From Candidatus Marsarchaeota archaeon (GTDB taxonomy: Archaea > Micrarchaeota > Micrarchaeia > Micrarchaeales > CABMGC01): a stretch of 60,535 nucleotides of DNA. The DNA lies in the NCBI GenBank assembly GCA_023476545.1, contig JAMCYP010000021.1, forward strand, positions 1-60,535, written 5' to 3'. Made by a program: the position numbers and the translations under genes. The notes under the pieces were generated by a model, which saw only the letters and a list, made by a program, of their open reading frames with translations, was not told the origin of the DNA and made no database searches. Shown here one piece after another: positions 1 through 60,535 of this stretch; positions within the stretch are counted from its first letter, which is position 1, and each line of letters starts with the position of its first letter.

Positions 1-33
1 GCGGGTTCGAGAGTTCAAATCTCTCCCCCTGCC
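1..33 (+). tRNA. 3' part of a class-II tRNA, probably tRNA-Leu (truncated by window edge)
   Basis: End of a long variable arm (GCGGGTTC), T-arm GAGAG-TTCAAAT-CTCTC, acceptor 3' strand CCCCTGC; anticodon lies outside the window. Confidence 0.7.
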
Positions 34-72
34 CTCCGTAAGAGCTTTAAGCTTCATCTTGGATGAATAGGC

Positions 73-600
73 ATGGCAAGAGGCAGGAATGCAGCGCAAC
101 ACGCCACCACTTCGAAGATCCTGGTAGTCGTTGGCATACTTATCGCATACTCGTTCTTCGCAACGGTCGGGCTGCTCACACTCAACGGCCAGCTTGCGGC
201 TCCAGGAGTGATCAACCCCCTGATAAAGTTCTCGGTTGGATCTCCATCTTATGCAAACACGACGAACCTAAAGCGGGTGCCGCTGAACCAGACCTTCTGC
301 CCTGAGAACGCAACGATACAGAAAGTGTCCGCGGGGTACAACGCTTATCTCTACTACACCAACGTTACTCCGGGTCAGGTCTTCAGGTACAGCCTGATAT
401 ACAACACCTCGATCGGCGAGTTTGCCAGCGCCACTGTGCTGCCGCCATTCAAGCTGGTCTCATACAGCAACGCGATCCAGAGCCGCATGGACTGCCTCGG
501 CTATCCTGACGCGCACGGCAACGCCACTGTGATGATACAGGCGCCGAACTCCAGCTACTTCGGCCCCATCTACGCGTTCCTGTACTTCAACAGGAGATAG
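73..600 (+). CDS. hypothetical membrane-anchored/secreted protein
   Basis: 175 aa; N-terminal hydrophobic helix, several N-x-S/T sequons, TATA-like CTTTAA upstream. Confidence 0.7.
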   Translation: MARGRNAAQHATTSKILVVVGILIAYSFFATVGLLTLNGQLAAPGVINPLIKFSVGSPSYANTTNLKRVPLNQTFCPENATIQKVSAGYNAYLYYTNVTPGQVFRYSLIYNTSIGEFASATVLPPFKLVSYSNAIQSRMDCLGYPDAHGNATVMIQAPNSSYFGPIYAFLYFNRR

Positions 601-645
601 CGCCCAGATGCAGACTTATATAGGTTGAAAAGAGATAGGCTCACC

Positions 646-1365
646 ATGCCAAGCAACACAAGCCCAAGCATAAGCGTCATCATTCCCACGTACAACGAGG
701 AGAAGTACATAAGGAACGTGTTCGACGGCCTTCGCGATCAGACCTTCCGCAGCTTCGAGACGATAATCGTCGACTGGAACAGCAAGGACTCCACCAGGGA
801 GATAGCTAAGCAGTATGGCGCTAGGGTGCTTGTCGAGAAGGGCAAGGGCATAGGAAGGGCAAGGAACAGGGGCGCCGAGGCTGCCCGAGGCAATCTGCTC
901 GTCTTCCTCGACGCGGACACAAGGCCGCAGAGCGGACTGCTTAAGGCGTATGCCGCTGCGTTCGCTTCCGGAAGGATTGTCGCCGCCACCGGCCCCATAC
1001 TCCCGCTGGAGAAGACAAGCAAGAGGATACGCGCAGGGTACAAGTTCGTCTCTGTACTCTTCGTGAAGGTGTCGATACTCATGGGCCAGCCGTCAATAGT
1101 GGGCTCGAACTTCGCCGTCAGAAAGGACGCGTTCAGGAAGGTAGGCGGCTTCGACGAGAGGTACATGACGCACGAGGACTACGACCTCTCTCTAAGGCTG
1201 AAGAAGGCGGGCAGGATAGTGTACGTAAACGATGCCGTCGTGCACGCGAGCATCCGCCGCGTCAAGGCGTGGGGCGTCTTCGGCTACTTCACCTACCACA
1301 CCGGCAACATGTTTAGATACCACCTCCTGAGGAAGCCGAAGGAGGAGTACGACCCTATACGCTGA
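646..1365 (+). CDS. glycosyltransferase family 2
   Basis: SVIIPTYNEE, ARNRGA, FLDAD, GGFDE, HEDYDL motifs; ATG at 646. Confidence 0.93.
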   Translation: MPSNTSPSISVIIPTYNEEKYIRNVFDGLRDQTFRSFETIIVDWNSKDSTREIAKQYGARVLVEKGKGIGRARNRGAEAARGNLLVFLDADTRPQSGLLKAYAAAFASGRIVAATGPILPLEKTSKRIRAGYKFVSVLFVKVSILMGQPSIVGSNFAVRKDAFRKVGGFDERYMTHEDYDLSLRLKKAGRIVYVNDAVVHASIRRVKAWGVFGYFTYHTGNMFRYHLLRKPKEEYDPIR

Positions 1366-1469
1366 ATTGCCTCGTGAAAGCACTCAGCAAGCATTATAAA
1401 CTTTTTCAACAAATAGCATATGAGCTCTTTATTAAGACCCACAGCGAATAATGTGCGCTAGCTGATCCA

Positions 1470-1652
1470 ATGGAGTATACTAAATTTGAGAAGGCGAGGA
1501 TTGTAGGCGCGAGAGCGCTGCAGCTCGCCTACGGGGCCCCGCCCCTGATAAAGGTGCCCGAGGGCGTGGCGGATCCGCTCGCCCTGGCAGAGCTGGAGTT
1601 CAAGGAAGACGTAATACCGATAGCTGTAGTCAGGGGCAAGGTGCAGAAGTGA
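1470..1652 (+). CDS. rpoK: DNA-directed RNA polymerase subunit K (Rpo6)
   Basis: [22 protein letters not shown] signature. Confidence 0.97.
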
Positions 1653-3091
1653 TGGAGCAGAGCTACGACGTCATAGTAGCGGGCGCGGGCATGGCCGGCG
1701 CTCTGGCCGCGATCTCCGCCGCGAAGGGCGGCACAAAGGTTCTGCTTCTTGACAGGAACGATCAGCAGGAAGCGGGCAAGAAGACCAACTGGGGATGGGT
1801 CTGCGGCGACGCTGTCGCAAAGGCACACATAGATTTCATAGAGAAGGAGACGGGCATAAGGCTGGGCGAGCCGGAGCTTGACCACAAGGTCGACGGCGTA
1901 TACGTTCTCAGCCCGGACATGAAGAACAAGTTCATGTTCGAGGGAGCCGGCTACACGCTGGACAGGCCCAAGTACGCAAGGAGGATGGTGCAGGAGGCCA
2001 TCAAACTCGGCGTCGACTACAAGCCCAGACACGAGGTCGAGGGACCCGTCGTAGAGAACGGCGAACTCGTCGGAGTGTTCGGAAAGGACGACAAGACGCA
2101 GCACTATGAGGTACGCGCCAAGATAATCATCGACTGCCTGGGCATGGCGAGCACGCTGAGGAGGAGGCTCCCGCCTAACGAGTTCATAGAGAAGGACGTT
2201 AGCACCGAAGACATAGAGTCTACCGGCAGGTACATAGCGAGGTTTGACCATGTCAGCGAGGACCTCAACTACTACGATCCGAACAACGCGATAATACATT
2301 TGAACCAGCAGCTCGCACCTGGAGGCTACGGCTGGGTCTTCCCCAAGAGCGACGGCAAGATAAACATAGGAATAGGGGTGGAGAAGAAGAGCCTTGATAA
2401 GCGCAACGCGAAGATGGGCAAGACCGACACGCTGCACAAGCTCATAGACGAGTACGTGGCGTGGAACCCGGTGCTGAAGAACATGAAGGTTGACGAGACC
2501 GACCGCAACGGCAAGGGCTACTGGTCAGTGGCGGTGCGCAGGCAGTTCGACAGCCTTGTATACAAGAACTACCTCGGCGCCGGAGACACGATGACGATGC
2601 CGAACCCGATAAGCGCGGGAGGAATAGGCCCTGCTATGGTCGCTGGCATACTTGCAGGTCAGACCGCAGCGGAGGCTGTTGCGGCAAATGACACAAGCAT
2701 GGACTTCCTGTGGAAGTACAACATCAGATTCAACGACGCATACGGAAACAAGACCGCAGGGCTCGAGGTCTTCAGGATCTATCTGCAGAGCCTGAACAAC
2801 GACCTGATCAACTACGGCATGAGCCACTTCCTATCGAAGAAGGAGGCGGAGGCGATGAGCTACGGACTCGTGCCTGAGATAGGCATCGCAAGCACGTTCC
2901 AGAAGGTGCTGAGCGGAATTGCAAACATGAACGCTTTCAAGAACCTGCTCTACGCCCACGGGGCTATGAAGAGGCTGATAGAGGTGTACAAGAAGTACCC
3001 CGCGGGCCCGAACGAGTTCAAGAACTGGAAGGGCATAGTTGCAAAGGAGATCTCGGAAGCGAAGGCAAAGTTCCCCGCGAATCCGGTGTAG
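1652..3091 (+). CDS. geranylgeranyl reductase-family FAD oxidoreductase
   Basis: GAGMAG FAD-binding motif, CGDA, PGGYGWVFPK, AGD...NPISAGGI. Confidence 0.85.
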   Translation: MEQSYDVIVAGAGMAGALAAISAAKGGTKVLLLDRNDQQEAGKKTNWGWVCGDAVAKAHIDFIEKETGIRLGEPELDHKVDGVYVLSPDMKNKFMFEGAGYTLDRPKYARRMVQEAIKLGVDYKPRHEVEGPVVENGELVGVFGKDDKTQHYEVRAKIIIDCLGMASTLRRRLPPNEFIEKDVSTEDIESTGRYIARFDHVSEDLNYYDPNNAIIHLNQQLAPGGYGWVFPKSDGKINIGIGVEKKSLDKRNAKMGKTDTLHKLIDEYVAWNPVLKNMKVDETDRNGKGYWSVAVRRQFDSLVYKNYLGAGDTMTMPNPISAGGIGPAMVAGILAGQTAAEAVAANDTSMDFLWKYNIRFNDAYGNKTAGLEVFRIYLQSLNNDLINYGMSHFLSKKEAEAMSYGLVPEIGIASTFQKVLSGIANMNAFKNLLYAHGAMKRLIEVYKKYPAGPNEFKNWKGIVAKEISEAKAKFPANPV

Positions 3092-3105
3092 ACGCTCTCA
3101 TCTTC

Positions 3106-3846
3106 TTACATGTCGGCTGACATGAGGTCCTTTACCCTGCCGATCAGCGAGCCATCCATTCCGTAGACGTCCGCCTTTCCAAACTCGAAGACATCGTTCT
3201 TGAACATCGGCAGGTAGAGCTTCGTCTTCGGGCTGAGGGCGCTGCCAGTTATGAGGCTGTTGAACGAAGGCGCCGCGACAAGTTTCACTGCTCTGTTGTA
3301 GCGCGCATACTTCTTCGACGCCTTGGCTGTGACCTTTGAGACGATCCATATCTTCTCCAGCGAGTCGTTGTTCCTGAGCGCGTAGTGCCCGTGACCCACA
3401 ACCACATACCTCTCCATCATCGCGGCACTGGAGGGCCACGAGTTGCCATGCGTCAACGCCACGCCCCCGATTATCATCTCGCTTTCGACAGGTATCTTGA
3501 AGCCCATGTTGGAAAGCACCCGCCCAATCCCTCCATCGTGGTTTCCGCGGACCACGCAGGTATCTGCGCCGGCTATGCTCTCAAAGAACGTCTTGAGCTC
3601 GCGGTACTCGGCGAACTTCGGCGAGCCTATGCTCTCCTTCACGTCGCCCAGCAGGACCAACCTCCTTGCCTTCGCCTCCTTGTACGTTTCAAGCAGGCTT
3701 TCGGCCATGCGTTCCGTTGCGCGCTGGAAGTAGAAGCCCTTCTCCCTCAGCTTCAGGTGCATGCCTATGTGAAGGTCGCCGACAACGAGCGCGCGCTCCT
3801 TCCTGATCAGCAGCGCCGGCCTGCCTTTCACGAACGATACGAGCAT
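3106..3846 (-). CDS. calcineurin-like metallophosphoesterase
   Basis: GDLHIG, LGDVK, RGNHD, THG, GHGH motifs; likely start at MLVSFVKGRP. Confidence 0.88.
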   Translation of the reverse strand: MLVSFVKGRPALLIRKERALVVGDLHIGMHLKLREKGFYFQRATERMAESLLETYKEAKARRLVLLGDVKESIGSPKFAEYRELKTFFESIAGADTCVVRGNHDGGIGRVLSNMGFKIPVESEMIIGGVALTHGNSWPSSAAMMERYVVVGHGHYALRNNDSLEKIWIVSKVTAKASKKYARYNRAVKLVAAPSFNSLITGSALSPKTKLYLPMFKNDVFEFGKADVYGMDGSLIGRVKDLMSADM

Positions 3847-3904
3847 CAACCTCTCATTCTCAAAGCAGTTTATTATACTTGACAGCCGAATACAGCAAGA
3901 GCGC

Positions 3905-4975
3905 ATGGCAGACGCCTTAAAGATCGCAAGGATATGGGGCATAGACATAGACCTGCACTGGACCTTCATAGCGCTGCTGCTCGTAACGCTGTACATAAGC
4001 ATATACAGCAGCCTCATCCTCTTCGTAATAATAGTGCTGCTCTTCGTCTGCGTGCTGGTGCATGAGCTTGCGCACTCGTTCGTCTCGCTCAGGAACGGCA
4101 TACCGGTCAGCAGGATAATGCTGCTGCCCCTCGGCGGCGTCTCGATCATAGACCTGGCCAACATAGACCCCAGGGTGGAGTTCAACATAGCCATAGCCGG
4201 GCCGCTGATGAGCTTCCTGCTCGGCGCGGTCTTCGGCTTACTTTCGGTGCTGTCGCCTATCGGGCCGGTAACAAGCCTGCTGCAGACGCTCTTCCTGCTC
4301 AACATCCTCCTCGGCGGATTCAACCTGCTGCCAGCATTTCCGACCGACGGAGGGCGCGTATTCAGGAGCTACCTTGAGAGGAAGCACGACGAGTACGTGG
4401 CGACCGAGCTGACGGTCAAGGCGAGCAACATAATCCTCGGGCTCTTCGTGCTGGGAACCGTGGCATACGTGCTGCTGATAGACGCGCCCTTCTACTCCAA
4501 GGAGTTCATCTTCCTCTGGAACCTGCTCATAGTCTTCTTCCTCTACGGCGGCGCCCGCCAGGAGAAGCAGATGATGGAGATAAAGAGAAGGTCGCGGGGC
4601 ATAAAGCTGGGCACTCTGGCCACCAGGCACTTCGCGCTCGTCAAGCCGGAGAGCAACGTCAAGGAGATGTACGACAAGGTGAGGCTTAGCAAGGAGCACC
4701 TGCTCATAACCAAACTCAGGGGAGGGACCTACGCGTACATCAACCTTCTCGGCAAGACCGCGCTGCGCCCAGGCGCGTTGGCGGGCGACGTTGCAGTCAA
4801 GATACCCAGCGTAGATTCCGGAGAGAACATAGTCGACGCGCTAGAGACCATGGAGTCTAACGAAGCTGGGATAGCGGCGGTGACGCGACGCGGAAAACTG
4901 GTCGGGATAGTTACCATATCGCACATCCAGGCGTTCCTCTCGCTGCACGCGCTGAGGGCCCAGAGCCAAAAGTAA
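3905..4975 (+). CDS. site-2 protease (peptidase M50) with C-terminal CBS domain
   Basis: HELAH, AGP, FNLLPAFPTDGG, C-terminal KLVGIVT. Confidence 0.93.
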   Translation: MADALKIARIWGIDIDLHWTFIALLLVTLYISIYSSLILFVIIVLLFVCVLVHELAHSFVSLRNGIPVSRIMLLPLGGVSIIDLANIDPRVEFNIAIAGPLMSFLLGAVFGLLSVLSPIGPVTSLLQTLFLLNILLGGFNLLPAFPTDGGRVFRSYLERKHDEYVATELTVKASNIILGLFVLGTVAYVLLIDAPFYSKEFIFLWNLLIVFFLYGGARQEKQMMEIKRRSRGIKLGTLATRHFALVKPESNVKEMYDKVRLSKEHLLITKLRGGTYAYINLLGKTALRPGALAGDVAVKIPSVDSGENIVDALETMESNEAGIAAVTRRGKLVGIVTISHIQAFLSLHALRAQSQK

Positions 4976-5019
4976 TTTAAATCCTCTTTCTCCACTGGAT
5001 AGTGCGACCAGTGGTATTA

Positions 5020-8000
5020 GTGCTCTACCTCAAATCCATGAGCATAGACAAGTTTAAGTCATTCAAGCACATTAGCGTTATTTTCAACAAGGGCTTCAAC
5101 TGCGTAGTCGGGCCCAACGGCAGCGGAAAGAGCAACATAGTAGATGCGCTGCTCTTTTCTCTAGGTGAGAACTCGCTGCGCAGACTCAGGGTCGACCGCC
5201 TGCAGTATCTTATACGCGAAGGATCGAGCCGCGGCTCCTCAAGCCTGTCAAAGGCGCACGTGAAGATAGAGCTGGATGGCGACGAGAAGTTCGAGATAAC
5301 GAGAGGCATACGCGCTGACGGCAAGACGGTATACAGGCTCAACGGCAAGCGCATGACCCGACAGGATGTCATAGAGGTGCTCAAGAAGCACATGGTGCAC
5401 ATAGACGAGACCAGCACCATAGCTCAGGGCGAGATCAACAAGATAATCGAGGCGAACGCCAAGCAGCGCAGAGAGTTCATAGACATAGCTGCTGGCATAC
5501 AGGAGTTCGAGTACAAGAAGAAGGAGGCGATGTCCGAGCTTGAGAAGGTGGGAGTAAGGGTGAGCACCGCGCAGGCGATGCTCAACGAGAGGCTCTCGTT
5601 CCTGAACGAGCTTGCAAAGGAGAAGGATGCAGCGGAGAGCTACCTGACGATGAGCAAGAGGCTTAAGGCGCTCAACTACAGCATACTCATCAGGAAGCAG
5701 AAGGCGTCGCAGCTCTCGCTTGACGGCTACGCCAAGGAGATAGCGAAGCTTGAGGGAGAGAAGAAGGCGGTGGAGGCGAAGCTGGCCGAGTACTCCGGCA
5801 AGATATCCGCGCTGTCAGAGGAGAGGCAGAAGATATCGGACATGCTCACCAACAACACCAGCGCGCTCGACGGCGTCAACAAGAAGCTCGGGTATGTGAG
5901 CAACGAGCTCAGCGCGCTGGAGGTCAAGATGACAAACGGCACGTCAACGATCGAGGAGACGGAGGGGCAGATATCCGCGCTTACGGCGGAGACGAAGGCA
6001 GCAGCGGATCAGATCAGGGCAGACGCGGAGGAGGCGGCTGGCATAAGGTCAAAGCTGGGCGAGCTTGAGGCGCAGGCGAAGAAGCTCGGCGTCTCTGGCG
6101 GTCCGGGCGAGTCCGGGAAGAGGGTCAAGGAGCTAGACGTGTCGATATCCGCGCTTGAGAAGGATTTTGCACAGGCGCAGGAGAAGTTCTCAAGGCTGCA
6201 GACGGAGAAGACGCTCACAGATTCAAAGAAGGTCGACGCTGCAGGCAGCGTCTCCAAGCTTGCGAAGCAGATAGAGGAGGAGATGGCTGCCGCGAAGGAG
6301 ATGGAGAAGAAGGCGCAGGCAGAGAAGTCAAAGAAGGAGCGCGCGGAGAAGGCATCGGTGGAGCTCCAGTCACGGGCAGAGGAGCTCAGGGAGACGCTCT
6401 CCGGACTGGACAGCCAGATAATCACGCTCAAGGAGCAGAGGGCTGCAAGCCACTCCCGCGACGGGGCCATGCAGGGCAAGCTGAAGGCGGCATTCGCCGA
6501 CTCTCCCGGATTCTTCGGAACCGTGGCTGACCTCTGCACATACGATGGCAAGAACGCCGAGGCTGTGGAGTCTGCCGCAGGTTCGAGGTTCAACTACTTC
6601 GTTGTGGACAGCATCGAGACCGCGAACGAGATGATACAGTACCTGAGGAAGCAGAACCTGGGCCGCGCCACGTTCATGCCCCTGCGCGAGCTGCGCGTTG
6701 AGACCGAGTCGAAGGAGAAGGGGCTGCAGCACCTGACCAGCCTGCTGAAGTACGACTCAAAGTTCGCGAAGGTCTTCGAGTACATATTCAGCAACACGTA
6801 CCTTGTCAACGATGTTGACGAGGCCAAGTCGATAGGCATAGGCAGGCACAGGTACGTGACCGCATCAGGCGAGCTCGTGGAGCGGGCGGGCATAGTGTCC
6901 GGAGGCTCAAGGGCTAAGGTGCTCTCGATCGCAAGCATAGAGAAGAAGCTAAAGGAACTCGAGTCGGCAAGGACTGGCGCGTTCTCAGAGGCTCGCGACA
7001 TAGACTCAAGGCACTTCAACAGCAGGAAGGAGGTGGCGGAAGCTGACATAGCGTTCGCCGCAGCCAACTCATCCATACAGGAGTACAACACGCGCATAAA
7101 GGAGCTCGGCAGGCAGAAGTCTGAGATCGAGTCCTCGCTCAGCGCTTCCGATAAGGAAACGGTAAAGGCGGTGTCTGAGCTCGAGTCCTTGGGCAGAAAG
7201 GCGGCCCAGCTCGCCAAGGAGCTGGAGCAGAAGAAGCAGGAGCGCAGCGTCGCCTACAACGAGTCGCTTGAAGCGGCGCAGAAGGGCATGAGCAAGGAGG
7301 CCGCTGACAGACTCTCATCGGTCAACAAGGAGATCGAGGCGGCGAAGATAAGGCTCGCGGAGATACAGCAGCAGGACAAGATGCTCAACGGAACCTCGCA
7401 GCAGAAAGGCAGGGAGCTTGCGGAGAGGAACTCGCTGCTCGAGAAGAGCAGGAAGGCGCAGGCGGAGTACGTTAAGAGAAAGACGGAACTGCAGAAGGAG
7501 CAGGTGCAGATAGAGAGCAGGATGAAGAAGAGCAGCAAGAGCAACAAGGAGGCGCTGGAGAGGCAGGACTCCATAGCAAAGGAGCTGGAGAAGCTCATCA
7601 CAGAGCAGGCCGGGCAGAACGCGAGGTCAGAGGGCGTGGAGAAGCAGGCGAACGACGTGCGCGTGAGGCAGGGCCAGGTCGAGATGAGGCTCAACGACAT
7701 AGCTGCGGAGCTTACCGCCTACGGCAACGCGCAGCCAGAACTCCTCAACGAGGACGTGGAGAAGATGGAGAAGGAGTCGGGAGTGCTCGCCACGAAGATA
7801 GAGGCCCTTGGCAACGTAAACCTCAAGGCGCCGGAGGCGTACGACGAGAAGGCGCAGAGCGTCAACGAGGCCACAGTCAAGGTCAACACCCTCGAGGGCG
7901 AGAAGAAGGCGGTGCTTGCCATGATAGAGGAGATAGACTCGAAGAAGCTCAACGCTTTCATAACCACTTTCAACGAGGTGAGCAAGAACTTCAGCAAGCT

Positions 8001-8406
8001 CTACAACTACATCTACCCGGGCAAGGCCAGGATAGAGCTCGATGACGTCAACAACCCGCTTAACACGGGCCTGAGCATAAAGATAGAGGACCCGAATTTC
8101 GTCGGCCACACACGCGGCCTCTCCGGCGGGCAGAAGTCCCTCATCTCCCTGATGCTCCTCTTCTCGATACACATGTGCAAGCCGTCTAGCATTTACCTCT
8201 TCGACGAGATAGACACCGCGCTTGACAAAGAGAACTCGCAGAAGCTGTCGCAGCTGATAAAGCAGATGGCAAAGGAGGCGCAGTTCATAGTGGTGAGCCA
8301 CAACGACTCGCTGATAGTCAATGCCGATGTGGCCGTAGGCGTCACGAAGAGCGGCGGCGACTCCCAAGTGTATGGCATAGAAATATCAAACGTTAGTAAG
8401 CAATAG
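5020..8406 (+). CDS. smc: chromosome segregation protein SMC
   Basis: Walker A GPNGSGKS, long coiled coils, hinge GRATF/ASGELVERAG, LSGGQ signature, FDEID. Confidence 0.96.
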   Translation: MLYLKSMSIDKFKSFKHISVIFNKGFNCVVGPNGSGKSNIVDALLFSLGENSLRRLRVDRLQYLIREGSSRGSSSLSKAHVKIELDGDEKFEITRGIRADGKTVYRLNGKRMTRQDVIEVLKKHMVHIDETSTIAQGEINKIIEANAKQRREFIDIAAGIQEFEYKKKEAMSELEKVGVRVSTAQAMLNERLSFLNELAKEKDAAESYLTMSKRLKALNYSILIRKQKASQLSLDGYAKEIAKLEGEKKAVEAKLAEYSGKISALSEERQKISDMLTNNTSALDGVNKKLGYVSNELSALEVKMTNGTSTIEETEGQISALTAETKAAADQIRADAEEAAGIRSKLGELEAQAKKLGVSGGPGESGKRVKELDVSISALEKDFAQAQEKFSRLQTEKTLTDSKKVDAAGSVSKLAKQIEEEMAAAKEMEKKAQAEKSKKERAEKASVELQSRAEELRETLSGLDSQIITLKEQRAASHSRDGAMQGKLKAAFADSPGFFGTVADLCTYDGKNAEAVESAAGSRFNYFVVDSIETANEMIQYLRKQNLGRATFMPLRELRVETESKEKGLQHLTSLLKYDSKFAKVFEYIFSNTYLVNDVDEAKSIGIGRHRYVTASGELVERAGIVSGGSRAKVLSIASIEKKLKELESARTGAFSEARDIDSRHFNSRKEVAEADIAFAAANSSIQEYNTRIKELGRQKSEIESSLSASDKETVKAVSELESLGRKAAQLAKELEQKKQERSVAYNESLEAAQKGMSKEAADRLSSVNKEIEAAKIRLAEIQQQDKMLNGTSQQKGRELAERNSLLEKSRKAQAEYVKRKTELQKEQVQIESRMKKSSKSNKEALERQDSIAKELEKLITEQAGQNARSEGVEKQANDVRVRQGQVEMRLNDIAAELTAYGNAQPELLNEDVEKMEKESGVLATKIEALGNVNLKAPEAYDEKAQSVNEATVKVNTLEGEKKAVLAMIEEIDSKKLNAFITTFNEVSKNFSKLYNYIYPGKARIELDDVNNPLNTGLSIKIEDPNFVGHTRGLSGGQKSLISLMLLFSIHMCKPSSIYLFDEIDTALDKENSQKLSQLIKQMAKEAQFIVVSHNDSLIVNADVAVGVTKSGGDSQVYGIEISNVSKQ

Positions 8407-8420
8407 TACTGGTTGTTTCC

Positions 8421-9437
8421 TTGAAGGTTAGGAAGAAAAAGAAGGAGCCAAGCCTGTCATGGCTCCTCTACATTCTCTTGGTGGCTCTGATCATAGTCTA
8501 CGCGCTGTACGGCAACATAGTCATAGGCGCTGTCGCATTCTTCCTGATAATAATCATACTTGTTTTCGAGGTCAAGACCAGCATAGCGACTGAGGGCACG
8601 AAGAAGAGCCTTGTCGACATAGGCGCGGCGGTGGGCGCCGCGATAGTCGTCTGGGTGCTGCTCATAGTTGTCCTGCAGACCCCGGCCCCCGTGGACGCGG
8701 TGTCGAGCTGCAGCATGCTTCCCGTCATGCACCGCGGAGACCTGGTGGTGCTTCACGGCATCGGCAACGTCTCGAGCTTCGCGGCACAGCACAACGTGCC
8801 CGTGATAAACGTCAGCAGGTCCGCATTCGACAAGATGGAGGGCAACATGTCCAACGAGTTCCTGGCATATTTCGCATACGCTGACAACGCGTCGAGAATC
8901 GCGTACGCGATAGCGAACAACACCACGTACAACGTCAGCCTCTACAACACGCTCTGCGCATCCCAGTACACGTACCTCAACCAGCCAGGCAAGATAGCCA
9001 CCTGCCAAGTCTCGGCGAAGGAGCAGGCCCGCAACCTGATACGATACAACTACTCGCTCGGCAGCATAAACATAGGCGGCCAGCTCTTCAAGGCCATATA
9101 CACATCGCAGATAAGCATAGGCAACACCACGCTCTCAGAGAACTACAGCAATCCCATAATCGTGTACAAGACCACCAGCCGCGACTCGTTCAGCGGGGAC
9201 ATAATACACAGGCTCTACGCCGTGCTCAACGTTAGCGGCGAGTACTACTTCCTCACAAAGGGCGACAACAACCAGGCGCTCGACATAGAGTTCGGCAACT
9301 ACCCCGCGAACCAGAGCGCGGTCCTCGGATATGTCATAGCGGACATACCTGTAGTGGGCTACGTAAAGCTGCTGCTGAGCGGCCAGATCGCCACTCCCGC
9401 AGGCTGCAACCAGACGCTGTCCACGAACCCTCCATAG
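8421..9437 (+). CDS. signal peptidase I (S26B, ER/archaeal type) with large internal insertion
   Basis: SCSMLP..HRGDLV (Ser), IIHR (His), TKGDNN; three N-terminal TM helices. Confidence 0.85.
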   Translation: MKVRKKKKEPSLSWLLYILLVALIIVYALYGNIVIGAVAFFLIIIILVFEVKTSIATEGTKKSLVDIGAAVGAAIVVWVLLIVVLQTPAPVDAVSSCSMLPVMHRGDLVVLHGIGNVSSFAAQHNVPVINVSRSAFDKMEGNMSNEFLAYFAYADNASRIAYAIANNTTYNVSLYNTLCASQYTYLNQPGKIATCQVSAKEQARNLIRYNYSLGSINIGGQLFKAIYTSQISIGNTTLSENYSNPIIVYKTTSRDSFSGDIIHRLYAVLNVSGEYYFLTKGDNNQALDIEFGNYPANQSAVLGYVIADIPVVGYVKLLLSGQIATPAGCNQTLSTNPP

Positions 9438-9440
9438 GAA

Positions 9441-11327
9441 TTAAACAGCCCTGACAATAGGGTGGAGTACCTGCAGCATCTGTGCCAGCGCCCCGAACTC
9501 TCTCTGTTCAGTTTGGGCATCCCTGGCCTCAAGATAACTTTTTGTCCAGAATTCCATGCGCATTTTCTGCTTCGGAAGAGCTTGTTTCTCCAAATAACTT
9601 ACGAACATCTTGGGCGTGTCATTGCTGACTTCTGTGTTAAAGAGTATCATCTCCGCTCCTTTAGAGCGTGCCCTTCTGGTGAGGTCATTATGCACCATGC
9701 GAGAGAAGACCTCGGTCCTCATCCACGCATTTCCTTCTACGGAGTCCACCAAAAAGATTCCATTTTCAAGGTAGCAGATTGCGCAGCCGATGGCTTTCCC
9801 TCCTGCCTCATATCTGACCAATATAGTGGATGAGTCCTTTGTATAGTTCAGTATTCCCTCTTTGAGGCTAGACCCCAACGGCAAGAATGCGCATGCAAGC
9901 AAATCATGATCATTGTATGCAAGGGGATCCTTGGTCTCCGACGCTCTGACAAATCTCACCTGCGAGAGGCGCTTCATGCTCGCATCCAGCTTCTCTCCCA
10001 GAGCAGATATCTTGTCGTCTTCAAGAGCCATCAGCATGTCATAGGCCAGTCCATATTCGCCCCTATTGAAAGCAGCGACTACGTACTTCCTTATGCTCTG
10101 ATATCTTTGCTCAAAAGCAGTTTTCGCTTGGTTGATCTGTTTTGTTTTCGCGATCTGGGTGATATCCTCAACTGCGGACTTCTTAGTCGCGTTGCCCCTT
10201 GATCCTACTATTGCCCTTACCGTGCTTTTCATTACGCTTTCTGTGATGTCCTCGTCGCTACTGCCTGCAAAAAACATCTGATATACCTGTACGTGCTCCT
10301 CGCTTGATTTCGCATGCATACGTACTACCTGCTTTAGATCATTGTTGTTGAGAGTGGCCAATCCAATAACCTCATCAAGGGTGAGCTTCCTGCATATCTG
10401 TGGGTGCTCATTGCGTATCGAGGCGCTGGCGAGCGCCTCATAGTACTTGAGATTATCTTTAGTGGGCGTTGGCAGCGTTGTGTTGCTTTTCTCAAGCACC
10501 TTAGCGGAGCGCCCTCCCCCCATCTCTATTATTCTAGTTTTGTGCGAAAGAAAGTATACGTATACGGCAAAGAGATCGTTCTCTTTCTCCACTATCATGT
10601 CTAGCTTGTTGCTGAGTATGATGGGAAGGTATGGCATGAAATCGTAGTTCATAAAAAGCCTGTATCCTGCTTTGCTCATAAGCTGGGCTATCCTGTGAAT
10701 ACTCTCCTCTCTCTGCCCCCATCGTGCCGCATAAGTAAACGCCACTGCTATCTCCCCATAATGGTCGCCTCCATTCTGCACAAGTCCGGCAGCATAGTCG
10801 GCCGCGTTGTCATTTATGCGCATTGCCATGTTTCCTGCTACAAGAAGCGTCATGTCTCTGCGCGTCGCATCGTCTTTCGAGAACTGCAATCTTGCGTTTA
10901 TCTCTGCTACCTTCTCCAACGCATGAGAAGCGTGCAATACTGATTCTTGCTTTGTCCTGCCCTTCTTCGTGTTTTCCTGCAGGAAATCCTCGATGTCATA
11001 AACGAGAGGCCCGAGACCTTCTTCCGAAAGAGCGTCTGAAAGGTTGGAGATGTTAGTTATGAGCTGTACGTTCCTGCTCATTTTAGCTATGTCAAATAGT
11101 TGGATTAGCGCTTTGGTATCCCCCATACATATTAACCGGTCAATCAGCTTTATCACGCCAGTGTCTTTTAGGAATGATGCTATAGTTTCCCTGCCCTTTT
11201 TGGTTACGTTGACAGGCAGGTTTTCGCACAGCTTGTCAACCAACGTGTCCCGCGATTCACGGACATGCAGTGTGGAGGTTCCCCTCGCTGAATCCTCGCC
11301 CTTTGTGGTTGTTGCATTTAAAGACAT
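9441..11327 (-). CDS. hypothetical protein (628 aa), possible C-terminal GNAT-like alpha/beta domain
   Basis: Long uninterrupted ORF, visibly more AT-rich than its flanks; no family recognised. Confidence 0.7.
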   Translation of the reverse strand: MSLNATTTKGEDSARGTSTLHVRESRDTLVDKLCENLPVNVTKKGRETIASFLKDTGVIKLIDRLICMGDTKALIQLFDIAKMSRNVQLITNISNLSDALSEEGLGPLVYDIEDFLQENTKKGRTKQESVLHASHALEKVAEINARLQFSKDDATRRDMTLLVAGNMAMRINDNAADYAAGLVQNGGDHYGEIAVAFTYAARWGQREESIHRIAQLMSKAGYRLFMNYDFMPYLPIILSNKLDMIVEKENDLFAVYVYFLSHKTRIIEMGGGRSAKVLEKSNTTLPTPTKDNLKYYEALASASIRNEHPQICRKLTLDEVIGLATLNNNDLKQVVRMHAKSSEEHVQVYQMFFAGSSDEDITESVMKSTVRAIVGSRGNATKKSAVEDITQIAKTKQINQAKTAFEQRYQSIRKYVVAAFNRGEYGLAYDMLMALEDDKISALGEKLDASMKRLSQVRFVRASETKDPLAYNDHDLLACAFLPLGSSLKEGILNYTKDSSTILVRYEAGGKAIGCAICYLENGIFLVDSVEGNAWMRTEVFSRMVHNDLTRRARSKGAEMILFNTEVSNDTPKMFVSYLEKQALPKQKMRMEFWTKSYLEARDAQTEQREFGALAQMLQVLHPIVRAV

Positions 11328-11476
11328 GTCCTCGACACGTCTCTTCCGTTTTACCCTATTTATCTCTTGGCATGAAAAACAGAGAAGCTTGCGTCGAAAT
11401 GCCCAACCTTTAAATACCTTTATTGACCATCTCTGTACGGCGGTTTCTCTCGGAGAGCGCTTTTTTACTGGTTAGC

Positions 11477-11776
11477 ATGGCAGATTTGAACAACGACCTT
11501 AGGCTGGCTGTGGATACTGGAAGTGTTGTCCTCGGCACGCAGGAGACCGAGAAGGCAATAAGCGGCAACAAGGCTAAGATTGTCGTGATAACCAGCAAGG
11601 GCAAGGAGAAGGCCACCGACGACATAACGCACCTGTGCAACGTCGCAGGAATAAAGATGCTGATGTTCAAGGGCAGCTCGATGGACCTGGGTACCGTGTG
11701 CGGTAAGCCGTACTCGGTAAACAGCCTCGCCGTGCTCGCGCCCGGGAACTCGAAGATACTGGAAGAAAAATATTGA
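11477..11776 (+). CDS. rpl30e: 50S ribosomal protein L30e
   Basis: LRLAVDTGSVVLG, GSSMDLGTVCGKPY, PGNSKI. Confidence 0.96.
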   Translation: MADLNNDLRLAVDTGSVVLGTQETEKAISGNKAKIVVITSKGKEKATDDITHLCNVAGIKMLMFKGSSMDLGTVCGKPYSVNSLAVLAPGNSKILEEKY

Positions 11777-11784
11777 TGATTTTC

Positions 11785-12213
11785 ATGGCAAACGGAGAAT
11801 TCGCTGCGCTGCAGCTCAGGAAGAAGAGGAAGAAGGAGAGGCTCCTGAAGAAGTGGTGGAAGCGCAAGTACTTCAAGCTGAAGCAGAAGTACGACCCCGT
11901 GGGCACCGTTCCGATGGCGCGCGCCCTCGTGCTCCAGAAGTTCGTGCTTCAGCAGAAGCAGCCCCACTCTGGGCTCATCAAGTGCGTCCGCGTGCAGCTG
12001 ATAAAGAACGGAAAGGTAGTCGGCGCTTACGTGCCGTACGACGGCGCAGTCAACTTTATCGAGGAGCACGACGAGGTAATGATACAGGGGCTTGGCGGAT
12101 CGCAGCGAGGCCAGATGGGATGCATACCTGGACTAAAGTACAGGGTCATAGGCGTCAACGGAGCCGACCTGTTTCAGGTAGTCAAGGGCAAGCTGGAGAA
12201 GCCGAAGAGGTAG
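11785..12213 (+). CDS. rps12: 30S ribosomal protein S12 (uS12)
   Basis: MANGEFAA, KQPHS..KCVRVQLIKNGK, IEEHDEV; precedes S7. Confidence 0.95.
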   Translation: MANGEFAALQLRKKRKKERLLKKWWKRKYFKLKQKYDPVGTVPMARALVLQKFVLQQKQPHSGLIKCVRVQLIKNGKVVGAYVPYDGAVNFIEEHDEVMIQGLGGSQRGQMGCIPGLKYRVIGVNGADLFQVVKGKLEKPKR

Positions 12214-12219
12214 TGTTTT

Positions 12220-13023
12220 TTGCCGGAAGAGAATAAGCAGGAAAAGGAAGAGGAGAGGAAGGAAGAGACCCAGCCGCAGCAGAATGAGACCGCCGCCAAG
12301 ACGGAGCAGGCTCCGGAAGCTGAGGCGAAACCTGCCGCGGAAGAGAAGCCGGCGGCGAAGAAGTCAGAGAAGACCGCGACACGCAGGAAGTCCGTAAAGA
12401 AAGAGAATATCGCACTGGCAGAGTCGCTCCTCTTCGGCAAGTACGACCTGAAGGAGGTTACCGTCACGGACCCGAGCCTGGCCAACTACATAACTCTTGC
12501 CCCGAAGACGTATCCGAACAGCTACGGCAGGAGAAAGAACCGTGTCTACTACATAGCCCACGTCAACGTTGTCGAGAGGCTGATAAACAAGCTGATGCGA
12601 GGAGGAACGGGCCAGAAGATAGGAGGAAAGGTCATCAGGACCAAGGGCGCGCTCCAGGGAAAGAAGATGAAGGTTATGCACATAGTCGAGGACTCTTTCG
12701 AGGCGATAAGCAAGAAGACCGGCAAGAACCCGGTGCAGGTGCTTGTCAACGCGCTTGAGAACGCGGCGCCGATAGAGGACACCACGAGGATAAGGTACGG
12801 TGGCATTAACTACAACGTTGCCGTCGGCATAAGCGCAGCGAGGAGGCTAGACGTCGCCCTCAGGAACGTCGCGCTCTCATCGCTGATAGGCGCATTCAAG
12901 AGCAAGAAGAACCTCGCGGGCGCGCTTGCAGACGAGCTTATTCTGGCTGCGAACAAGGACCCTACGAGCTACGCGATCAAGAAGAAGGTAGAACTGGAGA
13001 GGATCGCTAGAAGCGCAAGGTAG
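12220..13023 (+). CDS. rps7: 30S ribosomal protein S7 (uS7) with N-terminal low-complexity extension
   Basis: LFGKYD, VERLINKLM, NPVQVLV.A.ENAAP.E, ELERIARSAR. Confidence 0.96.
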   Translation: MPEENKQEKEEERKEETQPQQNETAAKTEQAPEAEAKPAAEEKPAAKKSEKTATRRKSVKKENIALAESLLFGKYDLKEVTVTDPSLANYITLAPKTYPNSYGRRKNRVYYIAHVNVVERLINKLMRGGTGQKIGGKVIRTKGALQGKKMKVMHIVEDSFEAISKKTGKNPVQVLVNALENAAPIEDTTRIRYGGINYNVAVGISAARRLDVALRNVALSSLIGAFKSKKNLAGALADELILAANKDPTSYAIKKKVELERIARSAR

Positions 13024-13027
13024 TCGC

Positions 13028-15220
13028 ATGGTGAGGAAAGAGTTCGTAGCCGAGGAAGTCGCAAAGATAATGAAAGACGTGAAGCACATACGCAACGTCG
13101 CGATAGTCGCTCACGTCCACCACGGCAAGACCACGCTGACTGACTCGCTGCTCGCAAAGGCCGGAATCATCTCAAAGAGCGTAGCCGGCGACGTGCTGTG
13201 GACCAACTACGAAGCCATAGAACGCGACAGGAAGATGACCATAAAGTCGGCAAACATCTCCCTCTCGTTCAACTACGATGCGCACGACTACATAATCAAC
13301 CTGATCGACACCCCGGGCCACGTTGACTTTGGGTTCCACGTGACAAGAGCGATGCGAGCGGTAGACGGCGTGGTTGTCGTCGTCGACCCTGTCGAGGGTA
13401 TCATGCCGCAGACCGAGACCGTGGTGAGGCAGGCGCTCAAGGAGAAGGCAAAGCCCGTGCTGTTCATCAACAAGGTGGACAGGCTGCTAACCGAGCTCAA
13501 GCTCACGCAGCAGCAGACGTTCGACCGCCTGCTGAAGCTGATTGGCGAGGTGAACAAGCTCATAGACGGCTATTCGCCCGAAGAGTTCCAGGGCAAGTGG
13601 AGGGTCAGCGTAGAGGACGGCAGCGTCTGCATCGGCTCCGCAGCGGAGCGATGGGCAATCTCCAAGAGGATTATGGAGAAGTACAAGACCACGTTCAAGC
13701 AGATATTCGAGCTAACGGAGAAGAACGACCTGGCAAAGCTCCAGGAGCTCGCCCCCATAGACGAGGCTACGCTCACCATGATGATCGAGCACCTGCCCAA
13801 TCCGGCAGAGGCCCAGGCGTACCGTATCCCCCACCTCTGGCACGGAGACATGCAGAGCGAGGATGGAAAGGCGATGCTTGCCGTTGACCCAGACGCCAAG
13901 GCCAACGTCGTCGTATTTGGAATAAGCTACGATCCCCACGGCGGAGAAGTGGCGATAGGCAGGGTCTTCTCAGGCACGGTGAAGAAGGGCACAGAGGTGA
14001 ACGTGTCCGGCAGGCCGAACACTGAGAAGATACAGCAGGTCGGCCTCTACATGGGACCAGACAGGGTGCAGATAAACGAGGTCTCCGCGGGCAACATAGC
14101 TGCGATAGTTGGAATAAAGGACCTGCAGATAGGAGACACGCTGAGCGAGGGCGCAATCATGCCGTTCGAGCAGATAACCCACTACGCCAAGCCGGTCATA
14201 ACAAAGGCGGTCGAGGTGAAGGAGTCTAGGGACATGCCGAAGCTCATAGAGGCGCTGAGGGAGCTCTCGAAGACCGACCCGGGCATTGTCGTGTCGCTGA
14301 ACCAGGAGACGGGAGAGCACCTTGTGAGCGGAAACGGCGAGCTCCACCTGGAGGTGGTGGAGACCAAGCTGAAGGACGAGTTCAAGATACCGATAACCAC
14401 GAGCGAGCCGATAGTGCTGTACAAGGAGACTATAGAGAAGACTGTTGAAGACGTTGAGGGAAAGAGCCCCAACAGGCACTCCAAGTTTGAGGTTACGGTT
14501 ATGCCGCTCGAGAAGGGAGTGATCGAGCTCATAGAGAACGGCACGATAAGGGAGGGCCAGCCCAAGGGCAAGCAGTACCTTGAGGATCTTGTCGCGGCTG
14601 GAATGCCGAGAGAGGAGGCGAGAGGCATCTGGGACGTGGCCAACGTCAGCGTGCTCATAGACGCGACTCACGGAGTGCAGTACCTCAACGAGGTCGAGGA
14701 GCTGCTGATAGACGGATTCGAGGAGGCTGTGCGCGAAGGTCCTCTCGCAAAGGAGCGATGCTACGGAGTGAAGGTGCTGATAACCGACGCTACGATACAC
14801 GAGGACCCGGTGCACCGCGGACCAGCGCAGATAATGCCGGCGATGCGAAGGCCGATCTGGGCCGGCATGCTCGCAGCTGGAGTGGAGCTGCTCGAGCCGA
14901 AACAGATGTTTACGTTCAACATACCTCAGGAGTACATGTCAGACATAATCTCGCTGCTTCAGAGCAGGAGAGGACAGGTGCAGCAGGTGGAGCAGCAGGG
15001 AGAGGCGGTAACCATCATTGCTAAGCTGCCAGTGGCAGAGGTCATAAAGGGCTTCTCGAACGAGCTCAGGGGCGCCACCGCAGGCAGGGTCATATGGTAC
15101 TTCGAGTACGCGGGATACGAGAAGATGCCGGCGGAGCTGCAGGACAAGGTGGTCAGGGAGATAAGGAAGAGGAAGGGCCAGAAGGAAGAGCCTCCCACGC
15201 CGCAGGAGTTCTTGGATTAG
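13028..15220 (+). CDS. fusA: translation elongation factor aEF-2
   Basis: HGKTT, DTPGHVDF, NKVD, GELHLE, diphthamide loop HEDPVHRGPAQI. Confidence 0.97.
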   Translation: MVRKEFVAEEVAKIMKDVKHIRNVAIVAHVHHGKTTLTDSLLAKAGIISKSVAGDVLWTNYEAIERDRKMTIKSANISLSFNYDAHDYIINLIDTPGHVDFGFHVTRAMRAVDGVVVVVDPVEGIMPQTETVVRQALKEKAKPVLFINKVDRLLTELKLTQQQTFDRLLKLIGEVNKLIDGYSPEEFQGKWRVSVEDGSVCIGSAAERWAISKRIMEKYKTTFKQIFELTEKNDLAKLQELAPIDEATLTMMIEHLPNPAEAQAYRIPHLWHGDMQSEDGKAMLAVDPDAKANVVVFGISYDPHGGEVAIGRVFSGTVKKGTEVNVSGRPNTEKIQQVGLYMGPDRVQINEVSAGNIAAIVGIKDLQIGDTLSEGAIMPFEQITHYAKPVITKAVEVKESRDMPKLIEALRELSKTDPGIVVSLNQETGEHLVSGNGELHLEVVETKLKDEFKIPITTSEPIVLYKETIEKTVEDVEGKSPNRHSKFEVTVMPLEKGVIELIENGTIREGQPKGKQYLEDLVAAGMPREEARGIWDVANVSVLIDATHGVQYLNEVEELLIDGFEEAVREGPLAKERCYGVKVLITDATIHEDPVHRGPAQIMPAMRRPIWAGMLAAGVELLEPKQMFTFNIPQEYMSDIISLLQSRRGQVQQVEQQGEAVTIIAKLPVAEVIKGFSNELRGATAGRVIWYFEYAGYEKMPAELQDKVVREIRKRKGQKEEPPTPQEFLD

Positions 15221-15224
15221 CCGG

Positions 15225-16511
15225 CTAGTTGGTCAGCGCGGCAGATGTAGGCGCATGAGCATCGGCGCCGTTGTTCACATAGTCAGAGTCAATTATCTTC
15301 TGCAGAGCCCTTATTGCCTCGGCGTACGCCCATGCGAGTTCGCTTATAGTCTTTCCCCCGTTTCTCGCCAGCTCTCCGTCAAGGTCCTTGTCAGGAGACT
15401 GCATGTATTCGTCCTCCTGCTCCGGAAGCTTCTGCCCAAACTTGCTTATCACATAGTTCTGTATCTCTATCGCCTTGCCAACCTGCCCCCTGTCTGCGTA
15501 GTAGGCAGCATACTTCTCAGCAAGATGCACCCAGGGCCTGCCTCCGAAGTACCTGTCTCCGAGGAAGCGCCACGGCATGCGCCTCCCGTTGAAGAGGTCT
15601 TTCTCCACCCTGCCTATCGTCTTCTCCTCAACATCAGAGCCGAGCTCACTGTCGTGCAGCTTTAGATCTGTGAACACGTATATTGCCGATGCGTCTACGC
15701 CCATCTCCTCAGCCGGATGGTCCTCTTGCTTTCTCTTGCTGCTGTAGAGTACGCCGTCTCTGATGAAGTACCTCTTCATGTACTCGAGCGGGCCTCCGGA
15801 CTGCAGGCCGCGCTCCTTCTCCCTGACCTCGTGCTCGCTTATCGATCCTATCTCGCCAAGTCGGCACATGCGCTCCATGGCCCGGAACGCGGAGTGCACC
15901 GACGCTACATCATAGGAGTGGACAAGGTCCTGCTCTATCTCCCAGATGTTGGCGCATTCCGTGGTGTATATCCTTCCGAGGTAGTCTGCGAAGAGCACGC
16001 CGTGCCTGTTCAGGAACTCGCGCTCGTGCGTCTCCAGTCCGAGCAGGTCGGCCTTCTTCTCCAGAGACAGGAGAAGCAGCGGCAGCGAGTCGTGCTGCAT
16101 GAGCCAGCTCCTCTTCACGTCCAGCTGCTTCGTATCGTTAGCGTACATGCCCGTCCTTCCAAACCTAGCGTATATGTGATTCGATAGCAGGAAGAACGCG
16201 TCGTCGTTGAGCGGTGACGAGACCGTCTTCGCCAGCGTGCCAGTCAGCTTCTCCATCTCCTCGATGTTCCTTGCTATTATCCTGTTGGCCGCGGCCATCG
16301 CCTCCTGTCTGTATGCATCGTCTACGTCGCTCTTTCTTCCAGCAACTTCAAGAAGCGATATGGCTATGAATGACGAGTCCCTGAACCAGTGTGCGCCGTA
16401 GTGCTCGTACTCGCACGATGCGGAGATGTAGCCCGAGGGCTCTACTCTGGAGATTAGATGTTCGAGGTAGAGTCCCTGATAAGCCTTGTACGTGTCCACT
16501 AGCGCGTCCAT
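15225..16511 (-). CDS. glycoside hydrolase family 15 (glucoamylase/trehalase-like)
   Basis: WFRDS, QHD, IWE, LPEQ, LAWAYAE motifs; start uncertain (16511 or 16556). Confidence 0.8.
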   Translation of the reverse strand: MDALVDTYKAYQGLYLEHLISRVEPSGYISASCEYEHYGAHWFRDSSFIAISLLEVAGRKSDVDDAYRQEAMAAANRIIARNIEEMEKLTGTLAKTVSSPLNDDAFFLLSNHIYARFGRTGMYANDTKQLDVKRSWLMQHDSLPLLLLSLEKKADLLGLETHEREFLNRHGVLFADYLGRIYTTECANIWEIEQDLVHSYDVASVHSAFRAMERMCRLGEIGSISEHEVREKERGLQSGGPLEYMKRYFIRDGVLYSSKRKQEDHPAEEMGVDASAIYVFTDLKLHDSELGSDVEEKTIGRVEKDLFNGRRMPWRFLGDRYFGGRPWVHLAEKYAAYYADRGQVGKAIEIQNYVISKFGQKLPEQEDEYMQSPDKDLDGELARNGGKTISELAWAYAEAIRALQKIIDSDYVNNGADAHAPTSAALTN

Positions 16512-16710
16512 GGAGGTCTCTAAACTCAGATCCTGACTGATCGCCAAATTTCCCAAGCCTCCGACCCGGACAGATTTGTATGCACTTCAATGAAAAGCTA
16601 TTTATTCCGTTCGATAAGGTTCTGCAACCGCAAAACGTGCAGGCTTCGCCTGCAAACGAACCGTCAGAAACCAATAAAAACAGGAGGTGCCAAGTCGAAG
16701 TGGCAATTAT

Positions 16711-17544
16711 ATGGCACATAAGATGGGGCACAAGGAGGCAACGCTTCTCATACCGGGCAACATGACAGAGCCTGCGGCAAAAACAATCAGCGCTCACGTA
16801 AACGCGATCGAGAAGGACTTTGCTAGCGCGTATCTGCGCGCAAGCTTTGCTGCCACGGAGTCAGTGGAGGCAGACGCTGAAAGGAGGGAGAAGACCAAAC
16901 GTCTGATAAAGAACTCGGACGAGTTCCACATACTCCTAGACATGAACGACCCTGATACGCTCTTCTATCTTGGGGTGGCTTTCGCATACGGAAAGAAGAT
17001 CATGCCGATCGGCGAGATTGACCGCACTCCGAAAAAGTCTTTCCAAAATGTCATAATCGATATCTCACGCGAGTTTGAGAAGTCGGGATTGCTGAAGACT
17101 CCGGTCAACTATGGCAACAGGTGGACCGCGGGCACGCGAGCATACATATGCTGCCCTGTGAGGGACGCAGACAAGGAACAGGTGGCATTTCTAAAGGGCT
17201 TGGCTCTGGGAATGAGATTCGGAGAGATGAACGTGCACTACCCGGCGGAGAACACGGATCAGATAGACGACAGGGGCATAGACATCTGCAGACAGAACGG
17301 ATACGCCATAAAGGAGGCTGACATGGTCTTCCTCGTGTACGATCCAACGAGCAAGGGCACCAGGTTTGACCTGGGCATCGCCTTCGCCTTGGACAAGCCG
17401 CTGACACTGGTGAACGTTGACCAGGTAATCGCCGCGGAAAAGAATGGCGACAGGTTCGCTTCTTTCCTTCTTAACTGGGCGCAGCCAACGTTAAAGGACA
17501 CGCTCAAACTACAGGAAGCATCAAAGGTAGTGAAGAGGAAGTGA
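16711..17544 (+). CDS. protein with two tandem nucleoside 2-deoxyribosyltransferase-like domains
   Basis: Internal repeat IKNSDEFHI..DTLFYLGVAFAYGK / IKEADMVFL..GTRFDLGIAFALDKP; YICCPVR and VHYP. Confidence 0.65.
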   Translation: MAHKMGHKEATLLIPGNMTEPAAKTISAHVNAIEKDFASAYLRASFAATESVEADAERREKTKRLIKNSDEFHILLDMNDPDTLFYLGVAFAYGKKIMPIGEIDRTPKKSFQNVIIDISREFEKSGLLKTPVNYGNRWTAGTRAYICCPVRDADKEQVAFLKGLALGMRFGEMNVHYPAENTDQIDDRGIDICRQNGYAIKEADMVFLVYDPTSKGTRFDLGIAFALDKPLTLVNVDQVIAAEKNGDRFASFLLNWAQPTLKDTLKLQEASKVVKRK

Positions 17545-17650
17545 GTTAGATAGGGTTAAAAACCCTTTCTGGCAATGTATATTGTTATGTGGACCCAGAG
17601 GGTCTACTGTCGGTGCTAATTCTATCGCACCAATGAGATGAGGTGTCTAA

Positions 17651-18175
17651 ATGGCAAAAGGATACGAAAAATTCGAAGTACCAAAGGAGATGGCAGATAA
17701 GTCGCTGGAAGCGCTTCGCCTTGCGAAGCAGAGCGGCACGGTAAGGAAGGGCGTGAACGAGGTCACGAAGAGCGTAGAGCGAGGAATCGCGACGCTGGTA
17801 GTGATAGCGGGAGACGTGGAACCTGAGGAGGTGGTCATGCACATACCCACCATCTGCGAACAGAAGAGGATACCTTTTGTTTTTGTTCCTACAAAGCTCG
17901 ACCTTGGAAAGGCCGCGGGACTCGGAGTTCCCTGCGCAGCAGCGGCTGTCGAGAAGGCGGGCGAAGGCCAGGCTCAGCTGAAGGAGGTGGCGAGCTGGGC
18001 ATTGGGCAAGATGGGAAGCGGAGCAAAGCAGCAGTCAGCGCCCAAGGCTGAAGCGCCAAAACCCGAGTCGCCGAAGAAGGCAGCCCCTAAGAAGGAGAAG
18101 GAGGCGAAGAAGGCCGAACCGAAGCCAGAGGCTCCGAAGGAGGAACCCGCACCGGCTCCAGCCCCGGCACAGTGA
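17651..18175 (+). CDS. rpl7ae: 50S ribosomal protein L7Ae with Pro/Lys/Ala/Glu-rich tail
   Basis: RKGVNEVTKSVERG, IAGDVEPEEVVMHIP, LGKAAGL. Confidence 0.97.
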   Translation: MAKGYEKFEVPKEMADKSLEALRLAKQSGTVRKGVNEVTKSVERGIATLVVIAGDVEPEEVVMHIPTICEQKRIPFVFVPTKLDLGKAAGLGVPCAAAAVEKAGEGQAQLKEVASWALGKMGSGAKQQSAPKAEAPKPESPKKAAPKKEKEAKKAEPKPEAPKEEPAPAPAPAQ

Positions 18176-18193
18176 TCATAGGTTGATATTAGC

Positions 18194-18424
18194 ATGGCAG
18201 ATGAACAGCCCAAGCAGTTCGATGGCTTCCTGGCGGAGATAGTCGAGATACAGCCCCGAAAGACCGGAATGTTCGGCTCAATAATACAGGCGATGTGCAA
18301 GATCATGGAGGGCAAGGACAAGGGAAGGGTCATAAGGAGGAACCTCAGCGGAAGGGCCAAGGTCGGCGATATGATAAGGCTCGGAGACACGACCAGGGAG
18401 GACAAGCCCATACACATCAAGTGA
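18194..18424 (+). CDS. rps28e: 30S ribosomal protein S28e
   Basis: KTGMFG, EGKDKGRVIRRN, VGD; canonical L7Ae-S28e-L24e order. Confidence 0.9.
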   Translation: MADEQPKQFDGFLAEIVEIQPRKTGMFGSIIQAMCKIMEGKDKGRVIRRNLSGRAKVGDMIRLGDTTREDKPIHIK

Positions 18425-18428
18425 TTGC

Positions 18429-18605
18429 ATGAAGTGCGCCTATTGCACAAGGGAGATCGAGAAGGGATCCGGCATAATGTACGTCAGGAGAACCGGAGCG
18501 GTGCGATACTACTGCTCCGACCGCTGCTACGAGTTCGACGTGGTGCAGCGCAAGAAGCAGCGCACGAAGGAGATAAAGGAACTTACCAAAACAGCCAAAA
18601 AGTAG
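18429..18605 (+). CDS. rpl24e: 50S ribosomal protein L24e (absent from the ORF track, 58 aa)
   Basis: Manual translation MKCAYCTREIEKGSGIMYVRRTGAVRYYCSDRCYE...; CxxC...CxxxC zinc finger. Confidence 0.93.
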   Translation: MKCAYCTREIEKGSGIMYVRRTGAVRYYCSDRCYEFDVVQRKKQRTKEIKELTKTAKK

Positions 18606-18623
18606 AAGCGCCTAGTTCTTTTT

Positions 18624-19778
18624 ATGGAGTTCAAGGAGGGAGAGAGCCTCATCGTTGTCCACTTTGGCGAGCTGTGGCTCAAGGGCAGGAACAGAAACGA
18701 TTACATAAGGCTGCTCGAGGGCAACATAAGGGAGCAGCTCTCCGACGAGTCCTTTATGCTGGAGCGTCGCTTCGACAGGCTGGTGGTCAGGCCCGACAGC
18801 GCGAAGGACTCCGCGACAATAGCGTCCAAACTGAAGAAGGTGTTTGGGATAAGCACCATAGAGCTCTCCGTGGTCTCGGCTCCGGAACTGAAGAAGATCG
18901 CGGCGGCTGCGAAGGACCTGCTCTCTCGCGAGCCACGGCCGAAGAGCGTCAGGATCAACTCGCACAGGGCATACAAGCAGCTTCCCTTCAAGTCTACTGA
19001 CGTGGTTGAGGAGGTGAGGAAGGCTGCGGAGAAGGCCGGCGTAGAACCGATGATCCGCGACTATGAGCGCGAGCTAAACATAAGCGTGACAAAGGATGCT
19101 GCCTTCCTGACGCTCAACAAGGAGAGGGGCGCTGGCGGCCTTCCCGTGGGAAGCTCCGGCAGGGCGATAGTCCTGATATCCGGCGGCATAGACTCACCAG
19201 TGGCAGCTTGGTATGCGATGAAACGCGGACTCGCCCCGGTCTACCTGCACGTGCACGCTTTCAGGGAGAACTCCGAGGCTGAGAACGGGAAGATGGCAGA
19301 GATACTCGGCGTGCTCTCCGGGTTCTGTCCAGCATCGAGAGCATACTTCGTCCCGTCGTACGCCTTCCAGGCCAACTCCACCCGATTCGGAAAGTACGAG
19401 CTCGTCCTCCTGAAGGCATTCATGCTCAGGCTGGCGGAGAAGCTGGCGAAGAAGGAGGGCGCCGGCGTGATCGTAACCGGAGAGAGCCTGGGCCAGGTGG
19501 CGTCGCAGACCTCTAGCAACCTGATGGCGGAGCAGCAGGGGATCAAGCTTCCGATACTGCGCCCCCTGATAGGGCTCGACAAGGAGGAGATAGTGCAGCT
19601 GGCGAAGAGGATCGGCACCTTCGAACCCTCGATCAAGCCGTACAAGGACGTCTGCTCCATAAACGCGAAGAACCCCAAGACGAAGAGCAAGGCAGCTGAT
19701 GTGAAGCAGATGCTGAAGAAGATGGGAGTCGGGCGGATAGTTGCAAGGAGCATCGCCGCGTCGAGCGTTTCAGGCTAG
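18624..19778 (+). CDS. thiI: tRNA 4-thiouridine synthase ThiI
   Basis: GELWLKGRNR, THUMP domain, GGLPVG, PP-loop SGGIDSPVA, TGESLGQVASQT. Confidence 0.94.
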   Translation: MEFKEGESLIVVHFGELWLKGRNRNDYIRLLEGNIREQLSDESFMLERRFDRLVVRPDSAKDSATIASKLKKVFGISTIELSVVSAPELKKIAAAAKDLLSREPRPKSVRINSHRAYKQLPFKSTDVVEEVRKAAEKAGVEPMIRDYERELNISVTKDAAFLTLNKERGAGGLPVGSSGRAIVLISGGIDSPVAAWYAMKRGLAPVYLHVHAFRENSEAENGKMAEILGVLSGFCPASRAYFVPSYAFQANSTRFGKYELVLLKAFMLRLAEKLAKKEGAGVIVTGESLGQVASQTSSNLMAEQQGIKLPILRPLIGLDKEEIVQLAKRIGTFEPSIKPYKDVCSINAKNPKTKSKAADVKQMLKKMGVGRIVARSIAASSVSG

Positions 19779-19813
19779 CAAACGTTTTATATGTACTGGT
19801 TTTATCTTAGAAC

Positions 19814-20434
19814 ATGGACCTGCTGGCGCGCACACTGATCTTAGCTGTGATACTGATAGCCATAATCTTCGGCGTCTACTACGCGCTACAGAACAGCGTA
19901 TTCCAGCACGTTACGCAGCAGCAGGCGGCATCGCTGGTCACCTCTGACCTGCAGCGCCTCTATCCCAGCGCTTTGATAAACATAACAAACAACACGCCTT
20001 CCAACTACTCCGGAAGCTGGCACGTTGTGGCCTCGGTGGTGCTCAACTCAACTTCGGTCTGCCCGTCATACTTCGTCTACACGTTCGACTATCCGCAGTT
20101 CGGCTTCGTCTACAGGGTGGACAACACGTACACGAGCAACTGCGTCGTATACGGGCTCAGCAACAAGTCATTCATCATCTCCTCCTTCCCGGTGGCGGTG
20201 ACAAGGGCTTACACGCTCGGAATACCCGCAGTGAAGGCTTTCGTTGAAGGCTCGGGATTCAGCAACGTGGTCACCCACGCAAACTTCTTCAACTACACCG
20301 ACGTGCAGGGCAGCAACTACACCAACGTCTGGATCGTAAACTACTCATCGCCTGAGAAGAACTACACGCTGTACGTGGCTCTCTCGCAGCTGAACGGCAC
20401 GCTGCTCAAGACCTTCAACATCTCGAGCTCATAG
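19814..20434 (+). CDS. hypothetical membrane-anchored secreted protein
   Basis: N-terminal TM helix, many N-glycosylation sequons, two Cys. Confidence 0.75.
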   Translation: MDLLARTLILAVILIAIIFGVYYALQNSVFQHVTQQQAASLVTSDLQRLYPSALINITNNTPSNYSGSWHVVASVVLNSTSVCPSYFVYTFDYPQFGFVYRVDNTYTSNCVVYGLSNKSFIISSFPVAVTRAYTLGIPAVKAFVEGSGFSNVVTHANFFNYTDVQGSNYTNVWIVNYSSPEKNYTLYVALSQLNGTLLKTFNISSS

Positions 20435-20884
20435 ATGCCTGATTAGAACCAGCGACTCCTCCCCTTCCTGCTCCCTGAAACCGCAGCGCGAGAAGAACCT
20501 CGCCGCGCCCTCGTTCCTGTCGTCCACCTCCGCGTATACCTCGAGCATCTTGAACAGCCTGGCCTTGTCAGCGCACCTCTCCACCAGCCTCCGCCCCAGG
20601 CCTTTGCCCCTGTGCGCCTTGTCTACTATTATGCCTATCATCCCGCCAGCGTCTGTGGTCTTTGCTATCTCGCAGTCTGCGATCACCTGGCCGTTGTCTA
20701 TCGCTATCAGGTCAGCAACAGTGCGGCCGCGCATCCCGTCCAGCTTCTTCCTCATTATGGACTCTAGCTCTTCGGTGCTGGGTCTTGCACTGAATGTGGT
20801 GGCGAACGGTATCTCGTCATAGATCCTCAATATAAGCGCGGCCAGGCCTGCAAAGTCGCCCTCGTCCGGCTCCCTTATCTGCAT
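20429..20884 (-). CDS. GNAT family N-acetyltransferase
   Basis: HRGKGLG motif A, N..A..F..CGF motif B. Confidence 0.9.
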   Translation of the reverse strand: MQIREPDEGDFAGLAALILRIYDEIPFATTFSARPSTEELESIMRKKLDGMRGRTVADLIAIDNGQVIADCEIAKTTDAGGMIGIIVDKAHRGKGLGRRLVERCADKARLFKMLEVYAEVDDRNEGAARFFSRCGFREQEGEESLVLIRHL

Positions 20885-20925
20885 CCAAATACGGTTTTAA
20901 GCTTTCTCATTTTAATATCTGTGCG

Positions 20926-21120
20926 ATGACGATTTCTAAACTGACGGCAAAGAAGATACTGAAGAGCGTGGGCGGCGCGCGCATAAGCGAGAGCGCAGCC
21001 ATGGAGCTGTCTGAGACGCTCAACGCGTATGCCTACTCTATAGCAAGGAAGGCGGTCAAGCTGGCAAAGCACGCTAGGCGAAAAACAGTGAAGAGCTCGG
21101 ATATCCGACTGGCTAAATGA
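20926..21120 (+). CDS. archaeal histone
   Basis: GARISESA, AKHARRKTVKSSDI histone-fold motifs. Confidence 0.93.
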   Translation: MTISKLTAKKILKSVGGARISESAAMELSETLNAYAYSIARKAVKLAKHARRKTVKSSDIRLAK

Positions 21121-21394
21121 CGATTCCGAACCACTGCAGTATGACTATCGTGCCTATTCCTGCAATTCCGAAGATCGCGGTGGATATGATGACCGGCAGC
21201 GTGAATGGTATTGACATGCCGAAGTAGGAGTTCGCCAGGTAGAGTGTGATGAAGCCGAGTATCGTGTTTGATATAACTCCAAAGATCAGCTTGAAGAAGA
21301 GCTTGCCGATCTTCCACAGAACCACCGCCACTATTGCCAATGCTATTAGCAGCCATACGCCAGAAAGCGCGGTTCCGAATATAGTAATTGCCAT
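21113..21394 (-). CDS. small membrane protein, BofA-like family
   Basis: Three hydrophobic helices, NTILG..L, IPF, FGIAG. Confidence 0.6.
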   Translation of the reverse strand: MAITIFGTALSGVWLLIALAIVAVVLWKIGKLFFKLIFGVISNTILGFITLYLANSYFGMSIPFTLPVIISTAIFGIAGIGTIVILQWFGIVI

Positions 21395-21438
21395 CTCATC
21401 CCGCATAGCCTTATAAACCATAAGAATAAAAAGATGTC

Positions 21439-21675
21439 CAGTGGTGTGCGGGTGGCTTACGGTCGCAAGACCGAGGAAGCTCCCTCCACGCAGAGCATGC
21501 AGAGGGCTTAAGGCCCGAATCGGAAAAGAAACGCAGCGCAAGTGTACACAAGCGATGACAAGACGAGCGTGCATGTGTGCTTGAAACGGCCGAGGTGCAT
21601 GCTGTGAGCGCGCAAGGCAACAGCCGCTTAGTCGAATGCCACCTAGAACAGAAGAGGGGCTACGGCACACCACTG
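21439..21675 (+). ncRNA. rnpB: RNase P RNA (compact)
   Basis: P1 CAGTGGTGTGC/GCACACCACTG; P2 GGTGGC/GCCACC; CR-I GAGGAAGCTCCC; CR-II/III GGAAAAGAAAC and TTGAAACGGC; CR-V AACAGAAGAGGGGCTA; upstream TTATAAA. Confidence 0.93.
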
Positions 21676-21710
21676 ATGCTTAATTCGCAAATTGGTTGGA
21701 GTGGGAAACG

Positions 21711-22790
21711 ATGGGTGGGGCTTCTAGCTTCGTAACCGGTGTTCTAACCACAGTAACCGCGCTGCTGATCGCGTTGGTCGCTTACTCGCTGATCACACAC
21801 TATGCGCTTAACCAGAACAACCCTCTCTCCTCATTCGTGAACGTCACGTCCACGGTAGTGTCCACGGTCACCACTGCAGGGTCTGCGCCCGCCACCACAA
21901 CCGTGCAGTCCAACTACACGCAGACGAGCGCCGCGCTGGAGCAGTACGCACTCGGCCTGATCAACGCGGACCGGCAGAAGTACGGGCTTGGCAATGTCAC
22001 GCTCTCTAGCGAGCCGTCCGCGCAGCAGCATTCGGACAGCATGCTTGTCAACAATTACTTCAGCCACTGGGATCCGTACGGGATGAAGCCGTACATGCGC
22101 TACACCCTGGTCGGCGGCCTCGGGGCCGCGACCGAGAACGTGGCCTATAGGGAGAGCGAGAGTTGCGGAGTGTTCGGATGCACGGGCAACGTGAACGTCA
22201 AGCAGGCGCTGCAGCAGATGGAGTACGACATGATGTACAACGACTCAGCGTGCTGCAACAACGGGCACAGGGACAACATACTCGATCCCAACCACAACCA
22301 GGTCAGCATAGGGATAGCGTACAACTCGAGTAGCGTCTACTTCACCGAAGACTTCATAGACAACTACATAAACTGGAGCAACTATGGGATCAATCCCTCA
22401 ACTGACGAGATGTACGTGGAGGGCAAGATCAACGGCGGCAGCACCCTCTCTACAGTGCAGATCGCATACGACAAGCCAGTGGAGAACATGACCGTTGCCC
22501 AGCTGGACAACACCTCATCGTACAGCTACGGGCCAACGATCGCGGGGGTGGTCAGCAGCCCGCTTTATTACTACGCGAACATAGAGACGATAGTCGCAGA
22601 CCAATACAGCACCAGCGGAAAGAGCTTCAGCGTCGCGTTCAACATGCACAACACCATAAGCAAGAACGGCCCTGGAGAGTACACGGTGCTGGTCTGGCTG
22701 AACAACACCTCAGGGGCGGGCTTCGTGGGCTCGACATACACCGTATTTGCGGGCGCAGGCGGCAGTATCTACACCCCGAAAAACGTCTAG
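21711..22790 (+). CDS. CAP/SCP domain secreted protein
   Basis: LINADR..YGL, AQQHSDSM..NYFSH, ENVA, GHRDNIL, VSIGI. Confidence 0.88.
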   Translation: MGGASSFVTGVLTTVTALLIALVAYSLITHYALNQNNPLSSFVNVTSTVVSTVTTAGSAPATTTVQSNYTQTSAALEQYALGLINADRQKYGLGNVTLSSEPSAQQHSDSMLVNNYFSHWDPYGMKPYMRYTLVGGLGAATENVAYRESESCGVFGCTGNVNVKQALQQMEYDMMYNDSACCNNGHRDNILDPNHNQVSIGIAYNSSSVYFTEDFIDNYINWSNYGINPSTDEMYVEGKINGGSTLSTVQIAYDKPVENMTVAQLDNTSSYSYGPTIAGVVSSPLYYYANIETIVADQYSTSGKSFSVAFNMHNTISKNGPGEYTVLVWLNNTSGAGFVGSTYTVFAGAGGSIYTPKNV

Positions 22791-22863
22791 AGACGCACCA
22801 GCAAGGGTTAAAGGTGTTCCCTTCAAGAACCATCTTGCCAGTTTGGAACCGGTGTGACTAGTT

Positions 22864-23168
22864 ATGCTGCCAGTAGGATTAGTCTTCATATTCATCGCGG
22901 GCATCTCGTTCCTAGGATTCATAATAAACGCCCTGTTCGAAAAGGTCAAGATAACCAGCATACTGCCGCTCATGGTAATGGGCCTGCTCGTGGGCCCGGT
23001 CATGGGGCTGATAAGCACCAACACGTAGAGCACGATAACGCAGTTGGCGCCCTACGTAGCCGCTATCGCCATCTCCTTCATAATCCTCGACGTCGGAATC
23101 AACATCAAGCTGAAGAGCCCCGATCATGCCGACTATCTGGTCGCTGTTCGCCTTCACGTTCCGCTAAT
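22864..23168 (+). pseudogene. degraded cation:proton antiporter (CPA) N-terminus
   Basis: MLPVGLVFIFIAG...LMVMGLLVGPVMG, in-frame TAG at 23026-23028, then APYVAAIAISFIILDVGINI; ends shortly before the tRNA-Glu 3' end. Confidence 0.65.
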
Positions 23169-23200
23169 TCCACGGCATCTCGTACTCCCCCTGCTGGTTT

Positions 23201-23275
23201 TGCTCCGACCGGGATTTGAACCCGAGTTACAGACTTGAGAGGCCTGTGTCCTTGACCGGACTAGACGATCGGAGC
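23201..23275 (-). tRNA. tRNA-Glu(CTC)
   Basis: Reverse complement GCTCCGA..ACAGGC-CTCTCAA-GTCTGT..GGTTCAAATCC..TCGGAGCA. Confidence 0.95.
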
Positions 23276-23325
23276 ACGCTTTTATAGGTTCTTTGCCTGA
23301 ATATATAATAGTTACGCGTGTTCTC

Positions 23326-24540
23326 ATGCTTCTGTACGAAAAGTATACTCCGCACTCGCTGAAAGAGCTGATAGGGAACAGGTTAGGCATAGCTCGGGTC
23401 GGGAAGTTCGGCACTGAAGTGAGTTCTGGCAAGAAGCCAAAGCCGATACTGATCTACGGCCCGAGTGGCACTGGGAAGACCGTGGCGCTGCGCGCGCTCG
23501 CGGAACAGAACGGGTTCGAGACACTGGAGCTGACCTCAAGCGACTACCGCGACGCGGAGACGCTGAAGAAGAGGCTGCTTCCCGCGGCCAGCAGCCGTGG
23601 CCTCTTCGCAAAGACCACGCTCATAATATTCGACGAGATTGACGAGCTTTCGGGGAGGTTCGACAAGGGTGCCGAGAGCGTCATAACGCAGATGCTCAAG
23701 GAGACAAAGCAGCCTATCGCTTTCACCGCAATGGACTTCTGGGACAGGCGCATAAGCTTCCTCAGAACCCGCGTGGACAGGGTAGAGTTCAAGAAGCTGG
23801 AGTCGAAGGAGCTGATAGCGTACATGAGGTCGATCTGCGAGGCCGAGAAACAACAGGTGGAGGAAGGCGTGCTGCGCGAGATCGCATACAGGGGAGACGG
23901 CGATGTGCGCGCGTCCCTGAACGACCTCCAGATGGTCTTCATGGGCGGGAACGATATACTGGACAACCTTGTAGTCAGGAACCGCAAGCTTGAGATATTC
24001 CGTGTGCTTGATCGCATCTTCATGACCAACAGCTTCTCCATGGCGAAGACCGCAGTGGAGACCAGCGACGTAGACCTGGACATGCTGATAAACTGGGTTG
24101 ACGAGAACATACCAAACAGGTACTGGATAAAAGAGTCGGTAAACAAGGCGTACGAGCACCTCTCCTTCGCGAGCAGGTTCTTCGAGATGGCGGAAAGAGT
24201 GCGTTACTACGGCTACATGAAATACACGAACGTGGGCATCGCCGGAGTGTCGATTTCGAGCGGTGGGAACACCAAGTACGTCAGCCCGTACGCCTTCCCT
24301 TCAAGGGTCAAGTACCTCAGCACCACAAAGGAGGCGAGAGGCGTGCAGAACAGGATCGCATACAAGTTCTCCCCGTACCTGCACACCAACAAGCACGAGA
24401 TAATTGGCTTGTATCTGCCCCTCTTCCAGAAGCTCTTTGAGAAGGTATCGGCGGAGAGGAGAGGGGAGATTGTAGACTCCCTCGAGAACGATTTCAAGCT
24501 GGAGAAGGACGAGATCGAGTTCCTCGCGCCAAACTCCTAG
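23326..24540 (+). CDS. rfcL: replication factor C large subunit
   Basis: EKYTP, GPSGTGKT, ELTSSD.R, FDEID, GDVRASLNDLQ, WVDENIP. Confidence 0.9.
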   Translation: MLLYEKYTPHSLKELIGNRLGIARVGKFGTEVSSGKKPKPILIYGPSGTGKTVALRALAEQNGFETLELTSSDYRDAETLKKRLLPAASSRGLFAKTTLIIFDEIDELSGRFDKGAESVITQMLKETKQPIAFTAMDFWDRRISFLRTRVDRVEFKKLESKELIAYMRSICEAEKQQVEEGVLREIAYRGDGDVRASLNDLQMVFMGGNDILDNLVVRNRKLEIFRVLDRIFMTNSFSMAKTAVETSDVDLDMLINWVDENIPNRYWIKESVNKAYEHLSFASRFFEMAERVRYYGYMKYTNVGIAGVSISSGGNTKYVSPYAFPSRVKYLSTTKEARGVQNRIAYKFSPYLHTNKHEIIGLYLPLFQKLFEKVSAERRGEIVDSLENDFKLEKDEIEFLAPNS

Positions 24541-25055
24541 GCGTATCTGCGCAGCGCGCTGTACTCTGCCTGGGACAAGAACTCGCTTGTTTTAAGGACC
24601 GCAAGGTCTCCTGGCGCTATTCCACACTGGTTTGCACGTGGCTCATCAACAACTATGTAGTCGCCGAGCGTCTTCTTTATGTCCAATCCGCCAGGCTCAC
24701 CACCCTCATTTATCACCACTTTGCTGTCTGCGCCTGTCAGCAGTTCGTCGCCCTCCCTGAGAAAGCCCAAGAGCCTATCAAAGTTTCTCACCAGCGTGTG
24801 GTTGAACACTCGCATCACGTCATCCACCCCGCGCTGCAGCTCTGTCAGTCTTATGATGTCCATGTCAAAGACGGTGTCTTGTATTTCTGGCCTAACCGAA
24901 AACGACTGTATCGCCTTACTGGCTATCTGCGCACTTTCCTGCGTTCCTATCTCCCCGCTCATCACCGGCTGGGTTACCCTCAGCATGCCAAACTCCGCGC
25001 TAGCGTCGCTTCGCAACGTTCTAAGCGTGCAGATAAGTCTAACGGTTTCAGACAC
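24537..25055 (-). CDS. hypothetical protein
   Basis: 172 aa ORF filling the gap between rfcL and pheT, TATA-like TTTAAATA upstream. Confidence 0.55.
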   Translation of the reverse strand: MSETVRLICTLRTLRSDASAEFGMLRVTQPVMSGEIGTQESAQIASKAIQSFSVRPEIQDTVFDMDIIRLTELQRGVDDVMRVFNHTLVRNFDRLLGFLREGDELLTGADSKVVINEGGEPGGLDIKKTLGDYIVVDEPRANQCGIAPGDLAVLKTSEFLSQAEYSALRRYA

Positions 25056-25124
25056 GTTCTCCCGGTCGCGCGCATACTAGAGCTGAAATATTTAAAAAGA
25101 CTGTATACAACCTACGGACAACTG

Positions 25125-26792
25125 TCAATCTCTGCCGGCGGCGCTCTCCTTCCCCGGATTCAACCACTCTGAGAGCTCTATCTCAAAGCCTACAGCCGGC
25201 TCTTCTATTCCGAAACGGGTCAAGACTTCCGGGTGCACCTCTCCCAGAACTCCTATGCTCTTTTTGTCTACTTCGACAGTTGCGCACCTCCCCTCTATGA
25301 AGCTTCGGTTATCGGTCTCGGTCATCGTGCACTCGGAACCGAGCGCGCGCAGCATGCCCTCGAGCGCGGCCTTTGCCTCGTTGAAGTTGGCTTTTGAATG
25401 GCACGATACCGCCGCGAGGTGGTACCTCTCCTCCGGAGCGTTCCCCCTTATTCCGAATACCATATCCGCCTCAAAGAGCCTGAGCGGGAAGCTGTCGTGC
25501 ATCGACTGGCCTACGCCTTTCAGCAACGAGGGCAGCATCCACGTGCGCAGCATCGTGGCCAACCCCGACCTCGGGTTTGTTATGTTTACGTAATCCTTCT
25601 TGTTCTCCTGGCGCATCTTGGAGAAGTTGGTCTCCTCGTTCGTAAGATAGGAGTTCATCGCCTCTTCGAACCCGAGCCCGATCATCGTCTCTATTACCGA
25701 GTCCAACCTCCTGCTCTTGGCTTCAAGGTTTCCCATCGTGCCCGAGAGCACAGGCACCGGCTGTATGTAATCGTATCCGTACCCTACCGCTATGTCCTCT
25801 ATTATGTCCTGCTCGTCGACATAATCGAGTCTGTAAGGCGGAGAGCTAACGCGTATGTTCTTGCCCACGAGCGCGGCTTCATGGCCCATCTTGTTCGCCA
25901 GGAGTATGGCGTTGTTGAAGCCTATCGTGACCCCTATCTCGCTGTCTATCTGCTTCAGCGGTATGCTGAACTTCTTTACCTTCATCTCAGGCAGCATGCG
26001 CCCTCTCCCGCCGTATGCCACCTCGACCCTGCTTACCTTGAATCCTCGGTCGATGAAGTCAGCGGCAAGAAGATCAGCCGTGCCCTCTATTATCTCCCTG
26101 GTGCCGCCGGTTATGTCGACGAGCATGCGAGTGGTGCTGGCAGACACCCGTGTCCTCTCCGAGTTGATTACCGGTATGAGCGACATCGTGCCCTTCTTGT
26201 CCTTCAGAGCGACGTACCTGTCGCCCTCCCTGCACAGCTTCTCGTATCTCTTCCCGCGCTTGTCGCTGCCCATCACCGCGCTGTACTTCATCTTGGTCTT
26301 CGAGCCAAGCGGCACGAACTCTTCGTCCTCGTAGGCGTCGTAGGTCAGCGGACCGTGCACGTCCCGCATGTCGTGCAGGCCGAGCGCTATTCTGACCCTC
26401 TTCCTGCCGTATGTGTTGCTCAGCTTTTCGGTGAAGTTGATTATGTCGAGCAGATCGTCCTCTCCGAGCCGCATGTTCTCTACAACAAGCGCCGCTATGT
26501 ACGGCCTGATCTTGGATACGTGGCTCCCGACGCTGATCTTCAGGCCGTCACCCTTTCCGACGCTGTAGCCGAAGCTCCTGCTCCTCCTCATGTAGTATCT
26601 TACCGCCCTGGCAAGGCCGAGCGTACTTATCATGTCCGGCCTGTTTGCCGGGTACTCCACCTCGATCTCCTCTGCCGTTATCCTCTTCACGTTAGGCCCC
26701 ATGCTCTCTATGTTCTTCACCAGCTCCTTGTCGTCTGTCTTGAAGCCCAGCACCTTGAGCATGTACTTCTTGCTGTGTATCGTTACCGGCAT
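25125..26792 (-). CDS. pheT: phenylalanine--tRNA ligase beta subunit
   Basis: NRPD, GLHD, PVINSERT, PPYRLD..D.IEDIA..YGY, GEVHPEVL. Confidence 0.95.
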   Translation of the reverse strand: MPVTIHSKKYMLKVLGFKTDDKELVKNIESMGPNVKRITAEEIEVEYPANRPDMISTLGLARAVRYYMRRSRSFGYSVGKGDGLKISVGSHVSKIRPYIAALVVENMRLGEDDLLDIINFTEKLSNTYGRKRVRIALGLHDMRDVHGPLTYDAYEDEEFVPLGSKTKMKYSAVMGSDKRGKRYEKLCREGDRYVALKDKKGTMSLIPVINSERTRVSASTTRMLVDITGGTREIIEGTADLLAADFIDRGFKVSRVEVAYGGRGRMLPEMKVKKFSIPLKQIDSEIGVTIGFNNAILLANKMGHEAALVGKNIRVSSPPYRLDYVDEQDIIEDIAVGYGYDYIQPVPVLSGTMGNLEAKSRRLDSVIETMIGLGFEEAMNSYLTNEETNFSKMRQENKKDYVNITNPRSGLATMLRTWMLPSLLKGVGQSMHDSFPLRLFEADMVFGIRGNAPEERYHLAAVSCHSKANFNEAKAALEGMLRALGSECTMTETDNRSFIEGRCATVEVDKKSIGVLGEVHPEVLTRFGIEEPAVGFEIELSEWLNPGKESAAGRD

Positions 26793-26793
26793 C

Positions 26794-28275
26794 TCAAACC
26801 CCACCCATCTTCCTGAGCCATCCGACGCTCGAGCCGTAAAGATCAGCTATGCTGTCTATCTCCTTCTTGACGAGGAGTATCCTCTCCACCCCCGGCCCCC
26901 ACGCCAGCACGTTTATCCTGCGCCTCTCTATTCCTGTTATCTCCTTCCTTATCACCCCCGCCCCCCCGAGCTCTATCCACTCGTCGCCGTGCTTGCCAAG
27001 GAGCTGCACTCCCGGCTCTACGAAAGGATAATACATCGGCTTGAACCTCAGGTTTCCGATTCCGAGGCCCTTGTAGAGCTTTGTCAGCACGTCGAAGAGG
27101 TTTGCCAGGGTAAGGTCCTTGCCTATGATTATGCCGTCATGCTGGTAGAAGTCAGTGGTGTGCTTAGGGTCTATCGTCTCATTCCTGAGGTTCCTTCCTA
27201 TGGTGAACAGCTTTACAGGCAGTTCGTACTTCTTGCCTGCGTTGATCTCCCCTATCACCTTGTTTATGTATCTACCGCTCACGCTTGTGGTGTGCGTCCT
27301 GGCCACGGCGCGCATCGCCACCTGCTTCGACCACTCCCCGTGCCACGCGGCCTCGTGCTCCTTCTTGATTCGATCTACCAGCTGCGCGTCTTCGATGTTA
27401 AGCTCGCTCGGCCTGCCGAGGAAGAACGTGTCCTGCACGTCCCTGGCAGGATGATCCTGTGGCACGAAGAGGTAATCGAATACCCAGAACGCCGGCTCTA
27501 TTATGGGCCCGCTCACCTCCGTGAATCCGAGGCCGAGGTATGCCTGCCTTATGTCGTCTATGGTCTTGCGGAGCGGATGCCTCCCGGCAACCACCGCCGC
27601 CTCTACTGGTGCCTTTACGTTGTATGCTTGAAACCTCCTCTTCGCCCATGACCTGTTCTTTATCGCGCTCCTGTCCAGCGCCTCTATGCTCTCCTCCGCC
27701 TGCCTGTCCTTCGCCAGTGTGAGTATGCCCTGCTGTGTTATCTCCACCTCTCCCAGAGCCTCCTTCTCCTTTATCTCAACGAGCTTCCTCTGCACCAGCT
27801 CCTTTATCGCGTCGCTGCCCCTGTACTTCTTGTATGCTGTGCTGTCCTTGTGCAGTTCCCTGAGCGCGGTGCCCGACTCTATGCCCTCCCTCGACGCGCG
27901 CTTGCCCGCTTCGGTGACAGTGATCCGCCCGCCTTCTATCTCTACCAGTCCTTTTCTCTTGGCCCAGCTTATGCCAATCTGGTCCTCTTTGCCCGAGAGA
28001 TCCGCCATGCTGGCTCCCTTTCCTGATGCTTTCCGCAGGATCGCGAGTTCGGGCAGGCCGTTCTTCGCATAGTCCTCGCCCTCCTTGCTTATCCTTAGCT
28101 CGTACTCTCCCTCACGCTTCACAACCACAAGCTTCTGCTTCTCGAGATTGCTTATGGCCCACACGGCCTCGTCTTTTCCGAGGCCTGACTGCTTCAGCAG
28201 CTCGCCGAAGCTCATGCGTCTCTTCTCTTTGAGTGCGGTGAGCACAGATAGCTCGTGCCTATGCAAACGATTCAC
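26794..28275 (-). CDS. pheS: phenylalanine--tRNA ligase alpha subunit
   Basis: FDYLFVPQDHPARDVQDTFF, RTHTT, YYPFVEP, WGPGVER. Confidence 0.96.
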   Translation of the reverse strand: MNRLHRHELSVLTALKEKRRMSFGELLKQSGLGKDEAVWAISNLEKQKLVVVKREGEYELRISKEGEDYAKNGLPELAILRKASGKGASMADLSGKEDQIGISWAKRKGLVEIEGGRITVTEAGKRASREGIESGTALRELHKDSTAYKKYRGSDAIKELVQRKLVEIKEKEALGEVEITQQGILTLAKDRQAEESIEALDRSAIKNRSWAKRRFQAYNVKAPVEAAVVAGRHPLRKTIDDIRQAYLGLGFTEVSGPIIEPAFWVFDYLFVPQDHPARDVQDTFFLGRPSELNIEDAQLVDRIKKEHEAAWHGEWSKQVAMRAVARTHTTSVSGRYINKVIGEINAGKKYELPVKLFTIGRNLRNETIDPKHTTDFYQHDGIIIGKDLTLANLFDVLTKLYKGLGIGNLRFKPMYYPFVEPGVQLLGKHGDEWIELGGAGVIRKEITGIERRRINVLAWGPGVERILLVKKEIDSIADLYGSSVGWLRKMGGV

Positions 28276-29045
28276 CTGAGAACCCTAAAGTAGAGGTACG
28301 CGGCTATCGCCACCACCGCGACAATTATCAGCAGGTAGATCAGCGTGCCGTATTGGCTGTACACGTTGTTGAAGTACTGCACTACCTCTTGCTCCGGTGT
28401 CTGTGTAATTATGTACTCGAAGTTAAAGTTCTGCAGCGGTTCCGCGGAGTACCATGCGAAGCTGCTGCTCGAATACTGAGCGTTTGAGTTGGGTGCGGGG
28501 AAGTCCGGAAGCGGGTAGATGGAGACAATCTTCGTTCCGTTTGGCACCTCTATGGTGAGCCTGGCGTTGGCGAAGAGCGACTCTCCGCTTGCGGTGTGCA
28601 GGTAGTTGAATACGCTACTGTTGATCCTGTACTCAAACTGCCTCGGGGCCACGCTTATCACGCTTGTGACGTTGTTCGCGTCGTAACTCATCATGAGCGA
28701 CGCGTAGCCTCCGCCATCGCTCGCCGGGGTTATGGGCCCTGGCAGGAACGTGAAGTTGCTTATGCTCGACTTGGGGTTCAGTATGTGCTGCGTGAGGAAC
28801 GGCGACCCGCCTATGACCTTCTGCCAGTTGTCAAGCGACAGGTTGAACGCCTGCCTGTCCTGCGTGTACGTGGCTATCGAGGCATTGCTGACATAGAGCT
28901 GCACCCCCTCTATAACGTGCGCGGAGGTCGAGTTGGTCAGGAATACGGTGGTCGAGAGGTAGGTGGCGTTGAAATAAGCGCTGGCGCTTCCTGTGGTTAG
29001 TGCCACAAGCAGAAGGAAGGATGCCAAGACGAGCTTTGCCCTCAT
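28272..29045 (-). CDS. hypothetical secreted protein with C-terminal TM anchor
   Basis: Signal peptide, beta-rich body, C-terminal hydrophobic helix; overlaps the pheS start. Confidence 0.75.
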   Translation of the reverse strand: MRAKLVLASFLLLVALTTGSASAYFNATYLSTTVFLTNSTSAHVIEGVQLYVSNASIATYTQDRQAFNLSLDNWQKVIGGSPFLTQHILNPKSSISNFTFLPGPITPASDGGGYASLMMSYDANNVTSVISVAPRQFEYRINSSVFNYLHTASGESLFANARLTIEVPNGTKIVSIYPLPDFPAPNSNAQYSSSSFAWYSAEPLQNFNFEYIITQTPEQEVVQYFNNVYSQYGTLIYLLIIVAVVAIAAYLYFRVLR

Positions 29046-29143
29046 TATTTTGACCTAGTTAGGATTAGAAAACAAGGTATAAAACCCTATACTCTACCCC
29101 TGCTTTTCCAGAACCTTTTTTCAAGCCAATCTTTATAAGCGGC

Positions 29144-29554
29144 TTGCTTGATAGACCTGTGATAAGAATGATGGGAGAAAGGCCGAATTCGCAAGACAAC
29201 AGGATAACAACCGCTCCGATAAGCGGAGAAGATGACAAGATTTTCTCGATCCACAGCACGCTTGTTGTAGACGCGGAGAGCCTTCCGCTACTCGCCAGGG
29301 CATACGGCGAGGCAACAAACAGTTTCTCCGATCTGCTCAGGGTCCATAATGTGGGAAGCATGGTCTTCATAGGAACCCCAACGATCAGTATGCGAAACCA
29401 GTCGAAAGACGGTTCCGCCCTGATAGAGATAACCGCCAACGCTGACTGCGAAAGGTCAGAGATCGCAGGCCCAGAGCTGGTTGTTGCGGCGTTCCGGACC
29501 GAGGTACAGAGGTCCATGCAGCTGCTGAAAACGGACGACAGGCGTAAGGGCTGA
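29144..29554 (+). CDS. hypothetical protein
   Basis: 136 aa ORF after TTTATAA; no family recognised. Confidence 0.45.
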   Translation: MLDRPVIRMMGERPNSQDNRITTAPISGEDDKIFSIHSTLVVDAESLPLLARAYGEATNSFSDLLRVHNVGSMVFIGTPTISMRNQSKDGSALIEITANADCERSEIAGPELVVAAFRTEVQRSMQLLKTDDRRKG

Positions 29555-29615
29555 CGCGACTAGGATACTATTAAAAGCCTTTCAGACGAAGAATAATACA
29601 GCTGACGTGTTCTAC

Positions 29616-30041
29616 ATGGCAGAAAAAAGTAAGCTACTCGCAGTCATAAGAGTGCGCGGGCGCGTAAAGGTCAGGCAGAGCATAGCGGAGACGCTAGACA
29701 GGCTCAACCTGAGGCGTGTCAACAACCTAGTGCTGGTGAATTCAACCAACTCCTCGTACATGGGCATGCTTAAGAAGTGCAAGGACTTCGTCACTTTCGG
29801 CGAGATAGACAAGGAGACGCTTGCAAAGCTCCTGACGGCGAAGGGGATCAAGGTCGAGGATTCGGCCGCGACGTCGCTCGTTTCAGGGGGCGCATCACCA
29901 AAGGAGCTGAAGATAGAGCTTCCGCTCAGGATGCACCCGCCAAAGCACGGATACGAGGGCATAAAGAGCTCGTACGCGAACGGAGGCAGCCTCGGATACA
30001 GGAGCGAGGAGATAAACAAGCTGATAACAAGAATGCTGTGA
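29616..30041 (+). CDS. rpl30p: 50S ribosomal protein L30 (uL30)
   Basis: AVIRVRG, GMLKK.KDFVTFGE, RMHPP..G, GGSLGYR. Confidence 0.95.
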   Translation: MAEKSKLLAVIRVRGRVKVRQSIAETLDRLNLRRVNNLVLVNSTNSSYMGMLKKCKDFVTFGEIDKETLAKLLTAKGIKVEDSAATSLVSGGASPKELKIELPLRMHPPKHGYEGIKSSYANGGSLGYRSEEINKLITRML

Positions 30042-30047
30042 TGTATT

Positions 30048-30443
30048 ATGGTTCTACGTATCAAGAAGAGGAGAAAGTACCTCGGAAACAGGAGATGGGG
30101 AGCTGGCAACATAAAGAACGCGAGGGGAGCCGGCGACCGCGGAGGAGTAGGCAGGGGCGGAAGAAAGCACAAGATGACCTACCTGCTGGTGTACGAACGC
30201 GAGAGCCTGGTACACAAGGGCTTCGCCCCATGGAGGAAGAAGGTACTTGATATAATAGACCTTAACGCGATCTCCAAGCGCGCATCGGAGATGAAGGACG
30301 CAAAGCCCACCATAGAGCTGAAAGGCTTCAAGGTGCTGGGCAGCGGCAAGCTCGCAAAGCCTGCTGTTGTCAAGGCGAGCGGATTCTCGAAGAGCGCAGA
30401 AGAGAAGATAAAGCAGGCTGGAGGGGAAGCGCTAAGGTTCTGA
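30048..30443 (+). CDS. rpl15: 50S ribosomal protein L15 (uL15)
   Basis: RGAGDRGGVGRGG, KVLGSG, FSKSAEEKIKQAGG. Confidence 0.96.
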   Translation: MVLRIKKRRKYLGNRRWGAGNIKNARGAGDRGGVGRGGRKHKMTYLLVYERESLVHKGFAPWRKKVLDIIDLNAISKRASEMKDAKPTIELKGFKVLGSGKLAKPAVVKASGFSKSAEEKIKQAGGEALRF

Positions 30444-30453
30444 GTGTTTTTGG

Positions 30454-31638
30454 ATGCAACATCTTAACATCGCCTTCTATTCAGACAGCTACCTGCCCGC
30501 CGTCGATGGCGTGGTCATGTCGATACTCGAGTTCAAGCGCGAGCTCGAGAGACGGGGGCACAACGTTTACGTCTTCGCTAGCGCCAGCATGAAGGACAAG
30601 AGGAAGTACAGCTCCAGGACCGTCTTCCTGCACACTGGAATGAAGTTCAAGCCCTACCCGCAGTACAGCGTCGCGCTCTTTCCATACTACTCATCGATGC
30701 CCACCCAGCTCAAGAAACTCGACATAGACCTTGTGCACGCGCACACGCCATTCATGATGGGCTTCACCGGCCTCCTTGCCGCGAAGCTTGGCAGGTACCC
30801 GCTGGTCGGCACCTTCCACACCATGATAAACAGCTCCTCGCTCAGCACATACTATCCGAAGAACAGGGTGCTGCGCAACTTCTACTCCACATACCTCTGG
30901 AAGTACACGAAGTTCTTCTACAGGTCGTGCGATGCGACCCTTGCGCCCTCGCGCGCAGTCGCATCGATGCTCAACAGGCACCATATAGGGAACGTGTCTG
31001 TACTGCCGAACAGCGTCGACCTCAAGAGGTTCTCGCCTAGGGTAAGCGGCGAGAAGATGAGGAAGAGGCTGGGCATAAGGGACAGGGACAAGATGGTCCT
31101 CTACCTGGGCAGGATCAGCAAGGAGAAGAGGGTGGACGTGATGCTCAAAGCCGCGAAGATACTGCTTAAGAGGCGCGATGACGTCCAGTTCGTCGTGGGC
31201 GGCTCGGGGCCAGAACTGGAATCCACGAAGCGGCTGGCCACGAGGCTGGGCATAGGCCACAAAATCCACTTCCTCGGCTTCGTCGACCACGAGGCGCTCC
31301 CTGACCTCTACGCGGCGAGCGACATGCTCTGCCTGCCATCCCACCGCTTCGAGACGCAGGGCATAGTGGCGGTGGAGGCGATGGCGGTCGGAAAGCCAGT
31401 GGTCGGCTCGGACGACCTCGCGCTGAAGGACCTGATAAAGAACGGCAAGAACGGTGAGAAGTTCAGGTCGCTGGATTACGCCGACTGCGCCAGAAAGATA
31501 GAAAAGGTTTTAAATAGCAGAGACTCCTATACAAGGCAAGCGGTGAACACTGCCAAGAACTACTCTACACGGCGCGTCACCGATAAGTTGCTAAAAACTT
31601 ACGAACTTTTAGTTTCGAACAGGCGGTTAACTGAGTGA
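30454..31638 (+). CDS. glycosyltransferase family 4
   Basis: DSYLPAVDGV, HAHTPF, GRISKEK, ETQGIVAVEAMA. Confidence 0.93.
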   Translation: MQHLNIAFYSDSYLPAVDGVVMSILEFKRELERRGHNVYVFASASMKDKRKYSSRTVFLHTGMKFKPYPQYSVALFPYYSSMPTQLKKLDIDLVHAHTPFMMGFTGLLAAKLGRYPLVGTFHTMINSSSLSTYYPKNRVLRNFYSTYLWKYTKFFYRSCDATLAPSRAVASMLNRHHIGNVSVLPNSVDLKRFSPRVSGEKMRKRLGIRDRDKMVLYLGRISKEKRVDVMLKAAKILLKRRDDVQFVVGGSGPELESTKRLATRLGIGHKIHFLGFVDHEALPDLYAASDMLCLPSHRFETQGIVAVEAMAVGKPVVGSDDLALKDLIKNGKNGEKFRSLDYADCARKIEKVLNSRDSYTRQAVNTAKNYSTRRVTDKLLKTYELLVSNRRLTE

Positions 31639-31669
31639 GAATGAAGAGGGCAGCAAGCTAGCGGACAAA

Positions 31670-32269
31670 GTGGGCGGCGACAACAAGACGCAAAAGACAG
31701 AGCCGAAGCAGTCCGCGGAGCCCGACGCCACCACGAAGCTCAAGGAGCAGATCGAAGCGGAGAAGAAGAAGCGCGCCCAGCTCATAGACCAGATGAGAAG
31801 GCTGAGGAGCAAGCTCAACTACAAGCAGGAGGAGCAGATCGCCATATCGAAGCTGTCGAGCATAAACACCGTGCCGAAGAACCTCGGAAGGCTCAAGAGG
31901 ATGAAGAGCAGCATCGAGTTCAAGATATCAACGCAGGCCTCGACACTCGCGGCCGAGAGGGAGCTGATAAAGGAGCTGAACAAGATAAACAAGGAGCTGG
32001 AAGAGGCGCAGAGCGTTTACAGGTTCAAGAGAAAGGCGGAGCTCGTGACCAAGGACATAGACGAGATAGGCAAGGCTCTTGAGTCCTACAAGAACCAGGT
32101 TCTGGAGGTGGACAAGAAGCTTGACGAACTCTACGCGCAGCTGCGAGGCAGCGGCGGCGCCTGGAGGAGACTGGAGGGCGGCGCGAGGCCGAAACGCCCG
32201 CAGAAGCGCGAGGAACCCTTCGAGGTAAGCCTGGAGGACATAGCGACCATAAGGAAGAAGGAAGAGTAA
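31670..32269 (+). CDS. coiled-coil protein
   Basis: Heptad-rich K/E sequence, IEFKISTQA..ERELI. Confidence 0.7.
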   Translation: MGGDNKTQKTEPKQSAEPDATTKLKEQIEAEKKKRAQLIDQMRRLRSKLNYKQEEQIAISKLSSINTVPKNLGRLKRMKSSIEFKISTQASTLAAERELIKELNKINKELEEAQSVYRFKRKAELVTKDIDEIGKALESYKNQVLEVDKKLDELYAQLRGSGGAWRRLEGGARPKRPQKREEPFEVSLEDIATIRKKEE

Positions 32270-32352
32270 TAGTGAGAATGAGAGTTGCAGAGCAACACAG
32301 ACAACAGACAAGATACAAGAAACAAGAAAGTAAGAACAAGGATTGATTTAGA

Positions 32353-33864
32353 ATGGAAAGGAAATTAGCAGATGCAGATGAATGGTACGGAACAGGAAGA
32401 TACACAAGGATTGATTCGAAGGCGGTGCGCAGCGGCGAAACGCGCCGTAGGCCCCAATCGAGACCAAGAGAGGAGAGGCAGCCCAGGGAGGAGAAGCAAC
32501 CCAAGGAAGAGAGGAAGCCAAGGGCTCCCCGGGAGGTCATAAAGGACGGCAAGCTGAGGCTTACCTTCTATGGCGCGGCCAGGGAGGTGGGAAGGAGCTG
32601 CATAATGGTAGAGGGCAAGGACACCAAGATACTGATAGACGCGGGCATAAAGCTCGGCGAGGTGGAAGAGCACCCAGTCATAGAAGACTCGCTGCTCAGC
32701 GAGATAGACGCCATAGTGATATCGCACGCGCACCTGGACCACTGCGGCTACCTGCCGCACATACTGTCGAACGGGTTCAACGGCCCGATCTACGCGCTCA
32801 AGCCCACGTTCGAACTCGTGAACGTGATCGTGAACGACTACCTTAACATCTCCAAGCCAAAGGGAATAAGGAAGGACGCGCTCGCGAAGATGCCAAAGCA
32901 CTACAAGATGGTCGAGTACCACGAGGAGTTCAAGGTCAAGGACCTCTCGATAAAACTCGTGCCTGCTGGCCACATACTCGGAAGCGCAATGGTGGAGATC
33001 AGGGAAGGGGACAACAGGCTCCTCTACACCGGAGACATAAGCCTCAAGACCACAAAGCTGCTTGACCCCGCGTACACCGAGTACCTCAATGCCAGCACGC
33101 TCATAACTGAGAGCACATACAGCGGCACAGATGACGTCTTCATATCGGAGAAGCAGGTCATGGCAGACTTCGTTAAGAGCATGAAGGAGACGCTGAAGGA
33201 CGGCAACAAGGTGATAATACCGAGCTTCGCAGTCGGGAAGGCGCAGACCGTGCTCTTCATACTCGACGACTACGTGCGCTCCGGGGTGCTGCCGAAGGTG
33301 CCGATATACGTAGACGGAATGATAAACAAGGTGATGCGCATCTACAGGCACAATGTGATCTACTGCAGGGACGAGCTGCAGAAGCGCATACTGATGAGCG
33401 ACGACGACCCGTTCAAGAGCCCGAACTTCCACGTGGTGGAGGGCAAGGACGAGAGGTCGAAGGTGATAAAGAAGGTCGAGCCTGCGATAATAGTAACGAC
33501 GAGCGGCATGCTCAAGGGAGGGCCGGTGGTCAGGTACCTGGAGAAACTGGGCGACGACAGCGCGAACAAGCTCATAATCATGGGCTACCAGGCTCCGGGC
33601 ACTCAGGGAAGCGAGATACTCGGAGGAGCCAAGGAGGTAAGCTTCGACGGGAAGAAGGTGAAGATAGGGCTAAAGGTGGAGACCTACAGGCTTCCGGGCC
33701 ACGCGGACAGGGAGCAGCTCCTCAGGCTGATCGGAAAGGTGCAGGGTCTGAAGAACATATTCATAATCCACGGCGAGGAGAGCAAGCAGAAGGAGTTTGC
33801 CACGGAGCTGAGCCGCAAGTACAAGGTCACGCTGCCCGTGCTGAAGGAGCACTACGAGGTATGA
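32353..33864 (+). CDS. beta-CASP metallo-beta-lactamase ribonuclease (aCPSF-like, no KH domains)
   Basis: EVGRSC, SHAHLDHCG, AGHILGS, YTGD, TESTY, TSGML.GG, GHAD, HGE. Confidence 0.92.
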   Translation: MERKLADADEWYGTGRYTRIDSKAVRSGETRRRPQSRPREERQPREEKQPKEERKPRAPREVIKDGKLRLTFYGAAREVGRSCIMVEGKDTKILIDAGIKLGEVEEHPVIEDSLLSEIDAIVISHAHLDHCGYLPHILSNGFNGPIYALKPTFELVNVIVNDYLNISKPKGIRKDALAKMPKHYKMVEYHEEFKVKDLSIKLVPAGHILGSAMVEIREGDNRLLYTGDISLKTTKLLDPAYTEYLNASTLITESTYSGTDDVFISEKQVMADFVKSMKETLKDGNKVIIPSFAVGKAQTVLFILDDYVRSGVLPKVPIYVDGMINKVMRIYRHNVIYCRDELQKRILMSDDDPFKSPNFHVVEGKDERSKVIKKVEPAIIVTTSGMLKGGPVVRYLEKLGDDSANKLIIMGYQAPGTQGSEILGGAKEVSFDGKKVKIGLKVETYRLPGHADREQLLRLIGKVQGLKNIFIIHGEESKQKEFATELSRKYKVTLPVLKEHYEV

Positions 33865-34161
33865 TCACTCGTCACTGCTGCGCTCTATCCTGAAGCCGTC
33901 GTACCCTTCCCCATCTCCGGCATCCTGCTCGGCCCTCTCAATGTGCATGACCTGGGGGCCGTGCTGATAGCTGACCGCTATCTCTTTCTCGAACAGGGCA
34001 AGCGTATCGCTGTCTCCAACCGCCACCACCTCAACGCTTCCGTCTCTCAAGTTTCTAACGTGTCCTGTAACGTTGCGGCGTCTTGCGACATCACGCACCA
34101 GGTTCCTGTAACCGACGCCCTGTACCACCCCGTGCACTATCAGCGTTACCTTCATCGTCAC
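33865..34161 (-). CDS. acyP: acylphosphatase
   Basis: VQGVGYR, GHVRNLRDGSVE. Confidence 0.93.
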   Translation of the reverse strand: MTMKVTLIVHGVVQGVGYRNLVRDVARRRNVTGHVRNLRDGSVEVVAVGDSDTLALFEKEIAVSYQHGPQVMHIERAEQDAGDGEGYDGFRIERSSDE

Positions 34162-34212
34162 AGAATGTGCTATTGATATTTAAAAGTTAAATGCCGAGTT
34201 GGCTAAGAATGC

Positions 34213-35445
34213 ATGCAGACAAAACTATTCACTCTGGAAAACGGGATGAAGGTCGCGATCTATTCGGCTCCGCAGTACGAGACTGTTGGTGTGACTGTGG
34301 GAGTGAGATATGGATCGATAGATGAAGATCCAAGGGTCAGCGGCGCCGCCCACTATCTCGAACATATGCTCTTCAAGGGAACGAAGAGGCGCACGTGGCA
34401 GCAGATAAACGATATACCTCGAAACCTTGGAATGATACGCAACGCGTTCACAGACAAGGAAACGACCACGTACTTCCTCGGATCCTACAAGGGATATTTT
34501 GACAAGGCGCTTGACTTGCTCTCAGACCAGGTGATCAACTCGACCTTCCCGAAGAAAGAGTTTGAACTCGAGCGCGGTCCTATAATCAATGAGAACCTGA
34601 TAAACGACGACTCGCCTATATACATGTTCTATGATTTCATCCCCAAGGTTCTTTACAAGAAACATCCGGCGAAGATGCCGACAGGAGGCGATGAAGCGAC
34701 GATAAAGAGGACGAGACTATCGGATGTGCTCAACATATACGACAAGTACTACTCTCCAGAGAACATGCTTGTCTCTGTATATGGAGGCGTTAACGCTGCG
34801 AAGGCACTCTTGCTCGTTAAGAAACATTTCTCTGGATTTGAGAAGAAACACAGCCCGCAACACAGAACAAACGCAAATGAACGGCAGGAGAGGAACGAAC
34901 TCACAGTGTCGAAGAGAGGAATAAAACAGACCCGGATAGGCATAGGGTTTAAGACGGCCGCGTTCGGCGATGCTGGCATTGGCGAATACGCTTCAATTTC
35001 CGTAATATCGGAGATACTAAGCAGGCGCATGTTTGACGAAGTGAGGGAGAAGCGCGGCCTATCATACGACCCGAGGGCGTCCTACTCTGCTTACAGCACA
35101 TTCAGTTTCATAGCCGCGGCTGCTGGAGTGGAACCCAAGAACCTGGAGCAAGCGAAGGAAGTCATACTCAAGGAGTTCGAAAAGATGCAGAATGGAGAGG
35201 TGGGCAGGGACGAGCTGCAGAAACGAAAGAACGGGCTCAGCATACGTTTCCTGACCCAGCGCGAAGACACTCTTGGTATGGCACTTTCAATGTCCGAGGC
35301 GTACCTGCTGTATGGAGACGCGCTGATCGCCGAACGCATGCCGGCTCTGATAAAAAGAGTCACGCTTGATGATGTGCGTAAGTACTGCAGCAGATATATC
35401 AACGCTGATAGGTACGGACTGGTAGTTCTGAAGCCTAAGAAGTAA
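34213..35445 (+). CDS. M16 family zinc peptidase
   Basis: GAAHYLEHMLFKGT (HxxEH), NAFT, RMFDEVREKRGLSY. Confidence 0.94.
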   Translation: MQTKLFTLENGMKVAIYSAPQYETVGVTVGVRYGSIDEDPRVSGAAHYLEHMLFKGTKRRTWQQINDIPRNLGMIRNAFTDKETTTYFLGSYKGYFDKALDLLSDQVINSTFPKKEFELERGPIINENLINDDSPIYMFYDFIPKVLYKKHPAKMPTGGDEATIKRTRLSDVLNIYDKYYSPENMLVSVYGGVNAAKALLLVKKHFSGFEKKHSPQHRTNANERQERNELTVSKRGIKQTRIGIGFKTAAFGDAGIGEYASISVISEILSRRMFDEVREKRGLSYDPRASYSAYSTFSFIAAAAGVEPKNLEQAKEVILKEFEKMQNGEVGRDELQKRKNGLSIRFLTQREDTLGMALSMSEAYLLYGDALIAERMPALIKRVTLDDVRKYCSRYINADRYGLVVLKPKK

Positions 35446-35452
35446 TGATCGC

Positions 35453-35968
35453 ATGGCACTGCTGGATGGCTACAGAGGTAAGTTCAAACTCAGGCAGGTG
35501 AGCCTCTGTCTTCTGGTCAGGGAAATGGAGGTATTACTGGCGCTGAAGAAGCGCAGCTTCGGAGTAGGTAAATGGAACGGTGTGGGAGGAAAACAGCAGC
35601 CTGGAGAGAGCATAGAGCAGACCGCGGTACGGGAGACCCAAGAGGAGATAGGTGTAACCCCAACATCGATGCGGCGTGTAGCGACCCTCAATTTCTACTT
35701 TGTAGGAGATACGGAAGACAGAAACTGGAACCAGCAGGTCGTTGTCTTTCTCGTGAACAAGTGGGACGGAACACCGGCTGAGAGCGAAGAGATGCGTCCT
35801 GAATGGTTCAAACAAAACGAATTACCTTTCCAAAAGATGTGGGAGGATGATGCTTACTGGATGCCGCAGGTGCTGGAAGGAAAGAATATCATTGGCCATT
35901 TCCTTTTCGATGAGAACCAGAAGATGGTGGATCGAGAGGTAGAAGAAAGTGCGAGCGCCGGGATTTGA
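35453..35968 (+). CDS. NUDIX hydrolase, 8-oxo-dGTP diphosphatase (MTH1-like)
   Basis: KKRSFGVGKWNGVGGK, Nudix box GE...AVRETQEEIG, ESEEMRPEWF, MWEDD. Confidence 0.9.
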   Translation: MALLDGYRGKFKLRQVSLCLLVREMEVLLALKKRSFGVGKWNGVGGKQQPGESIEQTAVRETQEEIGVTPTSMRRVATLNFYFVGDTEDRNWNQQVVVFLVNKWDGTPAESEEMRPEWFKQNELPFQKMWEDDAYWMPQVLEGKNIIGHFLFDENQKMVDREVEESASAGI

Positions 35969-36022
35969 ACCCGGGTCTTTGCCTTGGAGGGGCAAAGTCC
36001 TACCAGGCTAGACTACACTCGC
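35950..36022 (-). tRNA. tRNA-Gly(TCC)
   Basis: Reverse complement GCGAGTG..TTGCC-CCTCCAA-GGCAA..GGTTCAAATCC..CGCTCGCA. Confidence 0.9.
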
Positions 36023-36127
36023 ACAGGAAGGAATTCGCCTCTCAGGTATTTAATATAGCTCACTTTGAAACCCCCATCACGCCGCGTCTCTTCTCGCCTT
36101 CAGAATCGTATTGCCCCTAACTAAAGC

Positions 36128-36146
36128 GCGAGCGCCGGGATTTGAA
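36128..36146. repeat. 19-bp copy of the tRNA-Gly 3' end (att-like direct repeat)
   Basis: GCGAGCGCCGGGATTTGAA identical to 36940-36958 and 35951-35969. Confidence 0.9.
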
Positions 36147-36180
36147 TTAATAATTCAAATACAGAACATATGCGTAACTT

Positions 36181-36618
36181 CTAGCGGCCTTTGTGAGCTA
36201 CCAGATCTTTATAGCTGAATACCTCAATTCCAAATTCATTTTTCAATGCCTTGCGCGCCTTTCTTATCCTTGAATCTTCTGTGACCAAGTTTTCCTTGAG
36301 TGCTATCGCAGTAGCAACGATGATGCGGTCTATATAATCCTTTATGCTGCTTGGCAGGAGACCGCAGGTCTCAATTATTTCTGGGCTGCAGAAAGGTGCG
36401 ACTCTGAAATTGGTGTTAATAGCTTCTATTGCCTCTATCGGAAATCTGGGCTGCAAGCCTTGTTTGTGTGCTTTCGCCTGTATCTCAAAAAGGGAAATCA
36501 TGCTAGTGCCGATTTCATCAAAAGCAAGGTCTATCTTGTGCTCGGCGATAAGTTTGAGCAAGTCCGTATCCACTTCTATCCTTGATAGCGGAAGCAGGTA
36601 TGTCGTGTCTACTATCAA
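36181..36618 (-). CDS. PIN-domain toxin (VapC-like)
   Basis: IVDTTYL, SLFE, DYIDRIIVATA, LVTED acidic PIN motifs. Confidence 0.9.
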   Translation of the reverse strand: MIVDTTYLLPLSRIEVDTDLLKLIAEHKIDLAFDEIGTSMISLFEIQAKAHKQGLQPRFPIEAIEAINTNFRVAPFCSPEIIETCGLLPSSIKDYIDRIIVATAIALKENLVTEDSRIRKARKALKNEFGIEVFSYKDLVAHKGR

Positions 36619-36620
36619 GC

Positions 36621-36854
36621 TTACACCGACTCTGACAGTCCTGCCCTGAATCTTTCAAATTCCTTTGCTGTCGTCTTGGCTAGTTTTTTTGAGTGGATTA
36701 GCGACAACAGTTTTCCCCTATTCGAAAGTGCCTTTTCAAGTATCTCATTCATGACCTTCGACACAGATTTGCTGTTCTTGTACCGCTCAAGGCTCTCCTT
36801 CACAAGCGCATCATACACGTTATTCTCTAGCAGCACCGTGGTTCTTTTAACCAT
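36621..36854 (-). CDS. putative antitoxin (ribbon-helix-helix-like)
   Basis: MVKRTTVLLENNVY...SKVMNEILEKAL; 2 bp upstream of the PIN gene. Confidence 0.8.
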   Translation of the reverse strand: MVKRTTVLLENNVYDALVKESLERYKNSKSVSKVMNEILEKALSNRGKLLSLIHSKKLAKTTAKEFERFRAGLSESV

Positions 36855-36938
36855 ATCATCACAATATGTTTGTATGCCTAAACATATAAATAGGTTTCCC
36901 CGTGGGAGAAGCGAACCCGATTTCCTTGTAAACACAAA

Positions 36939-37011
36939 TGCGAGCGCCGGGATTTGAACCCGAGTTGCAGACTTGGCAAGCCTGCGTCCTACCAGGCTAG
37001 ACTACGCTCGC
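36939..37011 (-). tRNA. tRNA-Gly(GCC)
   Basis: Reverse complement GCGAGCG..CAGGC-TTGCCAA-GTCTG..GGTTCAAATCC..CGCTCGCA. Confidence 0.95.
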
Positions 37012-37052
37012 GCGCATTAGCTATCTCCTTCAAGATTAAAATTATATGCCTG

Positions 37053-38216
37053 TCAGAACCTAGTCCTTCTCATGACCCCGAAAAGAAGCACCACGTACAG
37101 AAGCGCCATCGCGCCGAAGACGGCGGCCACGGCATAGAGCCTGAACTCGACTATTGTGGCGCCTGCTACAACCGCTCCCAGAGCTCCGCCGAAACCTCCG
37201 CTCACTACAGAGAGCGCCGCTATCTCGCCAGAATCCTTCCTGTCTATGTCAACTACGGCGCTGAACATCCAGACATCGGCCAGCGTCACCAGCAGCGCGC
37301 TCGCAGACAGTATTATAAGCGAGAAGAAGCTGTCCTTCAAGAGGAACGCGGCGGCAAACACGAACGCTGCCGACGCGACCATGGCTACCCCAACTAACGT
37401 CTTGGTATGTCCGCGCACATATAGCCTGCCTCCGAGGCTGTCACCGAAGGCGAACGGTATGCCAAGCACGCCGATAACGATGCCCCCGAGCAGTACCGTT
37501 GCGCTGCTCAGCCTGGTGATGAGCGGCACTGAGACCCAGACCGCATACGCGAAGAACGAGTACATGAAAGCGCTGAAGAGGAAGGGGACCACGTATCTTG
37601 GCATACGCGACACTAACCCATCCTTTATTGAGAGCAACTTGGAGAACTTGGGCGTATGGCGGCGCGAGACGTCGCTCGCGAACCTCATGCTCTTCATGAA
37701 GAGGAACGACGCTATCGCGATCAGCAAAAGCTCCGTGACTGCGAGCGGCACATTGCCGAAGCCTCCGTATATGAATCCCCCCAGGATCGGTCCCGCGACC
37801 CATCCGACGCCCATCACAGCAAAATCGTACCCAATGAACTTGACGTTCTTCTTCCCCATCACGTTTGACACGTGCGCCGTCGCGCCTATCCAGACGCCCA
37901 CGCCTCCCACTCCAAGCAGGAATACGCCCACTGAGTTCAGCAGTTCGATGTTTGTGGCAAATAGGAAGGGTACCACCAGCAGCGCTAGCATGCTGTCAAA
38001 GACTATCGCCTTTATCCTCCCGAAATCTGCAAAGAAACCGAAAGGCACAGCTCCAAGCACCTCTATGAGAGGAATCAGAGATATGAGCACCCCGACGGCG
38101 AAGTAGTCGCTCGCCAGGGTCTGCGAGAAGATGAGCGGCATCGTGTACCATATTGCGCCCTGCGCCACGTAGGCGAGGAGCACCGCGAGCATGAAGGTCA
38201 CGTTCCTTCCGTTCAT
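37053..38216 (-). CDS. MFS transporter
   Basis: About 12 hydrophobic helices, GFFADFGR motif A, GPILGG. Confidence 0.85.
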   Translation of the reverse strand: MNGRNVTFMLAVLLAYVAQGAIWYTMPLIFSQTLASDYFAVGVLISLIPLIEVLGAVPFGFFADFGRIKAIVFDSMLALLVVPFLFATNIELLNSVGVFLLGVGGVGVWIGATAHVSNVMGKKNVKFIGYDFAVMGVGWVAGPILGGFIYGGFGNVPLAVTELLLIAIASFLFMKSMRFASDVSRRHTPKFSKLLSIKDGLVSRMPRYVVPFLFSAFMYSFFAYAVWVSVPLITRLSSATVLLGGIVIGVLGIPFAFGDSLGGRLYVRGHTKTLVGVAMVASAAFVFAAAFLLKDSFFSLIILSASALLVTLADVWMFSAVVDIDRKDSGEIAALSVVSGGFGGALGAVVAGATIVEFRLYAVAAVFGAMALLYVVLLFGVMRRTRF

Positions 38217-38275
38217 CGCATCAGCACGAATCTTGACGCGGCAACCTTAATATCTTAACCATCAAACTATCTTCG

Positions 38276-39730
38276 GTGCAACGTTTGCAGGTATACAACA
38301 CGCTCTCTAGAGGCAAGGAGGAGTTCGCCCCGATGCACGACAGGGCGGTGAACATGTTTGTCTGTGGACAGACAGTGTACGATGATGCACATCTAGGGCA
38401 CGCGCGCACGTACATCGCGTTCGACATCGTTGTAAGGTGGCTCAAGCACCTAGGCTACAAGGTAAACTACGTCCAGAACATCACTGACATAGATGATAAG
38501 ATAATAGCAAGGGCCAGGGAGAAGGGAATCGAGCCGATAGAGCTTGCCAGGCAGTACGAGCAGAGGTTCATGGAGGACATGGACAGGGTAGGCGTCAAGC
38601 AAAATGTCAGCTCGTATCCCAGGTCACACGACTACATAACTGCAATAAAGGAGCAGATACAGCTGCTCCTTGACAAGGATTTCGCATACCTGCTCGAAGG
38701 CGACGTCTACTACGACGTTGCAAAGTTCAGGGACTATACTGCTCTGTCTGGAATGAAGATGGACGAGCTCGAGAAGCACAGGATAGAGCCGAAGGAGGGC
38801 AAGCGCAACGTTTACGATTTCGTCCTGTGGAAGGCTTCAAAGCCCGGCGAACCTTCCTGGGACGTGGAGGTCCATGTCGATGGCAAAGCGGTCCGTCTAT
38901 CCGGAAGGCCTGGCTGGCACATAGAAGACACGGCAATAACCCACTCGATATTCGGCCCGCAGTACGACCTGCACGGCGGAGCGAGCGAGCTCATGTTCCC
39001 ACACCACACGAACGAGATAGCGCAGGCAGAGGCTGCATTCGGCGTCAAGCCGTTCGTCAAGTACTGGATGCATTCTGGAGTGCTGAACATAAAGGGGCAG
39101 AAGATGAGCAAGAGCCTGAGGAACTTCATAACGATACGAGACTTACTGGCCAAGTACCCGGCCGAGGCCCTGCGGTTTTTCGTGGCCTCTACGCACTACA
39201 GGAAGGAGATAAACTACACTGAGGAGCTTATGCGCGACGCGAACAAGCTCATGTACTACGTCAACCAGTCTGTCGGCATACTGAACAACCTGCCTGCGGA
39301 CGAGAACGCGAGCGGAGAGGAGCTGGTGCAGGCGATAGGTCTCCTTGAGAAGGAGTTCACCGAAGCTATGGACGACGACTTCAACACATCCCTGGCTCTG
39401 ATGAGGCTGACGACCGCGATGAGAAGGGTGAGGCAGTTTTCAGATGAGAAAGGAGGCATAGACCAAAGGTCAAAGGAGACCGCACTAGGCAAGATTGTGG
39501 CTCTGGGTGACCTGCTCGGGATTATGAGTGAAAGTCTGTACAAGCAGGCTCTGTCGGCTGAGGTAGTTCAGATGATAAAGAAGAGGGAGGAGCTGAGGAG
39601 GACAAAGAACTTCGATGAGGCAGACAGGATGAGAGCGGAGATAGAATCTAAACACGGAATAAAGATCGAAGACACAGAATACGGTACTGTATGGTATCCC
39701 GGCGGTGCCCCTTCGCCAAAGGAGAGATAG
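38276..39730 (+). CDS. cysS: cysteine--tRNA ligase
   Basis: CGQTVYD.AHLGH, NITDIDDK, GRPGWHIE, FPHH.NE.AQ, KMSKS. Confidence 0.96.
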   Translation: MQRLQVYNTLSRGKEEFAPMHDRAVNMFVCGQTVYDDAHLGHARTYIAFDIVVRWLKHLGYKVNYVQNITDIDDKIIARAREKGIEPIELARQYEQRFMEDMDRVGVKQNVSSYPRSHDYITAIKEQIQLLLDKDFAYLLEGDVYYDVAKFRDYTALSGMKMDELEKHRIEPKEGKRNVYDFVLWKASKPGEPSWDVEVHVDGKAVRLSGRPGWHIEDTAITHSIFGPQYDLHGGASELMFPHHTNEIAQAEAAFGVKPFVKYWMHSGVLNIKGQKMSKSLRNFITIRDLLAKYPAEALRFFVASTHYRKEINYTEELMRDANKLMYYVNQSVGILNNLPADENASGEELVQAIGLLEKEFTEAMDDDFNTSLALMRLTTAMRRVRQFSDEKGGIDQRSKETALGKIVALGDLLGIMSESLYKQALSAEVVQMIKKREELRRTKNFDEADRMRAEIESKHGIKIEDTEYGTVWYPGGAPSPKER

Positions 39731-39748
39731 ACATACTTCGCTTCTTCT

Positions 39749-40057
39749 TTATGTTGCCTCTAGGTACGGGCCTCCGTCTTCTCTGATTTCGGCTTTCCCG
39801 TCCCGTTCAAGTTCGTACACGAGTCTGGAAGGTATCTGAATCGTATGGCCGGGTTCGGTCTCGATAATGCACAGCTCTGTCTCCACGGAGGTTTTTACCG
39901 TCTTAAACTTCCGAGGAGTTTTCCCCGCCAGCAGCGTCAGCAACTCTTTTTTGGCTCTCTCGTCAGCCTCGTTCATCAGCCGTTCGCCTACCGCGCGAAG
40001 CTCACTGCTTCCCATCTTGTCCAGGGACCTCGCGCCGATCCTTTCTTTGGTCTGCAT
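39749..40057 (-). CDS. hypothetical protein
   Basis: 102 aa ORF 4 bp downstream of the TrpD-like gene on the same strand. Confidence 0.55.
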   Translation of the reverse strand: MQTKERIGARSLDKMGSSELRAVGERLMNEADERAKKELLTLLAGKTPRKFKTVKTSVETELCIIETEPGHTIQIPSRLVYELERDGKAEIREDGGPYLEAT

Positions 40058-40061
40058 AGCA

Positions 40062-41348
40062 TCATTCCTGATTGATGAGTGGCAGGCGCTGCCTTACCTT
40101 CTCTATTATTCTCCAGTGCTCTCCGTTTTGCAACGATACTCGTGCAGCTTCTGTGCCGTCCCTAAAGTTAAAGTCTCCTTTGCTCATAGCTATCACTGCA
40201 CCCGTGTTCGCAAGTACTGTATTCACCGCCCCCTCGGTGGTTTCCCTTTTCAGAGTGTCCAGAGTGAACTTTAGCCTGTCTTTCTTGTTAAGGCTTGGAG
40301 GCGAGACCTCGGACGGTTCCGCAGGATGTGTGAGCCCGAAATCAGTATAATCCAGGTGAATGCGCTCTACCTCTTCGCCGTGCAGGAAGGCCGCGGTCGT
40401 GCCGCCTTCTAATATAGATACCTCATCCATGCATTCGGCTGGCCGCTCGGCGTTCACCAGCCCCTTGACTATAAGCGCGGTATCAACTTTTGTTATGCCC
40501 TTTTTGTTGAGTATGCGGTAAGCGTCAGCTATCACATGGGGTGGTGTGACGTTGTTTGTTCCCAATACCTTGATGTTTAACTTTTCTGTGTTGGTCGGAT
40601 TTGTCATCGGACCTATGATGTCGTTCATATGGGCCAGATGTGCAACAGAATGGGTCTGCGTGTGTACTATCTTGTAGCGGCTGTCAAGGGCTTCTATGTA
40701 GCAGAAACCTACCCCGTCTATCGTCTCCTCTACGGCACGAGGCTGGTAGTTGAGCCCCGAGTCTATGTTGAGATAGGTAATGAAATCAGAGCTGCCGGAT
40801 TTCATCGCATTTCCCGGAGAGCCGTGTTTCGCGACCTTCACCCCCGCGCCCGCAGCCACGAATGCTGACGCCGTACTAACGTGGAATGTGGGGAACGTGT
40901 CCCCGCCGGTTCCGCAGTTATCGGTCAGCCTCTCCGCATCGGGATTAAGGAAACCGTATTCAGAGTTCCCTATATCGTAGTCAAAAATTGCAGCGATTAT
41001 CCCGGCGAGTTGTTCCGAGGCACCTTCGACGTTGTGTGTCGCAGTGTTGTACATAGATGAGAGCAGAACTGTGCCCTGGATCTTGGCGATATTGAGGTCC
41101 TTTCCGAACGTCTCCTGCAACTTCTCGTTTGAATTCAATGAGGTGTAGTATGGGTATACCGCAAACACACCCAAACAGTAACCCTGCTCGAAGCTCAATG
41201 GCTTGTTCAGTCTTCCGTTGTATTTCAGAATGTAGTTTGCAAAGTCGCCTCCCTGCGAGGTCCTGCTGGCCCTCAGCAATTCCGGAATCTCGGTCGATTT
41301 GAACAGAGGCTCCTTTCTACTCACGGTCATTGTCATGTTTCTCCCCAC
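40062..41348 (-). CDS. anthranilate phosphoribosyltransferase-like protein (divergent TrpD family)
   Basis: DNCGTGGD, VSTASAFVAAGAGVKVAKHG, KSGSSD, GPMTNP, MDE. Confidence 0.85.
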   Translation of the reverse strand: MGRNMTMTVSRKEPLFKSTEIPELLRASRTSQGGDFANYILKYNGRLNKPLSFEQGYCLGVFAVYPYYTSLNSNEKLQETFGKDLNIAKIQGTVLLSSMYNTATHNVEGASEQLAGIIAAIFDYDIGNSEYGFLNPDAERLTDNCGTGGDTFPTFHVSTASAFVAAGAGVKVAKHGSPGNAMKSGSSDFITYLNIDSGLNYQPRAVEETIDGVGFCYIEALDSRYKIVHTQTHSVAHLAHMNDIIGPMTNPTNTEKLNIKVLGTNNVTPPHVIADAYRILNKKGITKVDTALIVKGLVNAERPAECMDEVSILEGGTTAAFLHGEEVERIHLDYTDFGLTHPAEPSEVSPPSLNKKDRLKFTLDTLKRETTEGAVNTVLANTGAVIAMSKGDFNFRDGTEAARVSLQNGEHWRIIEKVRQRLPLINQE

Positions 41349-41439
41349 GACTATTGGACCTGTGCCTTTTCCCCTATATAAGCATTTTCTCCATTTTCGT
41401 CAGATGTGTTTTTAAAGGGGTCTGCAATTTTGTCTGGTT

Positions 41440-42303
41440 CTATCTGATCTTCCTGACTGCGTCCATAAGCCTCGCCACGCGTCTGGAGTCTATACGTGCT
41501 GAATGCGGCTTAACCTGCCTTTCTCCACTTACGCGTTCTCCCTTTTTCAGAGACGTGCCAACTATCGCGCCATCGGCGTATTTCATAAGTGTTCCAGCAT
41601 TCCTGAAGTCCAAGCCGCTGCCTATTATAACCGGCACATCCACGCTAGCCTTCGCCTCGGCCAGCGCCTCGGACTTGGGCGAATCGGCGGTCCATCTCCC
41701 AGTCACTATTATCGCATCCGCACCCTCGCGCTCCGCCTTCCTTGCTGATTCGGCGATTGTGATCTGCTTGTCCAACATCTCGGCGTGCTTGACGTGTATA
41801 TCAGCAAATATCATTACGTCTTCGGCGCCCAGCTTCCTCCTGTACTCTATGACCTTCTGCGGCTGCGCACGTATGATGCCGAAATCCGTTCTCACGCTGT
41901 CCACAAATACCGGAACTCTGATGAACCTGGCTCCTGTGGTTTTGGCTATGGACAGCGCCGCCATGTAGTCGTTCCACAGCACGCTTACTCCAAACGCCGT
42001 GTGCGCGTTCCTTTTAAGCTCCACACCGAGGTATGTCATCGCCGCTACCGTCTCTGGCCCGACAAATATCTTGTGCGGCACATCATAGTTGTTCTCAATT
42101 ATCACGCCGTTTATCCCTCCCCTCTTAAATGCACGCAGGTCTTTCTCCGCATATTTCAGTATGTTGCTTAATCCGCCGAAATCGTTGTAACCAAACAGCG
42201 GCGCGAAGTGCAGCGCGCCTATTATCGGTTTTCGTACACCAAATATCTCCTTGAGCATCGTCAGCCCTCTCTTGTAACTCATAATCTTTCTTCCGTTTTC
42301 CAC
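41440..42303 (-). CDS. BtpA/SgcQ family TIM-barrel protein
   Basis: IGALH, IIENNYDVP, GVSVLWND, ADIHVKHA, ADAIIVTG, IGSG, DGAIVGTSLK; true start may be 42258 or 42282. Confidence 0.92.
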   Translation of the reverse strand: MENGRKIMSYKRGLTMLKEIFGVRKPIIGALHFAPLFGYNDFGGLSNILKYAEKDLRAFKRGGINGVIIENNYDVPHKIFVGPETVAAMTYLGVELKRNAHTAFGVSVLWNDYMAALSIAKTTGARFIRVPVFVDSVRTDFGIIRAQPQKVIEYRRKLGAEDVMIFADIHVKHAEMLDKQITIAESARKAEREGADAIIVTGRWTADSPKSEALAEAKASVDVPVIIGSGLDFRNAGTLMKYADGAIVGTSLKKGERVSGERQVKPHSARIDSRRVARLMDAVRKIR

Positions 42304-42436
42304 TTTTAAAAAGCTTTACCATCATCAGCTTCTGCATGCTTCGAATGCCTTTACCAGGCATTTTACATTCCAAACAAATAACAGAGTTATACTTATAAAT
42401 GGGGAAATTTCTTATCTAATAGCTTTATCAACTAAT

Positions 42437-43648
42437 GTGAATAAGATGTCTACTAGACAGAAGGATACGGCTGAGATCGCCGGAGGGGCTTCGCTCAAAG
42501 AACTGTCGCGGGGCCGAGAGGTCTCAATCAGGGGTAATGCTGTGGCACTAGACGAGGCAAACGCCAAGCTCATAAACACATTCGGCGCGGCTAGCGTGAA
42601 GGATCTGAAAGAGGTTCCCGACTTCTACACATTCAGCAATGAGCTAATCGTTTCCCACAGGGACTTCGACAGATACTATACCAGGCTGCTTTCCGGAGAA
42701 AGGAGCGCAATAGTGTCGGGACTGAATCCAAGCGCAACAATACACATAGGTCACATCCCTGTATTCGATACGAACCTCTACTTCCAGCAGAAACACGGTG
42801 TTGAGGTCTTCATACCCTTCTCAGATGACGAGAGCTACGTCTCGCTCAAGATTAAGACGCAGGAGGAGGGGTTGAAGTACGCGCTACAGCTGACGAGAAG
42901 CATGCTCGCCTACGGATTCGACACAAGGAGGACGCATGTGATAATTGACCAGATATACACCAACATATACAACCTTGCGATAAAGCTCTCGCGCAGCATC
43001 ACAATGTCTGAGGTCAAGTCCGTATACAGCTATACCAACGACCAGAATACAGGATTGCACTTCTATCCGGCGATACAGTCCGCACACGTGCTGCTTCCAA
43101 ACCAGTTCGGGATGAGCAACGTGCTCGTTCCTATAGGACCTGACGAGGATGCGCACCTGAGAATATGCAGAGACATAGCTGACAGGTTCAAGTACGAGAA
43201 GCCGGCGGTTCTTCACTCCAAGTTCCTGCCCGGCGTCGATGGGGAAAAGATGTCAAAATCGAGAGGCAATGCGGTCTTCTTCCTTGACCCGGCAAAGGAG
43301 GTAAAGAGGAAGATAATGTCCGCATTTAGCGGAGGCAGGGGCACAGTAGAGGAGCATAGACGTCTGGGCGGCAATCCGGACGTTGATGTAGCCTACATGT
43401 ACCTCAAGAGCTATTTCTTGAAGGCGGAGGAGGCAAAGCAGCTCTACGCTGATTACAAGCAGGGTAAGCTGTTGAGCGGAGAGATGAAAAAGATGCTTCT
43501 GGAGCACGTACAGGCGCGCATAGACGACTTCCAACACAAGTACGAGAAGGTCACGGAGAGCGACATCGAGAAGGTTGTAATGAGGAACGAGGATGTCGAT
43601 CTCAAGTCGCTGATAGACAGGTCTGGCGCGTTCTCTACGAAGAAGTGA
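42437..43648 (+). CDS. tryptophan--tRNA ligase paralogue 1 (archaeal/eukaryotic type, non-canonical pocket)
   Basis: HIGH, SDDE, YPAIQ, KMSKS, AFSGGRGTVEEHRRLGGNPDVD, LLSGEMK. Confidence 0.88.
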   Translation: MNKMSTRQKDTAEIAGGASLKELSRGREVSIRGNAVALDEANAKLINTFGAASVKDLKEVPDFYTFSNELIVSHRDFDRYYTRLLSGERSAIVSGLNPSATIHIGHIPVFDTNLYFQQKHGVEVFIPFSDDESYVSLKIKTQEEGLKYALQLTRSMLAYGFDTRRTHVIIDQIYTNIYNLAIKLSRSITMSEVKSVYSYTNDQNTGLHFYPAIQSAHVLLPNQFGMSNVLVPIGPDEDAHLRICRDIADRFKYEKPAVLHSKFLPGVDGEKMSKSRGNAVFFLDPAKEVKRKIMSAFSGGRGTVEEHRRLGGNPDVDVAYMYLKSYFLKAEEAKQLYADYKQGKLLSGEMKKMLLEHVQARIDDFQHKYEKVTESDIEKVVMRNEDVDLKSLIDRSGAFSTKK

Positions 43649-43663
43649 GCGCTCGGTGGGCGC

Positions 43664-44752
43664 ATGAGAGCGGAGAAAGAGATGCCTGCAAACGCGGGCG
43701 AATTGGTAAAACCCAGCGACGACAACATAAAGCTTGTAGAATTGTTTGGCGCCACCAAGGTAACTAATAAGGGCCAGTTTCCAGATTTCCAGGCCTTCAG
43801 GGCGGGCCTCGTCTACTCACACAGGGGGGCCGACGAATTCTATTCAAGGATCTTAAAGAATGAAGAAAGCGCCATAGTGTCCGGATTCAACTCCAAGGTC
43901 GTCCTGCATCTGGGTCACGCTGCGATACTCGGTATGGATTTGGAGTTCCAGAGAAAATACGGGACAGAGGTCTTCATACCGATCTCTGATGATGAGAGCT
44001 ATCTGCTTTCGAAGGCGAAGAGCCCTGAGGAAAGCGTGGGCTCGGCCTTTAGGCTGATCAGGTCGCTTCTTGCCTTTGGTTTCGACCCAAGCAAGACCAG
44101 GTTCATAGTCAACCAGCTGCGTAGCGACGTGTACAATCTCGCCATGAAGCTCTCGAGAGGGCTTACGGCCTCTGAAATAAAGGCGATTTACGGATTCGGA
44201 GACGAGCAGAATATTGGCATGTTCTTCTACCCAGCGGTACAGGCCGCGCAGCTTGTTGCACCGCAGCTTTCCGGGATAAGAAACACGCTGGTTCCGATAG
44301 GCCCGAACGAAGACGTGTACCTGCGCGCCTGCAGGGATGTAACCTCGCGCTTCGGGTATGAGAAGCCTGCTGTCCTTCACTTCAAGTTTCTGCCGGGGAT
44401 AGATGGTAGGACAATGTCCTCGTCAAAAGGCAACGCCATAACGTTTTTGGATGACGAGGACACTCTCCGCAAGAAACTTGCTGCGCATCCAGATGATGGG
44501 AGCGTGTCGTTTCTCTATCTCAAGAGCTACTTTTCGCACGATGCGGCTGCGATGCAGGCGTGCTCTGACTTCTTAGAGGGCAAAACAAAGGGCGAAGAGT
44601 TAAGGGAGGTGCTGCTCGGTCAACTGTTGCAGCTCACAAAAGAGTTTCAGGATCGTTATATGAAAACAGATGAGACAGACGTAGAAAAAGTGCTGCTCAC
44701 CAACGAGGGCACAGACCTGAGAGCGATGCTTCGAAAGCTCAACATAGTATGA
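43664..44752 (+). CDS. tryptophan--tRNA ligase paralogue 2 (degenerate)
   Basis: Colinear with the preceding ORF (HLGH, SDDESY, FYPAVQ, LVPIGP, FLPGIDG), but has TMSSS and a deletion in the anticodon-domain loop. Confidence 0.85.
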   Translation: MRAEKEMPANAGELVKPSDDNIKLVELFGATKVTNKGQFPDFQAFRAGLVYSHRGADEFYSRILKNEESAIVSGFNSKVVLHLGHAAILGMDLEFQRKYGTEVFIPISDDESYLLSKAKSPEESVGSAFRLIRSLLAFGFDPSKTRFIVNQLRSDVYNLAMKLSRGLTASEIKAIYGFGDEQNIGMFFYPAVQAAQLVAPQLSGIRNTLVPIGPNEDVYLRACRDVTSRFGYEKPAVLHFKFLPGIDGRTMSSSKGNAITFLDDEDTLRKKLAAHPDDGSVSFLYLKSYFSHDAAAMQACSDFLEGKTKGEELREVLLGQLLQLTKEFQDRYMKTDETDVEKVLLTNEGTDLRAMLRKLNIV

Positions 44753-44797
44753 TGCGTGCCGGTGTGAAGAAAAACATTTAAGACTAGTTATCGCTGT

Positions 44798-45583
44798 ATG
44801 TCTGACTGCATGAAGAACTATATCGTGATAGTCAGCGACTGCAGCGACGTCGCATACAATGAAATGCGTGCGGCAATCGCAAACGAACTGGATGCGCTGG
44901 GGAGCGCTGACGATGTTGTTGTTGAACCGGTGGTGAGCGCCGCCCCATTCTCAATAATAAATGGTGCGTTTCTTGTCAGGCTGATGGCCGAGATATACCC
45001 TCCGGCCCGCACGACAATGCTCGTGGTGCTGAATCCGAGCAAGGTCAGGCCCGAACGCATTGCAGGGGAAACCAAGAACGGCTTCAAGTTCGTGGGCGCA
45101 AACACCGGCACACTCAACTGGCTGATAAATGACTTTGGCCTCAAAAAGCTTTACGAACTGCGCGATCCCGGGTTCGTGTCGTTCGGCGGCAAATACGTTC
45201 ATTCACCAGCGGCCGCAAAGGTTGCCACAGGTATCGAGTTCGAGAAGGTGGGCAACCCAATCGATCCGAACGTGATCAGTAAGTTCAAGATAGAGGACGG
45301 TACCGCGGTACACATAGATAATTTTGGACTCGTGAAGATAAAGGGGAAACCACCCTCATTTAATGAGGGACAGAAGCTAAGCATCTACGTGAACAATACA
45401 ATGCGCTTCGAGGCCGTGTACGCAAACAGGATGATGAACCTGGATGACGGTGTGACCGCGCTCTACAGGGGAAGCTCGCTTGGCGGTATGCCAGAAATAG
45501 GAATGGTGAGGAAGACGGATGGCGCAAAACTCCTTGGCATAAAGATCGGTGACATGGTCAGGTGGGAGACGAGCTCCAGGTAG
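44798..45583 (+). CDS. SAM hydroxide adenosyltransferase / SAM-dependent halogenase (DUF62) family
   Basis: PFSIINGAF, FVGANTG, SFGGK..SPAAA, HIDNFG, GSSLGGMPEI. Confidence 0.8.
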   Translation: MSDCMKNYIVIVSDCSDVAYNEMRAAIANELDALGSADDVVVEPVVSAAPFSIINGAFLVRLMAEIYPPARTTMLVVLNPSKVRPERIAGETKNGFKFVGANTGTLNWLINDFGLKKLYELRDPGFVSFGGKYVHSPAAAKVATGIEFEKVGNPIDPNVISKFKIEDGTAVHIDNFGLVKIKGKPPSFNEGQKLSIYVNNTMRFEAVYANRMMNLDDGVTALYRGSSLGGMPEIGMVRKTDGAKLLGIKIGDMVRWETSSR

Positions 45584-45660
45584 GCCTTTCCATTGCCGTT
45601 CAATCGCTTTTTAAACCTTGCCAACCACAGTAAGCATGTGGTACAGATGAGGCGCTTATC

Positions 45661-46578
45661 TTGGAAAGAGACTATCTCTACGTACTGCTGGCGATATTGA
45701 TATGGTCCACGCAAGCGTTTGTCACAAAACTGCTTGTGACATCGCTTAGCCCAGTTATTGTATATTTCTTCTCGTCTCTGCTCGCCGGGGCGACCCTTCT
45801 TATCCTCTATTTCCTGCTCAACAAAGGCGCTTCCGCCAGACGCATCTTCAAAAAGCCAGGAAAGATACTGATAATATCCGTGCTTCTCGGCGCGTCGAAC
45901 CTCCTACTCTTCACTTCCTTTTCCATGCTCCAGGCGTCGAGCGTGGTGATCACGCTCTACGTGTACCCGATACTGATGGCCATCTTCAACTCCCTACTGT
46001 TCACCAAGAAGTTTGAGACCAGAGAGCTCGTTGGCGTGCTTTTCGGATTTCTCGGCATTTTCATATTCGCTACCGGAGGCTCTTTGACCACGCTGCACAT
46101 AGAAAGCTCCTACGGCTACCTCATGGTGCTCGGAGGCGCAGTGGCGTGGGCGCTCTATCTCATAGTGCAGAAGCACTTCGGTCTCGAAGTGGTGAGCTCA
46201 AACGGGCTCGCATTCCTCATATCCGCGCTCTTCGCCCTCCCGCTCCTCACCCTCATAAACCTCAGTGGAATCTACAGCATATCCAACCCGCAGATACTCG
46301 TGATGCTGCTATATTTCAGCGTGATGACCTTCGGAATAGCAAACATACTCTACCTCAATGGGCTGAGGAAGGTCAGGGTGATAAACGGGGCTCTGGGTAG
46401 CTACCTAACTCCTGTCATAGCGGTTATTCTGAACTATCTTGTGCTAGGCGAACTGATCTTCTGGTACGATATAGTGCCTATCTTGTTTGTCTTCATTGGC
46501 TTCTTGGTTATCAATTGGAACGCGGTGAGCGCTGCGCTTCCGAAGCTTCGAGGCCATGGTCCCAGTTTTGGTCAATAG
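45661..46578 (+). CDS. EamA/DMT family transporter
   Basis: About 10 TM helices, IWS, YVYP, GAVAWALY, YLTPVIAV..LGE. Confidence 0.9.
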   Translation: MERDYLYVLLAILIWSTQAFVTKLLVTSLSPVIVYFFSSLLAGATLLILYFLLNKGASARRIFKKPGKILIISVLLGASNLLLFTSFSMLQASSVVITLYVYPILMAIFNSLLFTKKFETRELVGVLFGFLGIFIFATGGSLTTLHIESSYGYLMVLGGAVAWALYLIVQKHFGLEVVSSNGLAFLISALFALPLLTLINLSGIYSISNPQILVMLLYFSVMTFGIANILYLNGLRKVRVINGALGSYLTPVIAVILNYLVLGELIFWYDIVPILFVFIGFLVINWNAVSAALPKLRGHGPSFGQ

Positions 46579-47801
46579 CTCTCCAACAAACCCGTGAGCG
46601 TGCTCTTCACTTTCTCAAGGTCTTTGATGGCGACGAACTCGTTGGTCTTGTGTGCGCTCTCGTTAAAAGTACCATACGATACGGCCGGTATGCCTACTTT
46701 AACAAACGCAGAGGCGTCGTTGCCTCCGTGCCCACCGTAAAGCTGCTTGTCGCCCGTAAGCTGTACCATGCGCTTAACTATGTCCTCGTTTTCCGGGGTG
46801 ACGTACGGTTCTTTTTTCATGATGCTTTTCCGCTCAATCCAGATCTTTAGCCCTCCTTTTACCTCCGCGAGCCCCAGGTCTTTGAGATATCTGAGTTTCT
46901 CAGTCTCGAAGAACCTCTCGAACCGCTCAAACAAGCTGCCCACGCTGCCCTCTGGTATGCATCTTGCGTTGAACGATGCTGCCATCTCATAGGGTATGGT
47001 GTTTGTCACAGCCGGGTTTCCTGCATGTATCGTCGTGATGGAGAACCTACCGGTAAGCTTCCTATCGTACTCGTCTGGTCCCGCGTCAACATATCTGGAA
47101 ACATCGCGCTTTGCAATGTCGCTGAATTTGACGATTCTTTCTAAGAACGGCATACCCAACTGTATAGGATTTACTGCTCGGTGCGGCCAGCCTGCATGGT
47201 ATCCCTTTCCTGTTATCTTGATGGTCGCCCCAAAGCCCCCGCTTGCGCCTACGAACACAAACGGGTCAGCGTCAACAACTACCGCAGACCGGCTTCTTGA
47301 CTTGAAGTGGTCTACAACATAGTCCATGCCGTCAGCAGACCCCACCTCCTCATCGCAGGTCAAGAAGAGTTCTATGTTTGTGCTTGGGCTTGAATCTCTG
47401 ATTGCAGAGAGAATGGCTACAATTGCCCCTTTGTCATCATTGGTTCCGCGACCATACAGCCTGCCATTTTTTTCTACAACTTTGAGAGGGTCTGTGCGCC
47501 ATCCTTCAGAGCTTGTGTCAACGGTGTCGTAGTGCGCGTTTAAAGCCAGGGTGTGCTCGGCTCCGTTATCGAAATATGCCACAATATTTCTCTTTGCCTT
47601 CTTTTCAGCCTCTTTCGGAGTGATGATGTTGATGCGAGTGGCGCCCAGCGACCGGCATTCCTTCTGCAAGAGCTCTGTTATGGCGGTGTAGCCCTCTCCG
47701 CCTTTGCCGTCTTTTATGGCACCGGTTTCCGTAGCTGTGTCTATGGCCACCAATTCCTTCAGAAAGGAGATGTCAGATTCTTTTATCTTTGGCTGGATCA
47801 C
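46572..47801 (-). CDS. M20 family metallo-amidohydrolase (ArgE/DapE-like)
   Basis: NAHYDTV, LYGRGTNDDKG, DEEVG, GYHA, GGNDA, AHKTNE. Confidence 0.92.
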   Translation of the reverse strand: MIQPKIKESDISFLKELVAIDTATETGAIKDGKGGEGYTAITELLQKECRSLGATRINIITPKEAEKKAKRNIVAYFDNGAEHTLALNAHYDTVDTSSEGWRTDPLKVVEKNGRLYGRGTNDDKGAIVAILSAIRDSSPSTNIELFLTCDEEVGSADGMDYVVDHFKSRSRSAVVVDADPFVFVGASGGFGATIKITGKGYHAGWPHRAVNPIQLGMPFLERIVKFSDIAKRDVSRYVDAGPDEYDRKLTGRFSITTIHAGNPAVTNTIPYEMAASFNARCIPEGSVGSLFERFERFFETEKLRYLKDLGLAEVKGGLKIWIERKSIMKKEPYVTPENEDIVKRMVQLTGDKQLYGGHGGNDASAFVKVGIPAVSYGTFNESAHKTNEFVAIKDLEKVKSTLTGLLESY

Positions 47802-47914
47802 GCATTACACCTTTGTCTCCCATTTGATTATCTGCGCAAGCATTTACTGTTGAAAGAAGGGTTTGTACTTAATAAGAATTGCCTTTATACGTGATATGAA
47901 AGCAATTTGTACAA

Positions 47915-47988
47915 TGCCGCAGGCCGGATTTGAACCAGCAACGTTCCGCTCTTCAGGCGGATGTTCTCCCGGGTTGAACTACTGCGGC
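47915..47988 (-). tRNA. tRNA-Phe(GAA)
   Basis: Reverse complement GCCGCAG..TCCGC-CTGAAGA-GCGGA..GGTTCAAATCC..CTGCGGCA. Confidence 0.95.
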
Positions 47989-48005
47989 ACAGAAAAACAT
48001 CACGC

Positions 48006-48659
48006 TCAATTTATATATAATCTCTTGTAAGCTTTAAACTTTGCAAGATGCTTCTTATTCGAAAATCCAATTTCGTTCATCCATTTTATCAGCATCGGTT
48101 TCCCATAAATTGCAACTCTGTATCCGTTTTTAGTGGTCGCATCGCCTCTTGTATGCGCTCTGAATCCTTTTGAATTCAATAGCTCTTCTAGCTGCATCGC
48201 TAGTTTTTCGCTCATTGTAGTCAATTCGAGTGTGGGATAAGACCTTGTGCTATAGGTCTTTTTACTGAAGAATACGGTTCCATCAGTATCCCAAAGGCCT
48301 CTCACTGTCCATTTTGAATATTTCCAGCCCTTTTCCATAATCGTCTTAGGGATCATTATCTTCCTAGCTTTTCCTGAACCGTGTGGAATTCCAAGTTCAG
48401 TTAAGTTGTTAAATGCGCTTTCTGACTGCAATCTAAGTGTTATCCAATTATGTCCATTGAAATGTCTTACCCTTATTGGATAAGGTTCCTTGTCAAACAA
48501 ATGGTGCATTTTCCTGCGTAGATATAGAAAGTAGTCCTTATCATTACTCGAATCTCCAGTCATCTCAATTCTGTATCTGGAACCATCTGTCCAGAGGTTT
48601 CCATCGCCCATCACCGCTCCGGCAATTTCACACAGGTCTTGTGTTATTTTCGCAGCCAA
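48006..48659 (-). CDS. free-standing LAGLIDADG homing endonuclease-like protein
   Basis: Two motifs, EIAGAVMGDG and VRGLWDTDG, plus IGFSN.KH; strongly AT-rich. Confidence 0.88.
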   Translation of the reverse strand: MAAKITQDLCEIAGAVMGDGNLWTDGSRYRIEMTGDSSNDKDYFLYLRRKMHHLFDKEPYPIRVRHFNGHNWITLRLQSESAFNNLTELGIPHGSGKARKIMIPKTIMEKGWKYSKWTVRGLWDTDGTVFFSKKTYSTRSYPTLELTTMSEKLAMQLEELLNSKGFRAHTRGDATTKNGYRVAIYGKPMLIKWMNEIGFSNKKHLAKFKAYKRLYIN

Positions 48660-48699
48660 ATAATCACAATAGTCTTAATTCTTAAGCAAGTAGAGATTT

Positions 48700-50262
48700 A
48701 TGATACTAATGTCTGTCGATGAAAGATGGCTCAAACTTGGGTCTCTGGCAGAGCTTCTCAACCTCGATGGGGTGGAGTTCCGCCAGTACCAGTTCAACAT
48801 AATCAGCTCCGTTCTCAAGCACGGCAGCACGCTGGTCGTGCTGCCTACGGGCCTAGGCAAGACGCTTATCGGCCTGTCGGTTATCGCAAGCGAGATAGAG
48901 CAGGGCAGACGTGCGCTCCTTCTCGCGCCAACGCGTCCGCTATCCGAGCAGCACTACGCCACCGTGATGAGTGCCATGAAGCTGCCCGAGGAGAGCGTGG
49001 CGCTTCTTCTGGGCTCGGTGGGAAAGAAGCGGAGGAAGGAGCTCGAGCAGAGCGCCAAGCTGATAATAGCGACGCCGCAGACCATAGCCAACGACCTCAA
49101 GTCAGGCAACTTCTCCCTCGCTGATTTTGGAGTGGCGGTCTTCGATGAGTGCCATCGCGCCGTAGGAAAGTACGCATACACTTACATAGCAAACGAGCTT
49201 GCGGTCAGGAATGCGCTTGTGCTGGGGCTTACCGCCTCGCCGGGAAGCAAGAAGGAGAAGATAAACGCGCTCGTTGGCACGCTAAACATAAAGCACATTG
49301 AGGCGCGCATCTCCACCGACCCGGACGTCGTCTCGTACGTGATGCCTAAGTACATGCACGTGGTCAGCGTGCCGCAGAGTTCTACGATAAAGAGCATAGC
49401 CGCGACGCTCAAGCCCGTCGGAGAGGAGAGCCTCGCGAGCCTGAACAAGATGGGGCTCATGAACGCGAAGAACTTCGACCGCATACCGAGGGGTGTGCTG
49501 ATCGCGCTCGGCAACTCGCTCAAGAAGATAAGCGCGCCAGGGTTCAGGTTCGGCGCCTTCTTCAGCTACGTCAAGCTGCTCAACATCTCCCACGCGTACG
49601 ACCTGCTCATGACTGAGGGCATCTACCCCTTCAGCGCGTACATGGACTCGCTCACCGCCCGGGAGGAGAAGAGCCGCGCCGTTGAGAACCTCCTGGCCAA
49701 CAAGAACGTGACGCACGCCATGGCGCTGGCGAAGGAGGCAATAAAGCGCGGGGAGGAGCACGAGAAGGTCAAGGCCGCGATCTCAGTGCTGAAGCAGTAC
49801 AGCGGAAAGAGCGCAATAGTCTTCGTGCAGTATAGGTCTACGATAAAGATGCTCGTCGACGCGTTCCAGGCGAGCGGCATAGACGCGATGCCGTTCGTCG
49901 GCAAGAAGGAGGGAGTGACGCAGGAGAAGCAGAAGAAGGTGATCGAAGAGTTCAGGAACGGGAAGTTCAGCGTGCTGGTCGCCAGCTCCATAGGCGAGGA
50001 GGGCCTCGACATACCCAGCGTAGACCTGGTGCTCTTCTACGAGCCCATACCTAACGAGATACGCAACATACAGCGCAAGGGTCGCACCGCAAGATTCCGG
50101 GCAGGCGACGTCTACATACTTGCGGCGCAGGGCACCAAGGACGAGATATACCTGCACGTGTCCGCTGCGAGGGAGAAGAAGATGCTCTACCTGATAAACG
50201 AGATAAACAGAGAACTCGCGCGCCAGGCCGCTCATGAAGGGCAGACGAGGCTACGGGCATAA
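48700..50262 (+). CDS. Hef/FANCM(Mph1)-like DEAH helicase without nuclease domain
   Basis: PTGLGKT, DECHRAVG.YAY, LTASPG, SIGEEGLDIP, QRKGRT. Confidence 0.92.
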   Translation: MILMSVDERWLKLGSLAELLNLDGVEFRQYQFNIISSVLKHGSTLVVLPTGLGKTLIGLSVIASEIEQGRRALLLAPTRPLSEQHYATVMSAMKLPEESVALLLGSVGKKRRKELEQSAKLIIATPQTIANDLKSGNFSLADFGVAVFDECHRAVGKYAYTYIANELAVRNALVLGLTASPGSKKEKINALVGTLNIKHIEARISTDPDVVSYVMPKYMHVVSVPQSSTIKSIAATLKPVGEESLASLNKMGLMNAKNFDRIPRGVLIALGNSLKKISAPGFRFGAFFSYVKLLNISHAYDLLMTEGIYPFSAYMDSLTAREEKSRAVENLLANKNVTHAMALAKEAIKRGEEHEKVKAAISVLKQYSGKSAIVFVQYRSTIKMLVDAFQASGIDAMPFVGKKEGVTQEKQKKVIEEFRNGKFSVLVASSIGEEGLDIPSVDLVLFYEPIPNEIRNIQRKGRTARFRAGDVYILAAQGTKDEIYLHVSAAREKKMLYLINEINRELARQAAHEGQTRLRA

Positions 50263-50343
50263 CCCTGTTATGCAGCATACGCCCATCGTCTAACTGCCTA
50301 CCGTCGTTTAAAAATACAGTTTGAGTTATCCTACCGACCATTC

Positions 50344-52005
50344 ATGTCCAACACCAGAGAGGTAGGCATAAGCGACCTTCAGATCTACGCGCCAAAGCTC
50401 AGGCTGAAGGCTGAGACGCTGGCGCTCGCTAGAGGGAGGGAGCCTGGAGGCCTGACCGAGGGGCTGGGAGTCAAGACCATAGCCAGGCCAAATGCCGATG
50501 AAGACGTCGCGACTATGGGCGCAAACGCGGCTATCAAGGTCATAGACAGAAACGATGTTGACCTTCACAAGATCAAGGTTAGGATAGGCACCGAGAGCGC
50601 AATCGACGACTCGAAGCCTGCAAGCACCTATTTCTATGATGCGCTGGAGGTCAGGTATGGGAAGACGGCAAACTACACCCTTCCTGTCGAGAACAAGTTT
50701 GCGTGCGTGGCAGGCCTGAGCGCGGTGAAAGACGCGGCGTACGCGGCGACCGCCGCCGGCGAACGCACTATAGTCATAACCTCGGACAACGCAAAGTACG
50801 CACTGAAATCCGCCGGGGAACCGACTTCCGGAGCTGGAGCAAGCGCCATACTGGTGGAGCCGGATCCAAAGCTGCTTGCGATAGACCTGTCAACGGTGAA
50901 GGAGTTCACAATAAACGAGTACGATTTCTACAAGCCCAAGTTCACCTCTGATTCTGACACGCTCATAGGAAGCGAGAGCCCGCATGTAGACGGCGCGCAT
51001 TCTGAGATCGTATACGATTTCGTGGTATCTACTGTGTATATGCAGATAGAGGAACAGGCGGGGAGGAGCCTGTTCGACGTTGCTGACTACTTCGTTGTGC
51101 ATGTCCCATTCGTGAAGATGGCGAAGAAGGCGTTCGCTTCCGCAGTGGTGCATCAGCTCAAGGCATTCGACAAGGAGAGATGGGAAACGGTGCTGGCAGA
51201 AGCGCTGCAGTACGACGCCGAGGCTGCCGCGAAGAGCAGCACCGGCAGGAAGGCGCTCACAGAGGAGCCACGCCTTGACGGCCTGTCCACATATCACGAA
51301 TCACTTGAAGCGATACTCGCGTTCGCAAAGGTCAACGAGGTGCTTGAGAGGAACAACGAAGCTGCGCTTCACGGCAGGAACCACAACAGGCAGGAGCTTC
51401 TCCACAACCTGGAAAAGCTTGAGGGCAAGTTCGGCTTCGGGTGGGAGTACCCTGCCCTGACCGAGATCGTGAGGCATTTCGATTCGTACTCAAACGCAGA
51501 GATAAAGACGGCGCTTGAGGACATTGCGGAGGAGATCGGGCAGTTCAAGGAGGACAGGGCCAACTTCATCCGCGCGATAATGAAGACCTCGTACTACAAG
51601 GAGATGTACAAGAAGAAGGCGGAGAGCGCGCAACACATCTCCGGATTCCTCGGCAACGGCTATACCACCTCTGTCATGTTTGCGTTGCAGTCAGCGCTCG
51701 TGGAGGAGTCGAAGAAGGGCGTGGACCTTGCAGGAAAGAGGGTACTGATCATAGGCTATGGGAGCGGCGCGGGAAGCGTGGGCTTCCTGGCAACGATAAA
51801 GGAGGGCGTGCGCGACTATGCGAAGAGCACTGACAGCGCGTGGTCAGATGAGGTAACGTTCATAGACATGAACACTTATGAGCAGCTGCACGCCGGCAGG
51901 CTGCAGGATCCGGTTCCTGAGATACGCAACGACGACAAAAGCGTAAGGCTGACGGCGATATTCCGCGATGGGAAGAGAAGTTACGCGGTCAACCGCAGGA
52001 GATGA
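50344..52005 (+). CDS. hydroxymethylglutaryl-CoA synthase with large insertion
   Basis: GTESAIDDSK (Glu), KFACVAG (Cys), GEPTSGAGA, HVPF (His), GNGYT, GYGSG. Confidence 0.88.
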   Translation: MSNTREVGISDLQIYAPKLRLKAETLALARGREPGGLTEGLGVKTIARPNADEDVATMGANAAIKVIDRNDVDLHKIKVRIGTESAIDDSKPASTYFYDALEVRYGKTANYTLPVENKFACVAGLSAVKDAAYAATAAGERTIVITSDNAKYALKSAGEPTSGAGASAILVEPDPKLLAIDLSTVKEFTINEYDFYKPKFTSDSDTLIGSESPHVDGAHSEIVYDFVVSTVYMQIEEQAGRSLFDVADYFVVHVPFVKMAKKAFASAVVHQLKAFDKERWETVLAEALQYDAEAAAKSSTGRKALTEEPRLDGLSTYHESLEAILAFAKVNEVLERNNEAALHGRNHNRQELLHNLEKLEGKFGFGWEYPALTEIVRHFDSYSNAEIKTALEDIAEEIGQFKEDRANFIRAIMKTSYYKEMYKKKAESAQHISGFLGNGYTTSVMFALQSALVEESKKGVDLAGKRVLIIGYGSGAGSVGFLATIKEGVRDYAKSTDSAWSDEVTFIDMNTYEQLHAGRLQDPVPEIRNDDKSVRLTAIFRDGKRSYAVNRRR

Positions 52006-52103
52006 TGGACGACGATCGCCGTTTTGCATCTATGATACACGTTTATCATAAATACGTTTAAATAGGAGGAAAGCCATAACAGAGATACGGAGGGTGGGGA
52101 TGG

Positions 52104-52367
52104 ATGGGAACAAAAACAAGCATGAGCGAACAGCAAGTTCCCGAGGTTGGCCTGCAAATTTTAAGGCCGGCCACAGGGATAAGCGGTCGCCATATCGCCG
52201 AGCTCAGGAGCGAGGCAATGGGATACCCTGAAAGGAGGGCAAGCATCATACAGACCCTCGAGGGGTACATGGCGCAGTGCAGGGGCACAAGAAAGGCGGA
52301 GGCCGCGTGCAACGCGGTGACCTCCATAATGGCTGTCAGCATGCTGGAGATACTGCAAGAGGACTGA
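52104..52367 (+). CDS. hypothetical protein
   Basis: 87 aa ORF with upstream TTTAAAATA and a downstream hairpin. Confidence 0.45.
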   Translation: MGTKTSMSEQQVPEVGLQILRPATGISGRHIAELRSEAMGYPERRASIIQTLEGYMAQCRGTRKAEAACNAVTSIMAVSMLEILQED

Positions 52368-52377
52368 AACTACTGCG

Positions 52378-52398
52378 GCAGGCCCGCGATGGGCCTGC
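52378..52398. terminator. GC-rich hairpin (possible terminator or processing site)
   Basis: GCAGGCCC-GCGAT-GGGCCTGC perfect 8-bp stem, 10 nt after the stop at 52367. Confidence 0.35.
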
Positions 52399-52435
52399 TG
52401 CTCTGATTTAAATACTTTTTTTGAGCTTTATCAGC

Positions 52436-53302
52436 ATGGATGCCAATACTCAGCAGGGCGCGCAACAGCAACACGCGGCAAAACCCTCGCTCTTCTCAAA
52501 CAAGAAGGTGCTCTACGGAGCCATACTTGTCCTGATAATAGCCGTTGTCATAGCTCTTGTGCTGACAAACGGCAGCGGAAATGCGGGCAGCCAGCTCGCA
52601 GTGTTTGACGGGCAGCCGGTACCCCAGGCGATTATCTCGCAGCTTGCCGTGCCGAACAGCGTCGCTGCCAGCGTGAAGACAGGCTTCGCTTCAAACTTTC
52701 CAAAGCCGGTAAACGGCACAGCGCTCGTGGTGAACGGGAAGCCTGAGGTGCTCTACATGGGAGCGGAGTACTGCCCCTACTGCGCGATAGAGAGATGGGG
52801 CCTGATAATCGCGCTCATGCGCTTCGGAAACTTCACCGGCATAGAGTACATGACGAGCAGCGCCACGGATTCGTTTGCGAACACGCCCACGTTCACATTC
52901 GTCAATTCCACGTACTCCAGCCCGTACATAAGTTTCGTGCCTGTGGAGATGGTCAACAACAAGATCAATCCGAGCACGGGCCAGTACTCGCCGCTGCAGC
53001 ATCCCAACTCAAGCGAGCAGGCGATACTGTCTAAGTACAATCCAGTGGGCAGCATACCCTTCATCGACTTCGCCAACAGCGCGGTTCAGATAGGGGCGAA
53101 CTACAACGACCCAACGATACTTGACGGCAGGAACTGGAGCACTATAGCGGCATCGGCCAACGACCCTACCAGCACGATCTCCATGGCAGTAGTCGGAGCT
53201 GCGAACATCGCCACAGCGCAGATCTGCATGCTCACGAACAACACGCCGGCTAGCGTCTGCGGGCAGAGCTACATCTCCACCATAGAGACCGAGCTTGGCT
53301 GA
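52436..53302 (+). CDS. DUF929 family membrane-anchored thioredoxin-like protein
   Basis: [34 protein letters not shown]. Confidence 0.85.
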
Positions 53303-53306
53303 GCGC

Positions 53307-53723
53307 ATGTCAAGGGAACTCGGCAAGAAACTCCATTACGCGCAGATTGCGCTCGCGATAATAGGGCTCCTCTCATCGCTCTATCTCTCCTACTCCGCCG
53401 CCTTCAACGTGCAGGTCGCGTGTCCCACTACCGGAGTGATAAACTGCGCCAACGTGCTAAGCAGCCAGTACGCGAAGATCTTCGGCGTGCCGAATGGCTA
53501 CCTCGGTGTCCTCTTCTTCATCGCGGTGCTCGGGCTCATCTATCTTAAGAAACAAGAGCCGCTCGCGCTGCTCAACGCGGTTGGTGCTGGTTTCGTGGCA
53601 TACTTCCTATACGCCGAGTACCTCATAGGCAGCATCTGCATCTATTGCACACTTGTGCACATCTGCACCATATGCCTGCTCGCCATCTCTGTCTATGAGC
53701 TGCGCGGCGCTACAGGAACTTGA
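53307..53723 (+). CDS. vitamin K epoxide reductase (VKOR) family protein
   Basis: C.....NC..VL.S.Y..IFGVP, CIYC. Confidence 0.92.
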   Translation: MSRELGKKLHYAQIALAIIGLLSSLYLSYSAAFNVQVACPTTGVINCANVLSSQYAKIFGVPNGYLGVLFFIAVLGLIYLKKQEPLALLNAVGAGFVAYFLYAEYLIGSICIYCTLVHICTICLLAISVYELRGATGT

Positions 53724-54369
53724 AGTTGAGAAGCAGGAGCCTCACCCCGTCCACGAACTTCATCTGCTTGCTTGTGCCGACGCGAACGCTGTAGCCTATC
53801 GGCGTCTCCTCTATGCGCAGTCCTGCTTTTCTCGCCTTTATGTTTATCTCGCTCTCTATCCCGAAGCCGTTCTCCCGCAGCCCCAACGCCTTTATCGAAG
53901 CGGTGCGCATCGCGCGCAGGCCTGTCTGCGAGTCGTGTATGTGCATGCCGTATAGCGCGTTGGCCACCAACGTGATTATCTTGTTCCCCACCTCTATGAA
54001 GAATGGCATCGCCTTCCTGTCCAGTTTCTCGAACCTGTTTCCGAGCGCGAGGTCTGCGCCCTGCCTCACCATCTCAACGACGGTCTTCAGCGAATCCACC
54101 GGATAGGTGGCATCCCCGTCTATGAGGCAGAAGATCCGCGTGCCTATGCTCTGCATCGCAGCCCTCACGGCTGCACCCTTGCCAGAGTCCTTCTGCTCCT
54201 CCACCCTCATCCGGGGGTCGTCGAAGTCTATGTTCAGCCTGCTCCTGTCGCCCTTGTATACAACAACCACGCTTGCACCAGGCAGTTTCGCGAGCGTTTC
54301 CTTGGCAACGCTTCCTGCTGCAGGCTCGTCCTTCACCGGTATCAGGATCGTTGTATCTGAGTAGTCCAT
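53710..54369 (-). CDS. glycosyltransferase family 2 (DPM-synthase-like)
   Basis: GKGAAV, IDGDATY, DSQTGLRA, FGIESE. Confidence 0.9.
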   Translation of the reverse strand: MDYSDTTILIPVKDEPAAGSVAKETLAKLPGASVVVVYKGDRSRLNIDFDDPRMRVEEQKDSGKGAAVRAAMQSIGTRIFCLIDGDATYPVDSLKTVVEMVRQGADLALGNRFEKLDRKAMPFFIEVGNKIITLVANALYGMHIHDSQTGLRAMRTASIKALGLRENGFGIESEINIKARKAGLRIEETPIGYSVRVGTSKQMKFVDGVRLLLLNFKFL

Positions 54370-54479
54370 CAGAATCAGCCGCGTAACGACGCAAAGGGTG
54401 ATACGTCTGGCAAGTTTTTAATACTTGCATGCCGTGAGTCGCGCCATAGCTTCTTATTTCTTAAAAGAGAATAGGGTGC

Positions 54480-55301
54480 ATGGACTACTCTACGCTGGGG
54501 AAGACAGGCAAACGGCTGAGCGAGATCGGGCTTGGGACCTGGAAGCTCGGAGCCAACGAGGCCGGCGAGATAGAGGCGCTCCGGGCGGGGATCGACTCAG
54601 GGATAAACTTCATAGACACTGCGGAGATATACGGAACGGAGCCGATAGTCGCCAAGGCGATCGCAGGCAGGGAGAACCTGTTCATAGCCACAAAGGTATC
54701 GCCCACGCACTTCCACTACGACGACGTTCTGAGATCCTGCGACGCGAGCCTGCAGAGGCTGGGGGTGAGCAACATAGACCTCTACCAGCTGCACTGGCCA
54801 AACCGCGACGTCCCGATAGATGAGACCATGCGCGCAATGGAGAAGCTAGTGGCCGATGGAAAGATACGCCATATCGGTGTCAGCAACTTCTCTGTGAAGG
54901 AGATGGAGGCGGCGCAGGCTGCGCTCAAGAGCAACGAGATAGTGTCGAACCAGGTCGAGTACAGCATGCTGGTCAGGGAGCCTGAGCTGGGGCTCGCGGA
55001 TTACTGCAGGAAAGAACAGGTTAGCATAATCGCCTACAGCCCTCTCGCGCGTGGTCACCTGCTCGACTCCGAGTACTCGAAGCTCAAGGAAATGCTGGGA
55101 GAGATAGGTAAGAAGCATGGCAAGACCGCCACGCAGGTCAGCGTCAACTGGCTGATAAGCAAGGGCAACGTGATACCGATACCGAAAGCGGCAAAGAAGG
55201 AGCACGTGATCGAACTGGTTGGCGCGGCAGGATGGAGGCTGAGCAAGGAAGAGATGGCTTCGATAGACGCTTTTTTATCCAGTACCACAGGCGCTCGTTA
55301 G
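54480..55301 (+). CDS. aldo/keto reductase (may extend to 55387 in the -1 frame)
   Basis: GLGTW, IDTAEIYG, TKV, DLYQLHWP, IGVSNF, NQVEY, AYSPL, IPK. Confidence 0.95.
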   Translation: MDYSTLGKTGKRLSEIGLGTWKLGANEAGEIEALRAGIDSGINFIDTAEIYGTEPIVAKAIAGRENLFIATKVSPTHFHYDDVLRSCDASLQRLGVSNIDLYQLHWPNRDVPIDETMRAMEKLVADGKIRHIGVSNFSVKEMEAAQAALKSNEIVSNQVEYSMLVREPELGLADYCRKEQVSIIAYSPLARGHLLDSEYSKLKEMLGEIGKKHGKTATQVSVNWLISKGNVIPIPKAAKKEHVIELVGAAGWRLSKEEMASIDAFLSSTTGAR

Positions 55302-55388
55302 CGAGCGTGCTGAAGCCCGCGATGGGCGCGCATCCCTTCCTGACAAAGGCGCTGACCTGGCTGGGAGGCATACGCTTCAAAAAATAGG

Positions 55389-56135
55389 CTAGAGCCTGTC
55401 CATCCTGCTGTAGTTCCTGGCAAGGAACTCGTTGTCACTGCTGCCTGGCATCCTCGCGCGTATCCTGTCAAGAAGCTCCTCCTTTCCGAGGCGCTTCGAG
55501 CAGACAAGTATGACGTTGCCCTCAAAGACAGCCGTGTTTACCTTGTACACGCGGAACCTCTCCTTGAGCTTCTTGGTGTACTCGGCAAAGCGCAGAATGC
55601 CCATCATCCCCATGGCGTAGTTTATCGCTAGCACGCCGTCATCCGATAGCGCGTTGTAGGCATCGTCTACGAACTTCTTCTGGAGGAACTGTTCGGGTAT
55701 CTGCGATGAGGTGTATGCATCGAGCAGTATCGCATCGTACCTCTTGCCGGTAGCGGCCACGTACTCCGCGCCATCGCCAACCATCACGTTCGCCTTGATG
55801 GCAGGTGCGAACCTGCGCGACAGATCCACAGCCCTTTGGCTGAGCTCCACCACGTCAAGGCGAAGCCTCTCGCTCATCAGCCTCGACAGCTGGAACGCGA
55901 CGGTGCCACCTCCCAAGCCTATCAACAGTATACTTGGAGTTGCGAAAGCATACGCCACAGGAAGGAAATAGTCCCAGTACTCGCCGGTGTAGATGCCTCT
56001 GCCCCTCAGCTTCGAGTAGGTGATGCCATCGTACTTCAGCACTCGCTCGTATCCCCTGTCCTCTATCCGGAACCCTTCGTCGCGGGGCGCCAGCCCGCGC
56101 TTCTTCCCCTGACCAAATACGTTAAATATGGACAT
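55389..56135 (-). CDS. spermidine synthase-like class I SAM-binding protein
   Basis: LLIGLGGG, DVVE, GDG, ILLDAY, GVLAIN. Confidence 0.82.
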   Translation of the reverse strand: MSIFNVFGQGKKRGLAPRDEGFRIEDRGYERVLKYDGITYSKLRGRGIYTGEYWDYFLPVAYAFATPSILLIGLGGGTVAFQLSRLMSERLRLDVVELSQRAVDLSRRFAPAIKANVMVGDGAEYVAATGKRYDAILLDAYTSSQIPEQFLQKKFVDDAYNALSDDGVLAINYAMGMMGILRFAEYTKKLKERFRVYKVNTAVFEGNVILVCSKRLGKEELLDRIRARMPGSSDNEFLARNYSRMDRL

Positions 56136-56248
56136 CGGCTCAAGAGACTCTGGTTTCTAAAGCTTAAAACAGTATCGAAAAAGGTTGAACGTTTCGCCAG
56201 AAAGTAATAAATAGCGCTGGCTGGACTTATTCTTTTAAGGTCAGTCTT

Positions 56249-57091
56249 ATGATTAACGCTCTTAAAGTTTACGGCTCTGGAGCCACACCCGAGATCTCAG
56301 AAACGGACATAAGCAAATATTCTCGTAGCTTCGTGGCACTGCTAGAAAAAAGGGCCAATGAGTTCATAGACGCGCGCGTTACCGCCAAAGCAGCAACTCT
56401 GAATGATCAGGCCTCCGAATCCCTTAAGAGCGAGCGGGACTACGTGAAGGTGAAAAAAAGAGAACAGTCTCCCTCTACCAAGCTGAGGAACTACGCAAAG
56501 CTTCACATATTGTATGCGTCCACAGAAAGCCGCATATCCGTGCCGACACACACTGTTGATGGAACTGTGAAGATAAGTATCGACAAGTTCGTTCCTTTGG
56601 TTAAGGAGGAAAGCGGAGCAAGGGCGATTATGTTTGGGCTACTCGAGAATTGCGCGAGAGACCTCGTAGAGTCGGTGCTGTCGAAGTCTAGGAACAATGT
56701 AATTACAGAGGAGCACGGCAGCACCTGCATCATGATTCTGCCTGCAATAAGCCTGATGCGCCTTCCGGGGGTGCCCTTCAACTCCAAAGTGTCGATGCGG
56801 AAGATCGCGAGGAGCACACACTTTCTTTTAGACGACCTGGCAGAAGTAGACAAAGAGCTAAACATCGCGAAAAGAAGCGAGGCGTTTGCTCGCCTACCGA
56901 AGTCAGAAGAGAGGATGCTTGCGGCTTCCTTTCTATTGGTCAGGGACAGGCATCAGCTGACTTACGGAAATACCCAGGAAGAGTTTGAAAAATATGTTTT
57001 GCAGCTATCCTCAAGGCTCGACCTGACGGCTTCGCAGGTGAAGAACTCGCTTGAGGAACTGAGGCGTTTGAAAACGGCCGCCAGGCAATGA
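56249..57091 (+). CDS. hypothetical protein
   Basis: 280 aa ORF; no family recognised. Confidence 0.6.
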   Translation: MINALKVYGSGATPEISETDISKYSRSFVALLEKRANEFIDARVTAKAATLNDQASESLKSERDYVKVKKREQSPSTKLRNYAKLHILYASTESRISVPTHTVDGTVKISIDKFVPLVKEESGARAIMFGLLENCARDLVESVLSKSRNNVITEEHGSTCIMILPAISLMRLPGVPFNSKVSMRKIARSTHFLLDDLAEVDKELNIAKRSEAFARLPKSEERMLAASFLLVRDRHQLTYGNTQEEFEKYVLQLSSRLDLTASQVKNSLEELRRLKTAARQ

Positions 57092-57093
57092 GC

Positions 57094-57345
57094 TCATTCA
57101 GCGTCTTCCTTCTCTCCTTCCTCAAGTATCTGGACTATCTGTCCCTGGCCAAGGCCCGTGGGGAAGTTGTCAAACTTGACAGTGGCGTAGGGCTCATCGG
57201 ATGACACGACCCTTCCCGTCCATATGCGGTCGCTGTTGTCCCTGTACCTGACCCTCTTTCCAACCAGTGAAGAAAAATCAACGTCGCCGTTGGGCGTTAC
57301 GAGCAGATTGTCCTTGTCCAACGATGTGACTATGGCGTCTATCAT
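57094..57345 (-). CDS. L35Ae (eL33)-like small beta-barrel protein
   Basis: SLVGKRVRYRD....TGRVV.....VKFD..P.....GQIVQI resembles archaeal L35Ae. Confidence 0.55.
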   Translation of the reverse strand: MIDAIVTSLDKDNLLVTPNGDVDFSSLVGKRVRYRDNSDRIWTGRVVSSDEPYATVKFDNFPTGLGQGQIVQILEEGEKEDAE

Positions 57346-57450
57346 CAGATCAACACTTCTTCTTTTGCTCTGCGGTTATATAAAACCCAAGCAAAATGTC
57401 ACTGAAAATAACTAGGAAGTCTTTTTAAGCATTTAACATGCAAATGAAGC

Positions 57451-59787
57451 ATGCGATTCGCTCCGCATCTAGGGTTAGTACTTCTAGTTTCACTGCTCAT
57501 AGGAATAAGCGGAGCCACGACAACCAGCTCTAACTCCCTCACCGGGAGCGTCAGCGTGGTGCAGCCATCTGCAAACATAGTGATAACAGGGTTCACCAGC
57601 TCTGCAAATCAGGTAACGGTAGGCTCATCGATGACCTTCACCGCCACGCTTCTAAACAACGGCTACTACGTCACCAACAGCCCGATAAGCTTGTATCTGC
57701 AGACCACCGGCCCATCGCCCATATCCTACACGCAGAGCGTGAACGCTCTTAATCCATGGCCAGCAAATGCTGTTGACATAATCACACTCACCAACGCCAC
57801 GCAGATAGCCGGAAGCTACAGCGCAAACATAGTGGGCAACTACCTTGACCAGAGCAACACACTCAAGTACACAAACATACCCTCACTCTCGTACACGGTG
57901 GTCACACCAAGCACAGGCGGAGGAGGCGGGGGCGGAGGCGGTGGAGGCGGTGGTGGCGGGGCGCCTTCGGTGCCTACGTATCCTGTCGTGCCTCCGAGCG
58001 TATACGTATTCAACATCTCCTCGACGCTCGGAGAGACGATACACTACGCGAGCACCATCTCGACTATACGCTTGTCGGTAAACTCCTCCACATCTGCGCC
58101 CGTGCTGGCAGAGATACAGAACGTAACATACTCATCGCCAGGGCTTCCGACAGGACTCAGGATGCTATCCGCAACCAATATCAACCTGACATCGAGCGCG
58201 CTGGTCCTCATGAACGTCACTGTAAAGTATCCGTGCTCAACCCCCTCGCCTACCGTAGCGCCGTACAAACTGGTAGGTAAGTCGTGGGCTCTCATCTCCC
58301 CGTACAGTGTCGATGCTGCCGCCTGCTCTGTAAACTTCAGGCTCAACAGCAATGACCCTGTGGTCGCAGTGCTGGAGAACGAATCGCTCCTAAGCGCCCC
58401 AATCACTCAGATACCCCGGCTCTACATAACCTACGCGCCGCTCTTCATCACTCTGCTTCGCGGCACAACGACCCTTTCAAACATGGGCTTCCAGAACACT
58501 GGAGTAAATACGGAGAACATCAAGCTGTCAGTGCCGCCACAGTTCTCAAACCTCATGAGTGTGTCTGCAGGAAGCATTGTGCTTGACCCCGGACAGACGA
58601 TAAACGTCAACCTTCTTTTCAGCGCCCCAAACAACTCGACGCTAGGAACATACGTGATACCGCTCAACATAACCACAAGCTCTAACGGAAAGACGGTTAA
58701 CCAGACAGAGTACATCTCCTCGACCATCTATGTGAGGAATGCTACACAGCCATACATGATCAACCAGATCAACGTGATTAACAACACGCAGGTCGCCACA
58801 GGAATAATACAGATAAGCGCGCCGAGCGACAGCAACCTGTCACAGGTGCACATGCAGACGGTGGTTCCTCCCGGCGTTGTTGCCAACGTTTCGCAGGTGA
58901 CGACATTCGGCCTTCAGGCAAGCGTCTCCCAGTCAAACAACACATTCACCATCAACTGGTTTATACCGTTCGTGCCGAAAGGCGCAAACGTCTACGGCTA
59001 CTACAACATCAACAAGCCCAACAGGCAGCAGCTGCTTAAGTATGTGCAGACCGCCTTCGTTGCGCCGGCGCCCATAAGCCCTGCGCAACTGATACGCGTA
59101 ACCAATGTGCAGCTGCCGACATTTTACCAGAGCGTCTCTGGCGACATCGGCGCCCAGATTCTGTACACCGGCGCTCAGCCTACCACTCTTACCCTGAGTC
59201 TCACTGGACCTCCGGACACCACGATAGCCAATCCGGTCATAGTTGAAAACGTTACTCCAAACCAGCTCTTCAACGCCAACTTCTCATTGCTCGCTTCCCA
59301 GACAGGGACAAAACTCCTTACGCTTACGATAGACGTAGAAAATAACACCGTGACCCAGACCTTCCCAGTACTGGTGCTCGCGCAGAGCGGCATACCCAAC
59401 CTGAACATATTTGGCAGCCAGCCGAGCAGCACCACTCTCGCGTTCACAATACTCTTTATAATAATTGCCATGCTTATCATCTCCCGTGTAGCTCCTTCGC
59501 TCAGGGCGCAGAGGCACAGCCCTGGCCCAGCGAAACGACCAGAACACGAGGGCGGGAATGAACCTGGAGAGGCTCGCGAAGGCGAGAGAAGGCCTGTCGT
59601 ATCGCAGCATGTCAAGACGATAAAACACATGCTTGCTGTGGGCAGGGCAAGACACCGTGAACGCGAATCTGCCGAAAGCTCTGCTGAAAGCGAGGCGAGG
59701 AGAAAGGAGGAGGACATGCGCCTTGAGAGGATGAGGAAGCTGAAGGAGATAAAGGACACAATAGAGAAGAAGGATGGAAATGCGTGA
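57451..59787 (+). CDS. large cell-surface glycoprotein (Ig-like/S-layer-like) with TM anchor
   Basis: Signal peptide, S/T/N-rich beta domains, poly-Gly linker at about 57916-57960, C-terminal TM helix and charged cytoplasmic tail. Confidence 0.8.
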   Translation: MRFAPHLGLVLLVSLLIGISGATTTSSNSLTGSVSVVQPSANIVITGFTSSANQVTVGSSMTFTATLLNNGYYVTNSPISLYLQTTGPSPISYTQSVNALNPWPANAVDIITLTNATQIAGSYSANIVGNYLDQSNTLKYTNIPSLSYTVVTPSTGGGGGGGGGGGGGGGAPSVPTYPVVPPSVYVFNISSTLGETIHYASTISTIRLSVNSSTSAPVLAEIQNVTYSSPGLPTGLRMLSATNINLTSSALVLMNVTVKYPCSTPSPTVAPYKLVGKSWALISPYSVDAAACSVNFRLNSNDPVVAVLENESLLSAPITQIPRLYITYAPLFITLLRGTTTLSNMGFQNTGVNTENIKLSVPPQFSNLMSVSAGSIVLDPGQTINVNLLFSAPNNSTLGTYVIPLNITTSSNGKTVNQTEYISSTIYVRNATQPYMINQINVINNTQVATGIIQISAPSDSNLSQVHMQTVVPPGVVANVSQVTTFGLQASVSQSNNTFTINWFIPFVPKGANVYGYYNINKPNRQQLLKYVQTAFVAPAPISPAQLIRVTNVQLPTFYQSVSGDIGAQILYTGAQPTTLTLSLTGPPDTTIANPVIVENVTPNQLFNANFSLLASQTGTKLLTLTIDVENNTVTQTFPVLVLAQSGIPNLNIFGSQPSSTTLAFTILFIIIAMLIISRVAPSLRAQRHSPGPAKRPEHEGGNEPGEAREGERRPVVSQHVKTIKHMLAVGRARHRERESAESSAESEARRKEEDMRLERMRKLKEIKDTIEKKDGNA

Positions 59788-60535
59788 TCGTTTGCTTAGA
59801 CCATACCTCATAGGAGTGCTGAGCCAGAAAGGCGGCGTGGGCAAGACCACAGTGGCGGTAAACCTAGCCATGGCGCTCAAGCTACTCAACAAGCGGGTGC
59901 TGCTGATCGATGCCGACACCGACAACCCTGCAGTGGGGCTGCACCTCGGAATGGAAGGCGTCAACATAGGGTTCGAGGACCTGGTGGCGAAAGGGTCGAA
60001 CCTCGGAGAGGTGATCGCAGTGCACGGATCCAGCGGTGTGCACTGCATACTGGGCACGCTTCACACGAGGCCGTTCCAGATGAACACCAAGCACACCACT
60101 CACCTGTTCAGGCAGCTCGACGGCTGCAACTATGACTTCGTTGTCATAGACACTGCGCCCGGGCTCCAGCATGAGGAGGACACAATGCCGTTCGATGACG
60201 CTGTGATAGTTGCGACTCCGGATCTGCCTGCGCTGACCAGCGCGCTCAGACTCGCGGAGGAGCTGAAGGGATCGCGCAGCAGGTACTCGCTCACGCTAAA
60301 CAGGATAACGGGAAAGAGCTACGAGCTCAGGCCCAGGGAGATAGAAAGCGCGTGGGGAGGCAAGAGCGCTGCGCTGCTTCCAGAGGACGTGCTCGTAAGC
60401 GAGAGCCTAGCGGCGCGCATACCAGCGTCGCTGAGCAGTTCCGACTCGCCGTTTACCGCTGCAATGAGGAAGCTTGCAAAGACCTATGCGGATAAGGCGA
60501 AGCGCGCATCGTCGCATGGGCCTAACTTCTACAGC
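59780..60535 (+). CDS. MinD/ParA family ATPase (3' truncated; absent from the ORF track)
   Basis: Manual translation: SQKGGVGKTTVAVNLA, VLLIDAD, VIDTAPG, VATPD, LNR, LPED; open to the window end. Confidence 0.92.
   Translation, partial: MRDRLLRPYLIGVLSQKGGVGKTTVAVNLAMALKLLNKRVLLIDADTDNPAVGLHLGMEGVNIGFEDLVAKGSNLGEVIAVHGSSGVHCILGTLHTRPFQMNTKHTTHLFRQLDGCNYDFVVIDTAPGLQHEEDTMPFDDAVIVATPDLPALTSALRLAEELKGSRSRYSLTLNRITGKSYELRPREIESAWGGKSAALLPEDVLVSESLAARIPASLSSSDSPFTAAMRKLAKTYADKAKRASSHGPNFYS

What the first reader, a model, noticed from the sequence alone, without database searches (positions are those of the whole stretch)
39749..47801. Candidate novel pathway island: tandem non-canonical TrpRS pair with TrpD-like PRTase, BtpA barrel, DUF62/halogenase-family enzyme, EamA transporter and M20 amidohydrolase
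Seen: between cysS and tRNA-Phe, two units diverge from 42304-42436. The left unit is BtpA, TrpD-like and a small ORF. The right unit is TrpRS-1, TrpRS-2, DUF62 and EamA, and a convergent M20 hydrolase follows. No trpA/B/C/E/F/G genes are in the window, and the TrpRS, TrpD-like and DUF62 proteins each carry substrate-site substitutions (listed separately). Known: aaRS paralogues in clusters act as self-resistance copies (indolmycin, chuangxinmycin, agrocin 84, albomycin), as amide-forming enzymes, or as loaders of non-standard amino acids (pyl); EamA proteins export amino acids and metabolites. Inference: this is a dedicated module that makes, activates, exports or detoxifies an unusual amino acid or aminoacyl-nucleoside. 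That would be unexpected in a reduced DPANN-type genome, and I know of no description of this combination.
Basis: partly seen in the sequence, partly recalled or inferred. Interest (0 to 1): 0.9.

Follow-up and report, generated by a model that had tools for sequence, protein, structure and literature searches.

The report
Tryptophan-synthetase-centred accessory gene island
A tiny acid-mine archaeon carries its tryptophan-charging enzyme next to a crippled copy of it and several odd enzymes, and the same pairings recur in many other ultra-small microbes, pointing to an undescribed pathway of unknown product.

Summary
The island is two separately conserved modules that each sit beside Trp/Tyr tRNA-synthetase genes.

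TrpRS-1 is the genome's only canonical TrpRS. It belongs to a widespread DPANN/Thermoplasmatota clade, here "class A", which is the sole TrpRS in complete relatives. Its odd pocket is clade-wide.

TrpRS-2 has lost KMSKS. It sits beside a DUF62-like protein lacking the His and Asp of the hydrolase triad. This repeats a cross-domain pattern: 34 of 80 loci of that DUF62 subfamily carry a Trp/Tyr-RS-like gene. Of the full-length copies directly adjacent, 13 of 14 have degenerate signature motifs.

TrpD-like and BtpA form a tight pair: BtpA follows in 37 of 41 testable loci. TrpRS-type genes lie near in 15 of 24 long loci. In Micrarchaeota the pair occurs only in genomes with class A TrpRS, 7 of 7.

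No Trp pathway genes and no suppressor tRNA were found. The product and chemistry are unknown. I found no description in print.

The parts
39749..40057 (-). Small ORF of 102 aa downstream of the TrpD-like gene. Whether it is a real gene is uncertain.
   Evidence: It is open. No Pfam, NCBIfam or PADLOC hit. tblastn found no match in any fetched locus set.
40062..41348 (-). TrpD-like PRPP-dependent phosphoribosyltransferase of a distinct DPANN/CPR subfamily.
   Evidence: PF00591 only, with no PF02885. TIGR01245 scores 143.9, below 199. About 80 clusters show 35-53% identity, then a drop to canonical TrpD at 34% or less. GTGGD and DE are kept. KHGN is replaced by KHGS, and the Arg aligned to canonical AnPRT is replaced by an invariant His229.
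41440..42303 (-). BtpA-family phosphate-binding TIM barrel, the fixed partner of the TrpD-like gene.
   Evidence: PF03437 scores 221.6 bits and TIGR00259 scores 223, above 153.4. BtpA follows TrpD-like in 37 of 41 loci with at least 1 kb of room, and within 300 bp in 29 of them. The AF2 model has pLDDT 94.1. Its nearest folds are ThiE, KDPGal aldolase, GGGPS, HisF, PriA and TrpA, at TM 0.5-0.6.
42304..42436 (.). 133-bp AT-rich divergent spacer between the two units.
   Evidence: Sequence read. No Rfam match at E of 0.1 or better across 36000-50000, apart from two tRNAs. It is bridged by an independent contig.
42437..43648 (+). TrpRS-1: the working, class A tryptophanyl-tRNA synthetase.
   Evidence: HIGH and KMSKS are intact. 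TIGR00233 scores 242, above 176.75. It is the only canonical TrpRS in the genome. It is 57-85% identical to the sole TrpRS of relatives, including two single-contig genomes. pN/pS against G009 is 0.095/0.649. The database copy is 400 aa, so the true start may be the ATG at 42446.
43664..44752 (+). TrpRS-2: a degenerate class A paralogue. KMSKS is replaced by TMSSS, GPDED by GPNED, and 17 residues are deleted.
   Evidence: 44% identical to TrpRS-1. Motifs. Only two relatives above 49% identity were found among 5.8 billion clusters: P0122 at 74% and P0125 at 60%. It forms its own long-branch clade, SH-aLRT 99. pN/pS against G009 is 0.161/0.776.
44798..45583 (+). DUF62-like (SAM_HAT-fold) protein that lacks the hydrolase His and Asp.
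   Evidence: PF01887 scores 37 bits. The subfamily profile matches PH0463, MJ1651, SalL and others at E from 2e-39 to 1e-25. Asn79 aligns to the triad Asp and the invariant Gly130 to the triad His. Found only in G000 and G009 among 61 relatives, and adjacent to TrpRS-2 in both.
45661..46578 (+). EamA/DMT transporter.
   Evidence: PF00892 twice, 115 bits. It has weak, sub-threshold likeness to amino-acid and aromatic amino-acid exporters. It is kept after the DUF62-like gene in G009 at 80% identity. EamA homologues sit beside TrpD-like/BtpA in L135 (45%) and L138 (36%).
46572..47801 (-). M20 metallo-amidohydrolase, convergent with EamA.
   Evidence: PF01546 plus PF07687. It falls below every NCBIfam equivalog cut-off. 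It is absent at this place in G009. An M20 gene cluster recurs in 5 of 68 TrpD-like loci, but at only 23-24% identity to this one.
47914..47989 (-). tRNA-Phe(GAA), the right-hand boundary. A LAGLIDADG ORF follows it.

Best explanation
The region is a real accessory island. It is built from two separately conserved enzyme modules that flank the cell's tryptophanyl-tRNA synthetase gene.

(1) Shown: TrpRS-1 is the organism's working TrpRS. It is a member of a divergent clade, here 'class A', that is common in DPANN and Thermoplasmatota.

(2) Shown as a pattern, with function inferred: TrpRS-1, TrpRS-2 and DUF62-like are one instance of a cross-domain triad. The triad is [canonical Trp- or Tyr-RS] - [synthetase-like protein with damaged ATP motifs] - [SAM_HAT-fold protein without the water-activating His/Asp].

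I infer the following. The DUF62-like enzyme handles a 5'-adenosyl compound, most likely doing SN2 chemistry at C5' of SAM with a nucleophile other than water. The degenerate paralogue binds the aromatic amino acid and an adenosine-type ligand rather than activating Trp with ATP. Together they make or take apart a Trp-linked adenosine compound. EamA carries that compound or its precursor across the membrane.

(3) Shown as a pattern, with function inferred: TrpD-like and BtpA are an obligate two-enzyme unit. The first is a PRPP-dependent ribosyl transferase whose acceptor is not anthranilate. The second is a phosphate-binding TIM barrel acting on the phosphoribosyl product. The unit is recurrently placed near TrpRS genes, so it probably acts on a Trp-related aromatic compound. 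M20 may act as a deacylase.

The island is not tryptophan biosynthesis and not genetic-code expansion.
For: Housekeeping role of TrpRS-1:
- G000 has 3 W/Y-type synthetase matches: the tandem pair and one TyrRS-type gene on C7.
- 11 relatives carry a class A orthologue and no class B-level match. These include the single-contig genomes G044 and G051.
- Class A has many homologues named tryptophan--tRNA ligase. All 120 listed are at least 56% identical.

DUF62 triad:
- 34 of 80 loci carry a W/Y-RS-like ORF. It lies within 300 bp in 16 and within 1.5 kb in 32.
- That is 46 hits in 948 kb, against 3 in 761 kb in G000 and 0 in 16 control loci.
- 13 of 14 adjacent full-length copies deviate in HIGH, GxDQ or KMSKS. 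22 of 26 non-adjacent copies are canonical.
- Where the canonical gene is 0.6-0.9 kb away, the gene between is a small protein (c5/c9) with weak likeness to the TyrRS catalytic domain.
- The adjacent copies are extra to the housekeeping genes in 4 of 5 genomes checked.
- Both aaRS types (Trp, Tyr) and both domain versions occur.
- The triad residues are changed. A review states that the His-Arg-Asp triad defines the hydrolases and that adenosyl transfer is known only to water and halides (passages read).
- TrpRS-2 and DUF62-like are under purifying selection, with pN/pS about 0.2.

TrpD-like/BtpA:
- Adjacency in 37 of 41 loci.
- W/Y-RS-like ORFs in 18 of 68 loci, and in 15 of 24 loci of at least 9 kb. 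All are TrpRS-type except one.
- All 7 Micrarchaeota genomes with TrpD-like have class A TrpRS, against 48 of 401 overall.
- PRPP motifs are kept and acceptor-site residues changed.

No Trp pathway genes were found. There is one tRNA-Trp and no suppressor.
Against: - No biochemical datum exists for any of these subfamilies.
- In G000 most other recurrent partners of the DUF62-like gene were not found: PPDK_N/PEP-utiliser kinase, c3 and c5/c9. A full pathway may therefore not be encoded here.
- Neighbour sets differ strongly between lineages, from PEP mutase, enolase and Ldh_2 to AsnB and sulfotransferase, or HisRS-like with an S51 peptidase. The DUF62-like enzyme may serve several unrelated pathways.
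- 46 of 80 DUF62-like loci show no synthetase gene within the DNA held.
- Many CPR loci carry near-identical cassettes, so the counts are not independent events.
- ORFs were called crudely, as the longest non-overlapping frames.
- DUF62-like and TrpD-like/BtpA co-occur only in G000, so their meeting here may be accidental.
- The EamA and M20 links rest on few loci and low identity.
- The complex prediction gave no verdict.
Confidence: 0.5

Rival explanations
1. Target duplication for resistance. The extra Trp/Tyr-RS copies are inhibitor-insensitive spare targets. The neighbouring enzymes (DUF62-like, PPDK_N-type phosphotransferase, hydrolases, M20) and transporters inactivate or expel a synthetase-targeting nucleoside or Trp analogue made by other organisms. 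Class A TrpRS would be the resistant type that displaced the native class B enzyme in some lineages.
For: - Class A is patchy, in 48 of 401 genomes. It coexists with class B in G132, G056 and G288, and is the sole TrpRS elsewhere.
- G039 holds a class A pseudogene beside an intact class B gene.
- Near-identical cassettes occur in unrelated CPR lineages and on one Pacearchaeota-labelled contig, which suggests mobility.
- Transporters follow the pair in Micrarchaeota (EamA) and in Streptomyces (MFS).
- The island has lower GC.
- That aaRS copies serve as self-resistance in antibiotic clusters is established knowledge (recalled).
Against: - The copies directly beside the DUF62-like gene are the ones with damaged catalytic motifs: 13 of 14. 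That is the opposite of what a functional spare target needs.
- TrpRS-2 has lost both lysines of KMSKS.
- In G000 the only canonical TrpRS is not an extra copy.
- No known resistance or defence family was hit. PADLOC gave 0 relevant hits for 10 proteins.
Confidence: 0.15
2. Regulatory pseudo-synthetase. TrpRS-2, and the other degenerate copies, would be Trp-sensing subunits that control a neighbouring enzyme such as TrpD-like or DUF62-like. This is the role HisZ, a HisRS paralogue, plays for the ATP phosphoribosyltransferase HisG.
For: - Catalytic motifs are lost but the full length is kept under purifying selection.
- A PRPP transferase lies next door.
- In L136 a class A variant ends 12 bp before the TrpD-like gene.
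- A HisRS-like protein (c4) sits beside the DUF62-like gene in 13 loci.
- The HisZ precedent is recalled, not tested here.
Against: - TrpRS-2 is transcribed away from TrpD-like. G009 keeps TrpRS-2 without any TrpD-like gene.
- The TrpRS copies beside TrpD-like in other genomes keep HIGH and KMSKS.
- No complex has been shown.
Confidence: 0.1
3. tRNA-directed module. The degenerate synthetase paralogue keeps its tRNA-binding parts and recruits tRNA-Trp or Trp-tRNA to modifying or aminoacyl-transfer enzymes. This resembles cyclodipeptide synthases and other users of aminoacyl-tRNA.
For: - A canonical synthetase of the same amino-acid type usually lies next to the degenerate one, as if to supply charged tRNA.
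- The small c5/c9 proteins resemble the bare TyrRS catalytic domain, E = 0.017 to M. jannaschii TyrRS. CDPS enzymes do the same (recalled).
Against: - No CDPS family hit for c5/c9.
- The TyrRS likeness is weak.
- No tRNA-modification family was found in the island.
- No tool here can test tRNA binding.
Confidence: 0.1
4. No functional link. The window shows a variable, horizontally fed region next to tRNA-Phe. TrpRS-2 would be a decaying duplicate, and the recurrent neighbourhoods would reflect shared mobile cassettes.
For: - The flanks differ between G000 and G009: PPDK_N protein, phosphatase, Fic and PIN genes there, against TrpD-like, BtpA and M20 here.
- Even cysS is replaced, at 34% identity.
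- There is a GC dip and a LAGLIDADG ORF beside the tRNA.
- Many CPR loci are near-identical.
Against: - pN is far below pS for TrpRS-2 and DUF62-like.
- The associations recur with different synthetase types, different phyla and both domains.
- Adjacency is about tenfold denser than background.
- Motif degeneracy tracks adjacency: 13 of 14 against 4 of 26.
Confidence: 0.1

Closest known systems
Aminoacyl-tRNA-synthetase paralogues inside metabolite gene clusters. Examples are the self-resistance TrpRS of the indolmycin cluster, LeuRS of agrocin 84 and SerRS of albomycin (recalled).
   Same: Extra class-I synthetase genes lie next to small-molecule enzymes and a transporter. In G132, G056, G288 and in the Bacilli and Streptomyces genomes checked, they are additional to the housekeeping genes.
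   Different: The copy next to the enzyme is catalytically degenerate rather than an active resistant target. The hosts are mostly genome-reduced CPR/DPANN. No known antibiotic pathway genes are present. In G000 the canonical copy is the only TrpRS.
SAM hydroxide adenosyltransferase (DUF62: PH0463, SaDUF62), chlorinase SalL and fluorinase FlA.
   Same: Same fold family over the full length, profile E from 2e-39 to 1e-13. The N-terminal Asp motif is conserved as D14/D17.
   Different: The His and Asp of the His-Arg-Asp triad that defines the hydrolases are replaced by an invariant Gly and a nearly invariant Asn. (R)-SAM hydrolase equivalogs score 26 bits against a cut-off of 350. The gene context is a synthetase paralogue rather than a halometabolite pathway.
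Anthranilate phosphoribosyltransferase TrpD.
   Same: Same alpha/beta catalytic domain, with GTGGD and DE motifs. Profile E of 2e-42 to a solved AnPRT.
   Different: Below the TIGR01245 cut-off. No PF02885 N-domain, but a longer, unrelated N-terminus. KHGN is replaced by KHGS, and the aligned Arg by His. No other trp genes in the genome. Its fixed partner is BtpA.
HisZ-HisG: a HisRS paralogue acting as regulatory subunit of a PRPP transferase (recalled).
   Same: A synthetase paralogue with lost catalytic motifs, encoded beside a PRPP-dependent transferase.
   Different: Class I (Trp) rather than class II (His). The genes are divergent, and the pairing is not kept in G009. No complex has been shown.
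BtpA/SgcQ family.
   Same: Clear member: PF03437 and TIGR00259 both above cut-off.
   Different: Not the photosystem-I biogenesis equivalog, at 197 bits against a cut-off of 400, and the host is not a phototroph. Here it is an obligate neighbour of a PRPP transferase, which gives the family an enzymatic context. I did not find this described.

Membership tests
Tryptophanyl-tRNA synthetase (TrpRS-1) | Passes the curated trpS model and has HIGH and KMSKS. | tested here: met
   TIGR00233 scores 242 bits, above 176.75. HIGH and KMSKS are present.
Tryptophanyl-tRNA synthetase (TrpRS-1) | It is the TrpRS the cell relies on. | tested here: met
   It is the only canonical W-type synthetase in G000. 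Its orthologues are the sole TrpRS in 11 relatives, including 2 single-contig genomes. One tRNA-Trp(CCA) is present. Charging itself cannot be tested here.
Tryptophanyl-tRNA synthetase (TrpRS-1) | Canonical archaeal/eukaryal Trp-pocket residues: the Tyr of YTGRGPS, the Gln of IQxTDDEK and the Gln of AIDQD. Their role as Trp contacts is recalled. | tested here: not met
   The aligned residues read V, P and E. The same residues occur across all of class A. Class B relatives keep Y, Q and Q.
Tryptophanyl-tRNA synthetase (TrpRS-2) | Curated model cut-off and signature motifs. | tested here: not met
   TIGR00233 scores 145.9, below 176.75. KMSKS is replaced by TMSSS and GPDED by GPNED. 17 residues (AFSGG...GGNP) are missing. 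HLGH is kept.
Anthranilate phosphoribosyltransferase (TrpD) | Curated equivalog score, an N-terminal PF02885 domain and a trp-pathway context. | tested here: not met
   143.9 bits, below 199. PF02885 was not detected. No TrpB, TrpC, TrpA or TrpE family in the genome.
Anthranilate phosphoribosyltransferase (TrpD) | PRPP/Mg motifs GTGGD and DE. | tested here: met
   Both are invariant in the subfamily alignment and align to the AnPRT motifs.
SAM hydroxide adenosyltransferase (DUF62) | SAM_HAT fold over both domains. | tested here: met
   PF01887 scores 37 bits, above 26.3. The subfamily profile aligns end to end with PH0463, MJ1651 and 2zbu at E from 2e-39 to 7e-37.
SAM hydroxide adenosyltransferase (DUF62) | [quoted passage not shown] | tested here: not met
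   The FHGRD His aligns to the invariant Gly130 of FGGK. The DPGVG Asp aligns to Asn79. An Arg (R87) remains.
BtpA family | Pfam/TIGR family models and a TIM barrel. | tested here: met
   PF03437 scores 221.6 and TIGR00259 scores 223.3, above 153.4. The AF2 model is a (beta/alpha)8 barrel with pLDDT 94.1.
EamA/DMT transporter | Two EamA repeats. | tested here: met
   PF00892, two stretches, 115 bits. No equivalog cut-off is reached, so the substrate is unknown.
Self-resistance synthetase of an antibiotic cluster | An active, additional copy of the target enzyme beside biosynthetic genes. | tested here: inconclusive
   In G000 the active copy is not additional and the additional copy is degenerate. 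In G132, G056 and G288, class A copies are additional to class B. Inhibitor sensitivity cannot be tested here.
Cyclodipeptide synthase-like tRNA-dependent enzyme | CDPS family match. | tested here: not met
   No Pfam hit for c5/c9. There is only a weak likeness to TyrRS. TrpRS-2 is a full-length synthetase homologue.

The most novel reading that the evidence does not exclude
The triad-less DUF62 subfamily would be a new kind of SAM-dependent 5'-adenosyl transferase. Its nucleophile would be neither water nor halide but a carboxylate, amine or phosph(on)ate group presented by a degenerate Trp/Tyr-synthetase paralogue. This would make aminoacyl-adenylate-like nucleosides without ATP activation. 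CPR bacteria, DPANN archaea, Bacilli and Streptomyces would use such compounds against the TrpRS or TyrRS of hosts or competitors. The accompanying canonical synthetase (class A TrpRS in Micrarchaeota) would be the insensitive target, and EamA or MFS the exporter. Separately, TrpD-like and BtpA would give the long-orphan BtpA family its first enzymatic role, processing an N- or C-ribosylated aromatic compound.
Probability: 0.12. Interest if true: 0.9.

Novelty: new variant of a known kind. Interest (0 to 1): 0.7.

Why it matters
- **Function for orphan families.** If the associations are functional, they give testable contexts to three families that lack a known role in these organisms. These are a DUF62 subfamily without the hydrolase triad, a TrpD-like PRPP transferase with a changed acceptor site, and BtpA.
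- **Adenosyl-transfer chemistry.** Adenosyl transfer from SAM is so far known only to water and halides. A third nucleophile would widen SAM chemistry.
- **Metabolism of reduced genomes.** CPR and DPANN organisms are thought to have almost no specialised metabolism. A recurrent cluster built around synthetase paralogues would bear on how they interact with their hosts.
- **Annotation.** 'Class A' TrpRS is a normal housekeeping enzyme in many DPANN, despite a pocket that looks non-canonical.

Tried and rejected
- **Single-sequence AF2 of the DUF62-like protein.** Mean pLDDT was 32.7, so the model was unusable and was not searched.
- **Complex prediction, TrpRS-2 with DUF62-like.** The verdict was 'no answer' with a score of 0.00. 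This is evidence neither way.
- **PADLOC.** No defence family for 10 proteins, apart from an HTH-type hit in a PPDK_N protein of a CPR locus.
- **Rfam at E of 0.1 or better over 36-50 kb.** Only two tRNAs and no leader or riboswitch.
- **Fusion search.** Long DUF62-like proteins carry HAD, NTP-transferase-like or unknown extra parts. None of the 16 long forms carries a synthetase-like or c5/c9-like part.
- **Trp biosynthesis reading.** Rejected because PALP, IGPS, TrpA and chorismate-binding families were not found and the anthranilate-site residues are changed.
- **Code-expansion reading.** Rejected because there is one tRNA-Trp and no suppressor, SeC or Pyl tRNA.
- **Recent tandem duplication of TrpRS-1.** Not supported. 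TrpRS-2 groups with P0125 on a long branch, not with TrpRS-1. These are quick trees, because the careful search did not finish. Long-branch effects are possible.
- **RNA evidence.** No RNA holder was listed, and the one RNA run laid gave nothing. This says nothing about expression.
- **BtpA fold search.** Only generic phosphate-binding barrels at TM 0.5-0.6. No specific relative.
- **Literature.** Six searches found no description of these pairings. I read passages of PMC10491745 and PMC3597751 and saw only listings and abstracts of the others.

Rows left out:
- One search used 37 hand-picked proteins of the 120 listed class A proteins, plus 6 class B ORFs.
- One search left out TyrRS rows and ORFs under 240 aa.
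- One search left out loci L211-L226 (canonical-like TrpD). These served as the control.
- G225 was not fetched.

Full report
**What is there.**

The window is contig C4 of a 761-kb, 25-contig genome that is 87.5% complete. Database names for its closest proteins place it in Micrarchaeota.

- The left unit is on the minus strand: BtpA (41440-42303), a TrpD-like protein (40062-41348) and a 102-aa ORF with no family (39749-40057).
- The right unit is on the plus strand: TrpRS-1 (42437-43648), TrpRS-2 (43664-44752), a DUF62-like protein (44798-45583) and EamA (45661-46578).
- A convergent M20 hydrolase follows (46572-47801).
- The units diverge over a 133-bp AT-rich spacer.
- GC drops to 0.47-0.52 across 41-49 kb, against 0.53-0.59 over most of the window.

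In a run from another study, one contig of 4842 bases spans 40463-45304 with 5 differences, and another spans 45304-47810. The joint between the units is therefore not an assembly artefact.

**TrpRS-1 is the housekeeping enzyme of a divergent but common clade.**

The genome has three W/Y-type synthetase matches: the tandem pair and a gene on C7. By its motifs the C7 gene groups with archaeal TyrRS. That is my reading, and no separate family scan was run on it.

Sixty of 61 genomes, G000 included, have a match to TrpRS-2, and these fall into two groups.

- 'Class A' matches are 39-75% identical to TrpRS-2. They are 49-85% identical to TrpRS-1 in the 14 loci fetched.
- 'Class B' matches are about 28-36% identical.

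Eleven relatives have class A and no class B-level match: G009, G012, G017, G026, G031, G034, G040, G043, G044, G051 and G060. G044 and G051 are single-contig genomes. Class A must therefore charge tRNA-Trp there.

Class A has many database homologues. The 120 listed are all at least 56% identical to TrpRS-1. Where named, they are called tryptophan--tRNA ligase, from Micrarchaeota, Thermoplasmatota, Marsarchaeota, Nanoarchaeia and others. Pacearchaeota and Helarchaeota names appear in the TrpRS-2 search.

Aligned to yeast TrpRS, the Tyr of YTGRGPS reads Val. The residue before the TDDE block reads Pro. It is Glu in yeast, and Gln in human and in class B (the human residue is recalled). The Gln of AIDQD reads Glu. 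These residues are shared by all class A sequences inspected, whereas class B relatives keep Y, Q and Q. That these are Trp contacts is recalled from the human TrpRS literature.

The genome has one intron-bearing tRNA-Trp(CCA) and no suppressor, SeC or Pyl tRNA.

**TrpRS-2 is a rare, degenerate paralogue under selection.**

- It is 44% identical to TrpRS-1.
- It keeps HLGH. It reads TMSSS for KMSKS and GPNED for GPDED, and it lacks 17 residues (AFSGG...GGNP).
- Among 294 homologues, only the G009 orthologue (74%) and one fragment, P0125, exceed 49% identity. P0125 is 60% identical and reads IMSRK and GPNED.
- These three form a long-branch clade inside class A that is not sister to TrpRS-1 (SH-aLRT 99).
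- Between G000 and G009, pN/pS is 0.161/0.776 for TrpRS-2 and 0.133/0.783 for DUF62-like. For TrpRS-1 it is 0.095/0.649. dS is saturated, so only the proportions are given.

**The eight genes are not one fixed unit.**

G009, in the same genus, keeps MFS, cysS, TrpRS-1 (85%), TrpRS-2 (74%), DUF62-like (77%), EamA (80%), the LAGLIDADG ORF and the helicase in that order. It has no TrpD-like, BtpA or M20 there. A histidine-phosphatase-like gene and a 731-aa PPDK_N protein lie upstream of TrpRS-1, and Fic and PIN genes lie after EamA. The phosphatase, Fic and PIN labels are my reading of the sequences, not scanned.

Counting G000 among the 61 genomes searched, TrpD-like is matched in 2 (the second only weakly), BtpA in 5 and DUF62-like in 2.

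**Module A: synthetase paralogue plus DUF62-like.**

The DUF62-like protein belongs to a distinct subfamily. A search of 1.84 billion representatives gave 225 hits at E of 1e-3 or better and 48 at E of 1e-30 or better.

Its profile aligns end to end with the solved hydrolases PH0463 and MJ1651, an (R)-SAM hydrolase, and the chlorinase SalL. The His of FHGRD is an invariant Gly, and the Asp of DPGVG is a nearly invariant Asn. A 2023 review states that the His-Arg-Asp triad is strictly conserved in the hydrolases and absent from the halogenases. It also states that adenosyl transfer is known only to water and halides (passages read).

Eighty loci were fetched from species-representative genomes. 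They come from CPR lineages, DPANN, Streptomyces, Bacilli/Lachnospiraceae, Chlamydiae, Holosporales and others.

- An HMM of the synthetase cluster finds a W/Y-RS-like ORF in 34 of the 80 loci.
- It lies within 300 bp of the DUF62-like gene in 16 loci and within 1.5 kb in 32.
- That is 46 ORFs in 948 kb, against 3 in 761 kb in G000 and 0 in 16 control loci covering 155 kb.
- BLAST clustering gave 33 of 80.

Both TrpRS-like and TyrRS-like genes occur, of bacterial and archaeal kinds.

Of 14 full-length copies directly adjacent to the DUF62-like gene, 13 deviate in HIGH, GxDQ or KMSKS. Of 26 copies further away, 22 are canonical. Where the canonical copy is 0.6-0.9 kb away, the gene in between is a small protein, c5 or c9. 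These two are homologous to each other (hhalign probability 97.7%). c9 weakly resembles the catalytic domain of M. jannaschii TyrRS, with best E of 0.017.

In five genomes checked, the adjacent copy is additional to the housekeeping genes in four. These are a Wolfebacteria MAG, a complete Bacilli genome with three cluster copies, a Streptomyces and a Micrarchaeota MAG.

TrpRS-1, TrpRS-2 and DUF62-like in the window therefore repeat a cross-domain pattern: canonical synthetase, degenerate synthetase-like protein, triad-less DUF62.

Other recurrent neighbours are:

- a PPDK_N/PEP-utiliser protein (25 loci)
- an unassigned 260-aa protein, c3 (21 loci)
- a HisRS-like protein (13 loci)
- an S51 peptidase
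- a B12 radical-SAM enzyme
- enolase
- asparagine-synthase-like and sulfotransferase-like proteins
- Ldh_2, HIT and PEP mutase

A Streptomyces locus reads PPDK_N protein, DUF62-like, synthetase-like, aminotransferase, MFS transporter. G009 has a PPDK_N protein next to the pair. In G000, tblastn found no PPDK_N protein, c3 or c5/c9.

**Module B: TrpD-like plus BtpA.**

The TrpD-like protein heads a subfamily of about 80 clusters at 35-53% identity. They carry PF00591 only, and the named ones are 'hypothetical protein' or 'anthranilate phosphoribosyltransferase' from Micrarchaeales, Nanoarchaeia and CPR. Identity then drops to canonical TrpD at 34% or less.

GTGGD and DE are invariant. KHGN reads KHGS, and the Arg aligned in a solved AnPRT is an invariant His.

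In 401 genomes of the phylum, G000 included, the subfamily is found in 7.

- In all 5 loci fetched, BtpA (54-61% identical) is adjacent.
- Class A TrpRS copies lie within a few kb in 4 of the 5.
- EamA homologues are adjacent in 2.

The complete genome G132 holds the richest example, within about 12 kb. The genes are an aminotransferase, four class A-type synthetase genes, an MDR dehydrogenase, a RibD_C reductase, two TrpD-like genes, EamA and BtpA. Of the four synthetase genes, one reads HIAQ for HIGH, one has the same loop deleted as TrpRS-2, and one is a 250-aa remnant. A class B TrpRS and a TyrRS lie elsewhere in that genome.

A metagenome scan found 544 relatives. Of the 80 loci kept, 64 belong to the subfamily.

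- Over these 64 plus 4 genome loci, BtpA follows TrpD-like in 37 of 41 loci with at least 1 kb of room, and within 300 bp in 29.
- W/Y-RS-like ORFs occur in 18 of the 68 loci, and in 15 of the 24 loci of at least 9 kb.
- All are TrpRS-type except one TyrRS.

Further recurrent neighbours are a PfkB-like kinase (12 loci), HAD phosphatase (10), a chorismate-mutase-like/methyltransferase fusion (9), AstE-family deacylase (7), PLP decarboxylase (6), M20 (5) and class-I GATase (5).

Class A TrpRS is found in 48 of the 401 phylum genomes, but in all 7 with TrpD-like. The six genomes with two or more class A copies are G000, G009, G306, G361, G056 and G132.

BtpA folds with confidence as a (beta/alpha)8 barrel (pLDDT 94.1). 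It is nearest to phosphate-binding barrels (ThiE, KDPGal aldolase, GGGPS, HisF, PriA, TrpA), but only at TM 0.5-0.6. A sequence search gave only a weak TrpA/GGGPS phosphate-site likeness.

**How I read it.**

Shown:
- TrpRS-1 is the working enzyme.
- Two gene pairings, degenerate synthetase with DUF62-like and TrpD-like with BtpA, are each conserved far beyond this genome.
- Each pairing lies near Trp (or Tyr) synthetase genes about tenfold more often than the background density.
- The enzymes keep cofactor-side motifs and have changed substrate-side residues.

Inferred:
- The DUF62-like protein does C5'-adenosyl chemistry with a nucleophile other than water.
- The degenerate paralogue binds the aromatic amino acid and an adenosine-type ligand.
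- TrpD-like ribosylates a non-anthranilate aromatic acceptor, and BtpA processes the product.
- EamA transports, and M20 deacylates.

The two modules meet only in G000, with TrpRS as the common neighbour.

Against over-reading:
- Neighbour sets vary widely between lineages.
- Many CPR loci are near-identical cassettes and so are not independent.
- My ORF calls are crude.
- G000 lacks most other partners of module A.
- Nothing biochemical is known.

The rival readings are pure resistance or target duplication, a HisZ-like regulatory paralogue, a tRNA-directed enzyme, and no functional link. They are set out with their evidence in the Rival explanations section.

**Novelty.**

Synthetase paralogues in metabolite clusters are a known kind. 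What I did not find described is the triad with a triad-less DUF62 subfamily, the TrpD-like/BtpA pair, or their shared tie to TrpRS in CPR/DPANN. This rests on six literature searches. Supplements were closed.

The counts '7 of 401', '48 of 401' and '7 of 7' include the unpublished genome G225. The 60-relative counts include the unpublished genome G050.

Noticed in passing
window 38276-39730 against L024 3694-5181: cysS sits at the same syntenic place in G000 and G009 but is only 34% identical. The flanking MFS gene is 60% identical and TrpRS-1 is 85%. This looks like replacement of a synthetase gene in situ.
   Followed up: no
window 48006-48659; L024 13841-14490: A LAGLIDADG-type ORF lies next to tRNA-Phe. 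In G009 its counterpart is split into two frames.
   Followed up: no
G056:C6 71.9-91.9 kb (L032, L033): Four TrpRS-like genes lie within 20 kb: one class B, two class A and one very divergent copy reading HLGT and KMGK. An MDR dehydrogenase, HAD, a Nudix-like gene and a kinase-like gene accompany them, but no TrpD-like gene. A similar divergent copy sits in tandem with class A in G171.
   Followed up: partly
G039:C22 1542-2651 (L017, L037): A class A TrpRS reading frame is broken by four stop codons, in a genome that also has an intact class B gene.
   Followed up: no
L070, L072, L075, L077, L082, L083, L095, L113, L124 and others: A cassette of PPDK_N protein, c3, DUF62-like, c5/c9 and Trp/Tyr-RS occurs with very similar protein sequences in contigs labelled as different CPR lineages, as 'Gammaproteobacteria' MAGs and as one Pacearchaeota. 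The explanation is either horizontal transfer or mis-binning.
   Followed up: no
L081, L099, L106, L110 (Chlamydiae, Odyssella, Saccharibacteria): In another cluster type the DUF62-like gene, sometimes duplicated or fused to a 250-aa N-terminal part, sits with PEP mutase, Ldh_2, HIT and an adenylate-kinase-like gene. This hints at phosphonate chemistry.
   Followed up: partly
several relatives (G044, G158, G205, G031, G306, G247, G334): Class A TrpRS matches are flagged with a single in-frame stop. Most are TGA, at matches that reach the ends of the ORF. These probably reflect the alignment running past the stop codon. I did not look.
   Followed up: no
G000:C13 5493-6440: A second M20-family gene lies elsewhere in the genome, 28% identical to the window's M20.
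   Followed up: no
P0321: A canonical DUF62 protein is fused to a radical-SAM/wyosine-formation (Tyw1-like) domain. This fusion links the classical family to tRNA modification.
   Followed up: no
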